DNA of 64,000 bases, taken from the NCBI GenBank assembly GCA_038087875.1, contig JAXLNO010000548.1, positions 62,001 through 126,000 on the forward strand, written 5' to 3'. The position numbers and the translations under genes are program-made. Source of the stretch: Malacoraja senta. Lineage: Eukaryota. Numbering within the stretch: the first letter of the stretch is position 1; the number at the start of each line of letters is the position of its first letter. Below the pieces are notes generated by a model that saw only the letters and a program-made list of their open reading frames with translations, did no database searches and was not told where the DNA came from. This document shows positions 1 through 64,000 of the stretch, piece after piece.

Positions 1-365
1 TATACTATTCACTGCAAAACACAAAGGGCTGCAGAGACTCAGCAGGTCAGGTAATATCTGGAGGGATTTTATCCCAGCCAAAAATAAACATTATTCAGAA
101 TAATGAAATATATACAAAACAAGAACAGTGCAAACAACATTTCTGCCATTCTCGGTGTCCACACATGGATTAATTACAGTTATTTTTGGTTGTGTTCACA
201 AACTATCCTTATCTCAAGCACCCTTGCCACTTGTATAGCCCTCCTGGGTTAATAGCCCTTCCCTTGTTTGAGGGGCGTCTTCACCAGTTGCAGCCCCCCA
301 ATGTATTGCCACGAAGGACCCTAGACTGTAGACCTCCACTGAGCCTTGGTGTTGGCTGCAACAAG

Positions 366-1062
366 CTCCAGTGAGTCCCTCAGCACATACTCCTGCAGTC
401 TGGAATGGACAGATGATGTTTTGGGTCAGACACTTCTTCAGACTGATTGTAATAGAAAGCTGAAAAAGAGTTGTGGGGCTGGGACAAAGCCTGGCAAGTG
501 ATACAGGTGATAAGACATAAAAAGCTGGAGTAACTCAGTGGGACAGGCAGCATCTCTGGAGAGAAGGAATGGGTGACTTTTGAGGTCGAGATTCTTCTTC
601 AGACTAGTTGAGGATAAGGGAAACAAGAGATATAGAAAAGGATGTAGAGAGATAAAGAACAATGAATGAAAGATATGCAAAAAAGTAACGATGATAAAGG
701 AAACAGGCCATTGTAAGTTATTTGTTGGGTGAAAACGAGAAGCTGGTGCGACTAGAGAACGGATTTAGATAAATAGATGGGTGGAGTAAGTGGCAATGGC
801 TAGAGGTGAAAAGGAGACAAAGTGTCTGAAGAAGGGTCTCGACCAGAAACATCACCCATTCCTTCTCTCCAGAGATGCTGCCTGTCCCGCTGAGTTACTC
901 TAGCTTTTTGTGTCTTATCACCTGTATCACTTGCCAGGCTTTGTCCCAGCCCCACATCTCTTTTTCAGCTTTCTATTACAATCAGTCTGAAGAAGCGTCT
1001 GACCCAAAACATCATCTGTCCATTCCAGACTGCAGGAGTACGTGCTGAGGGACTCACTGAAG
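366..1062. repeat. Long inverted repeat (arms about 235 bp) built from Penelope terminal repeats
   Basis: 366-604 is the reverse complement of 825-1062, with only about 4 differences in the outer ~150 nt. Each arm contains two hammerhead-like motifs. Confidence 0.85.
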
Positions 1063-1474
1063 AGTTTTAACCAGCATCAGCAGTTCCTTCCTGTACATCC
1101 TGCCTTGTGCAGCATTGTTCTGTGTTTACAAATAGAGTGTAAATAAAACTTGGCATCCTGTGTGCCATTTAAATCATTTATGATTGATGTATATTTTTAT
1201 TCCATGCAATCCTACAAAGTATCCCACAAATACACCACTCGGCAGCATTCAGTGGATGGTGCCTGAGGCAAGGCAGCTCTTTGAACTAGTTCATGGATCA
1301 CATGTGTATTCTTTTTACATTGTCTTTTACAATTTAGTTGACCAATTAGTTTAAATCTTTTTCCCCCAAGTCACTGAACTTTTTCCACAGGAAGTACTTT
1401 TTTATGGCCCATTCTAGTGAGAATATTGATGACTGAAAAACAAGAAAACTGTTCTTCTGTACTCACTCTAAACT

Positions 1475-2200
1475 CATGACTGCGCAGCCAGACATAATCC
1501 GAACTCCATCATCAAGTTCGCCGACAACACCACTGTTGTGGGACGAAACACTGATGGTGATGAGTCAGAGTATATTAGTGAGATCGACCGATTGACCAAA
1601 TGGTGCCAGCACAATAACCCGGCCCTCAACACCAGTAAAACCAAGGAACTGATTGTGGACTTTGGAAGAGGTAGGATATGAACCCACAATCCCGTTTATA
1701 TCCCGGGACGATGGTGGAAAGGGTCAAGAACTTCAAATTCCTGGGCGTGCATATTTCCGAAGATCTTTCCAGGTCCCAGCACACTGATGCAATTATAAAG
1801 AAGGCACATCAGCGCCTCTACTTCCTGAGAAGATTACGGAGAGTTGGTATGTCAAGGAGGTCTCTCTCGGACTTGTACAGGTGCACAGTAGAGAGCATGC
1901 TGACTGGTTGCATCGTGGCTTGGTTCGGCAACTTGAACGTCCAGGAGCGGAAAAGAATCCAGAAAGTTTGTAACTACTGCCCAGTCCATCTTCGGCTCTG
2001 ACCTCCCTTCCATCGAAGGGATCCATCGCAGTCGCTGCCTCAAAATGGCTGCCAACATCATCAAAGACCCACACCATCCTGGCCACACACTCATCTCTCT
2101 GTTTTATCTCTGTATTATGTTTACATATTCTGTTGTGCTGCAACAGGCAAGAATTCATTGTCCTATCTGGGACACACGACAATAAAACTCTCTTGACTTT
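1475..2200 (+). mobile_element. Rex1/Babar-type LINE 3' fragment (RT C-terminus + tail)
   Basis: NSIIKFADNTTVVG, ERVKNFKFLGVHISEDL, KKAHQRLYFLRRLRR, YRCTVESMLTGCI.AWFGN, and tail ending GACAATAAAACTCTCTTGA. Confidence 0.8.
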
Positions 2201-2216
2201 TGGGCAGCACTATTAT

Positions 2217-2526
2217 GGGTGGCACAGTGCAGTAGAGGTAGAGTGACTGCCTCACAGTGCCAGAGACCCGGGTTCGATCCTAACTATAGGTGCTGTCTGT
2301 ATGGAGTTTGTACTTTCTCCCCGTGATCTGCATGGGTTTTCTCCAAGACCATCGATTTCCTCCCACACTCCAAAGACATACATGTTTATAGGTTAATGGG
2401 CTTGGTGTAAATATTAAATTGTCCCACGTTTGTGTGTAAGGTAGCGTTAAGGTGCGTGAATCGCTGTCCGGTGCAGACTCGGTGGGCCAAAGGGCCTGTT
2501 TCTGCTCTATATCTCTAAACTAAACT
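2217..2526 (+). mobile_element. HE1/V-SINE-like tRNA-derived SINE
   Basis: Box A/B head (GGTTCGATCC), V-core GGTTTCCTCCCACACTCCAAAGAC, and CR1-like tail GGGCCTGTTTC..TATCTCTAAACTAAAC. Confidence 0.85.
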
Positions 2527-2829
2527 ATTAACATGTGCACCAAATCACTGAGGAGAATAAAGTCATCGAACACAGAAATTTGTGTCATAGTTTAAAAATA
2601 AGGGATAGGCCATTTAGGAATGAGATAAGGAAAAACGTTTTCACCCAGAGAGTTGTATATCTGTGGTATTCTTTGCCACAGAAGGCAGTGGAGACCAATT
2701 CACTGGATGTTTTCAAGATAGAGTTAGATTTAGCTCTTAGGGCTAATGGAATCAAGGGTATGGGTAAAAAGCAGGAACGGGGTACTGATTTTGGATGATC
2801 AGCATGCGTGCTGGCGCAGTCTTCACCTT

Positions 2830-3295
2830 CTGACGTCTAGATTATGAAGGGTATCTTCAACTCGGGCCTAGAGACGTGGAGATATGGGTTGTTAACATTG
2901 TGCTACATCAATTCGCCGGTGGGCTCCAGCTACATCCCTGTCCTTGGTCAAACTCACTTACTCGTGATTATGCTCATGGCGCTGAGTTCAGCGCAACGGG
3001 TCCAGTCATTGCATAAGTTAACACTGGATAAGAAGATCTGCGGGCAATAATAAGGTTTTATGTTTATGACTTAGTCAAGCAGAGTAGACCAGGGGCATAA
3101 GGTCAAACTAGATGTTTGCATATCCCATGGACCTTGGGTTGTGTGGGGTCACACATCTACACCAGAATGTTAAGGTCCCTAAGAGCCTTATAGACTCTGA
3201 ACTAGCAATATTGTTAGTTACATAAAACCTCGTTAGAAGGTATCACTACAGACCATCTCCAGGGGGTTAAACGGGTCTGGCTTACGTGCCTACTC
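2830..3295 (+). mobile_element. DIRS-type tyrosine recombinase relic
   Basis: Degenerate translation gives MKGIFNS.., IMLMALSSAQRVQSLHKL (LxLxSxxRVxxL with the catalytic Arg), LVKQSRPG and VSYIKP..KVSLQTISR. It has frameshifts and stops. Confidence 0.7.
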
Positions 3296-3914
3296 CTGCA
3301 CCTACAGTATTTTCTATGTTTCCATGTAAATCTCACATTCCAATTAATCTCCTCTCTCAATTTTCCCACCACCCACATTCACTTGGGGAAAATTACCTTC
3401 CAGTCAAATAACCTGATCCTACCTCACAAATGTTTATAAACACTTTAAGTGTAACCTTGTTAAATGTCTTCTGAACAGAAGTGATTCATCTTCCCATTTT
3501 CTCTACCATCTCAAAAATGTACATACTTCAGCCGGCATAACTACACTTTTACACATCCTTATTCTTCTCTCTGATAAATTCACAGCAGGTCAAGAGCACA
3601 ATTGCTCGAGCCCTGAGGAATGTATTGCTGGACTCAACTCTCAATATTAATCAGCAAAGGACCCATGTTCTAGGGTATGATTACATTACAAATCTACCAA
3701 ACAACCTTTCCATTTTCAGTGGAAAATAAGGTAAAATAATGACATGGTGCTATAAACTTGACACAGAAATATAACATGTTGGAAATGATCCAACAGCATC
3801 TGTGGAAGTAAATAGAGTTGCAACATTTTAGTTGCCAAATTAAATGATGAAGGTCTAGAATGTGAATTCAGATTTCCTCTCCTTAAGCTTGAACTTTTCC
3901 TTGCTTTCTGGGTA

Positions 3915-4200
3915 TTTAGTTCAATTTAGAGATACAGTGCAGAAACCGGTCCTTCAGCCCACCGAATCCACGCCGACCAGCGATCCCCGCACACTATCAC
4001 TATTCTATGCACACTTGGGACAATTTAGAATTTTACTAAGCCAATTGGTATGTCATTGGAATGTGGGAGGAATCCGGAGGAAACCTGCACCTGTCATGGG
4101 AAGTACGTACAAACTCCATGCAGAGAGAAACCGTAGTCAGGATCAAACCCGGGTCCCTTGCGCTGTAAGGCTGCAGCTCTGCCGCTGCACCACCGTGCTG
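3915..4200 (-). mobile_element. HE1/V-SINE-like SINE
   Basis: Reverse complement of the same family consensus. Confidence 0.8.
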
Positions 4201-5329
4201 AACCATATTTTTAGCATTTCCTGCCAAATCCTAAACTGTATCAGAAGATGACTTCGCATGCAGTCTTGGTCTTATGCCATTTCAAATATTGTTTTGAAAA
4301 TATTACTACAATGGTTTATGAATAATAGAAGTGACTTACTGTACCAGTTAAAAATCATTGTGAAAAATTTAATTCCCTCCAAATTACATTCCCTTCTGTT
4401 GTGCAGCAAGTAAGAATGTCATTGTCCTATCTGGGACATATGACAATAAAATACTCTTGACTCTTGAAGATGTGAGGAAGGGTCTCAACCTGAAATGTTA
4501 CCTATTTCCTTTTGCCAATAATGCTGCATGACCCACTGAGTTACTCCAGCATTTTGTGTCTATCTTCGGTGTAAACCAGCATCTGCAGTTCCTTCTTACA
4601 AAGATGTTCCTCTACCACCTGAGTTCCTACAGCAGTTGTTTTTATGATACTAGGTTGACATGCAATTGAGACATGCTGTGAGCTTTCCTTCAAAGCAGGA
4701 GGACAATTAAGCCCATATGCTCAATCCATGCACATTTTTACCAATGACGTATTGTAAAGCCTTAACAGTACAATTTACATTCAGCTTTCAGATAATGCAT
4801 TCGACCACAAACAGATGTCTATCTCATTAAATTCTACCAGATAAGGCTTGGAAAGTCTGAAAAGGGGTTTCGACCCGAAACGTCACCCATTCCTTCTCTC
4901 CAGAGATGCTGCCTGTCCCGCTGAGTTACTCCAGCTTTCTGTGTCTATCATTGAAAGACATTCTCCCTCCCCCACACTTCCTGCAGCTTAACGTGCTTCT
5001 TTTTTTCCTCCTAGAAAAAGACACAAAGTGCTGGGACAACGCGACAGGTCAGGCAGTATCATTGGAAAACATGGATATGTGGTGTTGTGGAATTGATCCT
5101 TCTTCAGACTCATTGTGGGAGGTTGGGGGGGGGGGTGGTATGGGCATTGTAGAGGGGGAGGGGAAGGGGGAGATGAAGGAAACTGGATGAAAGGAGGGGC
5201 AGGTAATAGGTGAACATAGGTGAGGAGGCGGTAATGGGGGGAGTTGATAGGGAGATTATGGACAAGGGCCAGAGATAAAAATACAGAAGGTGCGCAACAA
5301 AATAATTGAAAGGTTGCAAATGGCAAATT

Positions 5330-5920
5330 TAGAAGGAAGGGGGAGAGGAGGGAAATAGGTGCAAGTCCAGGTGGGCTACAGGGGAGGGGGGCAACGGTGG
5401 GGAGAAATATGGGTGTGGGGGAGAAAGGGGAGGAGGAGGAGGAGGAGAGTAGGGCTTAGGTTTCCTAAAATTGGCGAGTTCAATGTTCACACCATCAGGT
5501 TGAAAGCTACCCAAGAAGAATATTAGGGGCTGTTTGCAATTGACCTCACACTGGCAATGGAGGAGACCCAAGACAGAAAGGTAAATATGGCAATGGGAAA
5601 GGAAGTTCAAGTGGTTAGCAACCAGGAGATCCAGTGCAGAAGTCCATGGCAGATCCAGTTTCGGCGAAATGGTCGTGGAGTCAATGCTTGGTCTCGTTGA
5701 TATACAGGAGGCCACATTGGGAATGCAATAGATCAGTTTAGAGAAGGTGTACATGAATCTCTTGTCTCACCTAGAAGGACTGCTATGGTCCCTCGAGGCA
5801 GACCACAGAGGAGGTACAGGAACAGATGTTACATCCGCAGTTGCAGGGGAGATTACCTGGGATGCTATGGTTTGTGTGGGAAGTGATGAGAATTTTAGGT
5901 AACCTACCCCCCCATTTCTT
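5330..5920 (-). mobile_element. Penelope-like GIY-YIG fragment, degenerate
   Basis: YTFSKLIYCI..LLVANHLN..SVLGLLHC..LGSFQPDGVNIE. Confidence 0.75.
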
Positions 5921-6959
5921 CCCCTCCCCTGTGCCCCATCTGGACTTGCATCTATTTCTGCCCTCCCCCGTCCCGTTCATCCATTCCTCTATTTTCACAA
6001 TTCACCATTCTTTAATTCCTTTTGTCTTTTCATCTCTGGCCTTTGTTGTCGGAAAATCCTCTCTGCAACATTTTAGTTTAGTCTATTGTTACGTGTACAG
6101 AGGTACAGTGAAAAGCTTTTGTTGCCTGCTAACCAGTCAGCGTAAAGACAATACATGATTACAAACTAACCATTTACAGAGTAGAGATACATGATGAGGG
6201 AATAACATTTAGTGCAAGGTAAAGCCAGTAAAGTCCGATCAAAGAAAGTACGAGGGTCACAAATGAGGCAGATAGTAGTTCAGGACTGCTCTCTCATTTT
6301 GGTATCTATCACCTATCATCTGCCATACTTTGTTCTGCCCCTCCTCTCTTCCAGCTTTATTTACCCCCACAATCAGTTTGAAGAATGGTCCTGACCCAAA
6401 ACCTTAGCATCCCACGCTCTCCAGTAATGCTGCCCGTCCCACTGAGTTATTCCAAAACTGTGTCTTATTTTGTTAACCAGCATCTTCAGTTCCTCCTTTC
6501 TTCTTTCTCCTCCTTCCCAGTCCTGAAGGGTCTCTGGCCTAAAACATTCTGCTTTCCTGCCCACAGATGCGGCCTGACCTACTGCATATTGCCAGTGTAT
6601 TCGGTATTTTACTAAAGTCAATTTTAATAATACTATTCCTGCATGCATTAATGAATTACTATCCTTTTCAACTATGTTCAAGGTATGAACATTTCAGCAT
6701 GCAATTCTACCGTAAAAATATCATAAAAATACCAAACAACAGTGTTATTCAAAGAAGTAGTTAATATCGAGACATGTTGGAATCTTGAGCAATGAAATAC
6801 TGGAGGAACTCAGTGAGTCAGGCAGCATCTGTGGTTGGAATGGACAGGTAATGTTTTGAGTCAGGACCCGTCTTCAGTAGTTTAAATAGTTTTGAATCTA
6901 GCTACTTGCAATAAATCAGTAATTTTAGTGGTTTTTAAGGTTAGTTTAGAGTTAAGGGT

Positions 6960-7250
6960 TGACTTGAGAATTAAGGGACAGAAGTTTAGGGGTAACATGA
7001 GGGGGAACTTCTTTACTCAGAGAGTGGTGGCTGTGTGGAATGAGCTTCCAGTGAAGGTGGTGGAGGCAAGTTCGTTTTTATCATTTAAAAATAAATAGGA
7101 TAGTTATATGGACGGGAAAGGAATGGAGGGTTATGGTCTGAGCGCAGGTATATGGGACTAGGGAAGAATACGTGTTCGGCACGGACTAGAAGGGTCGAGA
7201 TGGCCTGTTTCCGTGCTGTAATTGTTATATGGTTATATTATATGGTTATA
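6960..7250 (+). mobile_element. CR1 LINE 3' end
   Basis: FRGNMRGNFFTQRVVAVWNELP, ending CTGTAATTGTTATATGGTTATA. Confidence 0.8.
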
Positions 7251-7535
7251 GCGGAAACAGGCCCACTGGGTCCATGCTGACCATTGATCTCCCATTCACT
7301 CTAGTTATTCCACTTTCTCGTCCACTCTTTACACACTAGGGGCAATTTACATAGGCCAATTAACCTACAAAGCTGCATGCCTTTGGGTTGTGGGAGGAAA
7401 CCGGAACACCTGGAGGAAACCCACTCGGTCACAGTGAAAATGTGCAAACGCCACATAGACAGACCTGAAGTCAGGATTGAACCTGGGTCTCTGGCGCTAT
7501 GAGGCAGCAACTCTCTACCATTGCACCACTGTGCT
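7250..7535 (-). mobile_element. HE1/V-SINE-like SINE
   Basis: Head, V-core and tail present in reverse orientation. Confidence 0.75.
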
Positions 7536-10500
7536 GTACTTCACAAAACCCATTAGCCAGATCAACACACGTAAATGGCAAAGAAAATCAAAGGAGCATT
7601 GGCGGCCATGGGTGCCTGTGTTATATGGAAAATAAATTGTGAGGAATAGGACTGATGAATGAAAGAATGATTGAATGATACTCTATTGTCACATGTACCC
7701 AGGGTACCTGGGTATAGTGAAATGCTTTGTTTTCCATGCAACCTCGGTCTATCCTTGACCGGACTTTGCTGGCTTCACCTTGCATTAAACATTATTGTAA
7801 TCATGTATTGTCTTTCTACTGACTGGTTAGTAAGCAACAAAAAGCTTTTCACTGTACCTCGACACGTGACAATAAACTAAACTGAACCTAGGCTGTACAA
7901 AAATGTCGTCATGTGTTGGCGCAGACAAAGTTACAAAGTACCGAACAGTCCTATCCACTGCCTGTTGCCACACATGGCAGCAGACCCCATCCCCACCAGT
8001 TCCCCCTTTGTTCTTAGTGGCGCCCCCATCCCCACAGTTCCCCATTTGTTCTCGTCCCCCTCAATGGGACAGCCTCCCTGTGCTGAATGCCCTACGTCTA
8101 CAATGTTCTAAGTATAAGATTAGATTAAGCAATGCTCACTGTTGAACTTTGTACCTGCAAACCTTTATTACTTTGTTGGTCTGTTTGAATACAAACATTC
8201 TTGGGTGTTCTTGTCTGTACAAACTAAAATGTGTTGGTTTCTCTGTGACGTTTGAATTCGGGTATCATGCTCACCAATCTTTTTTAACAGATGCAGCATG
8301 GAAACAGGCCTTTCTGCCCACTGAGTCTGCACTGACCATCAACCCATACACTAGTTCTATGTTTTCCCTGTTTCACATCCTACACACTCAGGGCAATTTA
8401 CAGTGGCCAATAAACCTACAAACACACACGTCTTTGGAACGTGGGAGGAAACAATAGACAATAGACAATAGGTGCAAGAGTAGGCCATTTGGCCCTTTGA
8501 GCCAGCACCGCCATTCAATGTGATCATGGCTGATCATCCCCAATCAGTACCCCGTTCCTGCCTTCTCCCCATATCCCCTGACCCCGCTATCTTTAAGAGG
8601 CCCATCTAGCTCTCTCTTGAAAGTATCCAGAGAACCGGCCTCCACTGCCCTCTGAGCACCAAGAGGAAAGCCGAGCGGTCACAGGGAGAACGTATCAACT
8701 CCATACAAACAGAACCCATTGTTGGGATCCTTCTTGTGTGTGTAGGAAGGCACTGCACATGCTGGCTTACACCAAAGATAGAGACAAAATACTGGAGTAA
8801 TGCAGTGGAACAGGCAGCATCTATGGATAAAAGGAATGTACCTTCTAGTATCCCACTCTCTTTATATATTAATTTATTGTAATTGGAGCAGTCTGCAAAA
8901 CTCGCCATAGACAAGAACAAGTGTTTATGTGGATTGGCTACCATTAAACTCTAGTCCACTGCAATGAAATGCAGATTTAGCATTTTACAGATCAATACTT
9001 TGAGGGCCCCGTTTACAATGATATGTGCATCCCATCATTTAGAATGCCCCTTCACCTACTCTTTTGAAGCCTTCTCCACACATATAGTCACAGAGACACA
9101 CAAACAGAACCTTCAGCCAACAGTCCACTGACCATGAAGCACTCATTCCATACCATTCCATCCCACCATTGAATAGATCTACAGGAGGTGCTCCTTCAGA
9201 AAGACAGCTAATATCATCAGAGACCCACACCACCCTGGCCATACTCTCAGGGCCGGACACCCTGGACCTGGAATTCGCCCGGAAGATCTGGCCCATCCAT
9301 CACGGACTGAGTTCTTGCTCGCTGTGGACCGTGGATGGAGGACCCACCTGGAAGGCCCAGCTCTCCCGCCCAGAGTGGAAGGAGTCAGATGGATGGCTTA
9401 TAGGCAGACAGGCTGCGGGAGGGAATGGACTGCCTCAACAGTGGAGTGGGTGCTGGAGGCCCTACAGCAGCCTGGGACTTGGCTGTTCCAGGCGCTGATC
9501 CAAGAGGCCGGGCACATGGACCAGTTGCGCCCTGCAGCAGTAGAGGACACCACAGCTTCGATTGGACAGGTCAACCCTCAACAACACCAGGACAATGGGC
9601 CTCATGGTCAGGCCAAGAACCCTCACTTACAACAACTGGGACATGAAAATGGCACCATAAACTGGCGACACTGTATACTGTCTCAGCGTACTACTGCTAT
9701 ACACTTATACTGTATCCGAGATGCTTATCTAAGATGTATCTAAGGACTTATATATAGTGATACTTGTACTAAACTGTATACAATAATGAATTTCACTGTA
9801 CCTCGGTACTTGCCACATATAAAATACCGTTGAACCAATCAACTGTCTCTGAGGTTAGAGAGCCTGAGAACTGTTAGCTCCAGGTTTAAGAGCAGCTTTT
9901 TTCTCATGAGCAGCAGGCATTTAAACACTGCACAACACGAACCACAACCTTACCTCAACAACTCTGATCTGTGATGGACTTTATTTTGGTTGCAGTAAGG
10001 ACGTTTGTTTTTCCACTGTTGTGGTCTGGTTACCTAGTATAACTAATAGTAATTTATTTTACCATTGATTGTTGTATATTTAATATGTGTATAAGAATTT
10101 CATTGTTCCATTGCCAGTACAGATGACAATTAAACTCTTGCTCTTGATCAACTCATTCTTATTCTCTGCAAGTTCCCATCATCTCTCTCCAGATTCTATC
10201 ACTTACCTACAAATGACAGTCAATTTACATTGAAGAAACAAGGAACTACAAATGTTGGTTCACAAAGAGACGCAAAGTGCTGGAGCACCTTAGTGGGTCC
10301 GGCAGCATCCCTGGAGATCATGGATATGTGATGATGGATAGATGTTTCGGGTCAAGACCCCTTCTTCACTCTGTGGAAGGGTGTTTACCCTAAACGTCAT
10401 CTAGCCACGTTCTCCGGAGATGCTGCCTGACCAGCTGAGTTACTCCAGCACTTAGCGATAGACACAAAATGCTGGAATAACTCAGTGGGTCAGGCAGCAT

Positions 10501-10929
10501 CTCTGGAGAATAGGAATGGGTGATGTATCAGATTGAGGCCCTTCTTCAAACTTTGTCATCATTGTGCTAACTTGCTCCATCCCATTCACCCATCATCTTT
10601 CTGATTGAAAAATATTCAGATTTTAAACTCTGATCATTGTATTTAAATATCTAAGACCAACAGCTCTTTCATTCAAAGCATATCTTTCAATCATTTGTTC
10701 TCATATATCTCTATATCACCGCCTGTATCTCTCGTTTCCCTTTCCCCTGACTATCAGTCTGAAGAATGGTCTCGACCTGAAACGCTACCTATTCCTTTTC
10801 TCCAGAGTCGCTGTCGGACCCGCTGAGTTACTCCAGCATTTTGTGTCTATCTTCGGTTTAAACCAGCATCTGCAGTTCCTTCCTACGCAGCTCCTCCCTC
10901 GGCATGCATACAGTCCATACAATTTCACA

Positions 10930-11160
10930 GTTGAGGTTAGCGTTGTGTATTGTTCACGTGCGTGATAGTTGTTGGGAAGAAGCTATTCTTGAACCTGGTT
11001 GTCATGGTTTTCAGACACCTATACTTTCTTCCCCATGGTGGGAGGTAATGAAAGCGTGGCCAGGGGGATGATGTTGCCTTCCTTTTTGAGGCAGCGTCTC
11101 GTGTGGATCCCTTCGATGGTGGTGAGGTCAGAACCCACGATGAACCGGGCAGTATAACTT
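10930..11160 (-). mobile_element. Rex1/Babar-type LINE 3' fragment
   Basis: YLPPWGRKYRCLKTMTTRFKNSFFPTTI. Confidence 0.65.
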
Positions 11161-12289
11161 CCTGATTATTCACAAATTTAAGTATTTCATCTGAAGAGCA
11201 GGCCTAAGTAATAGAATTGCTCTCTAAATATCCCTTCCTCTTATTCTTCCTTTAAGATGCACCTTAAATGTTTATTTTGCTAATTGTCATGTCATGCCAT
11301 TATACTGCTCGAAGTAAAATGTTACAGAATAATATTCTTACGAATCTCATTGAAGCATTTTCCTACATTGGAACTGCTATAAATGTTATTCTTTATATCT
11401 AAGCCTGTTTCCCCTTTCACCAAATTAGATTATTACCATCAAAGGAGAATGTCATTGTTTTGTTTGGCTCTAGAGATGCATGTTGGAATGTGATCATTAA
11501 AATCTTCCCGTATATTGAACCCTGAACTACACTACACTCAGCTATGATTAATGAACAAAATAAAGTGTTGGAGTAACTCAGCAGATCAGGCAGCATGGAT
11601 AGGTAATGTGTCGAGTCGGACCCTGTAGACCTATGGACTGTCTTTGGTTAAACTAAGCATTCGAGGTGTTTTTGCACATGTATTGGGATTATCAATTAAC
11701 TGGATTTTTAGTATGTTATCTATTTGTTTTGTCTTACAGGTCTGCTAAGCTGCTACAAGAATTTCATTGTTTTGTAGTCAGCACATATGACAATTGAACA
11801 CTCTATACTCTCTTTCCTTCTGGATTCTCTTGTGGAGTGGGATCAAACCTAACATCAGCAAAATGTTGCCATTCATCCTTTGTTCCCAATCTCTGATATT
11901 CTATAAGATCATAACCGATCCTCCAGCAGACAACCATTTTCCCGAACTAACCCAGAATTCCTTTTGTATCCAAGCATCTTCCTATCCCTGCCTCAAGCAT
12001 CTGATTGACTGAATGCCCACAGCCTTCTTGGACAGAGAATTTGAAAGACTAATTACCCTCTGGGTGAAAAGATTTCATCTCATTACTGCACTGAATTCAA
12101 CGATTCAATGATATTTTATTGTCACATGCACCTAGGTACAGTGAAATACTTTGTTTCGCATACAACGGTAAAATCATATAGCAGACCTAACCTAGGCAAT
12201 ACACAAGTGTCACCATGTTTTGGTGCCATAAGAATGTCTGAAGCCTTATTTTTAAACTGTGAATTTTGGTTCCAGACACACCAGTCTGG

Positions 12290-12815
12290 GGAGAAATAAA
12301 AAGATCATCCCTCATGTTCTGAACTTTGACTCACTTCATAAGTCAAAGGTGCAGAATTTGGTTGTTCAGCCCATCGAGTTTACTCCACAATTTAATCATG
12401 GCTGACCTATCGTTCCCTCTCAGTGCCGTTCTCCTGTCATCTCCCTGTGACCTTTGACACTCTTACAAATCGGGCGGCATTTTCTGTTTTTGTATTCCAG
12501 TCCTCTTGATATAAATCACCTTCCTGACTACCGATTCAATTTGCAAATTAACCTTTTAGGAGTCCTGCACCAACACTCCCATGTCACTGTGTGCCTCCGA
12601 TTTCTGGATTCTCTCTCCATTTGTAAAATAATCTACGCCTTTATTCTTATTACCAAAATGCATGTCTCCACACTTTGCTATACTGGATTTCATCTGCCAC
12701 TTCTCTGCCCACTCTCCTAACCCGAACAAGTCCTTCTGCAAAGTCCTTGCATCCTCTACACTGCCTGCCCCTCCACCTATTTTAGCATCATCTGCAAACT
12801 TGGCCACATCACTAC
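12290..12815 (-). mobile_element. CR1 LINE fragment
   Basis: VAKFADDAKIGG..LQKDL..LGEWAEKWQM. Confidence 0.85.
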
Positions 12816-13064
12816 TAAACAACATAAACGTGACGACCGCACGTTTGGAGCTAAGAGTTGTCACTCAGTCAATAGCAAAATCCACAGTGTGTGCTAATCT
12901 TTTAATGATTTTGCATTGTACTAGTGCCTCGCTCTCTTCCCACATTTCAGAATCAGATCAATCAGAATCAGAATCACACTTTATTCGCCAAGTATGTTTT
13001 GCAACATACGAGGAATTTGGCCATAAACTTGAACCTGTCAAACAATGCACTTTGTGTAGGATAG

Positions 13065-13965
13065 AACTGCAGATGCTGGTTTAACTCGAAGGTAGACACA
13101 AAATGCTGGAGTAACTCAGCAGGCCAGCAGCATCTCTGGAGAGAAGGAATGGGCGACCTATCGGGTCGAGACCCTTCTTCAGACTGATGTCAGGGGAGTT
13201 GATGGGACAAAGATAGAATGTAGTTGAAGACACTAAGACTAGTGGAAGAACTGGGAAGGGGGAGGGGATAGAGAGGGAAAGCAAGGGCAATTTAAAGTTA
13301 GAGAAGTCAATGTTCATACCGCTGGGGTGTAAACTACCCAAGTGAAATATGAGGTGCTATTCCTCCAATTTGCACTGGGCCTCACCCTGACAATGGAGGA
13401 GGCCCAGGACAGAAAGGTCAGATTGTGAATGGGAGGGGAAGTTGAAGTGCTGAGCAACCAGGAGATCAGGTAGGTTAAGATGGACAGAGCGGAGTAGTTC
13501 AGTGAAATGATTGCCGAGCCTGTGCTTGGCCTCACTGATGTAGAGAAGTTGACACCTGCAACTGCGGATACAGTAGATGAGGTTGGAGGAGGTGCAAGTG
13601 AACCTCTGCCTCACCTGGAAAGACTGTTTGGGTCCTTGGATGGAGTCGAGAAGGGAGGGAAAGGGACACGTGTTGCATCTCCTGCGGTTGCAGGGGAAAG
13701 TACCTGGGGAGGGGGTGGTTTGGGTGGAAAAGGACGAGTTGACCAGGGAATTTCGGAGGGAATGGTCTCCACGGAAAGCAGAAAGAGGTGGAGATGGGAA
13801 GATGTGGCCAGTATTGGGATCCTGTTGGAGGTGGCAAAAAATGATGGAGGATCATATGCTGTGCGACGGCTGATGGGGTGGAAGGTGAGGATAAGGGGGA
13901 CTCTGTCCTTGTTATGAATGTGGGGGGAAGGGAGAGCAAGAGCGGAGCAGCGAGGAAACCCTAGT
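13065..13965 (-). mobile_element. Penelope-like element 3' part: linker + GIY-YIG + terminal repeat
   Basis: PLILTFHPISRR, RQRFTCTSSNLIYCIRSCRCQLLYISEAKHRLGNHF..HFN, GSLHPSGMNIDFSNF. Confidence 0.88.
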
Positions 13966-14257
13966 GAATGCCTCGCTCCTGTTTGTTTTACACGAGTTAA
14001 AATCAGTTTAAACCAATATCTGTAGTTCCTTCTTCCACAAAGGAAACGGGGCATTGTGCAAATCAATGCAGAAATTCCAGTCTGGATTGTACTGAAACAG
14101 TGGAGATTAAACCCTTTTAACGTCCGTCCGCATGAACCATGAATCAGACTGAATGTGTATTGCGCGCTTTTTTAAACTCAGTCGCCTCCGGTCAAGATTG
14201 AGATAAAGCCAAGACGCTTTTAGCCAGTAGTGAATAAAATGAGTATCATTAACTTAC

Positions 14258-14309
14258 CTGCTTGAGCCCCTTGTACGCGGAAGAAACTCAACAAGATGAA
14301 CAGAATCAT
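14258..14309 (-). CDS. Leader exon of a second MHC-like gene, MILFILLSFFRVQGAQA; downstream exons not found in the window
   Basis: ATG, 17 codons + 1 nt (52 nt, the same size and phase as exon 1 of the complete gene), consensus donor CAG|GTAAGT. The peptide aligns with MLLFTLLNTYGVATVSS and is preceded by a homologous promoter module. Confidence 0.65.
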
Positions 14310-14383
14310 TTCACGCACAACCTCACGCATCAACAGCAGCAACTGAGCCAAACTTCACCAACATCAAAGCAGGATCTCATCAT

Positions 14384-14426
14384 GCAATCAGAATCAAAAT
14401 ACCACGGGTCGTCACCAGTTGTCGAG
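14384..14426 (-). promoter_or_regulatory. X1-X2-Y-like module upstream of the second leader exon
   Basis: In gene sense: CTCGACAAC (X1-like), TGACG (14414-14410), a 21-nt spacer, ATTGC (14388-14384, a variant Y box). The X2-Y spacing is identical to the module at 55886-55856, and both share GTGACGA..GTGGT..ATTC..ATTG. Confidence 0.6.
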
Positions 14427-15829
14427 CGATGTCATTGAACCAGCAGGAAACAATTGACTGTAATGGAGACACGAGGAGGTGCTGATGCTGATTTACAACA
14501 ACAAAAGACCCAAAGTGCTGGTGTAACTCAGCAGGTCAGGTCACAACTCCGGAGGGCATAGATAGGTGACGATAGACACAAAGCGCTGGAGTAACTCAAC
14601 GGGTCGAGCAGCATCTTTGGAGAAAAAGGATAGGTGACTATTGTCAGTCTGAAGTAGGGTCCCAATCTGAAACAGCGCCTGTCAATGTCCTCCAGAGATG
14701 TTGCCCGACCTGCTGAGTTACTCCAGCACTTTGGTTTTATCGCACTCTATAGCAAATGGAATGGAAAGGCAGGGCGTAGTTGCCTGGAACTGTAATTACG
14801 TTTCAGATAACGCTCCATACTTGTGCTGCTAACTGCTCCTTATGTTATGATTCAGGAGACCCATAAATCCAATGCCTATCCTGACTTGAATCATTACAAT
14901 GCAGAACAAAAAGGAGGAAACCAAACACTGTACACAGCAGGTAGAGCTGCTGCCTCACAGCACCAGAGACCAGCGTTAGATCCTGACCTCTGGTATTGTC
15001 TGTGTAGATTTTCTTTAAGAAAGAACTGCAGATGCTGGAAAAATCGAAGGTAGACAAAAATGCTGGAGAAACTCAGCGGGTGAGGCAGCATCTATGGAGC
15101 AAAGGAATAGGCGACGTTTCCGGTCGAGACCCTCCAAGAAGGGTCTTGACCCAAAACTATTCCTTCGCTCCAGAGATGCTGCCTCACCCCCTGGGTTTCT
15201 CCAGCATTTTTGTCTAGCTACTGTATAGATTTTGTTCCTTCTTCCTGTGACCACCTGGGTTCTTCCCGGGTGCTCTGGTTTTCTCCCACATTCCACAGGT
15301 GTGTGGGTTTGTCAGTTAATTGACATCTGTAAATTTCCCCTAGCGTATGTGGGGATTGGACAAAAAAGTGGGAAAACATTGAACTAGTGTGAAGGGGTGA
15401 CTGGTGGTCAGCATGGTGGGCTGAAGGGCCTGTTTCCATGTTGTATCTTTCAACTCAAAATGGAATTCTGTAAAACAGTTATATTGGAAGCTAGTTTGGA
15501 CATTGAAACTGTGGAGCAAATGGTGGTGGATATAGACGGCGATGGTGTCTACAAATTTATCAAGGATCTATATCCGATATGGGGAGAACTTACACAATAG
15601 CATTGGTATTGGTTTATTATTGTCACTTGTATTGTGATATAGTGAAAAGCTTTTATTTGCATCCTAATCAAACCAGATCAGGAATGACTGAGGGATTGTA
15701 TTGAACAACAGGGCAGGCTTGTGGGCCTGTTTCAATGCAATAAACTCCATATCAATGTACCATATAAAGAATGCAGGTGCTGGTATGGTTGGTGATGAGC
15801 CCAAAATATTGCTTTTGTAATTCAAGATA

Positions 15830-16140
15830 TCCTCAGTGTTGCAACGGTAGAGTTGCTGCCTATAGCAGCAGAGACTCAGGTCGATTCTGACTAACGGTGC
15901 TGTCTGTACGGTGTTTGTACATTCTCCCTGCATCTCCATGCGTGACTGCATTGTTTTTCTCTGGGTGCTCCAGTTTCCTCCCACATCTCAAAGAAGTACA
16001 TGTTTTTAGGTTAATTTGCTTTGGTAAAATTGTAAATTGTCACCTGTCGTGGTATAGTACTATTGTACGGGGAGTTAGCGAGGACTCGGTGGGCCGAAGG
16101 GCCTGCTTCTGTGATGTACCTCTGAAGTCTAAAGTCAAAA
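15830..16140 (+). mobile_element. HE1/V-SINE-like SINE
   Basis: Head, V-core and tail present. Confidence 0.8.
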
Positions 16141-17014
16141 TGTTAATTTCTATTCATTTTAATTTTCAGCTCTTAACCAAAATCATTTCAATCAACCCAA
16201 AGATGTCTGTGTTTCTCCCTCACTACATCAGATTTAAGTCTGCATTTTTAAAAATGCTTTTAATTTTGCTCGGATAGTGCTGAACTAATTTGCTTATGTT
16301 ACTGGAGTTATAACTCACAGCAGTGACCACAGTAAGCAAGAGACATCAAATACATGAACACAAGAAAGGAGAAGCAGGAATAGGCCCACAAGCCACTGGC
16401 AGAATTAGTCCAAACCAATGTTTTAGTCCATATTACTCAACCACTGATAGAGGCCACATTATTCTGCTCCCTTCTCCCTAAAGTTTAGTTTAGTTTATTA
16501 TTGTAATGTGTACAAAAATACGGTGAAATACCATGTTTTGCATGCTATCCAGTCATAATACACCATACGTGAGTGCAATCATAAACAAGTAAGAGTGCAA
16601 TGATTGTAGTGGGTAATTGTAGAGATCACAAGAAAAATGAAGTACTTGTTGGCCATGAGTAAAGTCTGTTCTGCAGCTCAATTAGGTCATGACTGATCTA
16701 CTCATGACCAGAAGAGTCTGTAGCCAGTAACCAACAACTTCCCAAAGAAACAAATCCATCCTTCTCAGTAACGTAATGAATCTACACTCTGCAGTTGAAA
16801 ATTCCCATGATTCGTTATCATCTGGGAGAAAAATAAAACAATTTTCTCCTCAGTTTGAAACCTTGGCCTCCAAGGTCTAGTTTCCTCCATGAGGGGAACT
16901 ATCAAGAACAGGAGGAAATAGAACAGTAGTAGGCTATCAGCCCCTGAGAATAGTCACCAAACTTGTCCCACCATTCAATAAAATGATCACTGTTCAGTTG
17001 GCCTCAGCTCCTTA

Positions 17015-17535
17015 GATTAGTTTGGTTTAGAGGTACAGCCTTGAAACAGGCCCTTAGGCCCACTGAGTCTGTGCTGACCAGTGACCCCCCCACACTAACA
17101 CTATCCTACACACACCTGGGGCCAAATAACCTGCAAACCGGCATGTCTTTGGAGTGTGGGAGGAAGCTGGAAGCCCCAGAGAAAACCCACACAGGTCACA
17201 GGGAGAACGTAAAAAATCCATACATACAGCACCCATGGTCAAGATCAAACCTGGGTCTCTGCCACTGTAGCAACTCTACCGCTGCTACTCCGTGCCACCC
17301 CTTTGCGTCACCATGCTGCCTACACAGTTCTATCCTATACACATAGGACAATTTACAGATGCCAATTAACCTATAAACCTGCAGGTCTTTGGAACTGGGA
17401 GGAAACGAAAGCACCAGGGAAAACCCATGCAGTCACAGAGAGAACATACAAAGTTGGTACAGACAGCACCCTTAGTCAGGATCAAACCGGAGTCACAGGT
17501 ACTGCAAGGAAGTAACTCCACTGCTGTGCCCCTCT
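17015..17535 (-). mobile_element. Two adjacent HE1/V-SINE-like SINEs
   Basis: Two V-core copies, at about 17150 and 17395. Confidence 0.75.
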
Positions 17536-18489
17536 GATTGAAATGTTGGTTGCAAGTTCTAACTTTATTCATGAGAGTAATCGTCCACAACACAAGTAAA
17601 AATAGCAGAAGTGGACTACTCCTCTGTTCCTTTACCCCAAAACCGTCAATTGCCTGAATCTTTCAAAGATTTCTCTATCTGTTCATAAGCATATCTAATG
17701 CCTTAGCCACCACCACCTCTGGGCACAGAATTCCAGCGATTCACACCGTTCTGAAAGAAGTAATTTTTATGTACCTCACTTTTAAACAACTGGTCCCTTA
17801 TTCTGTAGTTGTTTCCCATTGTTTTTAGACTTTCCCACCAGTGAAACATCTCAACATCTATCATGAAAAGCCCCTTAAGATATTGCATGTGTGAATAAGG
17901 TCACTCATCACTTTCTACACTCCAAGGAATGCAGACCTAAAGTGTTTACCGCTCTTGATGGGACAACCTTTTCATCTCTTGACTTAGTTTGGTGAATTTC
18001 ACCTGGTCTGCATCCAATGCTCCTATACCCTATTTAATGTTAAACTGTGTGCGGTTTTCCAGTTATTGACTCACTATCATCCTGCATAATTCCAATATAA
18101 CTTCCCTGTTCTTAAATTCCATCCCCTTTGCAGTAAAGACTGCATTTTTTCCATTGGTTACTGGGCCTGCTACTAACTTAATTTGATGCATGCACTTGAA
18201 TACCAAGATCCCATCTGAACTTCACTCAGTTACAGTCTCTCTCCATTTAGACAATAATCCACCATTTAAGGTTTAGCTTGAGGTTTGTTATTGTGATGTG
18301 TACCAAGGTACGGTGAAAAGCATTGTGTTTGCTGTTGTATACATAAATACTATCAAGCCAAACACAAGTACAATAGGCAGACTGAAGGATAAGATACAGA
18401 GTGAAGAATATAGCTCTCAACATTATTGTACAACAGTTCCAGAGACAAAATCCAATGGCCATATTGAGGTAAAGGAGAATTGGGAATGG

Positions 18490-19005
18490 GTCCTAGCACA
18501 TGGAACATTCAAAAGCCTGATAACAGAGGAGAAGAAGCTGTTCCTGTGTCTGGTGCTCTACACCTTTAAGCTCTGCATCTTCTGCCTGATGGAAGTGGAG
18601 AAAAAAGGAATCACTAGTGTGAGAAAGGTCTTTGACTATGTTGGCTGTCTTCCTGAAGAGGCAGGAAGTGTAAATGGAGACAATGATGGGCAGTCTGGTC
18701 TGTGTGATGGACTGTGCTACATCTACACCTCTCTGCAATATCTTGTGGTCTTGGGCAAAGCTATTCTGAAAACAAGCTGTGATGTAACCTGATAATATGC
18801 TTTCTATGGTGCATCTATGGAAGTTGGTAAGAGTCATTGGACACATACCAAATTTCCTCAGTCGTCTGAGGAAATGGAGGCATTGGTGTGCCTTCTTGGC
18901 TGTCCCTTCAATGTGGTTGGTCCATCAAGGTTCGTTGGTAATATTTACACCAAAGAATTTGAAGCTCTCAACCATTTCTACTTTGGCACCATTGATACTG
19001 ATTGA
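18490..19005 (-). mobile_element. Rex1/Babar-type LINE fragment
   Basis: VEMVESFKFFGVNIT.., LTNFHRCTIESILSGYITA. Confidence 0.75.
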
Positions 19006-19827
19006 GGCAAGCTGACTTGATTCCTCATGCCAAAGAGCATGACTCGAAACATCACCAATTCTACCTAGAGATGCTGCTTGTCCTGCTAAGTTACTCCAGC
19101 ATTTTGTGTCTATCTTCAGTGTGAAGTAGCATTTGCAGTTCCTTCCTACACAATTTGGCTGCTCCACTGAGAAATCTCCTCAAGGTATGCCTACTTTGAA
19201 GAAGTTCTCCTCTCTCCAACGAGAGTTCTACAGTCCGAAAATGGGTCTCGACCTGAAACGTCACCCATTCCTTCTATCTAGAGATGCTGCCTGTCCCGCT
19301 GAGTTATTCCAGCATTTTGTGTCTATCTTCAGCATGACCTCACAGTTTCCCACATTAAACACATTAGCCAGGTTTTGACTAATCACTCAAGCTATCTATA
19401 TCCTGTTGTAAAATCATACTTTCCTCATTAAACCGTGCCATTTCATCTATTTTTGTATCATTGCCAAAACTGTCCTTACATTGGTTCCCTGCTCCAATTA
19501 GTTGAGGGGAGCCCTGATAGAAGTATGTAAAATTATGAAAGGCATGGATAAGTTTGGCTCCCGTTTGGCAGAAGGTGCAGAAGATTGAAGGCACGTACCA
19601 CCAGCCTCAGCGACAGCTTCTTCCCCTCTGTTATCTGGCTACTGAACAGTTTTTCTGTAGGTTATGGTAAGTATGATTTACCTCTATCCACCGAGATCAT
19701 TGGTGTTTCTCACTGGAACTGATGCGCTACAATGCTGAGATTGTTATGCTGCATGATATTATTCCCCTTTTAATTGATTATATCTGTGTATGGTATATCC
19801 AATCTGTTTGGATAGCATGGCATGCCT

Positions 19828-20200
19828 AGGTCCTTGGATGGAGTTAAGGGGGGAGGTAAAGCGACAAGTGTAGCATTTCCTGCAGTTGCAAGGGAAAGTA
19901 CCAGGGGAGGGAGTGGTTTGGGTGGGAAGGGACAAATTGACCAGGGAGTTACAGAGGGTGCAGTCTCTTCAGAAAGCTGAAAGGGGAGAAGATGAGAAGA
20001 TGTGGCCAGTGATGGGATCCCGTTGGAGGTGGCGAATATGTCGGAGGATTATCTGTTGTATGTGACGGCTGGTAGGGTGTAATGTGAGGACAAGGGGGAC
20101 TTGTCACGAGTGGGGGGATGGGGAGTGAGAGCGGAGCAACGAGATATAGAAGAGACCCTGCTGAGAGCCTCATCTACAGTCGAAGAGAAGAAGCCCCGTT
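19828..20200 (-). mobile_element. Penelope-like fragment, inverted relative to the adjacent copy
   Basis: Homologous to the minus-strand PLE at 13.2-13.9 kb (ERGFFSSTVDEALSRVS.., PLVLTxHP..). Confidence 0.8.
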
Positions 20201-20204
20201 CCTT

Positions 20205-20860
20205 AACTTCCCCTCCCCTGGCACTTTCACTTGCAACCGCAGGAAATGCTACACTTGTCGCTTTATCTCCCCCCTTGACTCCATCCAAGGGCCTAAGCAG
20301 TCTTTCCAAGTGAGGCAGAAGTTCACCTGCCCCTCCTCCAACCTCATCTATTGCATCCGCTGCTCTAGGTGTCAACTGCTCTACATCGGTGAGACCAAGC
20401 GCAGGATTGGCGATCGCTTCGCCCAACACCTCCGCTCAGTCCGCATTAACCAACCTGATCTCCCAGTGGCTCAGCACTTCAACTCCCCCTCCCATTCAGA
20501 ATCCGACCTTTCTGTCCTGGGTCTCCTCCACGGCCAGAGTAAGACCCTCCGCAAATTGGAGGAGCAGCATATCATTTTTCGCTTGGGTAGTTTACACCCC
20601 AGCGGTATGAACATTGACCTCCATTTTCAGGTAGTCTTTGCTTTCTCCCTCCTTCCCCTCCCCTTCGAAGCTCTCCCACAGCCTACTATTTCCACCTCTT
20701 CCTTTCTTCTTCCCGCCCCACACCCCCATATCAGTCTGAAGAAGGGTCTCGACCCAAAACGTCACCTATTCCTTTGCTCCATAGATGCTGCCTCACTGCT
20801 GAGTTTCTCCAGCATTTTTGTCTACCTTGGATTTTTCCAGCATCTGCAGTTCTTTCTTAA
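20205..20860 (+). mobile_element. Penelope-like element 3' part: GIY-YIG endonuclease + terminal repeat
   Basis: CNRRKCYTC..QKFTCPSSNLIYCIRCSRCQLLYIGETKRRIGDRFAQHLRSV..HFNSPSH, then the terminal repeat with the CTGAAGA..AAAC motif. Confidence 0.9.
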
Positions 20861-21269
20861 ACATGTACTTGTTCCTTGTACTTTTCCTGAGTGTATGGTG
20901 GGGCTAATATGGAGTGAGCTTTACCCAAAATCAAATGCGAGGTAAGAGTTGTTTAATTGTCATATGTATCAACAATAGAACAACAAAATTCTGACTTGCT
21001 GCAGCTTCACCTGCATGTAACTGCAATAACACAGAGATAATATAAAACAACCAATATAACAATAAATTAATAACTGTAATACTGGACTATCATAATAGTG
21101 CAAAAAACTAAATTCATATTACATTCAAAGACAGTCCGTAGATGATCATAGATGCTGAAGTTAGTTTTGTGTGGTGTTGAAGAGCCTGATGATTGCTGAG
21201 AAGAGACTATTCTTGAATCTGGTTGTCACGGTTTTCAGGCTGCTGTATCTTTCCCTATATCTATACTTA

Positions 21270-21576
21270 GGGGCGGCAGGGTGGCGCAGCGGTAGAGTTG
21301 CTGCCTTATAGCACCAGACACCAGGGTTCGATCCTGACTATGGGTGCGGTCCACACGGAGTTTGTATGTTGGGTGAACGCATGGGTTTTCTCCGGGTGCT
21401 CCAGTTTCCTCCCACACTCCAAAGACGTACAGGTTTGTAGGTTAATTGGTTTGTAAATTGTAATTTGTACCTAGTGTGTGTAGGATAGTGCCAATGTAAA
21501 GGGATCATTGGTCTTCGCAAACTTGGTAGGCCGAAAGGCCTGTTTCCATGCTGTATCTCTAAACTAAACTAAACTA
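21270..21576 (+). mobile_element. HE1/V-SINE-like SINE
   Basis: GTGGCGCAGCGGTAGAG head, GGTTCGATCC, V-core and (CTAAA)n tail. Confidence 0.88.
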
Positions 21577-21622
21577 ATTCTGCCCTGAGAGTGTGTGCAT
21601 GGACAACGCAGACACAGCTTAA

Positions 21623-21939
21623 AGGCCCTGTCCCACTGTACGAGCTAATTCAAGAGTTCTCCCGAGTTTCCCCTGATTCGAACTCGGAGAATTACGGTAA
21701 TAGCCGCTCGTAGGTACTTGGGGCTCTCGTGGACTTTTTTCAACATGTTGAAAAATCTTCACGAGTCTTCACGAGCTTACCGCGTTTCCCGAGTACCTGC
21801 CGTTAGCGTTACGAGCCGCTAGGAGATGTCCCGAGCTCCGACGTACCCGCTACGTACCATCTACGTGCTTACCACGAGTTTGATTTTTTTTTAAACTCGG
21901 GAGAGCTCTTGAATTACCTCGTACATTGGGACAGGCTTT
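21623..21939. mobile_element. MITE, PIF/Harbinger-like (copy 1)
   Basis: TIRs of about 45 bp (AGGSCCTGTCCCACTGTACGAG.TAATTCAAGAG..CTCCCGAG), TAA/GAA flanks, 317 bp, CpG-rich. It is the reverse complement of copy 2. Confidence 0.8.
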
Positions 21940-22179
21940 GAATTTTCTTTTTAAAAGGCAGTACATTGAGGCAACTGGCAGAATTGGTGCCCCTCTGCTA
22001 CAGCAACTTGGATTCAATCCTGATCTCGGGTACAACGTGTATCATTTTCTTGTTCTCCCTATGACACGTGGATTTCCACCAAATGCTCCGTTCCTCCTAT
22101 ATCTCAAAGACATGCGAGTTGGTTGGTTAATTGAATTTTGTAAATTGCCCAGTGTGTGATTGGATGACAGATGTTGTCT

Positions 22180-22490
22180 ATGTTTAGTTTAGTTTAGAGA
22201 TACAGTGAGGAAAGACCCTACAGCCCACCGGGCCTGCACCGACCAGCGATCCCCACATTTTAACACTACCCTACACACACTAGGGGTAATTTTACCTTTT
22301 ATACCAAGCCAATTAACGTACAAACCTGTACGTCTTTGGAGTGTGGGAGGAAACCGAAGATCTTGGAGAAAACCTACGCAGGTCACGGAGAGAATGTACA
22401 AACTCCATATAGAAAAGCACTTGTAGTCAGGATTGAACCCAGATCTCTGGCACTGTAATGCAGTAGCCTTACGACTATGCCACCATGCCA
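22180..22490 (-). mobile_element. HE1/V-SINE-like SINE, tail-to-tail with a plus-strand copy at about 21960-22170
   Basis: Family consensus in reverse orientation. Confidence 0.8.
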
Positions 22491-22729
22491 TCCTTCAGCA
22501 AGGCCCCACATGGGTGGCTGGTCCATTAGGTTGGAAAACATGGGATCCAGGGTGAGCTAGTCAATTGGACACAAAGTTGGCTTGGTGGTAGGAGTCAGAG
22601 AGTGGTAGTGGAAGGTTGTTTTTTTTACATAGGAAGCCTGTGACCAGTGGTATGCCTCAGGGACTGATGCTCTGATGTCATTCAGTCACACACAGTGCTC
22701 TCAGACTGATTAATGATTTCAATTTGCAG

Positions 22730-22865
22730 AAATGAAAGAGATGAAGGAAAGAGAGATAGAGCTGAGGGATGAGAGATGGAGAGATAAATAGATGGAGGGA
22801 AATAGGGAGATAGAGAGAGAGAGATATATAGTGAGATGGAGAGAGATGATAGATAGAGAGAGGGA
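22730..22865. repeat. GA-rich low-complexity tract
   Basis: Degenerate (GA)n/(GATA)n run. Confidence 0.85.
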
Positions 22866-23735
22866 TAATGTGATTGATACTTGTTGAGAGCAGAGCTGAA
22901 AATAGGTGAGGTGCCCTTGGGAAAGTGTGGACACAGGATGTCTGGGGATGACCAGTTTATTAAATGGACTACAGTATGAAGCAAAATAGATCAATGTTAA
23001 GAGTTCTCAAGCCAGATAAGCAACACTAAGATGTGTTTTGTTATTCAGTCCCTGGATGAGAGGCAACTTGAATTTCTTGATTTTCTTTTCGGAGTTCAGA
23101 ACTTGGATTAGAGTCTATTGTGCAACAAATCAGCTGAGCCCCTGGACAGATTAATGGTTGCCTGTTCAACATTCTGTACAACTGTAACACGACACCCCAA
23201 CCCTAGTCCTCAGTACCATGGCTGAGGAAACAAGGCACAACATATACTCTGTGTAGGAATGAACAGCAGATGCTAATGTAAACCGAAGATAGACACAAAA
23301 AGCTAGAGAGACTCAGCGGCAATATTTCTGGAGAGAAGGAATGGGTGACGTTTTGGATTGAGGCGATTCTTCAGACATATATTCCCTTCACTACCCTATC
23401 AAACTATGATGCCATTTTCAGGGAACTATGTAATTGTACACCAAGGTACAGCTCCATTTACAATCCTGCAATAGATTTGGCCAGTCATGATTTGAATTCC
23501 CAAAATGCATCAAATCACACTTGTTTGAGTTAGATTTCAACTGGCATTCCTTCCCCCCCCCTCACCTCCCATCCCCTCACCTCCATACCTTTCCGGTTGA
23601 TCAACATTATTTTGTAATCTTAGATAACAATTATCATTACCTAATATACTTATCAATTTTGTTGTCAACTCTGGCAAAGAAGAATCCAAAGATACTTTAT
23701 GTACATTCAAGAATCAATATTGTTTTATTGTCATA

Positions 23736-24264
23736 CCAGACCAAGTGCAGACCCGTTGGGTCTGCTCCCCCAACGCAATATTCCAGCACTCACCCGTTCC
23801 CCCAACGCAACCCGTTTGGCTTAAAAAAACACTTTAATCATGATGAGGGGGAGGGGGCAGGGGGTGTGGCACTCGGCAGCTTGAGAGCCCATCGTGATTG
23901 GTGCACTGGAGGGGGGTGGGGAGGGGGGAAGGAGGGTTGGAGCACTGGAGTGTCCGTCCCTCCTGGAGTGGCCCTGTCCTGCCTTGCGAGTGCATTGTGA
24001 AGTCACTCGGATTTTGTTTCCAAAATGGAAGAGTTTGAAGAAATCAAACTGTTTTTAAAATTTAACGATTAATAACTTCGGAAATATAGGTGGAAATGTG
24101 ATGGGAAGATGTTTATTGCCACCACGGGAAAAATGTGAGTAAGATGTGTGAAAATAGGAAGGCTGTGGCCTAGCATTAGGAAGAAGACAGGAATTTACCA
24201 GATTGACACACACACAGACACATCGTGGGCACAAACAAGCCAAAGACTTTTAGTTATATAGAGA
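23736..24264 (-). mobile_element. Non-autonomous Helitron
   Basis: On the minus strand it starts TC (24264) and ends with the hairpin CAGACCC-AAC-GGGTCTG followed by ...CTGG (CTRR). It is inserted between A and T with no TSD; the flanks rejoin to the LINE-tail consensus ttttattgtcata|tgtcc. Confidence 0.85.
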
Positions 24265-24844
24265 TGTCCTAGATAGAACAATGACATTCTTACTTGCAGC
24301 AGCACAACAGAATATGTAAACATAGTACACTGTAAACAATATAAGAAACATGAAATAAAAATATCTGGGTGTGCATGTATACACATACTCACAAATACAC
24401 ATAAATAGAGACCATATTCGTATATATATATACACACACACACACTCATATGTACACACAAAAAACAAACAATAATGGTGCAACAATAACAATAATAGTC
24501 TATGTAGTTAAGAGCTTGTTTAAGGCTGTAGTGTTTAATAGCCTAAAGGCTGTAGGGTAGAAGTTATTGCTGAACCTGACGTTACAATTTTCAGGCTCCT
24601 GTACCTTCTACCCTATGGCAGGGGTGAAATAAGTGTGTGGCCAGGGTGGTGTGGGTCTCTGATGATCCTTGCTGCCTTTTTGAGCTTCCTTCGATGGTGG
24701 GGAGGTCAGAACCCGTGATGGACTGGGCAGTGTTCACAAGTTTTTACAGTCTTCTTCGCTCCTATATTAAATGAATGAGGGTAACTTGATAAAGAATAAA
24801 TCCACTCAGAAAATAAAAGCTGTCATCTCTGTGAGGAGCTGCAT

Positions 24845-25690
24845 GAGATGAGCAAGATTTTCAATGAGTATTTCTCCCCTGTTTTTACTGTGGAGAAAGA
24901 TTTGAAGATGAGGGAGCTTGCAACAGGAAATGGAGATGTCTGGAGGACAGTCCGTGTTATGGCCGATGATGTGCTGGACATCCTAAGACATATGAAAGTA
25001 GATAATTCACCCAGACCTGATCAGATATATCAGAGGACACTGTGGGGAGCTAGAGAAAAAATTGCAAGCGCCCTGACTGAGAGATATGAATCATTGTTAG
25101 AAGGACTACAGGGCATAGCCTAGAAACTATAAATCAGTGGGCCTACAATCTGCAGTAGAGAAGTTACTGGACAGGATTCTGAGAGATAGGGTAAATATGC
25201 ATTTGTAGAGACAGGGGCTGGTCAGTGTGGTTTTGTACGTGGGAGATCATGCATCGCCAATCTGGTAGTTTTTGGAAAAAGTAACCAAGAAGGTTGATGA
25301 TGATAAGGTCATAGACATTGTACATATGGTCTTTAGCAAGGCCTTTGATAAGTTTCTGCATGGTAGGCTGCTCTGGATGATTAGAGCTCATGGAATTCAG
25401 GGAGAACTAGCTGCCTAAACAAAGAATTACGTTCATGGAAGCATAGGGTGATAGTGGAAGTGCTTTTCACACTGGAGGCCTGTGACTAGAGGTGTCCCTC
25501 AGGGATCAGTGCTGGGCCCATTGCTGATTGTGGTTTATATAAGCAACTTAGATGAAAATGTGCGGCATGATTAGAAACTTTGCAGATGACATTGACCTAG
25601 TTGGTATCATAAACAGTGAACATAGTTATCAAAAATTACAGCTGGATCGTGATCAGTGAGACAAGTGGGCTGAAGAATGGTTAATGGAGC
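24845..25690 (+). mobile_element. CR1 LINE ORF2 fragment
   Basis: FNEYFSPVFT..KVDNSPRPDQIY..LWGARE, then RT-region homology. Confidence 0.85.
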
Positions 25691-26200
25691 TTCCAGGCCT
25701 GACCTACTGACACTGTTGATCATGCCACCATCGGCCCACAAAGCTTCCAGGCCATGTTTGCCGCCAACCTTTACCTGTACTCTAGCCACTCGTGGGCCCA
25801 TTGACTCCGCCGATCCTCGCCTCTTCACCGGCCACCAGTCGGCCAAAGACATCAACACATGGTTTGCAGGCCCCTTTTCCGGCCTTGGGCCTCTACGCTG
25901 CTGGCCCCGACAATATACAGTAAAGCTCTCCGGGGTCCTTCCCCCCCGACTTCCTTCTGATACAGAACAGTCAGTCTTCAACTGAGGCCTTATCTTTGTA
26001 TCCCTACGCCCCCACCTCAACAAATTCAGGGCTCACCATGATGTAGAGATCTTCTTCAGTTGCCTCCGCCTCCAAGCCTTTTTCTACGGGAAGGAGTCCT
26101 CACCTCCTGGTGAAAACACAGTCCTCCTTATCCTACAAACCCCATCCTCTTTGACCCCCTGTGCCAGCCTTCTACCCTCTCCCGACCTGTTTATTTCGAA
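25690..26200 (+). mobile_element. Penelope-like ORF N-terminal fragment inserted after a CR1 fragment
   Basis: Degenerate LPSDTEQSVFN.GLIFVSLRPHLNKFRAHHDVEIFFSCLRLQAFF, matching the PLE N-terminal (L)S.GL.F.P..RL...F pattern. Confidence 0.6.
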
Positions 26201-28069
26201 CTGCTGGCATGACATATCTCTAAACCAAACTCAATTATGAACAAATGGTGATTCATTTCTAAGTCAGGATGGATCCCAGGTCAGGTTCCCACACATCTGC
26301 TGACCTTGTTGTTCTTGTGCTTGAGATGTTGAGTTTGGAATGTTCTGATGGACTAGATGACACGTATCTGCAGTGTGTTTTGTCACTGGTTGAAGCTTGT
26401 GGTGCAGTGAATAAATGAGGAAATGAAATTGAGCATTGTGCAATCAACAACAGACAATCACTTTTGACTTTATAATGGAAGGAAGGTCACTAAAGTACCA
26501 GATCTTGATTATTGAGTACTCCACATCTTCCAGGCACCTAACATTGATTTACCTTGATTGGGTTACTTGGATCTGCATAAGGAATGGGAACAGCTTCAAA
26601 CAATCTACTTGATTGTTGTTAATTAATTTTATTAATAATATCATAGAGTCATAGAGTGATACAGTTTGGAAACAGGTCCTTCGGCCCAACTCGCCCACAC
26701 CGGCCAACAATGTCCCAGCTACACTGGTCCCACTTGCCTGCGATTGTCTAACTGTTTCTTAAAGGATAGGATAGTCCCAGCCTCAACTACCTCCTCTGGC
26801 AGCTTGTTCCATACACCCACCAGCCTTTGTGTGAAAATGTTGACCCTCGGATTCCTATTAAATCTTTTTCCCCTTCACCTTGAACCTATGTCCTCTGGTC
26901 CTCGATTCCCCTACTCTGGGCAAAGTCTCTGTGCATCGAATAACAGTTGATTGCGTTATCATTTCAATGTGTGCTGATCTTTCAGGAAACTTTCCAAGTC
27001 AATCCATGTTCACCACACTCATAGTCACTTTGAGGTAACATTGGCAGGGCAGGTTGTCCCTTATGGTAATCTTGATAAGGAATGTCTGGCCAAGTGTACA
27101 ATGGCCAATTAATTCATGAAATCAGATTCAAGTTGGGGTTGTGGACCAGTGTCTGTTCCATGCAAGAATAATCCTGATATTATGAACTTTACACTAATAC
27201 CAAACATTGTGGGCTAAACCCTGCAGCTCCAAACCGGTGCTGCCACCAAAGCAATAGGTTATCAGGTCAAGTTAAATCTCTACATTGTTTATAACTTTGG
27301 AGTTTTGATTTATGCAAAATGTTAGTGGAAATCAATACAAATTGTGTATTGTCTCAATGTAATCTATATTTCCTGTAGTCTTGTACTAAAGTATGATTGT
27401 CCTTGTGTATTGTAAATGTTTGACAGAACTGTAGGCAAAAAGTAATTTCACTGAACCCAGGTATATGTGACAATAAAGTACCATTGAACCATTGAATCAA
27501 TGCACCCACTGTCACTTGAATACATAAGCAGGTTATAGACAAGAATTATTTTAAAATTCATTTGCCCAGGTTTATGCACAGGTATGAAGTATTAATAGTC
27601 TCAGTTCAGTTTAGTTTATTGTGAAATAGTGAAAGCTGTTTACAGTGAAAAGCTTTTGTTGTGTGCTAACCAGTCAGCAGAAAGTCAATACATGATTGTA
27701 ATCGATCTGAAGATAGACACATAAAGCTGGAGTAACTCAGCAGGACAGGCAGCATCTCTGGAGAGAAGGAATGGGTGACGTTTCAGGTTGAGACTTTCTT
27801 CAATTCTTCTCTCCAGAGATGCTGCCTGCCCCGCTGATTTACTCCAGCTTTTTTATGACTATCTTCTGTTTAAACCAGTATCTGCAGTTCCTTCGTACAC
27901 ATTACAATCGATCCATTTACAATGTATCACAGCAACTGGAGAAAGAATCTCATCCTTTAATCCCATTTTTTCTCTCAGTCCAACACACTGAACACAATGG
28001 AAATTAGCTGACTGACCGGAGATGTGTTCTCCATGACTTTGCACAACTCAAGCTGTGGAAGCTCTACAG

Positions 28070-29280
28070 AGCTGTAGATGTTGTGTACATGGATTTCAGA
28101 AAGGTATTCGAAAAGGCTCCGCATGGTAGGCTGCTCTGGAAGATTTGATCACATGAGATCCAAGGAGAGATAGTTGAATGGATAGCAAATGGCTCCATGG
28201 AAGGAAGCAGAGGGTGATGGTGGAAGGTTGCTTCACTGATTGGAGGCGTGTGACTAGTGGTGTGACTCAGGGTTCGGTGCTGGGCCCGTTACCGTTTGTC
28301 ATCTACATAATTGATTTGGATGATTTTATATGGGGCAAGATTAGCAAGGTTGCTGATGATACAAAAGGGAGTGGTTTTGCAGATAGTGAAGATGGTTGTG
28401 AACGGTTGCAGGTAGACAATGGTTGTGAACGATTGCAGCAGGATCTGGATCGATTGGCCAGTGGGCCGAGGAATGGTTGATGGAATTTAATACAGAGAAG
28501 TGTGAGGTGTTGCTTTTTGGGACGTCTAACACAGTAAATGGTCGGTCTCTGGGGAGTGTTGAGAGGAGAGGGATCTAGGAGTACAAGTGCAAGGTTCCTT
28601 AAAGGTCGAGTCATAGGTAGATAAGGTGGTCAAAAAGGCTTTTGGCACATTGGCCTTCATCAGTCAGAATAATGAGTACAGAAGTTGGGAGGTCATGTTG
28701 CAGTTGTATAAGATGTTGGTGAGACCGCATTTAGAATATTGTGTTCAGTTCTGGGCACCATGTTATAGGAAAGATATTGTCAAGCTTGAAACTGGTCAGA
28801 AAAGATTTACAAGGATGTTGCCAGGACTAGAGGGTGTGAGTTATAGGGAGAGGTTGAGTAGGCTGGGTCTCTATTCCTTGGAGCGCAGGAGGATGAGGGG
28901 TGATCTTGTAAGAGGTATACAATACCATCAGAGGAATAGTTCGGGTAGATGCACAGAGTCTTTTGCCCAGAGTAGGGGAATCGAGGACCAGATGACATAG
29001 TTTCAAGGTCAATGGGATAAGATTTAATAGGAATCCGAAGGGTAACGTTTTCACACAAAGTGTGGTGGGTGTATGGAACAAGCTCCCAGAGGAGGTAATT
29101 GAGGCTGGGACAATCCCCTCGTTTAAGAAACAGTTAGACATGTACATGGATATGACAGGTTTGGAGGGATATGGACCAAAGGCAGGCAGGTGGGACTAGT
29201 GTAGCTGGGACATGTTGCCCAGTGTGGACAAGTTGGGCTGAAGGGCCTGTTCCCAAACTGTATCACTCTATGACTCCATA
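28070..29280 (+). mobile_element. CR1 LINE 3' portion (RT + 3' UTR)
   Basis: VTSGVTQGSVLGP, KVADDTK, LVRPHLEYCVQFWAP, and tail GGGCCTGTT..CTGTATCACTCTATGACT. Confidence 0.9.
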
Positions 29281-29827
29281 ACTAAAAGTCATGGAAGGAA
29301 GGAGATAATTTTCATTGGAGATGGGTTGTATGATGTGAAAGTGTTCATCGAATGTAAAATTTCTGTTTGCATTCGACTAGGTCAGTTTATCTTGGCATTA
29401 CATTCGGCATATACATTGTGGGCCAAAGGGTGAGTTCCTGACCTGTAATATTCTGTATCTGATAGTCTACAAATCACACATTCACCCTGCCTCTGTTCCT
29501 GTACCTCTTCTGACTGATCTGTTGGGCTGAGACTCCAACCCCAACCTCTTACACAATGTGAGATTTGTGGAATGACAAATACATTTCCATCACTTAGTGA
29601 CTGGAGCACCTCGGGCACTGGGCCAAGTGTTTGCTGATAAACTGTCCACTATTGCCTAGGTTCTTGAGTGAACAAGGCACTCTTTCAATACCTTCTCAAA
29701 TATCTAAAAGATCAAGTAACAGGGTGGAATGTAATTAATTCAATTTGGTTCATATTTATGTTATAAAATTAGATATGATAAATATAGATTAATTGCATAA
29801 ATGTATCTGTCATTGATAAACTTGATC

Positions 29828-29990
29828 TGTTCACACCATTTTGAATCACATGCCCCGTTCAAAAATTCCTCCATTCACACCATTCTGAATCACATACCCC
29901 ATTCAAAAATGCCCCCACCAACACCATTCTGAAGCTTATACCCATTCAAAAAATTATCCATTCACACAATACTGATTCACATACCAAATG
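29828..29990. repeat. Degenerate minisatellite, 4 x ~44 bp
   Basis: TCACACCATT(T/C)TGAATCACAT..CC..TTCAAAAA recurs at 29831, 29875, 29919 and 29962. Confidence 0.8.
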
Positions 29991-31424
29991 TGTAGGAAGG
30001 AACTGCAGATGCCAGTTTACACGGGAGACAGACACAAAATGCTGGAGTAACTCACAGGCAGCATCTCTAGAGAGAAGGAATGGGTGACATTGTGGGTCGA
30101 GACCCTACTTCAGACCAAGATGTGTTAAGATCCAATAGACTACTTTTAAATTCTGTGCATTCACATTTCCATCCAAATCCCACTGACTCACATTTCAGTC
30201 AACATCTCCATTCTCATTGACATGCGATTTACACATAGGCCAGGATGATTTTTTCCCCAAAGGATCTCAACCCAAAACATCACCCATTCCTTCTATCCAG
30301 AGCTGCTGCCTGTGCCTCTGAGTTACTACAACATTTTGTGTCTATCTTCAGCTTAAACCAGCATCTGCAGTTCCTTTGTTTACATTAAGAATTCCTTGGA
30401 CTTGTTTAGCATGGTTTGAACTCATTGTTTGAAAGCAGAATTCATTAACATTGTCCAATAGGGAGTGTGAGTATTTCTTGAAGTAAATGCCACAATTTGT
30501 TTGCTTTTCCTTGTGAAAGGCTGTGCTTGGTATTGGGTTTCCTGAATTCAACTGTAATCAATATCAGACTGACAGACAAAAAGCCTTGATCTCACCATTA
30601 ACTATAGAGTAGCATGCAGTCTAGTTCAGGCTAGGCTGTGATGTCTCCCAGTAAATGGAAATAGCTCTCAAACATACCATGTGCAAACTGATCCTCAAAG
30701 TTCGGTCGTGTGAGAAAGGTATTGTAGAGAGTGTGTCTACTTACAGCTAAAGCAGAACAAGAGGTCAGTGCACTTGTATCAGAGAAATTGATTAAAACAT
30801 TTTTAAATAACCTACGCCTTTCCAGAGAATGCCATCTTGTAACAAAAGGCCTGTTATCAATAGATTATGAGAGGTGGCTGTTGATTGAATTGAATTGAAT
30901 ACTTTATTGTCACATGTGACAAGTCTCAGTGACATTCTTTGCTTGCACACACAAGGTATGGAAATATTTGCTCATAAAGGGCGTTTACAAAGTTACAAAT
31001 CTCCGTCCCCCACGCCGGGTCCTCCTTTGCTCCTTCCCTCAGCAGCGGCGTCCTCAATTCCACGAGTCCGTTCTCGTCCATTGGTCGGCGCCATCATCGA
31101 CCGCCACACCGGCCTTTTCATTAACGCTGCCGGGTCCTCTCCGGACACCTTTGTGGCACTGACCCAAGCCCCCGCTGCGGGCTCCATCCACCCAGGCAAG
31201 AAGTAACTGTGAGTTGTGTGCAAAACATTTTTTTCATGCGGTGTCAGCCACAGCATATCTCCATTCTCAGTCAGAGAGCCACGGGTCAATATCCCACCAA
31301 AGAAACACCAGTGGAATCTAGTGCTATACGGGACGTTCTGCAGAGTTTGTGATGCAATTTTACAACCACATGTTAAAACAAAATACTACCAGGCCGGCAC
31401 AATGGCACAACTGGCAGAGCTGCT

Positions 31425-31985
31425 CCCTCAGTGCTAGAGAATATTGTGAGCAATTTTGGGCACTATATCTGAGAAAGGATGTCCTGGCTCTGGAGAGGGT
31501 CCAGAGGAGGTTTACAACAATGATCCCAGAAATGAGTAGATTAACCTATCATGAACATTTGTTAGCACTGGGTCTGTACTCTCTGGAGTTTAGAAGAATG
31601 AGGGGGGACCTCATTAAAACCTACAGAATAGTGAATGGTTTGGATAGAGTGGATGTGGAGAGGATGTATCCACTAGTGAGAGAGTCTAGGACTGGAGGCC
31701 ATAGCCTCAGATTTAAAGGACGTTCTTTTAGGAAGATGAGGAGAAATTTCTTAAGGCAGAGGGTGGCAAATCCATGGAATTTGTTGCCACAGAAGGCTGT
31801 GGAGGCCGTCTGGATATTTTTAAGTCGAAGATAGATAGATTCTTGATTGGTACAAGTGTCCGAGGTTATGGGGAGAAGGCAGGAGAATTGGGGTGAGGAG
31901 GGAGAGATAGATCAGTAATGATTGAATGGTGGAGTGAACTAGATGGGCTGAATGGCCTAATTCTACACCCATTCCTTATGACCTG
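31425..31985 (+). mobile_element. CR1 LINE 3' fragment
   Basis: EYCEQFWALYLRKDVLALERVQRRFT..LGLYSLEFRRMRGDLI. Confidence 0.85.
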
Positions 31986-33829
31986 GCCTTGATCCTGCCC
32001 TCAAGTACTGTCCGTGTGGAGTTTGCACCTTCCCCCTGTGACTGCGCTGGCTACCTCCAGGTGGTCCAGCTTCCTCGTACACCACATGCTGGCTTGTTGC
32101 TTAATTGGCCTCCGTGAAGTCAAAATGTGATGCATAAATGTGATAACTCTGAACTGGTGTGAACGGATGGTCAATGACTGGTGTGGATTCGGTGGGCTGA
32201 ATGGCCTGATATATATTTCAGCCCTCTAAAAAATAATCCCAAAACGTTATTTAAGGAATACAGGTTAATCCCAGAATCCTCATTGATATTTATCTTGCAG
32301 TTGATACCACCGAAGAACACAGATCATCTGTCGCTCATCACATTTCCCTTTGAATGAAAATTGAAAGCAGTGTTTGAGAGTGTCAGCGGTGAGGACAGGT
32401 TGGACAAACTTAGATCATTTGCTCTTGTGGAGTTGGAATATGAGGTGGGTGGGGGACACCTGATGGAAGTATATATAATTATGAGAGACACAGAGTAGAG
32501 AGGAGTAAATCTTAAATGATTTTTTACACAGAGAGTGGTGGGTGCTTGGAGCATGCTGTCAGAGGAAGTAGTGGAAACAGATATGATAGCAATGTTTAAA
32601 GGCATTTAAACAGGCATGTATGTGGTACTGCTCTATGTTTTATGTTAACTAATAAATTGATTTTGACTGTCGCGCCACACAGTGGCTCTTTTATTTTTTA
32701 TTTTTATTATTATCTTGTTTATCTATTTATACTCTGTTTATGGGCCTGTTAGGCTGCTGCATGTAATAATGTAATTGTTCTGTTGTTGGAACATTTAATT
32801 AGACATTTCATTAAAGAAGCTTTCTCTTGTCTCTCTTGGGTCGTGACATGTGAACAGAGAGGAAATGAAGGGGTGTGTGGAAAGGAACAGCAGATGCCGG
32901 TTTAAACCAAAGGTAGACACAAAAATCTTGAGTAACTCAGCGGGAAAGGCAGCATCTCAGGAGAGAAGGACTGGGTGATGTTTTGGATCGATGCCCTTCT
33001 TCAGTCTGGATAGACAATGTGCAGGAAGATGGGATTAGTTTGTAAAGGCAACATAGCCAGCACAGACGTTGTGATGCTAGGGCTTATCCCTGTGTGATCC
33101 TGCTCAATGTTCTCTGTTTATTCATTCAATAGTGTTTACATTTCAAGAAATACTCAGTGGTTCTAAATGTTTTTAAAATGTTGTGAAAGGTTTTACAAGA
33201 ATGAATCTATATATTTTACTTTTTTCTCCGTTTTTCATATTCTGATTTACATTGTAAAGAATCTCATTGTGTACGCACACAGAAACCAACCAAACAGTAT
33301 CATACTTCAAGGCCAGAGTTTATGTTGCACTTGAACCTGCAAACACCCTTGTTGGTATAACTTTATCAGTGTAACCATCTGTTGGCTTGTTACTTATTTG
33401 TTTATCGAAGCAGCTTGCTGTTAAATAAAGGTGATATATTTACCACAGCTTCTCACTATGTAGCAGATCTCCCCCCTTGTCAATCTTTTCCGAGAGTCTC
33501 CCTTCTTTATCTCTTTCCTTTGCTGCTACATTTTCCTTGATCTCCATTCCCTTTGTCCTGTTTTCACATCTTACAGGTCCTTATCTATACACTTCCTTAT
33601 CTATCGACCTCCCATTCCCCTGACATCAGCCTGAAGAAAGGTCTCGACCCAAAATGTCACCCATTCCTTCTCTTCAGAAATGCTGCCTGTCCCGACGAGT
33701 TACTCCAGCATGTTGTGTCTATGTTCTGATTGGATCTCTTGTTGTTTCCTTGCATTCTTATTTTGATTGTCATTAAAGTTGTTGGCGTTGCCTGTACTGG
33801 ATCCCACCCCTGGCCCAAGACAAGCAACA

Positions 33830-34330
33830 AGACACAATGACATAAAAGTTAACATAAACATCCACCACGGCAGATTCCCACATTACTCACTGTGATGGAA
33901 GGCAAAAAAGTCCAATCTTCTTTCTTTTTATTCTCCCGCGGTCGGGGCAGTTGAAGCACCTGTGTCAGGGCGATAGAAGCTCCTGTGTTGGGGTGGTCAA
34001 AGCACCTGCGGCTTGGAGCTCCCGAGGTCGGTCTCTGACCAGAGACCGCGAGCTCCGTGATGTTAAGTCCGCAAGCACCCACAGTTGGAGCTCCGAGGTC
34101 GATCCCTGGCAAAGAGATTGTGAGCTGCGTGATGGTAACTCCGCAGGCTCCCGTGGTGGAGCTGTCAAAAGTCGGCCTCCACCAAAGGACGGCAACTCCT
34201 GGATGTTAGGCTGCAGTGCGGACCGAGATACGATACAGAAAAAAATCGCATCTCCATCGAGGTAAGATATTAGAAAAGGTTTCCCCCAACCCCACACCCC
34301 ACCCCACGTAAAACAAGCTAAAGAACACTA
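33830..34330 (-). mobile_element. CpG-rich non-autonomous retroelement-like repeat
   Basis: Shares the TTGCCTTCCATCACAG..TGGATG..TGT block with 44870-44940. Confidence 0.55.
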
Positions 34331-34509
34331 AAAACATACATTTAACACATGGGTCAGCATCCTTGTTCTGCATAGGAGCCAGGACCCATGTCTGTGAGTG
34401 GATGGAGGGCCACATCTGTCACCATAGTTAATAATTAATTAATTATAGTTTTAAAAAATCGTAACAAAAAGACAATTACCCCCGGGACAAATACGACTAA
34501 AGTGCAACA

Positions 34510-34745
34510 CTGTGGCCGGAGCGGAATTGCTCACCGACCTCGCTGATGCTTTGTTTTCCTCCAGCCCGTCCACCGCTGGGCTCCCGAAGAAACCGCTCCA
34601 GCACAGCGTTGTCGAAGTCGCTCTCATCCCGCTGCAGTTTCACACAAGCCGCAGCACCGAGGTGGGGGGGGGGGGGGCGCTTTCACTTCGGGTGGTCGGG
34701 AGGATGGAAGAGGGGGTGGAAGGGTAGGGACGGGGAGAAAGATTT
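34510..34745 (-). promoter_or_regulatory. CpG-rich promoter-like segment with an ISRE/IRF motif and a downstream 5' splice site
   Basis: GCTTTCACTTCG (34679-34690) and AGTTTCAC (34636-34643) on plus; G|GTGAGC donor at 34534 on minus; locally high CpG. Confidence 0.35.
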
Positions 34746-34746
34746 A

Positions 34747-35062
34747 AGGGCCTGTCCCACTGTACGAGGTAATTCAAGAGCTCTCCCGAGTTTTAAAAAA
34801 ATCAAACTCGTGGTAAGTACGTAGAATGTACGTAGCGGGTACGTCGGAGCTCGGGACGTCTCTTAGTGGCTCGTAATGCTAACGGCATGTACTCAGGAAA
34901 CGCGGTAAGCTCGTGAAGACTCGTGAAGATTTTTAAACGTGTTGAAAAATGTCCACGAGAGCCCCGAGTACCTACGAGCGGCTATTACTGTAATTCTCCG
35001 AGTTCGAATCATGGGAAACTCGGGAGAACTCTTGAATTAGCTCGTACAGTGGGACAGGCCCT
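34747..35062. mobile_element. MITE, PIF/Harbinger-like (copy 2)
   Basis: TIR AGGGCCTGTCCCACTGTACGAG at both ends, TTA/TGA flanks, 316 bp. Confidence 0.8.
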
Positions 35063-35093
35063 TGAGTCGACAGGTATTGTGATATGGAATTGG

Positions 35094-35094
<1 letters not shown>

Positions 35095-35126
<32 letters not shown>
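35095..35126. repeat. (TG)n microsatellite
   Basis: Uninterrupted TG run. Confidence 0.95.
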
Positions 35127-35128
<2 letters not shown>

Positions 35129-35838
35129 AACTACTCTCGGATAAGTGTTGTGTGTGTTTTGTGTTACGCCTGCGTGCCGGATGATTTCGAGTTACAGACC
35201 GGATCTGGGCCGTAGGTTGCCAACCCCTGATTTAACACAAACTGTTAAAACACAAAGAAGGAAGGGACAGACAGACTGTTGGCGAGACAGCCATTGCTGG
35301 TGCCACCCAGTGGTTGGGTTGGTTAGTTAGTTTGCAGGCGCCACCAACATTGATGGAGTTGCGAACAGTGAAGAAGGCTGCCCAAGTGTACAATGGGAAA
35401 TACATCAGATACAGAAATGGGCAGAAAATTGCAAATGGAGTTCATTTTGAGCAAGTATGTTACACTTTGAGTGGTCGAATGTAAAGGAAAAGTATACAGT
35501 TATTGGCAAGACCCTTAACAGCATTAATCTACAGAGAGATCTTGGGGTTGAATCTTGGGTTTCTAGAGACAGGAAGTCATAATACAGTTTTATAGGGCTG
35601 GGTAGTCCACATTTGGAGTATTATGTGTAGTTTTTGTTGACCCATTACATAAAGGATGTAGAGGCATTGGAAAGGGTGCAGAGGTTTACAAGAATGATGC
35701 CTCAACTAGGGTGTGTTGGCTACATGAAACATATGGACAGACATGGATTGCTTCCGCTACAATGCCGGAGTTTGATGGGACACCGGATAGAAGTACATAA
35801 AACTATGAGAGGTATAGATAGGATAGATAGTCAGAACA

Positions 35839-36165
35839 GGGGCAGTCACTGTGGCGCAGCGGTAGAGTTGCTGCTTTACAGCGCTTGCAGCGTGGGAGAC
35901 CCAGGTTCGATCCCGACCACGGGTGCTGTACGTGTGGAGTTTGTACGTTCTCTCCATGACAGCATGGGTTTTCTCCGAGATCTTCGGTTTCCTCCCACAC
36001 TCCAAAGATGTACAGGTATGTAGATTAATTGGCTTGGTGTATGTGTAAATCGTCCCGAGTGTGTGTAGGATAGTGCTAATGCCCAGGGATCACTAGTCGG
36101 TGCGGACTCGGTGGGCCGAAGGGCCTGTTTCCACGCTGTATCTCTAAACTAAAATAAACTAAACT
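35839..36165 (+). mobile_element. HE1/V-SINE-like SINE inserted in a CR1 fragment
   Basis: Near-consensus copy; CR1 homology continues on both sides. Confidence 0.88.
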
Positions 36166-39100
36166 CAACATGGATGGAAACATTAAATACAAGAGGGCAT
36201 AGTTTTAAGATGAATGTTTAAAGGAAATGTGCAGGGCATGTTTTTTCACAGACAGTGACGAGTGCCTGGATGGCACTGTCTGAGGTGCGGTTGAGGCTGC
36301 TTGTAAATATATTGTCTTGCCTTCAGAGGTGTTGGGTCAAAATCTTGCAAACCCCTCCAAAAAGTCTGTAACAGTCAAGTTTCTGCCTCATCTCAGTCCT
36401 TGCGATGAATCTCACACCTAAGCAATAAATTCAGGGTCATCCAGATTGCAAACACTGATGGAAACAAGCCAATTATCATTTGGTGTAACATTAAACTCAC
36501 AGTTAAATATTAACAGAAAATAAATATATCATTACCTCAATAAAGTTGATGTTTCACGCTGAATGGGGTGTGGGAATTAGATGGCTCGGGAGTGGAATTT
36601 AGTTTTGTCTAAATATTTAATGTACCTAGTAAATACACTTAAGATATCAGCAATCAAGTAATTATTATGTGTTTTCACAATCACCACAATAGATCAGTAC
36701 AACACAGGAACAGGCCCTTTGGCCCACAATGTCTGTGTTGAACATGATGCCAAGACCAACTCCTATCTGCCGGCACATAATATACCTCCATTCCCTGCAC
36801 ATCCTACAACAATAAGGGCAACATGGTGATGCAACACTGGAGTTGCTGCCTTATGTGCCACACAGCCGGGTTTGATCTTGACTATGGGTATGTAGGTTAA
36901 TTGGGTTGGTATAAATGTAAACCTGTTCCAAGTGTGTGTAGGATAGTGTTAGTGTGCGGGAATTGGTGCGGACCCTGTTTCTACCCTGTATCTCTAAACT
37001 AAACTAAACTAAATGTGCTAACCAGTCAGTGGAAAGACAATACATGATTACAATCGAGCCATCCATAGTGTACAGATATATGATAAAGGGAATAACGTCA
37101 ATAAAGTTTGGTGCAAGATAAAGGCAGTAAAGTCCGATCAAAGATTGTCCAAGGATCTCCAATGCAGGAGACAGTAGTTCAAGACTGCACCCTGGTTGTA
37201 GGTAGGATGGTTTCAGTTACCTGATAACAATTGGGAAGAGACTGTCCCTGAATGTGGAGGTGTGAGTTTTGACAATTGGTTATATGAAGAGTAAAGTTGT
37301 TGTTATTCTGTTCAAATGAGCATTTGACGGCACTAGGCCTCTACTCGCTGGAGTTTAGAAGGATGAGGGAAACCTCATTGAAACTTACCTGATAGTGAAA
37401 GGCCTGGATAGAGTGGATGTTGAGAGGATGTTTCCACTAGTGTCAGCATCTCACCAGAGGGCAAAGCCTCACAATTAAAGTACACTCCTTTAGGAAGGAG
37501 ATGAGGAGGAATTTCTTTATTCAGAGGGTGGTGAATCTGTGGAATTCTGCCACAGAAGGCTGTGGAGGCCGTCAATGGATATTTTTTTATGGCAGAGATA
37601 GATAGATTCTTGAATAGAACGGGTGTCGGGGGTTATGGGGAGAAGGTAGGAAAATGTGGTTTGGAGGATAGGATAGATCAGCCATGATTGATGGGACGAA
37701 TGGCCTAATTCTGTTCCTATCACTTATGATCTTATGATCTTATGATTGAGTAAATAGCTGTCTGTAGTATTAACAATGACAAAACAAGTATATAGGTCAG
37801 TGTAGCATGCTAACGTCTTGGTAAAACTGGTTCAAAAGTATTTTATTAAATGCTCATAATTCAGAAATGACACTGGTGGATATACAATGACATTCTCAGT
37901 CTGTTGCACATAAAACACTTCCACAGCTATTACACCACAGCTTTGATAATGAGTATTGTTCCCAGTGCTCTGTAGGGTTAAGAAAACACAGCCCCCATAC
38001 GTTACCGTGTTCCATAAATATTCACAGGACATGGTACTGGGATGTTGTCTATGTGGAGTTTGCATGTTCTCCCTGTGACCACGTGGGATTTCTCCCGGTG
38101 CTCCGGTTTCCTCGCACATCTCAGTGATGTACAGGTTTGTAGGTGAGTTGGCTTTTGTAAAATTGCCCTAGTGTATCGAAAGAGGATGTGAAAGAGGGAT
38201 AACAGAACTGGTGTGTTGGATGGTTGGTATCAACTCGATGAGCTGAAGGCTCTGCATCCATGCTGTATCACTCAACTAAACTAAGCAATATTATGTAAGC
38301 TGTGGTGTAGAGCATGGTTCGTATTGAAAAAAAAGATCCTTGTTGACTGGCCCATCAAATACTTGAAGCACTGAGTGAAGCATTAAATGCAAAGGCAATT
38401 ACTTCTCCACTACACCATCAGGTATGTGAACAAGGAATGCAGGTTACAGTATGTGACAAAGAGAAGTGGCAAAATAACTAGGAACGAACTGCAGATGCAG
38501 GTTTAACCCGAAGATAGGCTCAAAAAGCTGGAGTGACTCAGCGGGTCAAACAGCATTTCTGGAGTCTGAACAAGGGTCTCATCCCGAAATGTCACCTATG
38601 CCTTGTATCCAGAGATGCTGACTGACCCGGTGAGTTTCTCCAACTTTTTGTGTCTATCTCTGGCAAGATATGTATATGATGTTTGAGAGGCATTTAGATC
38701 GACAAACTGATCTGCAGGAAATAGAGGGATATGGATCATGTTGCAGTTGGATGGGATCAGTTTAGCATCTCATCATGTTCACCACAGACATTGTGGGCCA
38801 AAGGGCCTCTTCCTGAGATGAACATTTTTATGTTTTATATAAAATAAGATTAGTAATCAGCTGTAAGCCCCCTTGAACAGACTGCATCATTCAATAACAT
38901 TATGTCCAATCTGATTTTGATCAGTTTACTGCATAATTCCTGCAATTTTTGATTCATTTCTGATCTAAAATTCTCTATATCTCAACCTAGAAAATATTCA
39001 TTCACCTTGTCTTCACAGCTGGAATAGAAAGTTCAGGCAAATCATACACCTCCTGGAAAATAAATCTTCTTCGTAACTATTTTAAAGAGGGACCCAACAT

Positions 39101-39486
39101 GGGAGGACTGCCGAGAACAAAGATAACAAAGAGGGTCCCGGGGTTGGGGGGGGAGGGGGCGCGGATAACACAGGTGAACCCAACATGGAGGGGCTGCCGA
39201 GAACAAAGAGGGACCATTGGGGACTGTAATGATTACTTTGTAACTGTGTCGACACCCTATACATGGTGACTTGTGTATGTATACCTTGTGTATGTTATGC
39301 AAAGCAAAGAATTTCACTGTGACATGTCACATGTGATAATAAAGTATCAATCAATCAAATAGGCGACCTTTTATTCCAAAATGTGGCGCAATGTATGACT
39401 TTGGAATCACAGGGTAACTGCAGTGAAGACAGCATTTGAAAAATTAATGGCTGAATGTAAAGTCATCAGTCAGCATTGATACAATA

Positions 39487-39978
39487 AAGAGCATAGAACA
39501 GTACAGCACAAGAACAGGCCCTTTGACCCACAATGTTTGTGCCGAACATGATGCCAAGACCAATTGTTATCTGCTTGCACATAATCCATATCCATCCATT
39601 CCCTGCATATACATGTGCCTATCTAAAAGTCTCTTAAATGCCACTATCATATCTGCTTCCACCACCACCTCCAGCAGCACATTCCAGTCACTCACCACCC
39701 TTGGCGTAAAACACTTGTCCTGCACATCTTTTTTTAACTTTGCCACTCATTGTAAAGCAATACCTGCTCTTATTTGATATTTCCTTCCTGGGTAAAAAGT
39801 CTGATGGTCTACCCTATCTCTACTCCTCCCAGTTTGATATATTACTGTCAGGTCTCCCCTCAATCCCCGACATTCCAGAGAAAACAATCCAACTGTCCAG
39901 TCTGTCCAACTTCTCCCTGTGGCTAATACCCCACTAATCCAGGCATCATTCCGGTAGACCTCCTCTGCATCCCAAAGG
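39487..39978 (-). mobile_element. CR1 LINE 3' fragment overlapping the last codons of the MHC exon 5
   Basis: GATGCAGAGGAGGTCTACCGGAATGATGCCTGGATTAG..GTTGGACAGACT..GAGGGGAGACCTGA matches other CR1 copies in the window (e.g. 28790-28910, 31490-31610). Confidence 0.85.
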
Positions 39979-40166
39979 AAGCTGATTGTGCTTCATGGTC
40001 CTCTCCTGGTCTCTGCTATTGTCAGCTGGTACCTGTTCATTGAAAGGTTTTCTCTTTTTCCTCTTCTTCCAGCAACCAATTCCAAGGATGATCCCCAGGA
40101 GAATGAGAGGAACAATTACAGCTCCAGTCACGATCCTAATCTTCATATCTTCTTTCACTGCCCTCT
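39946..40166 (-). CDS. MHC class I-like exon 5, connecting peptide + transmembrane + cytoplasmic tail
   Basis: Acceptor ccaacag, phase 1. Translation ERAVKEDMKIRIVTGAVIVPLILLGIILGIGCWKKRKKRKPFNEQVPADNSRDQERTMKHNQLPLGCRGGLPE* has a 22-aa hydrophobic span followed by a basic stop-transfer cluster. An internal donor (GAACAG|GTACCA) cannot be excluded. Confidence 0.8.
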
Positions 40167-40483
40167 CTGTTGGCATATACAGTGGCTTGCAAAAGTATTC
40201 ATACCCCTTGAACTTTTCCACATTTTGTCACGTTACAACCACAAGCGTAAATGTATTTTATTGGGATTTTATGTGATAGACCAACATAAAGTGGCACATA
40301 ATTGTGAAGTGGAAGGAAAATTATACATGGTTTTCAAATTTTTTTACAAATAAAAAACTGAAAAGTGTCGCGTGCGAAAATATTCAGCCCCCTTTACTCT
40401 GATACCCCTAAATAAAATCCAGTGCAACCAATTGCCTTCAGAAGTCACCTTATTAGTAAATAGAGTCCACTTGTGTGTAATCT

Positions 40484-40789
40484 CGGGACGACAGATGGCG
40501 CAATGGGCTAAGTGTTCGGCTGGCAACCGGAAGGTAGCCGGTTCGAATCCCGCTTGGAGTGCATACTGTCGTTGTGTCCTTGGGCAAGACACTTCACCCA
40601 CCTTTGCCTGCGTGTGAATGTGTGTGAATGTGTGTGAGTGATTGGTGGTGGTCGGAGGGGCCGTAGCAGCCACGCTTCCGTCAGTCTGCCCCAGGGTGTG
40701 ACTGAGGAGTGAATGAATAATGCGATGTAAAGCGCCGAGTATTAGAAAGGCGCTATATAAATCCCATCCATTATTATTATTATTATTAT
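40484..40789 (+). mobile_element. tRNA-derived CORE-type SINE with L2-like tail (AFC-like), inserted in the Tc1 5' region
   Basis: Box A TGGCGCAATGG (40496), box B GGTTCGAATCC (40540), CORE-like TGTCCTTGGGCAAGACACTTCAC, tail GTAAAGCGC..GAAAGGCGCTATATAAAT and (ATT)n. TAATCT on both sides is a probable TSD. Confidence 0.85.
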
Positions 40790-40870
40790 TAATCTAATCT
40801 CAGTATAAATACAGCTGTTCTGTGAAGGCCTCAGAGGTTTGTTAGAGAACATTAGTGAACAAACAACATC

Positions 40871-41892
40871 ATGAAGCCAAAGGAACACACCAGACAGGTC
40901 AGGGATAAAGTTGTGGAGAAGTTTAAAACAGGGTTAGGTTATAAATAAATATCCCAAGCTTTGAACATCTCATGGAGCACTGTTCAACCCATCATCCGAA
41001 AATGGAGAGAGTATGGCACAACTGCAAACCTACCAAGACATGGCCGTCCACCTAAACTGACAGGCCGGGCAAGGAGAGCATTGATCAGAGAAGCAGCCAA
41101 GAGGCCCATGGTAACTCTGGAGGAGCTGCAGAGATCCACAGCTCAGGTGGGAGAATCTGTCCACAGGAAAACTATTAGTCGTGCACTCCACAAATCGGGC
41201 CTTTATGGAAGAGTGGCAAGAAGAAAGCCATTGTTGAAAAAAGCCCATAAGAAGTCCCGTTTGCAGTTTGCCACAAGCCATGTGGGGGACACAGCAAACA
41301 TGTGGAGGAAGGTGCTCTGGTCAGATGAGACCAAAATTGAAGTTTTTGGCCTAAATGCAAAACGCTATGTGTGGCGGAAACCTAACACTGCACATCACCC
41401 TGAACACACCATCCCCACTGTGAAACATGGTGGTGGCAGCATTATGCTGTGGGGATGCTTTTCTTCAGCAGGGACAGGGAAGCTGGTCAGAGTTGATGGG
41501 GGAAGATGGATGGAGCCAAATACAGGGCAATCTTGGAAGAAAACCTGTTAGAGTCTGCAAAAGATTTGAGACCGGGGCGGAAGTTCACCTTCCAGCAGGA
41601 CAACGACCCTAAACATACAGCCAGAGCTACAATGGAATGGTTTAGATCAAAGCGTATTCATGTGTTAGAATGGCCCAGTCAAAGTCCAGACCTAAATCCA
41701 ATTGAGAATCTCTGGCAAGACTTGAAAATTGCTGTTCACAGATGCTCTCCATCCAATCTGACTGAGCTCGAGCTATTTTGCAAAGAAGAATGGGCAAAAA
41801 TTTCAGTCTCTAGATGTGCAAAGCTGGTAGAGATATACCCCAAAAGACTTGCAGCTGTAATTGCAGCGAAAGGTGGTTCTACAAAGTATTGA
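40871..41892 (+). pseudogene. Tc1 DD34E transposase pseudogene
   Basis: MKPKEHTRQVRDKVVEKFKTGLGYK* (TAA at 40946), paired-like HTH with GRPPK, then WSDETK, a +2 frameshift near 41500, FQQDNDPKH and [11 protein letters not shown], ending AKGGSTKY*. Confidence 0.93.
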
Positions 41893-44469
41893 CTCAGGGG
41901 GGCTGAATACTTTTGCACGCGACACTTTTCAGTTTTTTATTTGTAACAAAATTTGAAAACCATGTATCATTTTCCTTCCACTTCACAATTATGCACCACT
42001 TTGTGTTGGTCTATCACATAAAATCCCAATAAAATACATTTACGTTTGTGGTTGTAACGTGACAAAATGTGGAAAAGTTCAAGGGGTATGAAAACTTTTG
42101 CAAGCCACTGTATAGTGCATTTTAAACATTTAGTGATCAATAACAACATTGTAATGATTTTATTATCTAAATTAAAGTAGCACTGTTCATATCTAATTAA
42201 AAAGTAATAACGTTTTAGATTTAAGTATTTATACAGAGGATGGATGTGCTTAAAATGATCAATGAAAAATCATTAAGTTCATATTAGCATTGAGGTATTG
42301 AGATTTTATCTGCAGCATTTAATTAAGAATTTAAAGAATCAAGTACGTCAGAAATATATGACTATTTACAGTGTAGAGGTCAACAAGGCCATTTTCTTAT
42401 GTTGATTGTTATTATAGCAAATAAAAGTGAACCCATTTATAGTTGATAAAACTTCAAAGGTTTTAATCTTTGCTGATATTTCAATGATATCTGAGTTTAA
42501 TTTTCTCACATACACATGCTCTCTCTTTCTCTCTCTCTCCCCCTCACTGTCTCACACACATGAGCCCACACACACATACACACATAGGCACACACAGACA
42601 ATAACACTACTGTCTATTTGTACTGACCAGCAATCTTAACCATGTCAGCTTGGCCCTGGTGTGAAGATCTTTGCAGAGGTCTTGTCTGGAACAAATAAGT
42701 CAGCTACAGAACAGGTGCTGCTACTTCAGCCTGATAATATGGCACCACTATTGGTCTTTTGTGTAACTAGCTACTATCAGAAAATTAGCTAGATGCCCAA
42801 GGAAGAAGATAAGAGACCTTGTCCAGGATCAGCCTATCTTGCTTCCACTGTTCCTACATTTGGATGGGTGAGTTAAGGGTGACATAAGAATAATTTTGAC
42901 CATAAGATATTGGAGCGGAATTATGCCTTTCAAGTCCATTGAGTCTACTCCACCATTCAGTCATAGCAGATCTATTTTTTACCGCTAAATCCCATTCTCT
43001 AGCCTTCTCCCTGTAACCTTTGTCACCCGTACTCATCAAGAACCTATCAATCTCTGCTTGAAAAATATGCAATGACTTGACCCACACAGCTGTTTGTATC
43101 AATGAATTCCACAGATTCACCACCCTGTGACTAAAGAGATTCCTCCTCATCTCCATATTGAAGGTAGGTATTTTTATTGTGAGGCTGTGCTAGACTCTCC
43201 CATTACTGAAAACTTCCTTTCCCATCAACTAACCAGGCATTTCATTATCTGGTAGGCAGGGCCGGATTTACATATAAGATGGACAAGCTTCAGTTTAGGG
43301 CCTGGAGATCTAGGAGGGGCTCGCAGAGCCGGATTTACCACTAGGCTTCATAGGCTGAAGCCTGGGGCCCTGAAATATAGGGGGCCTCCGGCCAAGGCAG
43401 GACACCAGCCGTTCAACTCTGGGCGGGGCGGCCCCCCTCTCTATCTCTATCTCCGTCTGTCACTCTCCGTGTCCGGGTCTCCACTCTCCGCTCGCTCCTC
43501 ATCCGCCAGCACGGCCGGCCGCCTTGCACATGCACACTGCTACGGCCAGCACGTCCTCCCCTGCACATGCGCACAACCACAGCCCGCACGTCATCGGCCG
43601 CCCTGCGCATGCGCACTGCCACGGCAACTGGTCGGCGCTGGGCACTTTCTCCCTCGCTTTGAATTGTGGGAGATTTGGCCGCCATTGCTGCCTCGCCGCA
43701 ACCGCTGAAAACTAACACAGAATCACTCCCTGACCCTGGATCAGGAGTATCTCCCTGGAGTAACTCTCGCTTCTGGTTTCCTGATCCTCCATAAATATTC
43801 TAAAAGGAATTTAAACTGGAGGTGGTAGAGGGCTGAACAATAACAGCCTATTGCATTTTATCTGTTTATTTATTGTGTATATATATGGTCTATGGTATAT
43901 AAACACACTGAACTTTTATCTCCTGTTCTGTATTATGTTCACATATTATGTTGTGCTGCAGCAAGCAAGAATTTCATTGTCCTATCTGGGACACATGACA
44001 ATAAAACTCTCTTGACTCTTGACTTGGACTTAAGCAAAAAAGGGTTCTTGGGGAAAAAAGAGGTACCTTAAATTTAGTTGCGTCTGGTTGGGTAACTATG
44101 GTAGGGTGAAGACTATTCCATGCTTTAATTGTGCGGGGGAACTCCATGGAGCAGCCAGCAACTCAGGATAGAAGAAATTGGGTGACGTTTCGGGTAGAAA
44201 CACTTCTTTAGACTCCCTCTGGTTTTAGTGTCTTTAGCTTAATTTGAAGATACAGCGTGGAAACAGGCCCTTCAGCCCTCCGAGTCCACGCCGACTATTG
44301 ATCACCCGTACACTAGTTCTTTCCCACACATTAGCGAAGTAAGTCAAGAGTCAAGAGTTTATTCTCTCACGTCCCAGTTAGAACAATGAAATCCTTACTT
44401 GCAGCAGCACAACAGAATATGTAAACATAGTACTCTGTAAACAATGTTATAAACGAGAAAACAAAACGG

Positions 44470-45050
44470 TGTATATTTATAGCTGTGGTGGAGACAATCG
44501 CTGCTGCTACCCGACCCCCGGAGATTCGGAGGCTACAACCGCGGGTCTGGCGGACGGCAACACCGGAAGCCCGTGGGTCCCCTGGTGGGACACCGCTTTT
44601 CGGGGCATCCGCAGCGGCGACTTCTCCCGCCCGAGTTGCGGGGTTGAAGAGCACCTGGAGGGGGGCTTTACATCACCGCCCCGCGCGGCTTGGAATGGCC
44701 GCCGGACTTTGCGAGCGTGCGCCGGGGCTCTAACACCAAGACGCGGTGCGCGACCCTGCATTAACCGGCGTGGCTTTAATGGCCGCGGGATAATCACCAT
44801 CGCCCGCCGGGGGCTTTGACTTTGACTCTGACATCGGGGGGGTGGGGGGGGGGAGTGCAGTGGAGAGATACGTTTTTTTGCCTTCCATCACAGCGCTGTG
44901 ATGGATGAATGTGTAAATTGTGTTGTGTCTCGGGTCTTCTTCGTTTTGTAATGTATGGCTGCAGAAACGACATTTCGTTTGGACCTCAACGGGGTCCAAA
45001 TGACAAATTTGTCCAAAAGACAAATAAAATTGTATTGTAATTGTATTGTA
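44470..45050 (+). mobile_element. CpG-rich non-autonomous retroelement-like repeat
   Basis: GC-rich body, TTTTTTGCCTTCCATCACAG block shared with 33830-34330 (minus), and a tail ending CAAATAAAATTGTATTGTAATTG. Confidence 0.55.
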
Positions 45051-45149
45051 TATATATATGTGTGTGTGTGTGTGTGCATAGTATATATACCCACACGCAC
45101 ACACACACAATTTCCCTCCTGGGATTAATAAAGTTCTATCGTATAGTAT

Positions 45150-46085
45150 CGTGTGTGTAGGAAGGAACTGCAGATGCTGGTTTAAACTGAAGATAGACAC
45201 ACAAAGCTGGAGTAACTCAACAGGTCAGACAGAATCTCTGGACAAAAGGGAAATATTACGTTTAGGGTTGGTTCTGAAATAGGTTCCTGCACACCTTTGG
45301 AATGTGGAAGGAAACAAGAGCACCCGAAGAAAACCCATGCGATCAAAGTGAAAAGGAGCAAACTCCAAACAGACAACACCCATATTCAGGATCAATTCCA
45401 GGTCTCTGGCACTTTTAGGCAGCAACCTTATGGCCAATGTACAGCCCCATTGTCTTGAACTTAATTAAAACGCCAAGTGTAGCATTTCCTGCAGTTGCAA
45501 TGGAAAGTGCCAGGAGAGGGGGTGGTTTGGGTGGGAAGGGACGAATTGACCAGGGAGTTACGGAGGGAGCGGTCTCTATGGAAAGCCAACAGGGGAGGAG
45601 ATGGGAAGATGTGGCCAGTTGTGGGATCCCATTGGTAGACAAAAAAGCTGTAGAAAATCAGCGGGTGAGGCAGCACCTGTGGAGCGAAGGAATAGACGAT
45701 GTTTCGGGTCGAGACCCTTCTTCAGATTGATGTCGGGGGGGGGGGGGGAATGACATGAAAAATAAAGGAAGAGACGGAGACAGTAGGCTGTGGGAGAGCT
45801 GGGAATGGGAGGGGAAGGAGGGAGAAAGCAAGGACTACCTGAAATTAGAGAAGCCTATGTGCATAGCGCTGGGGTGTAAACTACCCAAGCAAATATGAGG
45901 TGCTGCCCCTCCAATATGCGGTGGGCCTCACTCTGGCCATGGAGGAGGCCCAGGACAGAAAGGTCAGATTCGGAATGGGAGGGGGAGTTGAAGTGCTGAG
46001 CCACCGGGAGATCAGGTTGGTTATTGCGAACTGAGTGGAGGTGTTGTGCGAAGCAATCGCCAAGCCTGCACTTGGTCTCACCGAG
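45150..46085 (-). mobile_element. Rearranged Penelope-like fragments inside the hAT element
   Basis: GETKCRLGDCFAQHLHSVRNNQPDLPVAQHFNSPSH, plus terminal-repeat pieces. Confidence 0.8.
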
Positions 46086-47229
46086 GTTGATCATACGCTG
46101 AATAATCCAACCACATTTTTTTTTGGAAGTGGAAAGAAATAATAGAAATTGCATTCATTGCAACGTGTAAAAAGAGTTAAGATACAGTATTATAATTGTG
46201 CTGCATGTCATTGTGGTATATATCATGTCCTGATTGGTGAATATGTTTAGTTTGTGGCTTTATTTGAAGCAGAAATAATATGTGAATGCTTCATTGAGCA
46301 TAATTCTGACTGGTCGTCCGAGCACATTATCGCACGTGTCATGCAAGCCATCTTAAATAACCACCTAAACTGTCATTTGGCAACTTAAAAAGCTACCAAG
46401 GTTGCCCGGCTGACAACAGAGAAAAGAAATTAAGTGAGAGCCCTGCAAGGTGTATAATATTTTTGACACTGTCATAGGCCTTTCTTACATATGCTGTCAC
46501 AACGCACTGTAGTCTCTAAACAACACTTCAGTAATTTTCCTTGCCCTCCATTTCAGAATAATAGTGTTTTAAGCCAATAACTCGACACTAGCAGTGGCAA
46601 TAAATAAATAAATAAAGCCCAGCTTTCCAGCCCCTTATCTCATTGGCCACGCTCGGCTGCAAATCGGTGTCAATCTGGTGGACCATCTTCCTCTGGTCGT
46701 GGGGGTGGGGGATTGGGGGGGGGCCTCACAAGTGGAACAGCTTAGGGCCTCTCTTCATCTAAATCCGGCCCTGCTGGTAGGTTTCAATGAGATTCCCACC
46801 TCATCCTTCTAAATCCCATGAGCACAGGCACAGAGACTTCAAACACTCCTCATACGTTAAATCAATCATCCCCAGGACATACATCCTCTCGACCCTCTCC
46901 AAAGCCAGCACATCCTTTCTAATATGGAGCCCAAAACTGCTCACAATATTCCAAATGTGTCTTCACCAGTGCCCGATAAATCCTCAGCATTATATCATTG
47001 TTTTTATATTCTACGCCCCCCGAAATGAATGCTGGCATTGCATTTGCCTTACTTACCACTGACTCAATCTGCAAATGAACTATTTGGGAATCCTGCACTA
47101 GTACTCCCACTTTGTAGCTCAGGTTTCTCAATTCTCTCCCCATTTAGAAAATAGTCTATGTCTTTATTCCGACTGCCAACATGTAAAACCAGACACTTGC
47201 TACACTGTATTCCATTTGGCTCTGCTTTG

Positions 47230-47873
47230 CCCACTCGGTGGAACTGCTGCCTTACAGCGCCAGAGACCCGGTTCAATTCTGACTACGGGTCCCGTCTGTA
47301 CAGAGTTTTGTACCTTCTCCCCGGGACTTGCGTGGGTTTTGCCTGGATCTCCGGTTTCCTCACTCAGTCCAAAGACATACAGGTTTGTAGGTTAATTGGC
47401 TTGGTATAATTGTAAATTGTCCCCTAATAAGTAAGATAATGTAAGTGTGCAGGGATCGCTGGTTGACACAGACTCGGTGGGCTGAAGGGCCGGTTTCTGC
47501 GCTGTATCTCTTAAACTAAAACCACATTCCATTGACTATCAATAATTATGAGCAATTAGATAACCACAAATTAATAATGGGTGGCACAGTGGCGTAGCGG
47601 TAGAGCTGCTGCCTTACTGCACCAGAGACCTGGGTTTGATCCTGACTACAGGTGCTGTCTGCAAGGACATTGTATGTTCTCCCTGTGACTGCGTGGGTTT
47701 CCTCCCACACTACAAAGACATACAGGTTTGTAGGTTACTTGGCTTAGGTAAAATTGTAAATTGTCCGTACTGTGTAGGTTAGTGTAAATGTATGGGTTGA
47801 TCACTATTCAGCGAGGACTCAGTGAGCTGAGGGGCCTGTATCTGCAGCATATCTCTAAAGCCTAAAGTCTAAA
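47230..47873 (+). mobile_element. Two tandem HE1/V-SINE-like SINEs just downstream of the alpha3 exon
   Basis: Copies at about 47230-47520 and 47579-47873. Confidence 0.8.
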
Positions 47874-47967
47874 TCCACAGCTTAGTTAAGAGTGTGAGTT
47901 GAGACTGTTATCTCAGTCCAGGAGGTTTATGGTCTCAAGTGATCAGCCTCATTGACTTGCCACTTAC

Positions 47968-48240
47968 CCTGTGGAACATTGACTCCCTGCAGCAGAGTTG
48001 CATGTTCGATGTAACAGGAGAATTTTGCCACATCTTCTCTATTCAGTTGAATTGTATTCTTCAGCTGGTAAGTCCCATCCCAATTGGGCAACAGATCACT
48101 GGATTCAGACTCATGGACCCCCTCACCATCTCTCAGCCACGTTACATCAATGGCCCGTGGCTAGAAGCCTGTGACAAGGCAGGAGAGTCTCAGTGATTGC
48201 GACCCATCACGTTTAATCCCAATAAACACCTCAGGGGTTT
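47968..48240 (-). CDS. MHC class I-like exon 4, alpha3 Ig-C1 domain with an in-frame stop
   Basis: Acceptor ttgcag, donor G|GTAAGT, 273 nt. Translation ETPEVFIGIKRDGSQSLRLSCLVTGF*PRAIDVTWLRDGEGVHESESSDLLPNWDGTYQLKNTIQLNREDVAKFSCYIEHATLLQGVNVPQ contains C1-set motifs LSC.VTGF(Y)P, W, DGTYQ and C.I.H. Confidence 0.93.
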
Positions 48241-49054
48241 CTGCAAGTGTAAGAAGAGTCAGAATCAGTGAAGACATGAACAAAAGCCTTCAATTGTAAG
48301 ATCACTGCAACTCACCACTTTCCCAATCAGAGTTTTTTCTCTGGCTGAACTAAGTTTTCAGCCTAGACCCAAAATGCTGGAATAACTCAGCAGGTCAGGC
48401 AGCATTCTGGAGAGAAGGAATGCCCAGAGATGCTATCTGACCCACTGAGTTACACCAACATCTTCTATCTTCAGTGTAAACCAGCATCTGCAGTTCTATC
48501 TTGCACAAAGTTTACAGCCTTTTCTCTTTTCATTTTGCATTTCTGGCAAAACAACAAAACATTTAGCTTTAATATCACTGACATGCTCCTTATCTTAGCT
48601 CCAGACTTTAACTGACAGCACAGATGAAAGGGGAATGCAGGCCCAATGGAGGAGTATAACTCACCATTGGGATTGATACTGTAGACATGATTGCTTCTAC
48701 CTGTTCATGAATCTCTGCTGAATAATAACACTAAATATTCCAAGAGGGAATGGGAGGAAGAAGTTCTTCAAATAGAGAACTGTTGGAAATTGAATGTCAC
48801 CATCCCAAGGAGTAATAGAGGCAAATAGAGAATCTGATTGGGTTTCTGATCAGTTCAGCAACAGACCCTTCAGGCCACAAGGTCGGTGCTAAACATAAGA
48901 CCAAGATACATATTCCTCCATTTCCTGAATATCTATATGACTGTGGATAAAGGACACTGGTACAATATTTATCTTTCACTTGCACTTCCTACCCACTGGT
49001 TCCATCTAAGAGGCACGTTGCCAGACAATTTACTGATACCCACGTTGTAGAACA

Positions 49055-49345
49055 GGGTGGCGAAGCGGTGGAGCTACTGCCTTACAGCGCCAGAGACCTG
49101 GGTTTGTTACTAACTACGGGTGCTTGTCTTTACAGAGTTTGTACGTTCTCCCTGTGACCTGCGTGGGTTTTATCCGAGATCTTCGGTTTCCCCTCACACT
49201 CGAAAGACGTACAAATTTGTAGGTTAATTGGATTGGTATAAATGCAAATTGTCCCTAGTGTGTGTAGGATAGTGTTAGTGTGCGGGCATGGCTGGTCGGT
49301 GCGGTCTCGGTGGGTTTCCGCGCTGTATCTCTAAACTAAACTAAA
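49055..49345 (+). mobile_element. HE1/V-SINE-like SINE in MHC intron 3
   Basis: Head, V-core and tail present. Confidence 0.85.
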
Positions 49346-49444
49346 TAATTACTCAAGTGACAGCCTGAAGTGCATGATATTTCCCACCTGATCTATCCAG
49401 AGGATATCCTCTGGCCCATCAGTCAGAGTGCCTACGTCGTGTAC

Positions 49445-49720
49445 CTCTCCTCTGTAGTGCTTCTTGTCCACACTCCAGATATATCCGCAGCCACTTCACA
49501 CAGTCCTTCTCCAGGAGATCTTTAAAATACTTGTTCATGAAGGTGTTGACGTTCCACCGATCTGCTAGCATCTGGAAATCTGGACGTAGTGCAATCCAGC
49601 GCATTCTGTCCTTGTCAAAAGCACAGGCATCCTCCCCATCATAACCCAATCTGACAAACCCATCAGTGGAATTGTCACTGTCCACTTCACAGCCGCAGAA
49701 ACCCTGCACAAAGCAAACAG
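49445..49720 (-). CDS. MHC class I-like exon 3, alpha2 domain
   Basis: Acceptor ccccag, donor G|GTACAC, 276 nt. Translation TVCFVQGFCGCEVDSDNSTDGFVRLGYDGEDACAFDKDRMRWIALRPDFQMLADRWNVNTFMNKYFKDLLEKDCVKWLRIYLECGQEALQRR contains GCE, YDGED and C..WL..YL motifs. Confidence 0.95.
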
Positions 49721-50789
49721 CTGGGGCTGAGGTAGGGGTGGAGGATTTGTGTTGGGGAGAGTGGATGGAAGGGAGAGGCAATTTACAAATCAGTTCTCAG
49801 CATGGTACAAACAGGCATAACAGAACACAACATGGAGCTGTACAGCACAGGAGCAGGTTTAGCTCAGAGATACAGCGCGGAAACAGGCCCTTCGGCCCAC
49901 CGAGTCCGCACTGACCAGTGATCCCCGCATATTAACACTATCCTACACAGACTACTTTTCTTTTCCAGCTTTCTCCACTCTACCCCATCACTCTAAATGG
50001 TCCTGGTCTCATATGTTTTCTGTCCATTTTTCCACAGCATGCTGCCTGACTCGTTGAGTTCCTCCTGTTTGTTTTAAATTCAGATTGGCAGCATCTGCAG
50101 TTTGCTGTGACTCCATCTTAGCACAATGGATGATCAATGTGGATTCAGTGAGCAGAAGGGCCGGTTTCCATGATGTGTGACTCAATGACCCATGGTCTAT
50201 ATACTGAGGGCATGGACTAACCTCAAGTGTTATGGGGGGGAGCTTTACTGTTGCGGATGTAACACTAAAGGAGTTCTGCTGTGTCAGAAGGGTGGAACTC
50301 AGATTCTGCACTGTCGTACATAAAGAACAGAGGAAGAAGTGCATTGTCAGATGGGCAATGCTACAGAGCCAACAGGTCAGTCTGAAGGTTAAGGCAATGC
50401 AGATGGGAAGTACATCAAGGCTGTTGCACTGTGTGGGATTGCTACACCCTCTGAGGATTGTTGCCAATATTGAGGGGATGCTGGATTAACACAATATTAT
50501 TACTGAGGGAATACCTCATAGTCACCATCAACCAGCTTAAATCAAGATCCCATCTCTAGATGATCAGGCTATAAATAAACTAATGGTTTCTCCCTCATTC
50601 CAGCCCAACAAAACAGATGATCCAATCCATCCACTTATTACTGGTGTTGAATATCAAATGCTTAACCCATAAAGAGACTATCACCAGCCAACTGTTATGA
50701 CTGTGTGTTCAGCAGTTAGGACACATTAAATATAGACGATGGGCCGTGTCTCTATCAAAATGTGATGGAGTAAATGTCTGAAACAGCAT

Positions 50790-51300
50790 CAATGGTGCTG
50801 AAGTGAAAAAGGTTGAGAGTTTCTGGTTCCCCTACTGCCTCAGGAGACTAAGGAAATGCGGCATCTCCAATGACTCTTACAAACTTCTACAAATGTGCCA
50901 TAGAAAGCATACTGACAGGTTGCATCACAACTTAGTTTGGAAAGAGTTCTGCCCAAGACCGCTGGAAATGGCAGAGAGGTGGAGATGTAGCACAGTCGAT
51001 CACACAAACATGATTCCCCACCAGTGAATCCATCTGTATTTCAACTGGTTCAGGAAAGCAGACAACATAATCAAAGATTCATCCCGTTCTGGTCACTCCT
51101 TCTTCCTGCAGAAGGTACGTAAGCATTAAAGCGTGCACCACCAGACTCAGTAACTGTTTCCTCCCCTATGTTATCAGGTTTCTGAACAGTCCTCCCTTAT
51201 GCTAGGGTTCACCTCAACCCCATTGTAGACACTGGACTTTGTCTCTGGCACTGGTACATTACAATGCTGAGAACTACATTCTGCACTCTTTGCTCTACCT
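50790..51300 (+). mobile_element. Rex1/Babar-type LINE fragment in MHC intron 2
   Basis: KKVESF.., YCLRRLRKCG, and CAIESILTGCIT.W.GK-like sequence. Confidence 0.7.
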
Positions 51301-51464
51301 ATTGTACGAGTTTGGTTTGATTGTATTTATGAATAGTTTTCTTTGATGTGATTGACTAACGCAAAAAAAGTGTATCAGAGAATCATGTGTCAACAATAAA
51401 ACTAAAACAAAATCCATCTGTGTCATCACTGGGTGTCTACCCCAGGTCCGCTCACGACACTTAC

Positions 51465-51725
51465 TCGAGATACCATGTTGCTGTTGGTAGACTATCTCAG
51501 CATTTCCTCTGACAATCCCATGAAAACCTGCAACTGTGATGGCCATTGAATCCCAGTGATCCTGCGGGAAAGACTGGGCCATCCATCGCTGTCTGGGAAC
51601 AGCCCGCTCTAGTGTGCTGTCAAAATATGCTATCTGGACGTCATCCAGCATTGCTACCATACTGTACTCAGGCAGCTCATTCAATCCATGGTTCAACAGG
51701 TAGTAAAATGCAAGATGGTGTAAAT
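51465..51725 (-). CDS. MHC class I-like exon 2, alpha1 domain
   Basis: Acceptor ttgcag, donor A|GTAAGT, 261 nt. Translation DLHHLAFYYLLNHGLNELPEYSMVAMLDDVQIAYFDSTLERAVPRQRWMAQSFPQDHWDSMAITVAGFHGIVRGNAEIVYQQQHGIS contains the class I alpha1 motifs PEY/F, D..QI.YFDS, PRQ.WM and WD. Confidence 0.93.
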
Positions 51726-51915
51726 CTGCAATGCATAAACAAAAATAAGTATGATTGTATCATTCACTGAAAATAACTAAGTTATTAATGCTAAAACTGA
51801 TAACAATACAATAACTTTGAATAAGGGAGTCACAAGGACCTGCAGATGCAAGTGCTGGATGAACTCAGTGGGGCAGGCAGCATCAATGATCAGGTGACAA
51901 TTTGGGTCAGGATCC

Positions 51916-52222
51916 TTTAGTTTAGTTTTTAGCTTAGAGATACAGCATGGAAACAGGCCCTTCGTGCGAGTCCACACTGACCAGCAACCCCCACACAATA
52001 ACACTATCCTACACACACTAGGGACAATTTACATTCTAGACCAAGCCAATTAACCTACAAACCTATACGTCTTTGGAATGTGGGAAGAATCCGAACATCT
52101 CGGGAAAAACCCACACGGTAATGGGGAGAATGGACAAACTCCGTACAGACAGCATCCGTAATCAGGATCCAACCTGGGTCTATGGTGCTGTAATCGAGTA
52201 AGTCTACCGCTGCACCACTGAG
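51916..52222 (-). mobile_element. HE1/V-SINE-like SINE in MHC intron 1
   Basis: Family consensus in reverse orientation. Confidence 0.8.
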
Positions 52223-55200
52223 CCTTCTTCAAGAGTTGGCATGATGGGCTCTGATACCTACTCCACCAATTATGGTCGAGGTATTGAATGATCCTACTGG
52301 ATTGTTTCCCATCTTCAAAGATCTATTATTGTCTATCATGTCGATAGGTTCTACTAGTTACAATATTCCAAAATTTGAAGAATATTTTATTATATTAAGA
52401 AACTGGACAATGTCAAGGAGACTTTATAGAATCATAGAGAGGTAAAGTCAAAGAGTCATACAGCAGGGAATCAGGGCCTATGGCTCAACTTGCCACACCA
52501 ACCAACATGCCTCATCTACACTGCCTGTATTTCATCAGTACATAAGTTCTAGGAGAATAATTAGGCCATTCAGCCCATCGGCCATTCAATCATGGCTGAG
52601 CTATCTCTCCCTATCAACCACATTCTCCTGCCTGCACCCCATAACCCTTGAAACCCATACTGATCAAGAATCTGTTAATCTCCACCTGAGAAATATCCAT
52701 TGATGTGGGCTCTACAGCTGACTGAGGCCCATATCCTTATAAGCCTATCCTATCCATGTACCTGATTAAATGTTTCTTAAATGTCGTGATAGTACGCGCC
52801 TGAACTACCTTCTCCGGCAGTTCATTCAGTACACCCACCACCCTTTGTGTAACAATGCTATGCCTCAGGTTCCTATTAAATCATTCCCCCCTCATCTTAA
52901 ACTTATGTCCACTGGGTACAGCACATAAAAGGCCCTTTAGCCCACCAAGTTCGTGGTGACCATCAAACACCTATTTATACCTGTGGTACGCTAACCCTTT
53001 TAATATTTGCCAATCTCCCATTAACACCTCCCTCATCCCCTCCACCAATTCTAATACATATGCATGACCAATTCACACTGGCCAATTTACCTTTCAGCCC
53101 GGCATTTTGGGGACGTGCGGGGAAACTGGAATAACCATAGCAAACACACGTTTGCAGGGGAAAAAAAAAGCCAGGTTGTAAGAGATCAGGATTGAGTCCA
53201 GGTCCTCATAGGCAGCTTCAACACAGCTCATAGAGATGGGGGGGGGGGGGGGGGGGGTGGTGGAGACTGAGATAAACAGGGCCTAAATTGAAACTCGACA
53301 CAAAATACTGGAGTAACTCAGTGGGTCAGGCAGCATCTCCGGAGAAAAGGAAAAGGTGACGTTTCGTGTCGAGACCCTTCTTCAGAATGAGAGTCAGGGG
53401 ACAGAGAACCGAGAGATATGACAAAGTACAATGAAATATATGCACCCCCGACTCTGTCTGATGCAGTGTCTTGACCTGAAACTCCACCTATTCCTTTTCT
53501 CCAGCGATGCTGCCTGACTTGCTGAGTTACTCCAGCCTTTTGTATCTATCTTCGGTGTAAACCAGCATCTGCATCAGCAGTCAGAAGAAGGGTCTCGACC
53601 CGAAACGTCACCCATACCTTCTCTCTAGGGATGCTGCCTGTGCCGCTGAGTTACTCCAGCTTTATTGTCTATCTTCGGTTTAAATCAGCTTCTGCAGTTC
53701 CTTCTTACACATCTGCACTTCCTTCCTACACTTGTGTCAACTGAAACATCACCTAACCATGTTCTCCAGACATACTGCCTGACCTGCTGAATTACTCCAG
53801 TATTTTATGTGTATTAACCAGCATGTGCAGTTTCTTGTTTCCACATGCATAAGCAGTATTTGTTCTGTGATAAAGATTACATGCAGCACACCAGACAGTG
53901 TCAAAGTTCATGTGTTTAAGTGAAGTGAGAAGGGGCCCCGAGGGCAGAGTTAGAAGTGTCTGTTTCAGTGTTACCAGGAGAAACATAAGACGGCTAAGAG
54001 TGGAATACAGTAACGATAAAATCCATGTGGCTTCCCAAAACACTCCACAGCCAAGGATTTTTGTTTTATATGTTATTATTTCAACATGGCCATCACCATT
54101 ATATGGTTTCGGCCCGAAACGTTGCCTATTTCCTTCGCTCCATAGATGCTGCTGCACCCGCTGAGTTTCTCCAGCATTTTTGTGTACCTTCGATTTTCCA
54201 GCATCTGCAGTTCCTTCTTTAACACCATTATATTTACTTTCATTTGATAACAATGGGATGAAACTTTCAGGACGAGTAGGTTTGTAATCTCCAAGCCTTG
54301 ACGAATGTCAGAATAGTTAGAAAGGTACCATTGTGTGGGAAGAAATTGCTCATCAGATTCCCATTCAATCTTTCCCCCCTCAATTTAAACCTATGTCCTC
54401 TGGTTCTCGATTCTGTAATCTGTTGAATATGTTGCCCACTTGAAAATTTCCAGATTGAGATTGATAGATTTTTGTTCATTAAGGGTGTAATGGGCTGGAG
54501 TTCGGCCACAATGTCTGTGCCGAACATGATGTCAAGTTCAACTAAACTCTTCATGCTTGTAGATGATTCATATCCCTCAATTCCCTGCATATCTACGTGC
54601 CTATCCTCAAGCTTCTTAAATCTCATTATCGTCTTCTGGGGAAGTGGTGATGGGGTAATGGATAGGGTCTGCAGGACAGGAAGCATGCAACAAACAACAA
54701 GATGGCAACAACATTAACACAACATTGATTGGTCATTTAATGCAGGCTGAATTTTACCACCATGTGGGTGTCTAACACCAGCTGAGGAAATCTTGGAGAG
54801 GTGGAACACCTACTAATGCAGAAGTCACTTCTTTATTGAAAGTGCACATTACCTGAATTCTGTCTGAGGCATTAGTGCAAGGACAGATTGGACAAACATG
54901 GATTGTTTTCTCTTGTATACTGGACGTTGAAGGGAGACCTGATGAAAGTGCACAACATGGTGAGAGGCACAGACAGAGTGGACAGCCAGAACCTTTTTCC
55001 CAGGGTGGAAATGTTGAAGACCAGAGAACATCACTTTAAGGTTGGAGAAGCAATGTTCAAAGGAGATGAGCGGAGCAAGTTGTTTTATGTGGAGGGTGGT
55101 GGACATCTGTAACGCGCTGCCAGTGGTGGTTGTGGTGATGGTGGCAGATATAACAGTTACATTTCAGAGGCTTTTAGATAGGTACATAGATAGGCAGGGA

Positions 55201-55330
55201 ATGGCCGGATACAGATCACATACAGGTAGAGGAGATTAGTTTAGTTTGTTCGGCACAGACATTGTGGGCCGAAGGTAGACAAAATGCTGAGGTAACAGCG
55301 GGTCAGGCAGCATCTCTGGAGAAAAGGAAC

Positions 55331-55366
55331 GGGTGACGTTTCGGGTCGAGACCCTTCTTCAGACTG
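55331..55366 (-). ncRNA. Minimal hammerhead ribozyme motif in a Penelope terminal repeat (best-preserved copy)
   Basis: CAGT-CTGAAGA-A-GGGTC-TC-GACCC-GAAAC-GTC-ACCC gives the CUGANGA core, stem II, GAAA, a palindromic minimal stem III (AC/GT) and a GUC cleavage triplet. Confidence 0.7.
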
Positions 55367-55665
55367 AAGGACTGAAGGACCTGCTCCTGTGCTGTATTGT
55401 ACTATGTTCTATGTTCATTATTTACATGTATTCAGTTCTTCTGTTCAATGGATTGCCAAGGTAACCATAGTATATATAACTTCCCACAGGAGCCTTTACA
55501 ACTAAGGAAAGACCGTTACCCAAAATTATTAATACATTCAATTCAATCATTCAATTAATACATCCAAGACAATGAACCCAGGGCAAACACAGGCACTGTG
55601 CAACAGTAAATATAATCAGTTTTGTTGTTTCCTCAAAGTTCACAGGTTGAAGCAGTATTGCTTAC

Positions 55666-55717
55666 CAGAGGAGACAGTGGCCACACCGTAAGTGTTCAGT
55701 AAGGTAAAAAGAAGCAT
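55666..55717 (-). CDS. MHC class I-like exon 1, signal peptide MLLFTLLNTYGVATVSS
   Basis: ATG with A at -3, 17 mostly hydrophobic codons + 1 nt, donor G|GTAAGC. Phase 1 matches the alpha1 exon. An in-frame TAG lies 21 nt upstream and the X-Y promoter module lies directly upstream. Confidence 0.8.
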
Positions 55718-55820
55718 GTTTAACAGCCGCCCACAGCACTATTTAACCAGCAGAGTAAATGCAGCAACAGTAACATAATCTCTTGTACGTTTTTAACAGA
55801 ACTCTGGTGTGAAGGTAATT

Positions 55821-55922
55821 ATTGGTCCATGTATACACAAACCTGATAACCAGATCCAATGGGAATGAGACCACTTGTTCTCGTCACTAATTACCAGTGA
55901 ATACAGTTTACGGATTGGGTTT
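55821..55922 (-). promoter_or_regulatory. SXY-type MHC promoter module: X1-like ACTGGTAAT, X2 TGACG, Y box ATTGG, downstream CCAAT
   Basis: In gene sense: AAACCC (55922-55917, tentative S box), ACTGGTAAT (55898-55890), TGACG (55886-55882), a 21-nt spacer ending CTCATTCCC, ATTGG (55860-55856), CCAAT (55825-55821). Order and spacing match HLA class I promoters as I recall them. Confidence 0.7.
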
Positions 55923-57479
55923 TATGGTAGGGATTATATTGGTGTTTTAAGGACAACAATTACAAAATCATATTTCACATAGCATCTTACAGCCGAATAG
56001 ATGTTTCTCAAAGTATAATGATTTTACAATTCAGAATGCAGTCAATTCCACAAACTGCAGTGTTAGATAAACCAGATAGTCTACTTTACTGTGTAGGAAG
56101 GAACTGCAGATGCTTGTTTTACTGTAGGCAGATGCAAAAAGCTGGAGTAACTCAGCGGGTCAGGCAGCATTTCTGGGGGAAAGGAATAGGTGACATTTCG
56201 GGAAGGGTCTCAACACAAATCGTCACCTTTTCCTTTTTCCCAGAAGTGCTGCCTGACCTGCTGAGTTACTCCATCTTTTTATAAGCATAGAAAATAGGTG
56301 CATGAGGAGGCCCTTCGGCCCTTCGAGCCAGCACTGCCATTCATGGTGATCATGGCTGATCGTCCCCAATCAATGCCTGCCTTCTCCCCGTATCCCTTGA
56401 TTCCACCAGCCTCTAGAGCTCTATCTAACATTTTTGTGTCTGTCTTTAGTCCACTTTACTGTTATTGCTTAAGTAATAAAAATTGGACAATGCATGTGTA
56501 ATAATTTCCCAGCCCTTATTTGAGGTAATACCATGCGTCTTTTTTTTCAGCTGGGAGGAGAGACATGAGCTCAGTTTAAAGTTGTGTCTAGGTGTAAATG
56601 TGCAGCTCAGTCTCAACATCAGTGCAGAAATCTCTCATTGAGCCTTCTGTTAATACATGGCCCTTTACACCATGTCCCACTCACCTGAAAACTATGCTCT
56701 CCGTTACTTTATATTTACACCCTGTGGAAAAGATTCTGACTCTCTATCCCATCTATGCCTCTCATAGTTTTATATACTTTTATCAACCTCCAGCATTCTA
56801 GCGATTACAATCTAAGTCTGTCCAACCTCTCCTTCCAGCTAATATCTAATCTGTGCATCATTCTGGCAAACCACCTCTGCACAAATTCCATGCTTCCAAA
56901 TTCATCCTGCATTGGGGCAACCAGAAATGCTGATAATATTCTAAAAGTGGCCTATCTGAAGTTCTATTCTCCGACCAGTCTGACTGTCCCCCTGATTAAA
57001 AATTATCTATGTATGCTTCGTTCACACCTACTCCTGGCTAATAATGATCTATTCTACATTTTCCTTGAACTACATCTCATTTGATGTCATTCTTTCATAC
57101 CTTACACTTCCTTATCTCCATGTCTCCCTTTCCTCTTCAGCCTGAAGGGACTCAACCAGAAATGTCAGCCATTCCTTCTATCCAGAGATGCTGCCTGTCC
57201 CACTGAGTTACTCCAGCATTTTGTGTCTATCTTTGAAGTTCCATAAAGCAGCATATGACTTCCTGACTCTTATACTCAATGTTATGAATAGTGTCTTTAC
57301 CACTCTGGCTTTCAATTGATTGAAGGCGGAAAGGAGCCAAAGAATTATATAGCAAAAAATCTCTGTGGTGGGACTGGAACAGAATGTTTTTTTTTAAAGC
57401 AAAAAAATCAAGGATATTGTTCAATAAAAAAGTAAAATATTTCTTTTCCCGGTATGGCGGGACTAACATATGATGAAAG

Positions 57480-57870
57480 AATGGACTGACTGGGCTTATA
57501 TTCACTGGAATTTAGGATGAGATGGGATCTTATAGACGCATATAAAATTCTTAAGGGATTGGACAGTTAGATGCAGGAAAAATGTTCCCGATATTGGGGG
57601 GAGTCCAGAACCAGGAGTCACAGTTTACGAGTAAAGGGTAGGCCATTTAGGAATGAGATGAAGAAAAACGCTTTCACCCAGATAGTTGTGAATCTGTGGA
57701 ATTCTCTGCCACAGAAGGCAGTGGAGGCCAATTCACTCGATGTCTTCAAGAGAGAGTTAGATCTTAGGGCTACAGAATCAAGGGATATGGGGAGAAAGCA
57801 GGAACAGGGTATTGATTCTGGATGCTCAGCCATGATCATATTGAATGACGGTGCTGGCTTGAAGGCCATA
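57480..57870 (+). mobile_element. CR1 LINE 3' fragment
   Basis: RTRSHSLRVKGRPFRNEMKKNAFTQIVVNLWNSLP. Confidence 0.85.
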
Positions 57871-58726
57871 ATTTTCTACTCCTGCACCTGCTTTCTCTGT
57901 TTCTATATTGCTGCAGATGGATTGTTAAACGTCCATTCTTTTAAAAGTTCTGCCCCAGTGACTAAAATGCAACAGGTTGTTCATGCCGAGGAATTTGAAG
58001 TTCTTCACCATTCCCACTTCAGCACTCGCACTTCTACAGTATTGATTCTGACTTCAATGTTTCAATGATTCTTTATTGTCACTTATGCACTGCACAGTGA
58101 AATTCTTGCTCCCGTCGCCGTAATTTGGCAGTATTTACAAAAGAAAAAGAAAAAGTCCAATGTCCGGTCCGTATGTTGGATTTACTGGAGCGCCCCCGAT
58201 CCACGTAAGCTCAGTTAAACCCCAGGCTATTGCCAGGGGGGCCTCCTCCGTCACCCTCGACCAGCTCGGCCAGCCAACAGACGTCCCTCTCCTCGCCCAA
58301 CTGGCTCTGTGTCCCGGGAGGCAACTCCTCTCCTGGAGGTAATACCTCAGTCCCTCTCTTAGCGGCCCATTCCTTGCGTCCGTCGGCGGCAGCGGCTCCC
58401 TCCTCCACGACTCTCCGGGTTTCGGGGCCAAGCTCAGCAGCTTCCACCGGGTTGCTCTTCACACCGGCGAACCAAACCTGCCGCCACATATGGCTGCAGG
58501 CGACCGGCCGAGTCCATCTTCGTTCTCGGCGGCCGCCTGGTCGATTCGTGTTGGGTTCCGTGGGGCGATCCGTGGTCATTTTCTTCTGCCGCTGCGGTGC
58601 ATCCCAGAAGCTTATGGCTTGTACACCATCTTCCTTCCAGCAGTCGATAACTAGCTCCTTCAAATTCACCTTGCTGACATTGAGGGAGAGATTGGAGATT
58701 CTGCAATAGAATAGTGAACATATTTA

Positions 58727-59036
58727 GGGGTGGCACAATGGCGCAGCGGTGGAGCTGCTGTCTTACAGCGCCAGAGACCCGGGTTCGATCCTGACAACGG
58801 GTGCTGTCAGTAAGGTGTTTGTACGTTCTCCCCGTGATCACATGGGATTTCTCCGGGAGCTCTGATTTCCTCCCACACTCCAAAGACATACAGGTTTGTA
58901 AGTTATTGTCCTTCGGTAAAAACAATGGTAAATTGTCTCACCTGTGTCGGATGGTGCTGGTTTATGGGGATCGCTGGTCGGCGCGGACTCAGTAGGATGA
59001 AGGGACTATTTCAGCGCTGTATCTCTAAAACTAAAC
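58727..59036 (+). mobile_element. HE1/V-SINE-like SINE
   Basis: Near-consensus copy. Confidence 0.88.
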
Positions 59037-59610
59037 AAAATGGTCTGATTTTCTTTTTTGTGTTTTTGGAAGGAATTCTGTCCCTGATTTGTGTATTGGC
59101 CTTTATAACTTATTTTTTTAATTCTGATTATATGTTAACCATAAATCTCTGTAAGGTGTCCTTGAGACCTCGGTATAAGGCGCCCATAAATAAAATTCAT
59201 TATTATTCCCCGCACTTCCATGTGCCTATCTGAAAGTCTCTTAAATCCTACTATCATATCTGCACTACCACCACCCATACAGTGCGTTCCAGCCCCCCCC
59301 CCCCCCGCCCACTGTATAAAGAAACATGCCCTCTACTTCTCCATTAAACCTTCCCCCTTTCACTTTCTAGCTCTGGCCTCTAAAGTTGAGCATTTCCAAA
59401 CTGGTGAAATGGTTCTGACTGTCTACGCCTCTCATAATCTGGAGCAACAAACAAACTGCTGGAGCCTAGGGGAACTCAGCGGTCGAGCAGCATCTGTGGG
59501 GAGGGAGGAAATTATTGACATTCCGGGATGAGACTCAGCATCAATTTTGTTGTTCCAAATTTGTAATAAAATATCTGTGGACAGCAACCGCCAGATTACT
59601 GTAACTTTGA

Positions 59611-59626
59611 CCACAAGAGGGCACCA
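59611..59626 (+). promoter_or_regulatory. Candidate CTCF-binding site
   Basis: CCACAAGAGGGCACCA against the consensus CCASYAGRKGGCRS (one mismatch), in non-repeat sequence about 3.9 kb upstream of the MHC start codon. Confidence 0.45.
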
Positions 59627-59794
59627 GATGCTACAGGGGCAGTGACAACATTGTTATGCACCTCCAGAACAAAGGAGATATTTTACAAAAAGTTGTGCTT
59701 CCTGTCAGTTACGCATCAATTGTCGACATTGTTTAATCCCACTGCAGCATTCACATAATATTTATTAACCACCCTTTTGCAAGCTATAGCTTAC

Positions 59795-60300
59795 ACTGAA
59801 GATAGACACAAAAAGCTGGAGTAACTCACCTGGTCAGATAGCATCTCTGGAGAAAAGGTGACATTTCGGTTTGAGACCCTTCTTCAGACTGCGGAAAGGG
59901 AAGGGAGATATAGACGGTGATGTAGAGAGCTATAGATCAAATCAATGAAAGATTTGCACAAAAGTAATGATGATAAAGAAAACAGGCCATTGTTAGCTGT
60001 TTGTTAGGTGAGAAGGGACTTTGAAGCTGGTACGACTTGGGTGGGGGAGGGATGGAGAGAGAGGGAATGCAGGGATTACGAAGTCAGAGAACTCAATATT
60101 CATACCACTGGTTGTAAGCTGCCCAAGTGAAATATGAGATGCTGTTCCTCTAATTTGCGTTTGGCCTCACTCTGACAAAAGAGGAGGCCCAGGACTGAAA
60201 GGTCAGTGTGGGAATGGGAAGGGGAAGTAAAGTGTTTGGGAACCGGGAGATCAGGTAGGTCCAGGCGGAATGAGTGAAGGTGTTCAGTGAAACAATCGGC
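59795..60300 (-). mobile_element. Penelope-like 3' fragment with terminal repeat
   Basis: Colinear homology to the other PLE 3' ends in the window, and to the spacer of the 366-1062 foldback. Confidence 0.75.
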
Positions 60301-60657
60301 CAGGCTTATATCAAGGGCTTATTCAAGTTTTCGTTTTTGGATGGCAGCTTTCTTTTCCAGCTTTCTTCCCCCATACTACAATCAGTGTGAAGAATAGTCC
60401 CAACTAAAAATGTTGTCTGTCCATTCCCTCCACAGATGCTGCCTGACCTCTTGAGTTTCTCCAGCATTCTCTGTTATGCAGTGATAGATCTGTCCCTATC
60501 AGTACACACTGCTGTGCCAGGACTAAACTGTACTCATCAGTACCATCTCCCAGTGCTACACAGTGGCTGATGACCTGTAAAGCACCAACATGCCTTCCTA
60601 ACTCAGTCCCGTACGAAGCTTTTCAAAAAGGGGGGTGGCATGACAGGATCACAAAAA

Positions 60658-60725
60658 GATTGTAATGTGAAATAATGTGCGCGCTGTGCATGATTGTAAT
60701 GTGAAATAATGTGCGCGCTGTGCAC
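60658..60725. repeat. Perfect 34-bp tandem duplication
   Basis: GATTGTAATGTGAAATAATGTGCGCGCTGTGCA at 60658 and 60692. Confidence 0.9.
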
Positions 60726-61252
60726 ATCACGAGCGTGAAGTGTGAAGTCCCTCGATGCCAGGGTCCAGGGGTTTTAGATGCTCTCTGATGCATTCTGAGC
60801 CTTATTTTGGAGCATTTTTGCATCAAATTCATGACCAATATTTCAGAAATTAACAGGAATCTGAGAGGTAGCTTTTTCACACAAAGGGTGGTGGGTATAT
60901 GGAACAAGCTGCCAGAGGAGGTAGTTAAGGCTGGGACTATCCTAATGTTTAAGAGACATTTGGACACGTACATGGATAGGAGAGGTTTACATGGATATGG
61001 GCCAGACGCGTGTGAGTGGGACTAGTTTAGATGGGACATGTTGGTCGGTGTGGGCAAGTTGGGCTGAAGGGCCTGTTTCCACACTGCATCATTCTATGAC
61101 TAAAAAGTTAAGAAGAACAGTGCATGTAGATAAGTAGAGCAGATTTGAAAGAGGAGTGAAATGTAAAGGTAGAGATAGGTTTATGGGTGGAAAGGAACAT
61201 AGGAAAGGAGAGGGGAGAGTGGGCTTGGGCACATGGCTGAAGGGAAAATAGA

Positions 61253-61516
61253 CACAAAGTGCTGGAGTAACTCAGCGGGTCAGGCAGCAACTGTGGAGAA
61301 CATGGATAGGTGACATGTCACAGAGTGCTGGAGTAACTCAGTGGGTCACGCAGCATCTCTGGAGAACATGGATAGGTGACATGTCACAGAGTGCTGGAGT
61401 AACTCAGTGAGTCAGGCAGCATCTGCGGAGAACATGGATAGGTGACATTTCACAGAGTGCTGGAGCAAATCACTGGGTCAGGCAGCATCTCTGGAGAAAA
61501 GGTATAGATTATATTT
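61253..61516. repeat. Tandem repeat, 4 x 66 bp, derived from the Penelope terminal repeat
   Basis: Units start at 61253, 61319, 61385 and 61451 (CACARAGTGCTGGAG..GGATAGGTGACAT). Confidence 0.9.
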
Positions 61517-61999
61517 CGGGTCAAGACCCTTCTTCAGTTATATTCATGATGTGACATGCATAGACATTCCTGAATGTTACCCAAACCATCGTGAGCTACT
61601 TTGTGACGGTGCTTGCCCTCTCCTATAACGTCTCTGCTGCCTGGGTGAAGCAGGACAGGACACAAGCTTTGGGACACGGTGTGAAGCTGTTGCCGTCTGT
61701 CCCAGCCTGGTAAAAACCTGGATGGAGTGGATGTGGAGAGGATGTTTCCACTAGTGGGAGAGTCTAGGACCAGTGGCCACAGCCTCAGAATTAAAATACA
61801 TTCCTTTAGGAAGAAGATGAGCAGGAATTTCTTAAGTCAGAAGGTGGTGAACTGTGGAATTCATTGCCACAGACAGCTGTGGAGGTCAAGTCAATGGACA
61901 CTTTTCAGGAGGAGATTGATAGATTCTTGATTGATACAGGTGTCAGAGGTAATGGGGAGAAGGCAGGAGAATGGGTTTGAGAGGGAAAGATAGATAATC

Positions 62000-62570
62000 A
62001 TAGAGAGATACAGTGTGGAAACAGGCCCTTCGGCCCAGCATGTCCCATCTACACTAGTCCCTCCTGTCCACATTTGATCCATATCTCTCCGAACATGTCC
62101 TATCCATATACCTGTTTAAGTGTTTCTTAAATTTTGCGATAGTCCCTGTCTGTACCTCCTCTGGCAGCTTGTTCCATACACCTACCACCCTTTGTGTGAA
62201 AAATATACCTGTCAGATTCCTATTAAAGCTTTAGCCCTTCACCTTGAACTTATGTCCTCTGCTCCCCGATTCACCTACTCTGCGCAAAAGACTCAACCAT
62301 ATCTATTCAAATCATGATTTTATACACCTCTATTAGATCATCCCTCATCCTCCTGTGCTCCATGAAATAGAGTACCAGCCTACTCAACCTCTCCCTATAG
62401 CTTGGCCCTCTAGTCCTGAGGCAACATCCTCGTAAATCTTCACTGTACCCTTTCCAGTTTAATGACATCTTTCCTATTACATGGTGCCCAGAACTGAATA
62501 CAATACTCTAAATGCGGCCTCATCAACTTCTTATACAACTGCAACATGACCTCCCAACTTCTGTACTCAG
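62000..62570 (-). mobile_element. CR1 LINE 3' fragment
   Basis: Reverse complement of the same 3' end as 28600-29280. Confidence 0.8.
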
Positions 62571-62857
62571 CCTGACCTCGCAATATTACTCCAGCACTCA
62601 GTTACTCCAGCACTCTGTGAAACGTCACAGAACAGGGCAAGATTAGCAAGTTTGCTGATGATACAGAAGTGAGTGGATTTGCAAATAGTGAAAATGGTTG
62701 TGAAAGATTGCAGCAGGATCTCGATCAATTAGCCAGGTGGGCAGAGGAATGGTTGATGGTTGCATGGTTCCTTGAAGGTTGAGTCGCTGGTATATTAGGT
62801 GGTCAAAAAATATTTTGGCACTTTGTCCTTCATCAGTCAGAGTATTGAGTAAAGAAG

Positions 62858-63687
62858 CTTAAAGATGTTAAGGGAAAAAGAGTAGCAAAGTCAAATGTGG
62901 GTCCCTTGAAGGCAGACACGGGTGAAATTATTATGGGCAACAAGGAAATGGCAGAAGAGTTGAATAGGTACTTCAGATCTGTCTTCACTAAGGAAGACAC
63001 AAACAATCTCCCAGCTGTACTGGAGGACAGAGGATCTAAGGGGGTAGAGGAACTGAAAGAAATTTTCATTAGGCGAGAAATAGTATTGGGTAGGCTAATG
63101 GGACTGAAGGATGATAAATCCCCTGGACCTGATGGTCTGCATCCCAGGGTCCTCAGGGAGGTGGCTCTAGAAATAGTGGATGCATTGGTGATCATTTTCC
63201 AATGTTCAATAGATTCAGGATCAGTTCCTGTGGATTGGAGGATAGCTAATGTTATCCCACTTTTCAAGAAAGGAGCGAGAGAGAAAACAGGGAATTACAG
63301 ACCAGTTAGCCTGACTTCGGTGGTGGGAAAGATGCTGGAGTCAATTATTAAAGAGGTAATAATGGGGCATTTGGATAGCAGTAAAAGGATTAGTCCGTCA
63401 ACATGGATTTATGAAAGGGAAATCATGCTTGACTAATCTTCTGGAATTTTTTGAGGATGTGACAAGTAAAATGGATGAAGGGGTGCCAGTGGATGTAGTG
63501 TACCTGGACTTTCAGAAAGCATTTGATAAGGTCCCGCACGGGACACTGGTGACTAAAATTAGAGCTCATGGTATTGGGGGTAAGGTGTTGACATGGATAG
63601 AAAATTGGTTGGCAGACCGGAAGCAAAGAGTAGGAGTGAACGGGTCCTTTTCAGAATGGCAGTAAGTGGCGAGTGGAGTGCCGCAAG
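62858..63687 (+). mobile_element. CR1 LINE ORF2 fragment, relatively young
   Basis: NKEMAEELNRYFRSVFT..KSPGPDGLHPRVLREVA..DWRIANVIPLFKKG..NYRPVSLTSVVGK..KSCLTNLLEFFE..VVYLDFQKAFDKVPH, with a frameshift near 63395. Confidence 0.95.
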
Positions 63688-64000
63688 CAGTGGCGGACTG
63701 GGTCTAAAAATATTGGTTGCCAGGAGACAAAGGGGGCCCACCCACAACTACAATGCTATCATTTAATTTTCATAACGAATAAATAATATTTTCAAAAAAT
63801 ACATATGGAAAAAAGGGTACAATTTAAAAATTTTGTGAAAAAAATGGTTCTTAGTAATTACAGTGTACATGTACTGTACATATTACTGGCAGTAGATACC
63901 GAATGTAAATACAGAATGTTATAATTTTTTTTTTTTTAAATTTTAAGTAATTGGTTGATATTTTAAAATAATTTACTGCACAATTTACACATTAACAGAT
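63688..64000. mobile_element. Probable end of a non-autonomous hAT-like element, truncating the CR1
   Basis: CR1 homology stops abruptly at CAGTGGCGGACTGGG, a hAT-like terminus. The other end is outside the window, so no TSD can be checked. Confidence 0.45.

What the first reader, a model, noticed from the sequence alone, without database searches (positions are those of the whole stretch)
39946..55717. Divergent non-classical MHC class I gene hidden among repeats, reconstructable from leader to tail
Seen: five exons splice in phase 1 to a 360-aa class I heavy chain, and none appears as a complete ORF in the supplied track. Known: cartilaginous fish carry classical UAA and several non-classical lineages (UBA, UCA, UDA, UEA). 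Inference: this locus is non-classical. I cannot assign the lineage from memory, and it could be a poorly described sub-lineage.
Basis: partly seen in the sequence, partly recalled or inferred. Interest (0 to 1): 0.7.

Follow-up and report, generated by a model that had tools for sequence, protein, structure and literature searches.

The report
Broken skate non-classical MHC-I gene
This is a real five-exon skate gene for a non-peptide-type MHC class I molecule, from an old shark-and-ray lineage related to the crystallised UGA and UFA genes. This copy is cut short by one stop codon, so it is an ordinary broken or null copy of an already annotated gene family.

Summary
They splice in phase 1 into 360 codons. 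Codon 223 is an in-frame TAG (48163-48161) in the alpha3 GFYP motif, so the "360-aa heavy chain" is not an open frame.

The gene is non-classical. It keeps 2 of the 8 classical peptide-end anchors. It falls inside a 100/100-supported lineage with about one gene per species in 12 sharks, rays and a skate. NCBI already annotates these genes as "MR1-like". The closest is a Leucoraja erinacea protein, 92% identical, with the Tyr codon intact.

The nearest named lineages are UGA (PDB 9ch4, 40% identity) and UFA (8gm8). The gene belongs to neither, and the branching order of the three lineages is not resolved (AU p about 0.25). It is not MR1: the Schiff-base lysine position holds Ala.

A UGA-lineage leader exon lies 25.6 kb downstream on the same strand. 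This matches the sawfish gene order, so the gene sits in the MHC class Ib cluster.

A 1.9-kb Tc1 transposon lies 11 nt in front of the TM exon. Substitution counts show no extra decay, so the break is recent, or it is one allele.

This scan has already reported this lineage, broken and intact, several times on other pieces of the same genome.

The parts
55666..55717 (-). Exon 1: ATG plus a 17-aa leader (MLLFTLLNTYGVATVSS) plus 1 nt; donor G|GTAAGC
   Evidence: The same exon is found in L001 (2 mismatches), in Pristis L004 (92% nt) and in Heptranchias L003.
51465..51725 (-). Exon 2: alpha1 domain (261 nt, phase 1/1)
   Evidence: Pfam MHC_I 1.4e-5. PDB 9ch4 (UGA) 2.4e-22. P0001 95% identical, E 3.5e-48.
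49445..49720 (-). Exon 3: alpha2 domain (276 nt, phase 1/1), with the Cys101/Cys164 pair and extra cysteines
   Evidence: Pfam MHC_I 2e-16. PDB MR1 6e-17 and 9ch4 2e-13. The acceptor was chosen because it gives the same length as all orthologues.
47968..48240 (-). Exon 4: alpha3 Ig C1-set domain (273 nt), interrupted by a stop
   Evidence: The 64 residues after the stop match C1-set at 7e-9 and 9ch4 at 6.9e-15.
48161..48163 (-). In-frame TAG at codon 223, in place of the Tyr of the GFYP motif; it lies 193 nt before the last exon junction
   Evidence: Both L. erinacea copies read TAC here. All 12 relatives have Y.
39946..40166 (-). Exon 5: connecting peptide, transmembrane helix, basic stop-transfer stretch and cytoplasmic tail, ending in TGA 39948-39946
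   Evidence: It is collinear with the TM and tail of Pristis P0151 and L. erinacea P0001.
40178..42112 (+). Tc1/mariner transposon (1935 bp, near-identical terminal inverted repeats, frameshifted transposase) inserted at a TA 11 nt upstream of the exon-5 acceptor
   Evidence: It is absent at the same spot in L001. Pfam HTH_Tnp_Tc3_2 7e-26 and DDE_3 2e-11.
14258..14330 (-). Leader exon of the neighbouring UGA-lineage class I gene (MREVVREMILFILLSFFRVQGAQAG, donor GTAAGT); the rest of that gene lies beyond the window start
   Evidence: tblastn with L. erinacea P0011 gives E 4e-10, with 23 of 25 leader residues identical.

Best explanation
The locus is a skate copy of a conserved, single- or low-copy, non-classical MHC class I gene of sharks and rays. 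The gene lies in tandem just upstream of UGA in the MHC class Ib cluster.

Its intact relatives encode a normal class I heavy chain: leader, alpha1/alpha2 platform, Ig-like alpha3, TM helix and a short basic tail. Their groove has lost the peptide-end anchors, and the replacing residues F7, H59, Q84, L143, R146, L159 are invariant across the lineage. By inference from its kinship to UGA and UFA, the intact molecule most likely shows one fixed non-peptide ligand, probably lipid-like, to T or NK-type cells.

The copy in this window cannot do that as assembled. A single C-to-G change turned the alpha3 Tyr codon into TAG, 193 nt before the last exon junction. The message should therefore be removed by nonsense-mediated decay, or at best give a 222-residue fragment without an Ig domain or membrane anchor. 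A Tc1 transposon 11 nt in front of the TM exon may also weaken splicing.

Shown: the exon structure, the stop, the lineage placement, the synteny and the transposon.
Inferred: the ligand type, the decay of the message, the effect on splicing, and whether the stop is fixed in the species.
For: - Exon model and TAG.
- Lineage: the window gene pairs with L. erinacea P0001 (100/100), sits in a batoid subclade (99/93) and in a 13-row lineage (100/100) whose tree follows the species tree. The placement holds for alpha1 (99), alpha2 (98) and alpha3 (88) taken alone.
- Copy number: about one protein cluster per species in 12 species.
- Named anchors: 9ch4 is UGA and is the top structural match (Z 25.4, 40% identity). 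8gm8 is UFA.
- Groove: 2 of 8 classical anchors kept, and the pattern is invariant in all 13 lineage members.
- Synteny: a UGA leader exon lies 25.6 kb downstream on the same strand. In Pristis the two genes are 42 kb apart on the same strand of one chromosome. An L. erinacea UGA protein lies on a contig of the same length (127,421 bp) as the scaffold that carries P0001, presumably the same scaffold.
- Recent break: both L. erinacea copies read TAC. Apart from the TAG there is no frameshift or lost splice site. Branch counts are 9 non-synonymous: 7 synonymous on the window branch and 10: 7 on the intact copy's branch. Pairwise dN/dS is 0.38.
- Tc1 insertion.
Against: - One base decides the whole "broken" reading. 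I have no reads, so an assembly error or a heterozygous null allele cannot be excluded.
- The equal substitution counts fit a working gene as well as a freshly broken one.
- No expression data could be consulted.
- The ligand type rests on kinship with UGA and UFA, which one review says bind lipids, citing a personal communication (PMC12562908). It also rests on anchor loss. It does not rest on any test of this lineage.
- The sister relation to UGA is the best tree (92/73), but it is not significantly better than the alternatives.
Confidence: 0.75

Rival explanations
1. The gene works in this species. The TAG is either a base-calling or assembly error, or one null allele of a polymorphic site, and the other haplotype or most individuals carry TAC.
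For: Everything else is intact: ATG, four GT/AG introns identical to the intact L. erinacea copy, no frameshift. Substitution counts are the same as on the intact copy's branch (9:7 against 10:7). dN/dS is 0.38.
Against: The TAG is what the sequence shows. A second possible hit, the Tc1 element 11 nt from the exon-5 acceptor, is specific to this copy. Earlier notes of this scan report the same stop on other pieces of this genome; I did not check them.
Confidence: 0.2
2. The stop is bypassed by skipping exon 4. The exon is 273 nt and phase 1/1, so the frame is kept. This would give an alpha3-less, membrane-bound alpha1-alpha2 molecule with a new role.
For: Exon 4 is a whole number of codons with the same phase on both sides, so skipping it would keep the frame.
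Against: Nothing points to skipping. The exon-4 splice sites are strong and identical to those of the intact relative. All 12 relatives keep alpha3. By established knowledge, a class I platform without alpha3 would lose its normal beta2-microglobulin contacts.
Confidence: 0.03
3. It is the cartilaginous-fish orthologue of MR1, as NCBI's automatic name for its relatives suggests, and it presents vitamin-B metabolites.
For: Among solved structures, alpha2 matches MR1 best (6e-17). The PDHW stretch of alpha1 is shared with MR1. NCBI names 12 relatives "MR1-like".
Against: The residue that aligns with MR1 position 43, the Schiff-base lysine, is Ala. The aligned chain is the K43A mutant 4lcw. Alpha1 and alpha3 match shark UGA far better than MR1 (2.4e-22 against 4e-6; 6.9e-15 against 2.3e-12). 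A 2025 review lists no MR1 in cartilaginous fish (PMC12562908).
Confidence: 0.02

Closest known systems
[quoted passage not shown]
   Same: It is 92% identical over the ectodomain. It has the same five exons and the same splice sites. Its introns and flanks are collinear with the window at 87-92% nt identity. It has the same TM and tail, including the GCRGGL(P/W)E end.
   Different: It has TAC (Tyr) where the window has TAG, and it lacks the Tc1 element before exon 5. Its first intron is about 9.9 kb against 3.9 kb here. Synonymous divergence is about 0.08, so it is an orthologue in another skate or an old duplicate, not the same locus.
Shark UGA (PDB 9ch4, "shark nonclassical MHC class I, UGA") and its sharks-and-rays lineage
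   Same: It is the best structural and sequence match among solved structures: Z 25.4, 40% identity, alpha1 about 50% identical. It is the sister lineage in the best tree (92/73). It is the tandem neighbour in the genome. Both have L at position 159, a hydrophobic residue at 143 (L here, F in UGA) and a TM plus tail.
   Different: The two clades are separate, each 100/100. UGA keeps Y59 and K146, and most of its members keep Y7, where this lineage has F7, H59 and R146. The order among this lineage, UGA and UFA is not resolved (AU p 0.25-0.26).
Shark UFA (PDB 8gm8, "shark nonclassical MHC class I, UFA")
   Same: It falls in the same wider group of anchor-less non-classical class I genes of sharks and rays (86/71). 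Alpha1 matches it at 2.6e-12.
   Different: It is only about 30% identical. Its alpha2 is much more diverged, and its end is short and hydrophobic with no cytoplasmic tail, where this gene has a TM helix and a roughly 40-aa tail.
Classical class I (shark UAA, PDB 6lup)
   Same: Same fold and domain order. Same disulfide cysteines in alpha2 and alpha3. W147 and Y171 are kept.
   Different: Six of the eight peptide-end anchors are replaced. Alpha1 matches 6lup at only 6e-8. Sequences with classical-type anchors sit in another part of the tree.

Membership tests
MHC class I heavy chain (fold family) | Alpha1/alpha2 platform followed by an Ig C1-set alpha3 domain, a TM helix and a tail, with one exon per domain in phase 1 | tested here: met
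   Pfam MHC_I and C1-set. There are 999 PDB class I chains with Z above 8 for the model of the 92%-identical relative.
MHC class I heavy chain (fold family) | Conserved disulfide cysteines in alpha2 (101/164) and alpha3 (203/259) | tested here: met
   GC(E) and (D)C(V)KWL in alpha2, LSC and FSC in alpha3. These columns are invariant or nearly so in the alignment.
Intact, expressible gene | Open reading frame from ATG to the natural stop | tested here: not met
   TAG at codon 223 (48163-48161).
Classical class I (UAA) | Eight conserved residues that hold the peptide ends (Y7, Y59, R/Y84, T143, K146, W147, Y159, Y171) | tested here: not met
   The window has F, H, Q, L, R, W, L, Y, so 2 of 8 are kept.
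UGA lineage | Falls inside the clade that holds the crystallised UGA-type sequences | tested here: not met
   The UGA clade and this lineage are each 100/100 and exclude each other. Identity to 9ch4 is 40%.
UFA lineage | Falls inside the clade of sequences close to 8gm8 | tested here: not met
   The UFA-type clade (P0021 and P0077; 8gm8 is 52% identical to P0021) is 100/100 and separate.
MR1 | Lysine 43, which forms the Schiff base with the ligand | tested here: not met
   Ala aligns with position 43 of MR1 chain 4lcw.
UCA, UDA and UEA lineages of cartilaginous fish | Clusters with curated reference sequences of these lineages | not tested
   No curated reference sequence could be obtained, and the two defining papers are not held. 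Indirect evidence only. From my memory of the abstracts, UDA keeps 8 of 9 anchors, UEA is multicopy and found in sharks only, and UCA is found in dogfish sharks only. This lineage has 2 of 8 anchors, is single or low copy, and occurs in both sharks and rays. A shark-only multicopy clade in my tree is well separated from it.
MHC-linked class Ib cluster of elasmobranchs | Lies next to other class Ib genes on the MHC chromosome | tested here: met
   A UGA leader exon lies 25.6 kb downstream. In Pristis the two genes are 42 kb apart on CM019888.1. PMC10751288 maps all elasmobranch class Ib genes to the MHC. psmb8, tap and brd2 are not in this window.
Old, decayed pseudogene | Excess of non-synonymous change, frameshifts or lost splice sites on this branch | tested here: not met
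   Counts are 9N:7S on this branch against 10N:7S on the intact relative's branch. There are no frameshifts, and all splice sites are kept.

The most novel reading that the evidence does not exclude
The lineage may be a third, still unnamed member of the UFA/UGA group. It would be an ancient single-copy class I gene, kept since before sharks and rays split, with a groove invariant at the anchor positions and therefore one fixed non-peptide ligand. In this skate it would be caught in the act of being lost, or would segregate as a null allele. That would make the skate a natural knockout for asking what the molecule is for.
Probability: 0.3. Interest if true: 0.5.

Novelty: new member of a known kind. 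Interest (0 to 1): 0.3.

Why it matters
Sharks and rays carry several old non-classical class I lineages whose ligands are only now being worked out; the UFA and UGA structures were released in 2024 and 2026. This gene belongs to a neighbouring lineage that genome pipelines label "MR1-like". Knowing that it is neither MR1 nor UGA nor UFA, that its groove is fixed across sharks and rays, and that it sits in tandem with UGA helps to annotate the class Ib cluster correctly.

The copy itself adds little. It is a broken or null version of a gene that is intact in the nearest sequenced skate, and this scan has already met the lineage several times.

Tried and rejected
- Second class I copy in the window: tblastn with all exon translations found only the one copy of each exon.
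- Long ORFs elsewhere in the window are transposon-derived (Tc1, a GIY-YIG element) or have no Pfam match. Synteny with psmb8, tap and brd2 therefore cannot be read from this window.
- Papers: text searches for the PDB codes 9CH4 and 8GM8 gave nothing useful. Searches for UFA/UGA papers gave only a review and the 2023 MHC map. The two J Immunol papers that define UDA and UEA are not held.
- The multi-domain proteins that scored high with alpha1 (P0002-P0012) are mostly fused teleost gene models (one, P0010, is from the ray Mobula), not shark UEA.
- Species: the UGA leader in the window differs from the annotated L. erinacea (2 of 25) and A. radiata (3 of 25) leaders. I can only say it is a skate closest to Leucoraja.
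- Look-ups of the UGA loci of Heptranchias and L. erinacea failed, because those isoforms are not on record.
- L002, a second L. erinacea locus, holds only alpha2 and alpha3 inside a poor gene model, and is no closer to the window than L001 is.
- An alternative leader ATG at 55776 was rejected. It runs into a stop, has only weak phase-1 donors, and does not match the leader conserved in the lineage.
- The alternative alpha1 donor (51474) and alpha2 acceptor (49726) were rejected because only the chosen pair gives the orthologues' length.
Full report
**Observation.**
The gene lies on the minus strand. Reading the sequence and locating the borders by motif gives five exons:
- leader 55717-55666 (ATG, 17 codons plus 1 nt, donor G|GTAAGC)
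- alpha1 51725-51465
- alpha2 49720-49445
- alpha3 48240-47968
- TM plus tail 40166-39946 (TGA at 39948-39946)

Every junction is phase 1, and every intron starts with GT and ends with AG. The exons sum to 1083 nt, which is 360 codons plus the stop. The introns are about 3.9, 1.7, 1.2 and 7.8 kb. Within the window, 37% of the gene span is repeated elsewhere, and none of the exons is.

The one thing the finding leaves out is decisive. Codon 223 is TAG (48163-48161), at the Tyr of the alpha3 motif GFYP. As assembled, the frame ends after 222 residues.

**Are the exons real?**
Pfam finds MHC_I in alpha2 (2e-16) and more weakly in alpha1 (1.4e-5). It finds C1-set in the part of alpha3 after the stop (7e-9). 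Against solved structures, alpha1 matches 9ch4 at 2.4e-22, alpha2 matches MR1 at 6e-17 and 9ch4 at 2e-13, and alpha3 matches 9ch4 at 6.9e-15.

Where two splice sites were possible (alpha1 donor, alpha2 acceptor), I chose the pair that gives the same length as all relatives. The same five exons, with identical lengths and no gaps from leader to alpha3, are present in the loci of L. erinacea, the sawfish Pristis pectinata and the shark Heptranchias perlo. The leader MLLFTLLNTYGVATVSS is shared with sharks (MLLVTLLNVYCVPTVSS). The TM and tail are collinear with those of the sawfish protein, so no further cytoplasmic exon is needed. No second copy of any exon is in the window.

**What lineage is it?**
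A full HMMER scan of 1.8 billion representative proteins with alpha1 gave one close hit. This was P0001, 95% identical in alpha1. [quoted passage not shown]

Searching with P0001 found one protein cluster per species in Pristis, Mobula, Hypanus, Pristiophorus, Heptranchias, Scyliorhinus torazame, Stegostoma, Hemiscyllium, Mustelus, Cetorhinus and Chiloscyllium, at 54-72% identity. All are named MR1-like. After them, identity drops to about 35%.

In a maximum-likelihood tree of 62 ectodomains:
- the window gene pairs with P0001 (100/100)
- the pair sits with the other batoids (99/93)
- the lineage of 13 rows is 100/100, and its inner branching follows the species tree

The placement holds for alpha1 (99), alpha2 (98) and alpha3 (88) taken alone, so there is no sign of exon shuffling.

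**Naming the neighbours.**
I folded the ectodomain of P0001 (pLDDT 87) and compared it with the PDB. The top match is 9ch4, whose entry title is "Crystal structure of shark nonclassical MHC CLASS I, UGA", with Z 25.4 and 40% identity. A model of P0021, from the next clade out, matches 8gm8, "shark nonclassical MHC CLASS I, UFA", at 52% identity.

The tree therefore reads (UFA, (UGA, this lineage)), with support 86/71 and 92/73. An AU test does not reject UGA+UFA or this lineage+UFA (log-likelihood difference 0.79, p 0.25 and 0.26). I therefore call it a third lineage of the UFA/UGA group, closest to UGA by identity and in alpha1, with the branching order unresolved. This is more cautious than the "UGA-sister" label in earlier notes of this scan.

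A 2025 review lists UAA, UBA, UDA, UEA, UFA and UGA for sharks and rays. Citing a personal communication, it says that UFA and UGA are CD1-like and bind lipids (PMC12562908). The 2023 MHC map places all elasmobranch class Ib genes in the MHC (PMC10751288). I found no name for the present lineage. The papers that define UDA and UEA are not held, so membership in UCA, UDA or UEA was not tested with reference sequences. Indirect evidence speaks against it: anchor pattern, copy number, presence in rays, and separation from a shark-only multicopy clade.

**Groove.**
At the eight classical peptide-end anchors the window gene has F7, H59, Q84, L143, R146, W147, L159 and Y171, so 2 of 8 are kept. This same pattern is found in all 13 members of the lineage, apart from L at 147 in three orectolobiform sharks. 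UGA keeps Y59 and K146, and most of its members keep Y7.

The residue that aligns with MR1 lysine 43 is Ala. The aligned chain, 4lcw, is the K43A mutant. NCBI's "MR1-like" label is therefore a resemblance, mainly in alpha2 and in the PDHW stretch, and not orthology.

A fixed, anchor-less groove in a single-copy gene points to one conserved non-peptide ligand. That it is lipid-like is an inference from UGA and UFA, not a result.

**Synteny.**
At 14330-14258 on the same strand lies an exon encoding MREVVREMILFILLSFFRVQGAQAG, followed by GTAAGT. It matches 23 of the first 25 residues of the L. erinacea UGA-lineage protein P0011. It is the leader of the neighbouring UGA gene, 25.6 kb downstream. 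The rest of that gene lies beyond the window start.

In Pristis the two genes lie 42 kb apart on the same strand of chromosome CM019888.1. In L. erinacea a UGA-lineage protein lies on a contig of the same length (127,421 bp) as the scaffold that carries P0001, presumably the same scaffold. The gene is therefore a tandem neighbour of UGA in the class Ib cluster. psmb8, tap and brd2 are not in this window.

**State of this copy.**
- The L. erinacea locus L001 is collinear with the window from about 33 kb to 55.8 kb. Identity is 87-92% in introns and flanks, 94-97% in the alpha1 to alpha3 exons, 93% in the leader exon and 88% in the TM/tail exon.
- With the same splice sites, L001 reads open from the leader through alpha3.
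- At the stop, both L. erinacea copies read TAC and the window reads TAG, a one-base difference.
- Pairwise dN/dS is 0.38, with dS 0.084.
- With Pristis and Heptranchias as outgroups, the window branch carries 9 non-synonymous changes (the nonsense change included) and 7 synonymous ones. The intact L001 branch carries 10 and 7.

There is thus no extra decay on this branch. The stop is recent, or one allele, or an error.

The stop lies 193 nt before the last exon junction. By the usual 50-55 nt rule, the message should undergo nonsense-mediated decay (inference).

A second lesion specific to this copy is a 1935-bp Tc1/mariner element (40178-42112). It has near-identical inverted ends and a frameshifted transposase, and it is inserted at a TA 11 nt upstream of the exon-5 acceptor. 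It moves the original upstream intron sequence, where the branch point would lie, 1.9 kb away. Whether this harms splicing is not shown.

**Species.**
The window is from a skate. Its UGA leader differs from the annotated L. erinacea and A. radiata leaders at 2 and 3 of 25 residues. Neutral divergence from L. erinacea is about 8-10%. It is therefore another skate species or, less likely, an old duplicated block.

**Earlier notes of this scan.**
I have now identified that second leader as the UGA leader. Follow-up agents have reported the same lineage many times on other pieces of this genome, both broken (stop codon, transposon) and intact. I could not read those pieces. If an intact copy exists in the same genome, this one is a dead duplicate or a null haplotype.

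**Verdict.**
The non-classical reading is right. The lineage is distinct from UGA and UFA, but it is already annotated in a dozen genomes, and its nearest relatives have solved structures. This copy is most likely a recently disabled gene or a null allele.

Noticed in passing
window 14258-14330 (-): This is the leader exon of the neighbouring UGA-lineage class I gene (MREVVREMILFILLSFFRVQGAQAG, donor GTAAGT), 25.6 kb downstream of the studied gene.
   Followed up: partly
window 40178-42112 (+): A Tc1/mariner transposon of 1935 bp. Its terminal inverted repeats show 1 mismatch in about 66 nt. Its transposase is split by a frameshift (ORFs 40961-41551 and 41506-41892). It is absent from the L. 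erinacea locus, so it is a fairly young insertion.
   Followed up: yes
window 20118-20945 (+): A 275-aa ORF with a weak GIY-YIG nuclease match (2.7e-4, just under Pfam's cut-off). It looks like the endonuclease part of a Penelope-like retroelement. A related fragment lies at 45855-46154 (-), inside intron 4 of the gene.
   Followed up: partly
L002 (L. erinacea scaffold JAMYXN010000412.1), locus 10001-14232: L. erinacea carries a second, partial copy of this lineage, with only alpha2 and alpha3 recognisable. NCBI has modelled it as a 263-aa protein padded with intron sequence. It keeps TAC at the GFYP codon and is about 12-14% diverged from both the window and L001.
   Followed up: partly
P0243 cluster (Rhinoraja longicauda, one 41-Mb contig): UGA is described as single or low copy. 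This skate nevertheless has at least ten distinct annotated UGA-lineage proteins on one chromosome, and the sawfish has three. UGA may therefore be expanded in some batoids.
   Followed up: no
L. erinacea, Pristis and Heptranchias all have Phe there. The Cys two residues before Cys101 is conserved across the lineage.
   Followed up: partly

Follow-up and report, generated by a model that had tools for sequence, protein, structure and literature searches.

The window analyzed here is a 64,000-nucleotide stretch of Malacoraja senta contig JAXLNO010000548.1, which serves as the reference frame for all positions given below. It contains, on the minus strand, a gene of five coding exons of 52, 261, 276, 273, and 221 nt, separated by introns of 3940, 1744, 1204, and 7801 nt (Table 1). 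Every junction is in phase 1, and the introns begin with GT and end with AG throughout, a pattern conserved in Leucoraja and Pristis. One domain per exon together with phase 1 at all junctions is the layout of an MHC class I heavy chain, and all of the PDB matches of the gene are class I chains. For comparison we used the corresponding loci of Leucoraja erinacea (L001) and Pristis pectinata (L002), a Leucoraja gene fragment (L003), and Amblyraja radiata CM021389.1 (L004).

Table 1. Coding exons and sequence changes of the class I gene in the window, in the order of transcription
Feature	Position	Strand	Evidence and remarks
Exon 1, ATG at 55717, 17-aa leader + 1 nt	55666..55717	-	ATG and gtaag donor conserved in L001:100-151 and L002:3081-3132
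Exon 2, alpha1 domain, 261 nt, phase 1	51465..51725	-	Pfam PF00129 (MHC_I), E 1.4e-5 with this exon taken singly, slightly short of the gathering score; ~94-95% aa identity to Leucoraja XP_055486430
Exon 3, alpha2 domain, 276 nt, phase 1	49445..49720	-	Pfam PF00129 (MHC_I), E 2e-16; frame and acceptor fixed by phase and orthologues
Exon 4, alpha3 C1-set Ig domain, 273 nt, phase 1	47968..48240	-	Intact apart from the stop
Premature TAG, codon 223, replacing Tyr in GFYP	48161..48163	-	Derived C>G at 48161
Exon 5, which encodes the connecting peptide, the transmembrane segment, and the cytoplasmic tail with its TGA (39948-39946)	39946..40166	-	tblastn; alignment to L001 and L002
9-bp in-frame deletion in the cytoplasmic tail	40000..40001 (site)	-	Three codons present in both Leucoraja and Pristis

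Exon 4 is bordered by ...cttgcag before 48240 and by gtaagt after 47968. Its reading frame runs ...LSCLVTGF-stop-PRAIDVTWLRDGEG..., so that the GFYP motif becomes GF-stop-P. Both Cys residues and the Trp of the C...GFYP...W...C signature are present, and the alpha3 segment that follows the stop matches the C1-set family (Pfam, E 6.9e-9); the motif Tyr is replaced by TAG, and the encoded domain is interrupted. Exon 5 is the last coding exon. For exon 3 a nearer tgcag was considered as the acceptor and rejected, the phase and the orthologues placing the acceptor at ccccag/CT (here and below a slash marks the exon boundary).

Orthologues and Relation to Shark UGA

An exhaustive HMMER search with the alpha1 domain returned one close protein, Leucoraja erinacea XP_055486430. 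The Leucoraja locus L001 is collinear with the window from ~55814 to 33057 (~22 kb) at 86-94% identity, a span that takes in the promoter, all of the introns, and 7 kb past the gene. Between the window and L001 the non-coding divergence, 0.085 substitutions per site, equals the coding dS of 0.085. Judged from these alignments, the window gene is the orthologue of the Leucoraja gene. With the Leucoraja protein as the query, 11 further species of sharks and rays each yielded one close homologue (54-72% identity); beyond Leucoraja and these 11 species this query found no comparable homologue. The copy number was one per species in the 12 other species searched. In a maximum-likelihood tree the 13 sequences form one clade (SH-aLRT 99), and its topology agrees with the species tree; Hypanus and Mobula were represented by their proteins only. 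The window gene, being collinear and with one gene per species, belongs to the orthogroup 'MR1-like' (Leucoraja XP_055486430, Pristis LOC127585976, and others). The supplement of PMC10751288 assigns the Pristis orthologue, in its MHC map, to MHC-Ib.

The Amblyraja locus L004 is collinear with window positions 3518-21620 at ~86-93% identity, and the protein records contain no Amblyraja member of this orthogroup. On CM021389.1 the orthologue would be expected outside L004, roughly 18-35 kb past position 523,347. The window is ~8-10% diverged from both Leucoraja erinacea and Amblyraja radiata.

The sister of the 13-member clade is a group formed by Pristiophorus P0007, Amblyraja P0154, and Leucoraja P0156, with an SH-aLRT of 97 for the pair of sister clades; this placement is subject to a long-branch caveat. 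The group so formed corresponds to shark UGA. By sequence, the PDB entry that matches best is 9ch4 (phmmer E 2.9e-60), entitled 'Crystal structure of shark nonclassical MHC CLASS I, UGA'. The same entry was the best fold match in a Foldseek search with an AlphaFold model of the ectodomain of the Leucoraja orthologue (pLDDT 87.5, 99-sequence alignment), with a TM score of 0.83-0.90 and an identity of 36-37% in the alignment. Shark UGA thus offers the closest solved structure and is the closest named lineage to the window gene. However, the 13 orthologues sit in a sister clade of their own, outside the UGA clade. The support for this clade, together with the low identity to 9ch4, leads us to treat the window gene as a separate lineage and not as UGA itself. 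UGA and UFA have been described as single- or low-copy, MHC-linked genes of the lipid-binding type (PMC12562908).

A UGA-like leader exon is present in the window at 14258-14330 on the minus strand, 25 kb downstream of the TAG-bearing gene. It reads MREVVREMILFILLSFFRVQGAQA, followed by gtaag, and 2-3 of its residues differ from the UGA-like leader of Leucoraja and likewise from that of Amblyraja. Apart from the leader, no exon of this neighboring gene was found within the window. In Leucoraja the orthologue of the window gene and the UGA-like gene are on one scaffold, and the window gene is apparently a neighbor of shark UGA.

The classical anchors for the peptide termini, as judged by eye, are mostly missing from the window gene, which we take to argue against UDA identity. 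The best mammalian sequence match of the alpha2 domain is MR1.

The Leucoraja genome also holds an old partial duplicate at L003:11723-14218 (scaffold JAMYXN010000412.1), which consists of the alpha2 and alpha3 exons only and is ~87% identical to L001 and to the window. In its two exons it has accumulated at least 4 lesions: exon 3 has lost its acceptor as well as its donor, exon 4 has lost its donor, and a stop codon occupies the position of a conserved alpha2 Cys. It is nonetheless annotated as a 263-aa protein (XP model P0177). The public models of the intact orthologues also contain errors. The Leucoraja model is labeled 'partial' and misses the real leader exon (L001:100-151), and it carries between alpha2 and alpha3 a 12-aa insert derived from an intron (L001:12984-13019, pLDDT <50). 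In the Pristis model a spurious first exon of 72 aa (L002:501-716) replaces the conserved leader (L002:3081-3132).

The Premature Stop Codon

The sequence-only reading had placed a TAG where Tyr is expected, at 48163-48161, in an alpha3 exon that is otherwise intact, with all splice sites preserved. Direct reading and comparison with the orthologues bear out both points. The codon is TAC in the Leucoraja gene, in the Pristis gene, and in the Leucoraja fragment, and Tyr is invariant at this position in 12 of 12 elasmobranch orthologues, from which we conclude that a single C>G transversion took place on the window branch. With one codon at stake chance has no bearing on the matter; what counts is TAC in three related sequences and the invariance of Tyr. 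Elsewhere the reading frame is open across 360 codons; the sole indel is the in-frame deletion in the cytoplasmic tail, which is derived on the window branch. The ATG and all eight splice sites are canonical and match those of the orthologues. Inspection of the coding sequence, the splice sites, and the ATG of the window copy revealed no second lesion.

The same picture emerges from the conserved positions of the protein. In 111 columns that are invariant among the 12 other orthologues, the window sequence differs at the Tyr only (110/111 kept), and the number of private changes at such columns is 0-6 per intact orthologue. A disabling lesion in an otherwise conserved codon is what identifies a pseudogene or a null allele, and the window gene has such a lesion.

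Two replacements in alpha2 are specific to the window. At codon 107 (49713-49711) Phe is changed to Cys, which puts a new cysteine beside the CGC motif, and at codon 183 (49485-49483) Leu is changed to Arg within KWLLIYLE. Both look non-disabling, since the other orthologues vary at both positions.

Age of the Stop Codon

With Pristis used to polarize the changes, the window branch has 12 N and 9 S changes, and the branch leading to the intact Leucoraja gene has 16 N and 8 S. The end branches of the protein tree are equal (0.049 for the window vs 0.050 for Leucoraja). Neutral evolution over the whole branch would have left an expected 4.9 further lesions, and the probability of finding none is 0.007; for half of the branch it is 0.085. 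These expectations use the densities of indels and substitutions in the flanking non-coding DNA. Relaxed constraint and secondary lesions, the marks of a long-standing pseudogene, were thus not found in the window copy.

We also fitted our own codon model, a maximum-likelihood GY94/F3x4 model with three taxa (window, Leucoraja, Pristis). The estimates of omega were 0.52 (window), 0.76 (Leucoraja), and 0.32 (Pristis). On the window branch neither omega = 1 (p = 0.54) nor omega equal to the background (p = 0.27) was rejected; the changes are too few to give the comparison any power. Since the codon model rejects neither hypothesis, the dating rests on the lesion count and on the invariant-site count. 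A binomial calculation on the N:S counts gave p ~0.02 against neutrality, but it ignores transition bias and for that reason is not relied on here. The window branch shows no more replacement change than that of Leucoraja, and all but one of the invariant columns are kept, from which we judge the stop to be very young.

When the two skate branches are taken jointly, omega is 0.65, vs 0.32 on the long Pristis branch (LRT p = 0.037). The replacement changes, in the window as well as in L001, fall mostly in alpha3 and in the cytoplasmic tail. The gene may have come under looser constraint in skates in general.

Predicted Fate of the Transcript and the Protein

Translation up to the stop yields, from the exon lengths, a product of (52+261+276+77)/3 = 222 aa, made up of the 17-aa leader and 205 aa of mature protein, from which the transmembrane segment is absent. 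The coding sequence has its last junction between exons 4 and 5, and this junction lies 193 nt downstream of the stop. Both figures had been put forward in the sequence-only reading, together with the expectation of nonsense-mediated decay; both were recovered on recomputation, and the exon-junction rule does predict decay. By this rule a transcript becomes a target once its stop precedes the last exon-exon junction by more than 50-55 nt. The position rule was established in mammals, and decay that depends on the junction complex has been documented in fish, namely in zebrafish (PMC12668785, PMC7310861); cartilaginous fish are included by extension.

We propose the following course of events. 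The change of TAC to TAG, by C>G at 48161, would have arisen in one skate haplotype. Normally spliced mRNA from this haplotype, with its stop well ahead of the last junction, would mostly be removed by nonsense-mediated decay. Any residual protein would be a secreted piece of 205 aa, comprising alpha1 and alpha2 with 26 residues of a broken Ig domain and an unpaired Cys. Having neither an intact Ig domain nor a membrane anchor, it would be expected to misfold. Given the predicted decay of the mRNA and the truncated, anchorless, misfolding product, such a haplotype would be without a working gene.

Possible Exon 4 Skipping

The sequence-only reading had also pointed out that skipping of exon 4 would bypass the stop and give an in-frame protein that consists of alpha1, alpha2, and the transmembrane segment. 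As far as the arithmetic goes this is right. All of the exons are in phase 1, the join of exon 3 to exon 5 is in frame (G/AG = Glu, the junction codon being Glu either way), and the product has 269 aa. The proposal that this is a route taken by the gene found no specific support, in that the splice sites are unchanged, the platform is unadapted, and the stop is too young. The phase-1 symmetry itself is uninformative, since it is shared by HLA-G and MR1, both of which skip exon 4 without loss of the frame.

The splice signals around exon 4 are those of the intact orthologues. Its acceptor, 1.2 kb from exon 3, has 15 pyrimidines out of 20, and its donor, AGG/gtaagt, has a perfect intronic GTAAGT. 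The exon 5 acceptor, ccaacag/AG, lies 7.8 kb further on and is weaker, with 10 pyrimidines out of 20. The alpha3 exon is therefore neither absent nor weakly defined: it is present, its splice sites are unchanged, and they are stronger than the exon 5 acceptor. A cryptic donor, GAG/GT at position 11 of exon 4, was considered as another way around the stop and rejected because it is out of frame with exon 5.

On the window branch alpha1 and alpha2 have undergone four replacement changes only, none of them at a conserved column, and we thus see no sign of adaptation to the lack of alpha3 and beta2-microglobulin. The stop, at the age estimated for it here, is too young for decay specific to alpha3 or for adaptation of the platform to show.

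An alpha3-less bypass of a lesion already has precedents in mammals. HLA-G4 is an alpha1-alpha2-transmembrane form that is produced through exon 4 skipping, and the HLA-G*01:05N allele still gives rise to isoforms that lack the damaged exon, homozygotes being healthy (PMC3021195). As in that system, the window holds a non-classical class I gene under purifying selection, with a premature stop in exon 4, and any isoforms that skip the lesion would be in frame. However, HLA-G*01:05N carries a 1-bp deletion in exon 3, in contrast to the nonsense substitution in the window gene. The rescued isoforms of HLA-G*01:05N are documented by transcripts, whereas those of the window gene are hypothetical. 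Nor is the window gene orthologous to HLA-G. MR1B, an alpha3-less, membrane-anchored product, arises by exon 4 skipping in a class Ib gene (PMC7508857), as the 269-aa form would. It is, however, a regular minor isoform of an intact gene, with no stop involved, and the resemblance of the window gene to MR1, at ~30% identity, does not indicate orthology.

The layout of the hypothetical skipped product, alpha1-alpha2-anchor, would also match that of EPCR and RAET1/ULBP. The genes for these molecules have no alpha3 exon at all, and their platforms have long been adapted to folding without beta2-microglobulin. In the window gene, by contrast, the alpha3 exon is present and conserved, its splice signals are complete, and adaptation of this kind is not seen in the platform.

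Discussion

The data presented here indicate, with good probability, that a very recent germline nonsense mutation has struck the skate copy of a conserved elasmobranch non-classical MHC class I gene. Most likely the gene is an ordinary, very young null allele or pseudogene, rather than a new two-domain receptor. This outcome was among those raised in the sequence-only reading, and it gains support from the single derived C>G at an invariant Tyr, from the lack of a second lesion, and from a stop position that predicts decay. The verdict rests on one haplotype, and null allele and fixed pseudogene are kept as a joint reading. Searches of the protein databases with the post-stop piece of alpha3, and with the alpha1 open reading frame, over a size range that takes in both the 222-aa and the 269-aa products, returned no sequence from the same species.

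A single lesion in an otherwise flawless gene is also what an assembly or base-calling error, or a somatic change, would look like in an intact gene; the living gene would then have TAC and be fully functional. We consider this unlikely. Substitution errors are rare in polished long-read assemblies, roughly 1e-5 per base or less, and by our computation a random substitution in this coding sequence creates a stop in only ~4% of cases, so that, for a non-classical class I gene, a null allele has by far the higher prior. It is considerably less probable still that the gene is an old pseudogene, decaying since before or around the split from the other skates. The failure of the codon model to reject omega = 1 on the window branch would allow for it, as would the joint skate omega in excess of that of Pristis (0.65 vs 0.32, p = 0.037), but omega is higher in the intact Leucoraja gene than in the window (0.76 vs 0.52), no second lesion is seen where 4.9 would be expected (P = 0.007), and 110 of the 111 invariant residues are retained. 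What a truly old copy looks like can be seen from the Leucoraja fragment L003, which is visibly decayed, in contrast to the window copy with its one lesion. We see almost no likelihood that read-through of the TAG supplies some full-length protein. The base after the stop is C (TAG C), the leakiest fourth base; on the other hand, the downstream CCACGG does not fit CARYYA, the motif known to favor read-through of UAG, the basal rate of read-through typically stays well below 1%, and decay would lower the amount of template further.

There remains functional rescue through exon 4 skipping, by which the allele would produce a 269-aa alpha1-alpha2-transmembrane protein of EPCR/ULBP layout that might be independent of beta2-microglobulin and escape nonsense-mediated decay. 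The in-frame join of exons 3 and 5 speaks for it, as do HLA-G4, HLA-G*01:05N, and MR1B as mammalian precedents, and nonsense mutations may disrupt splice motifs within an exon and so promote its skipping, in an estimated 5-30% of cases (PMC8464065). With this estimate and the mammalian precedents, a low level of the 269-aa form is plausible. A minor skipped transcript alone does not amount to a function, however, and even for human MR1B the protein had been reported in overexpression systems only (bioRxiv 10.64898/2026.10.17.759879). The phase-1 symmetry is not specific to such a rescue, the signals of exon 4 are strong and match those of intact orthologues, the competing acceptor of exon 5 is weaker and farther away, and the platform has not changed at conserved columns. 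Taken together, these points make functional rescue very unlikely. Slightly less probable again is that the TAG allele is not dead because it mainly yields a tolerated or useful in-frame alpha1-alpha2-transmembrane protein, through disturbed definition of exon 4 or through background skipping combined with decay of the normally spliced message. If the allele did mainly yield the skipped form, it would represent a first step from full class I genes towards beta2-microglobulin-independent molecules of the EPCR or ULBP type, caught in a lineage that keeps the three-domain form in sharks and rays.

Null alleles and young pseudogenes are common among non-classical class I genes. Read as a very young case of either, the window gene is, as it stands, an ordinary one. 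Its modest interest comes from the gene itself, a strongly conserved elasmobranch MHC-Ib lineage that one skate haplotype has, on this reading, just lost. If the stop were fixed or common, the old gene would be dispensable in that species, and animals that carry the TAG would be natural knock-outs in which the function of the lineage could be probed.
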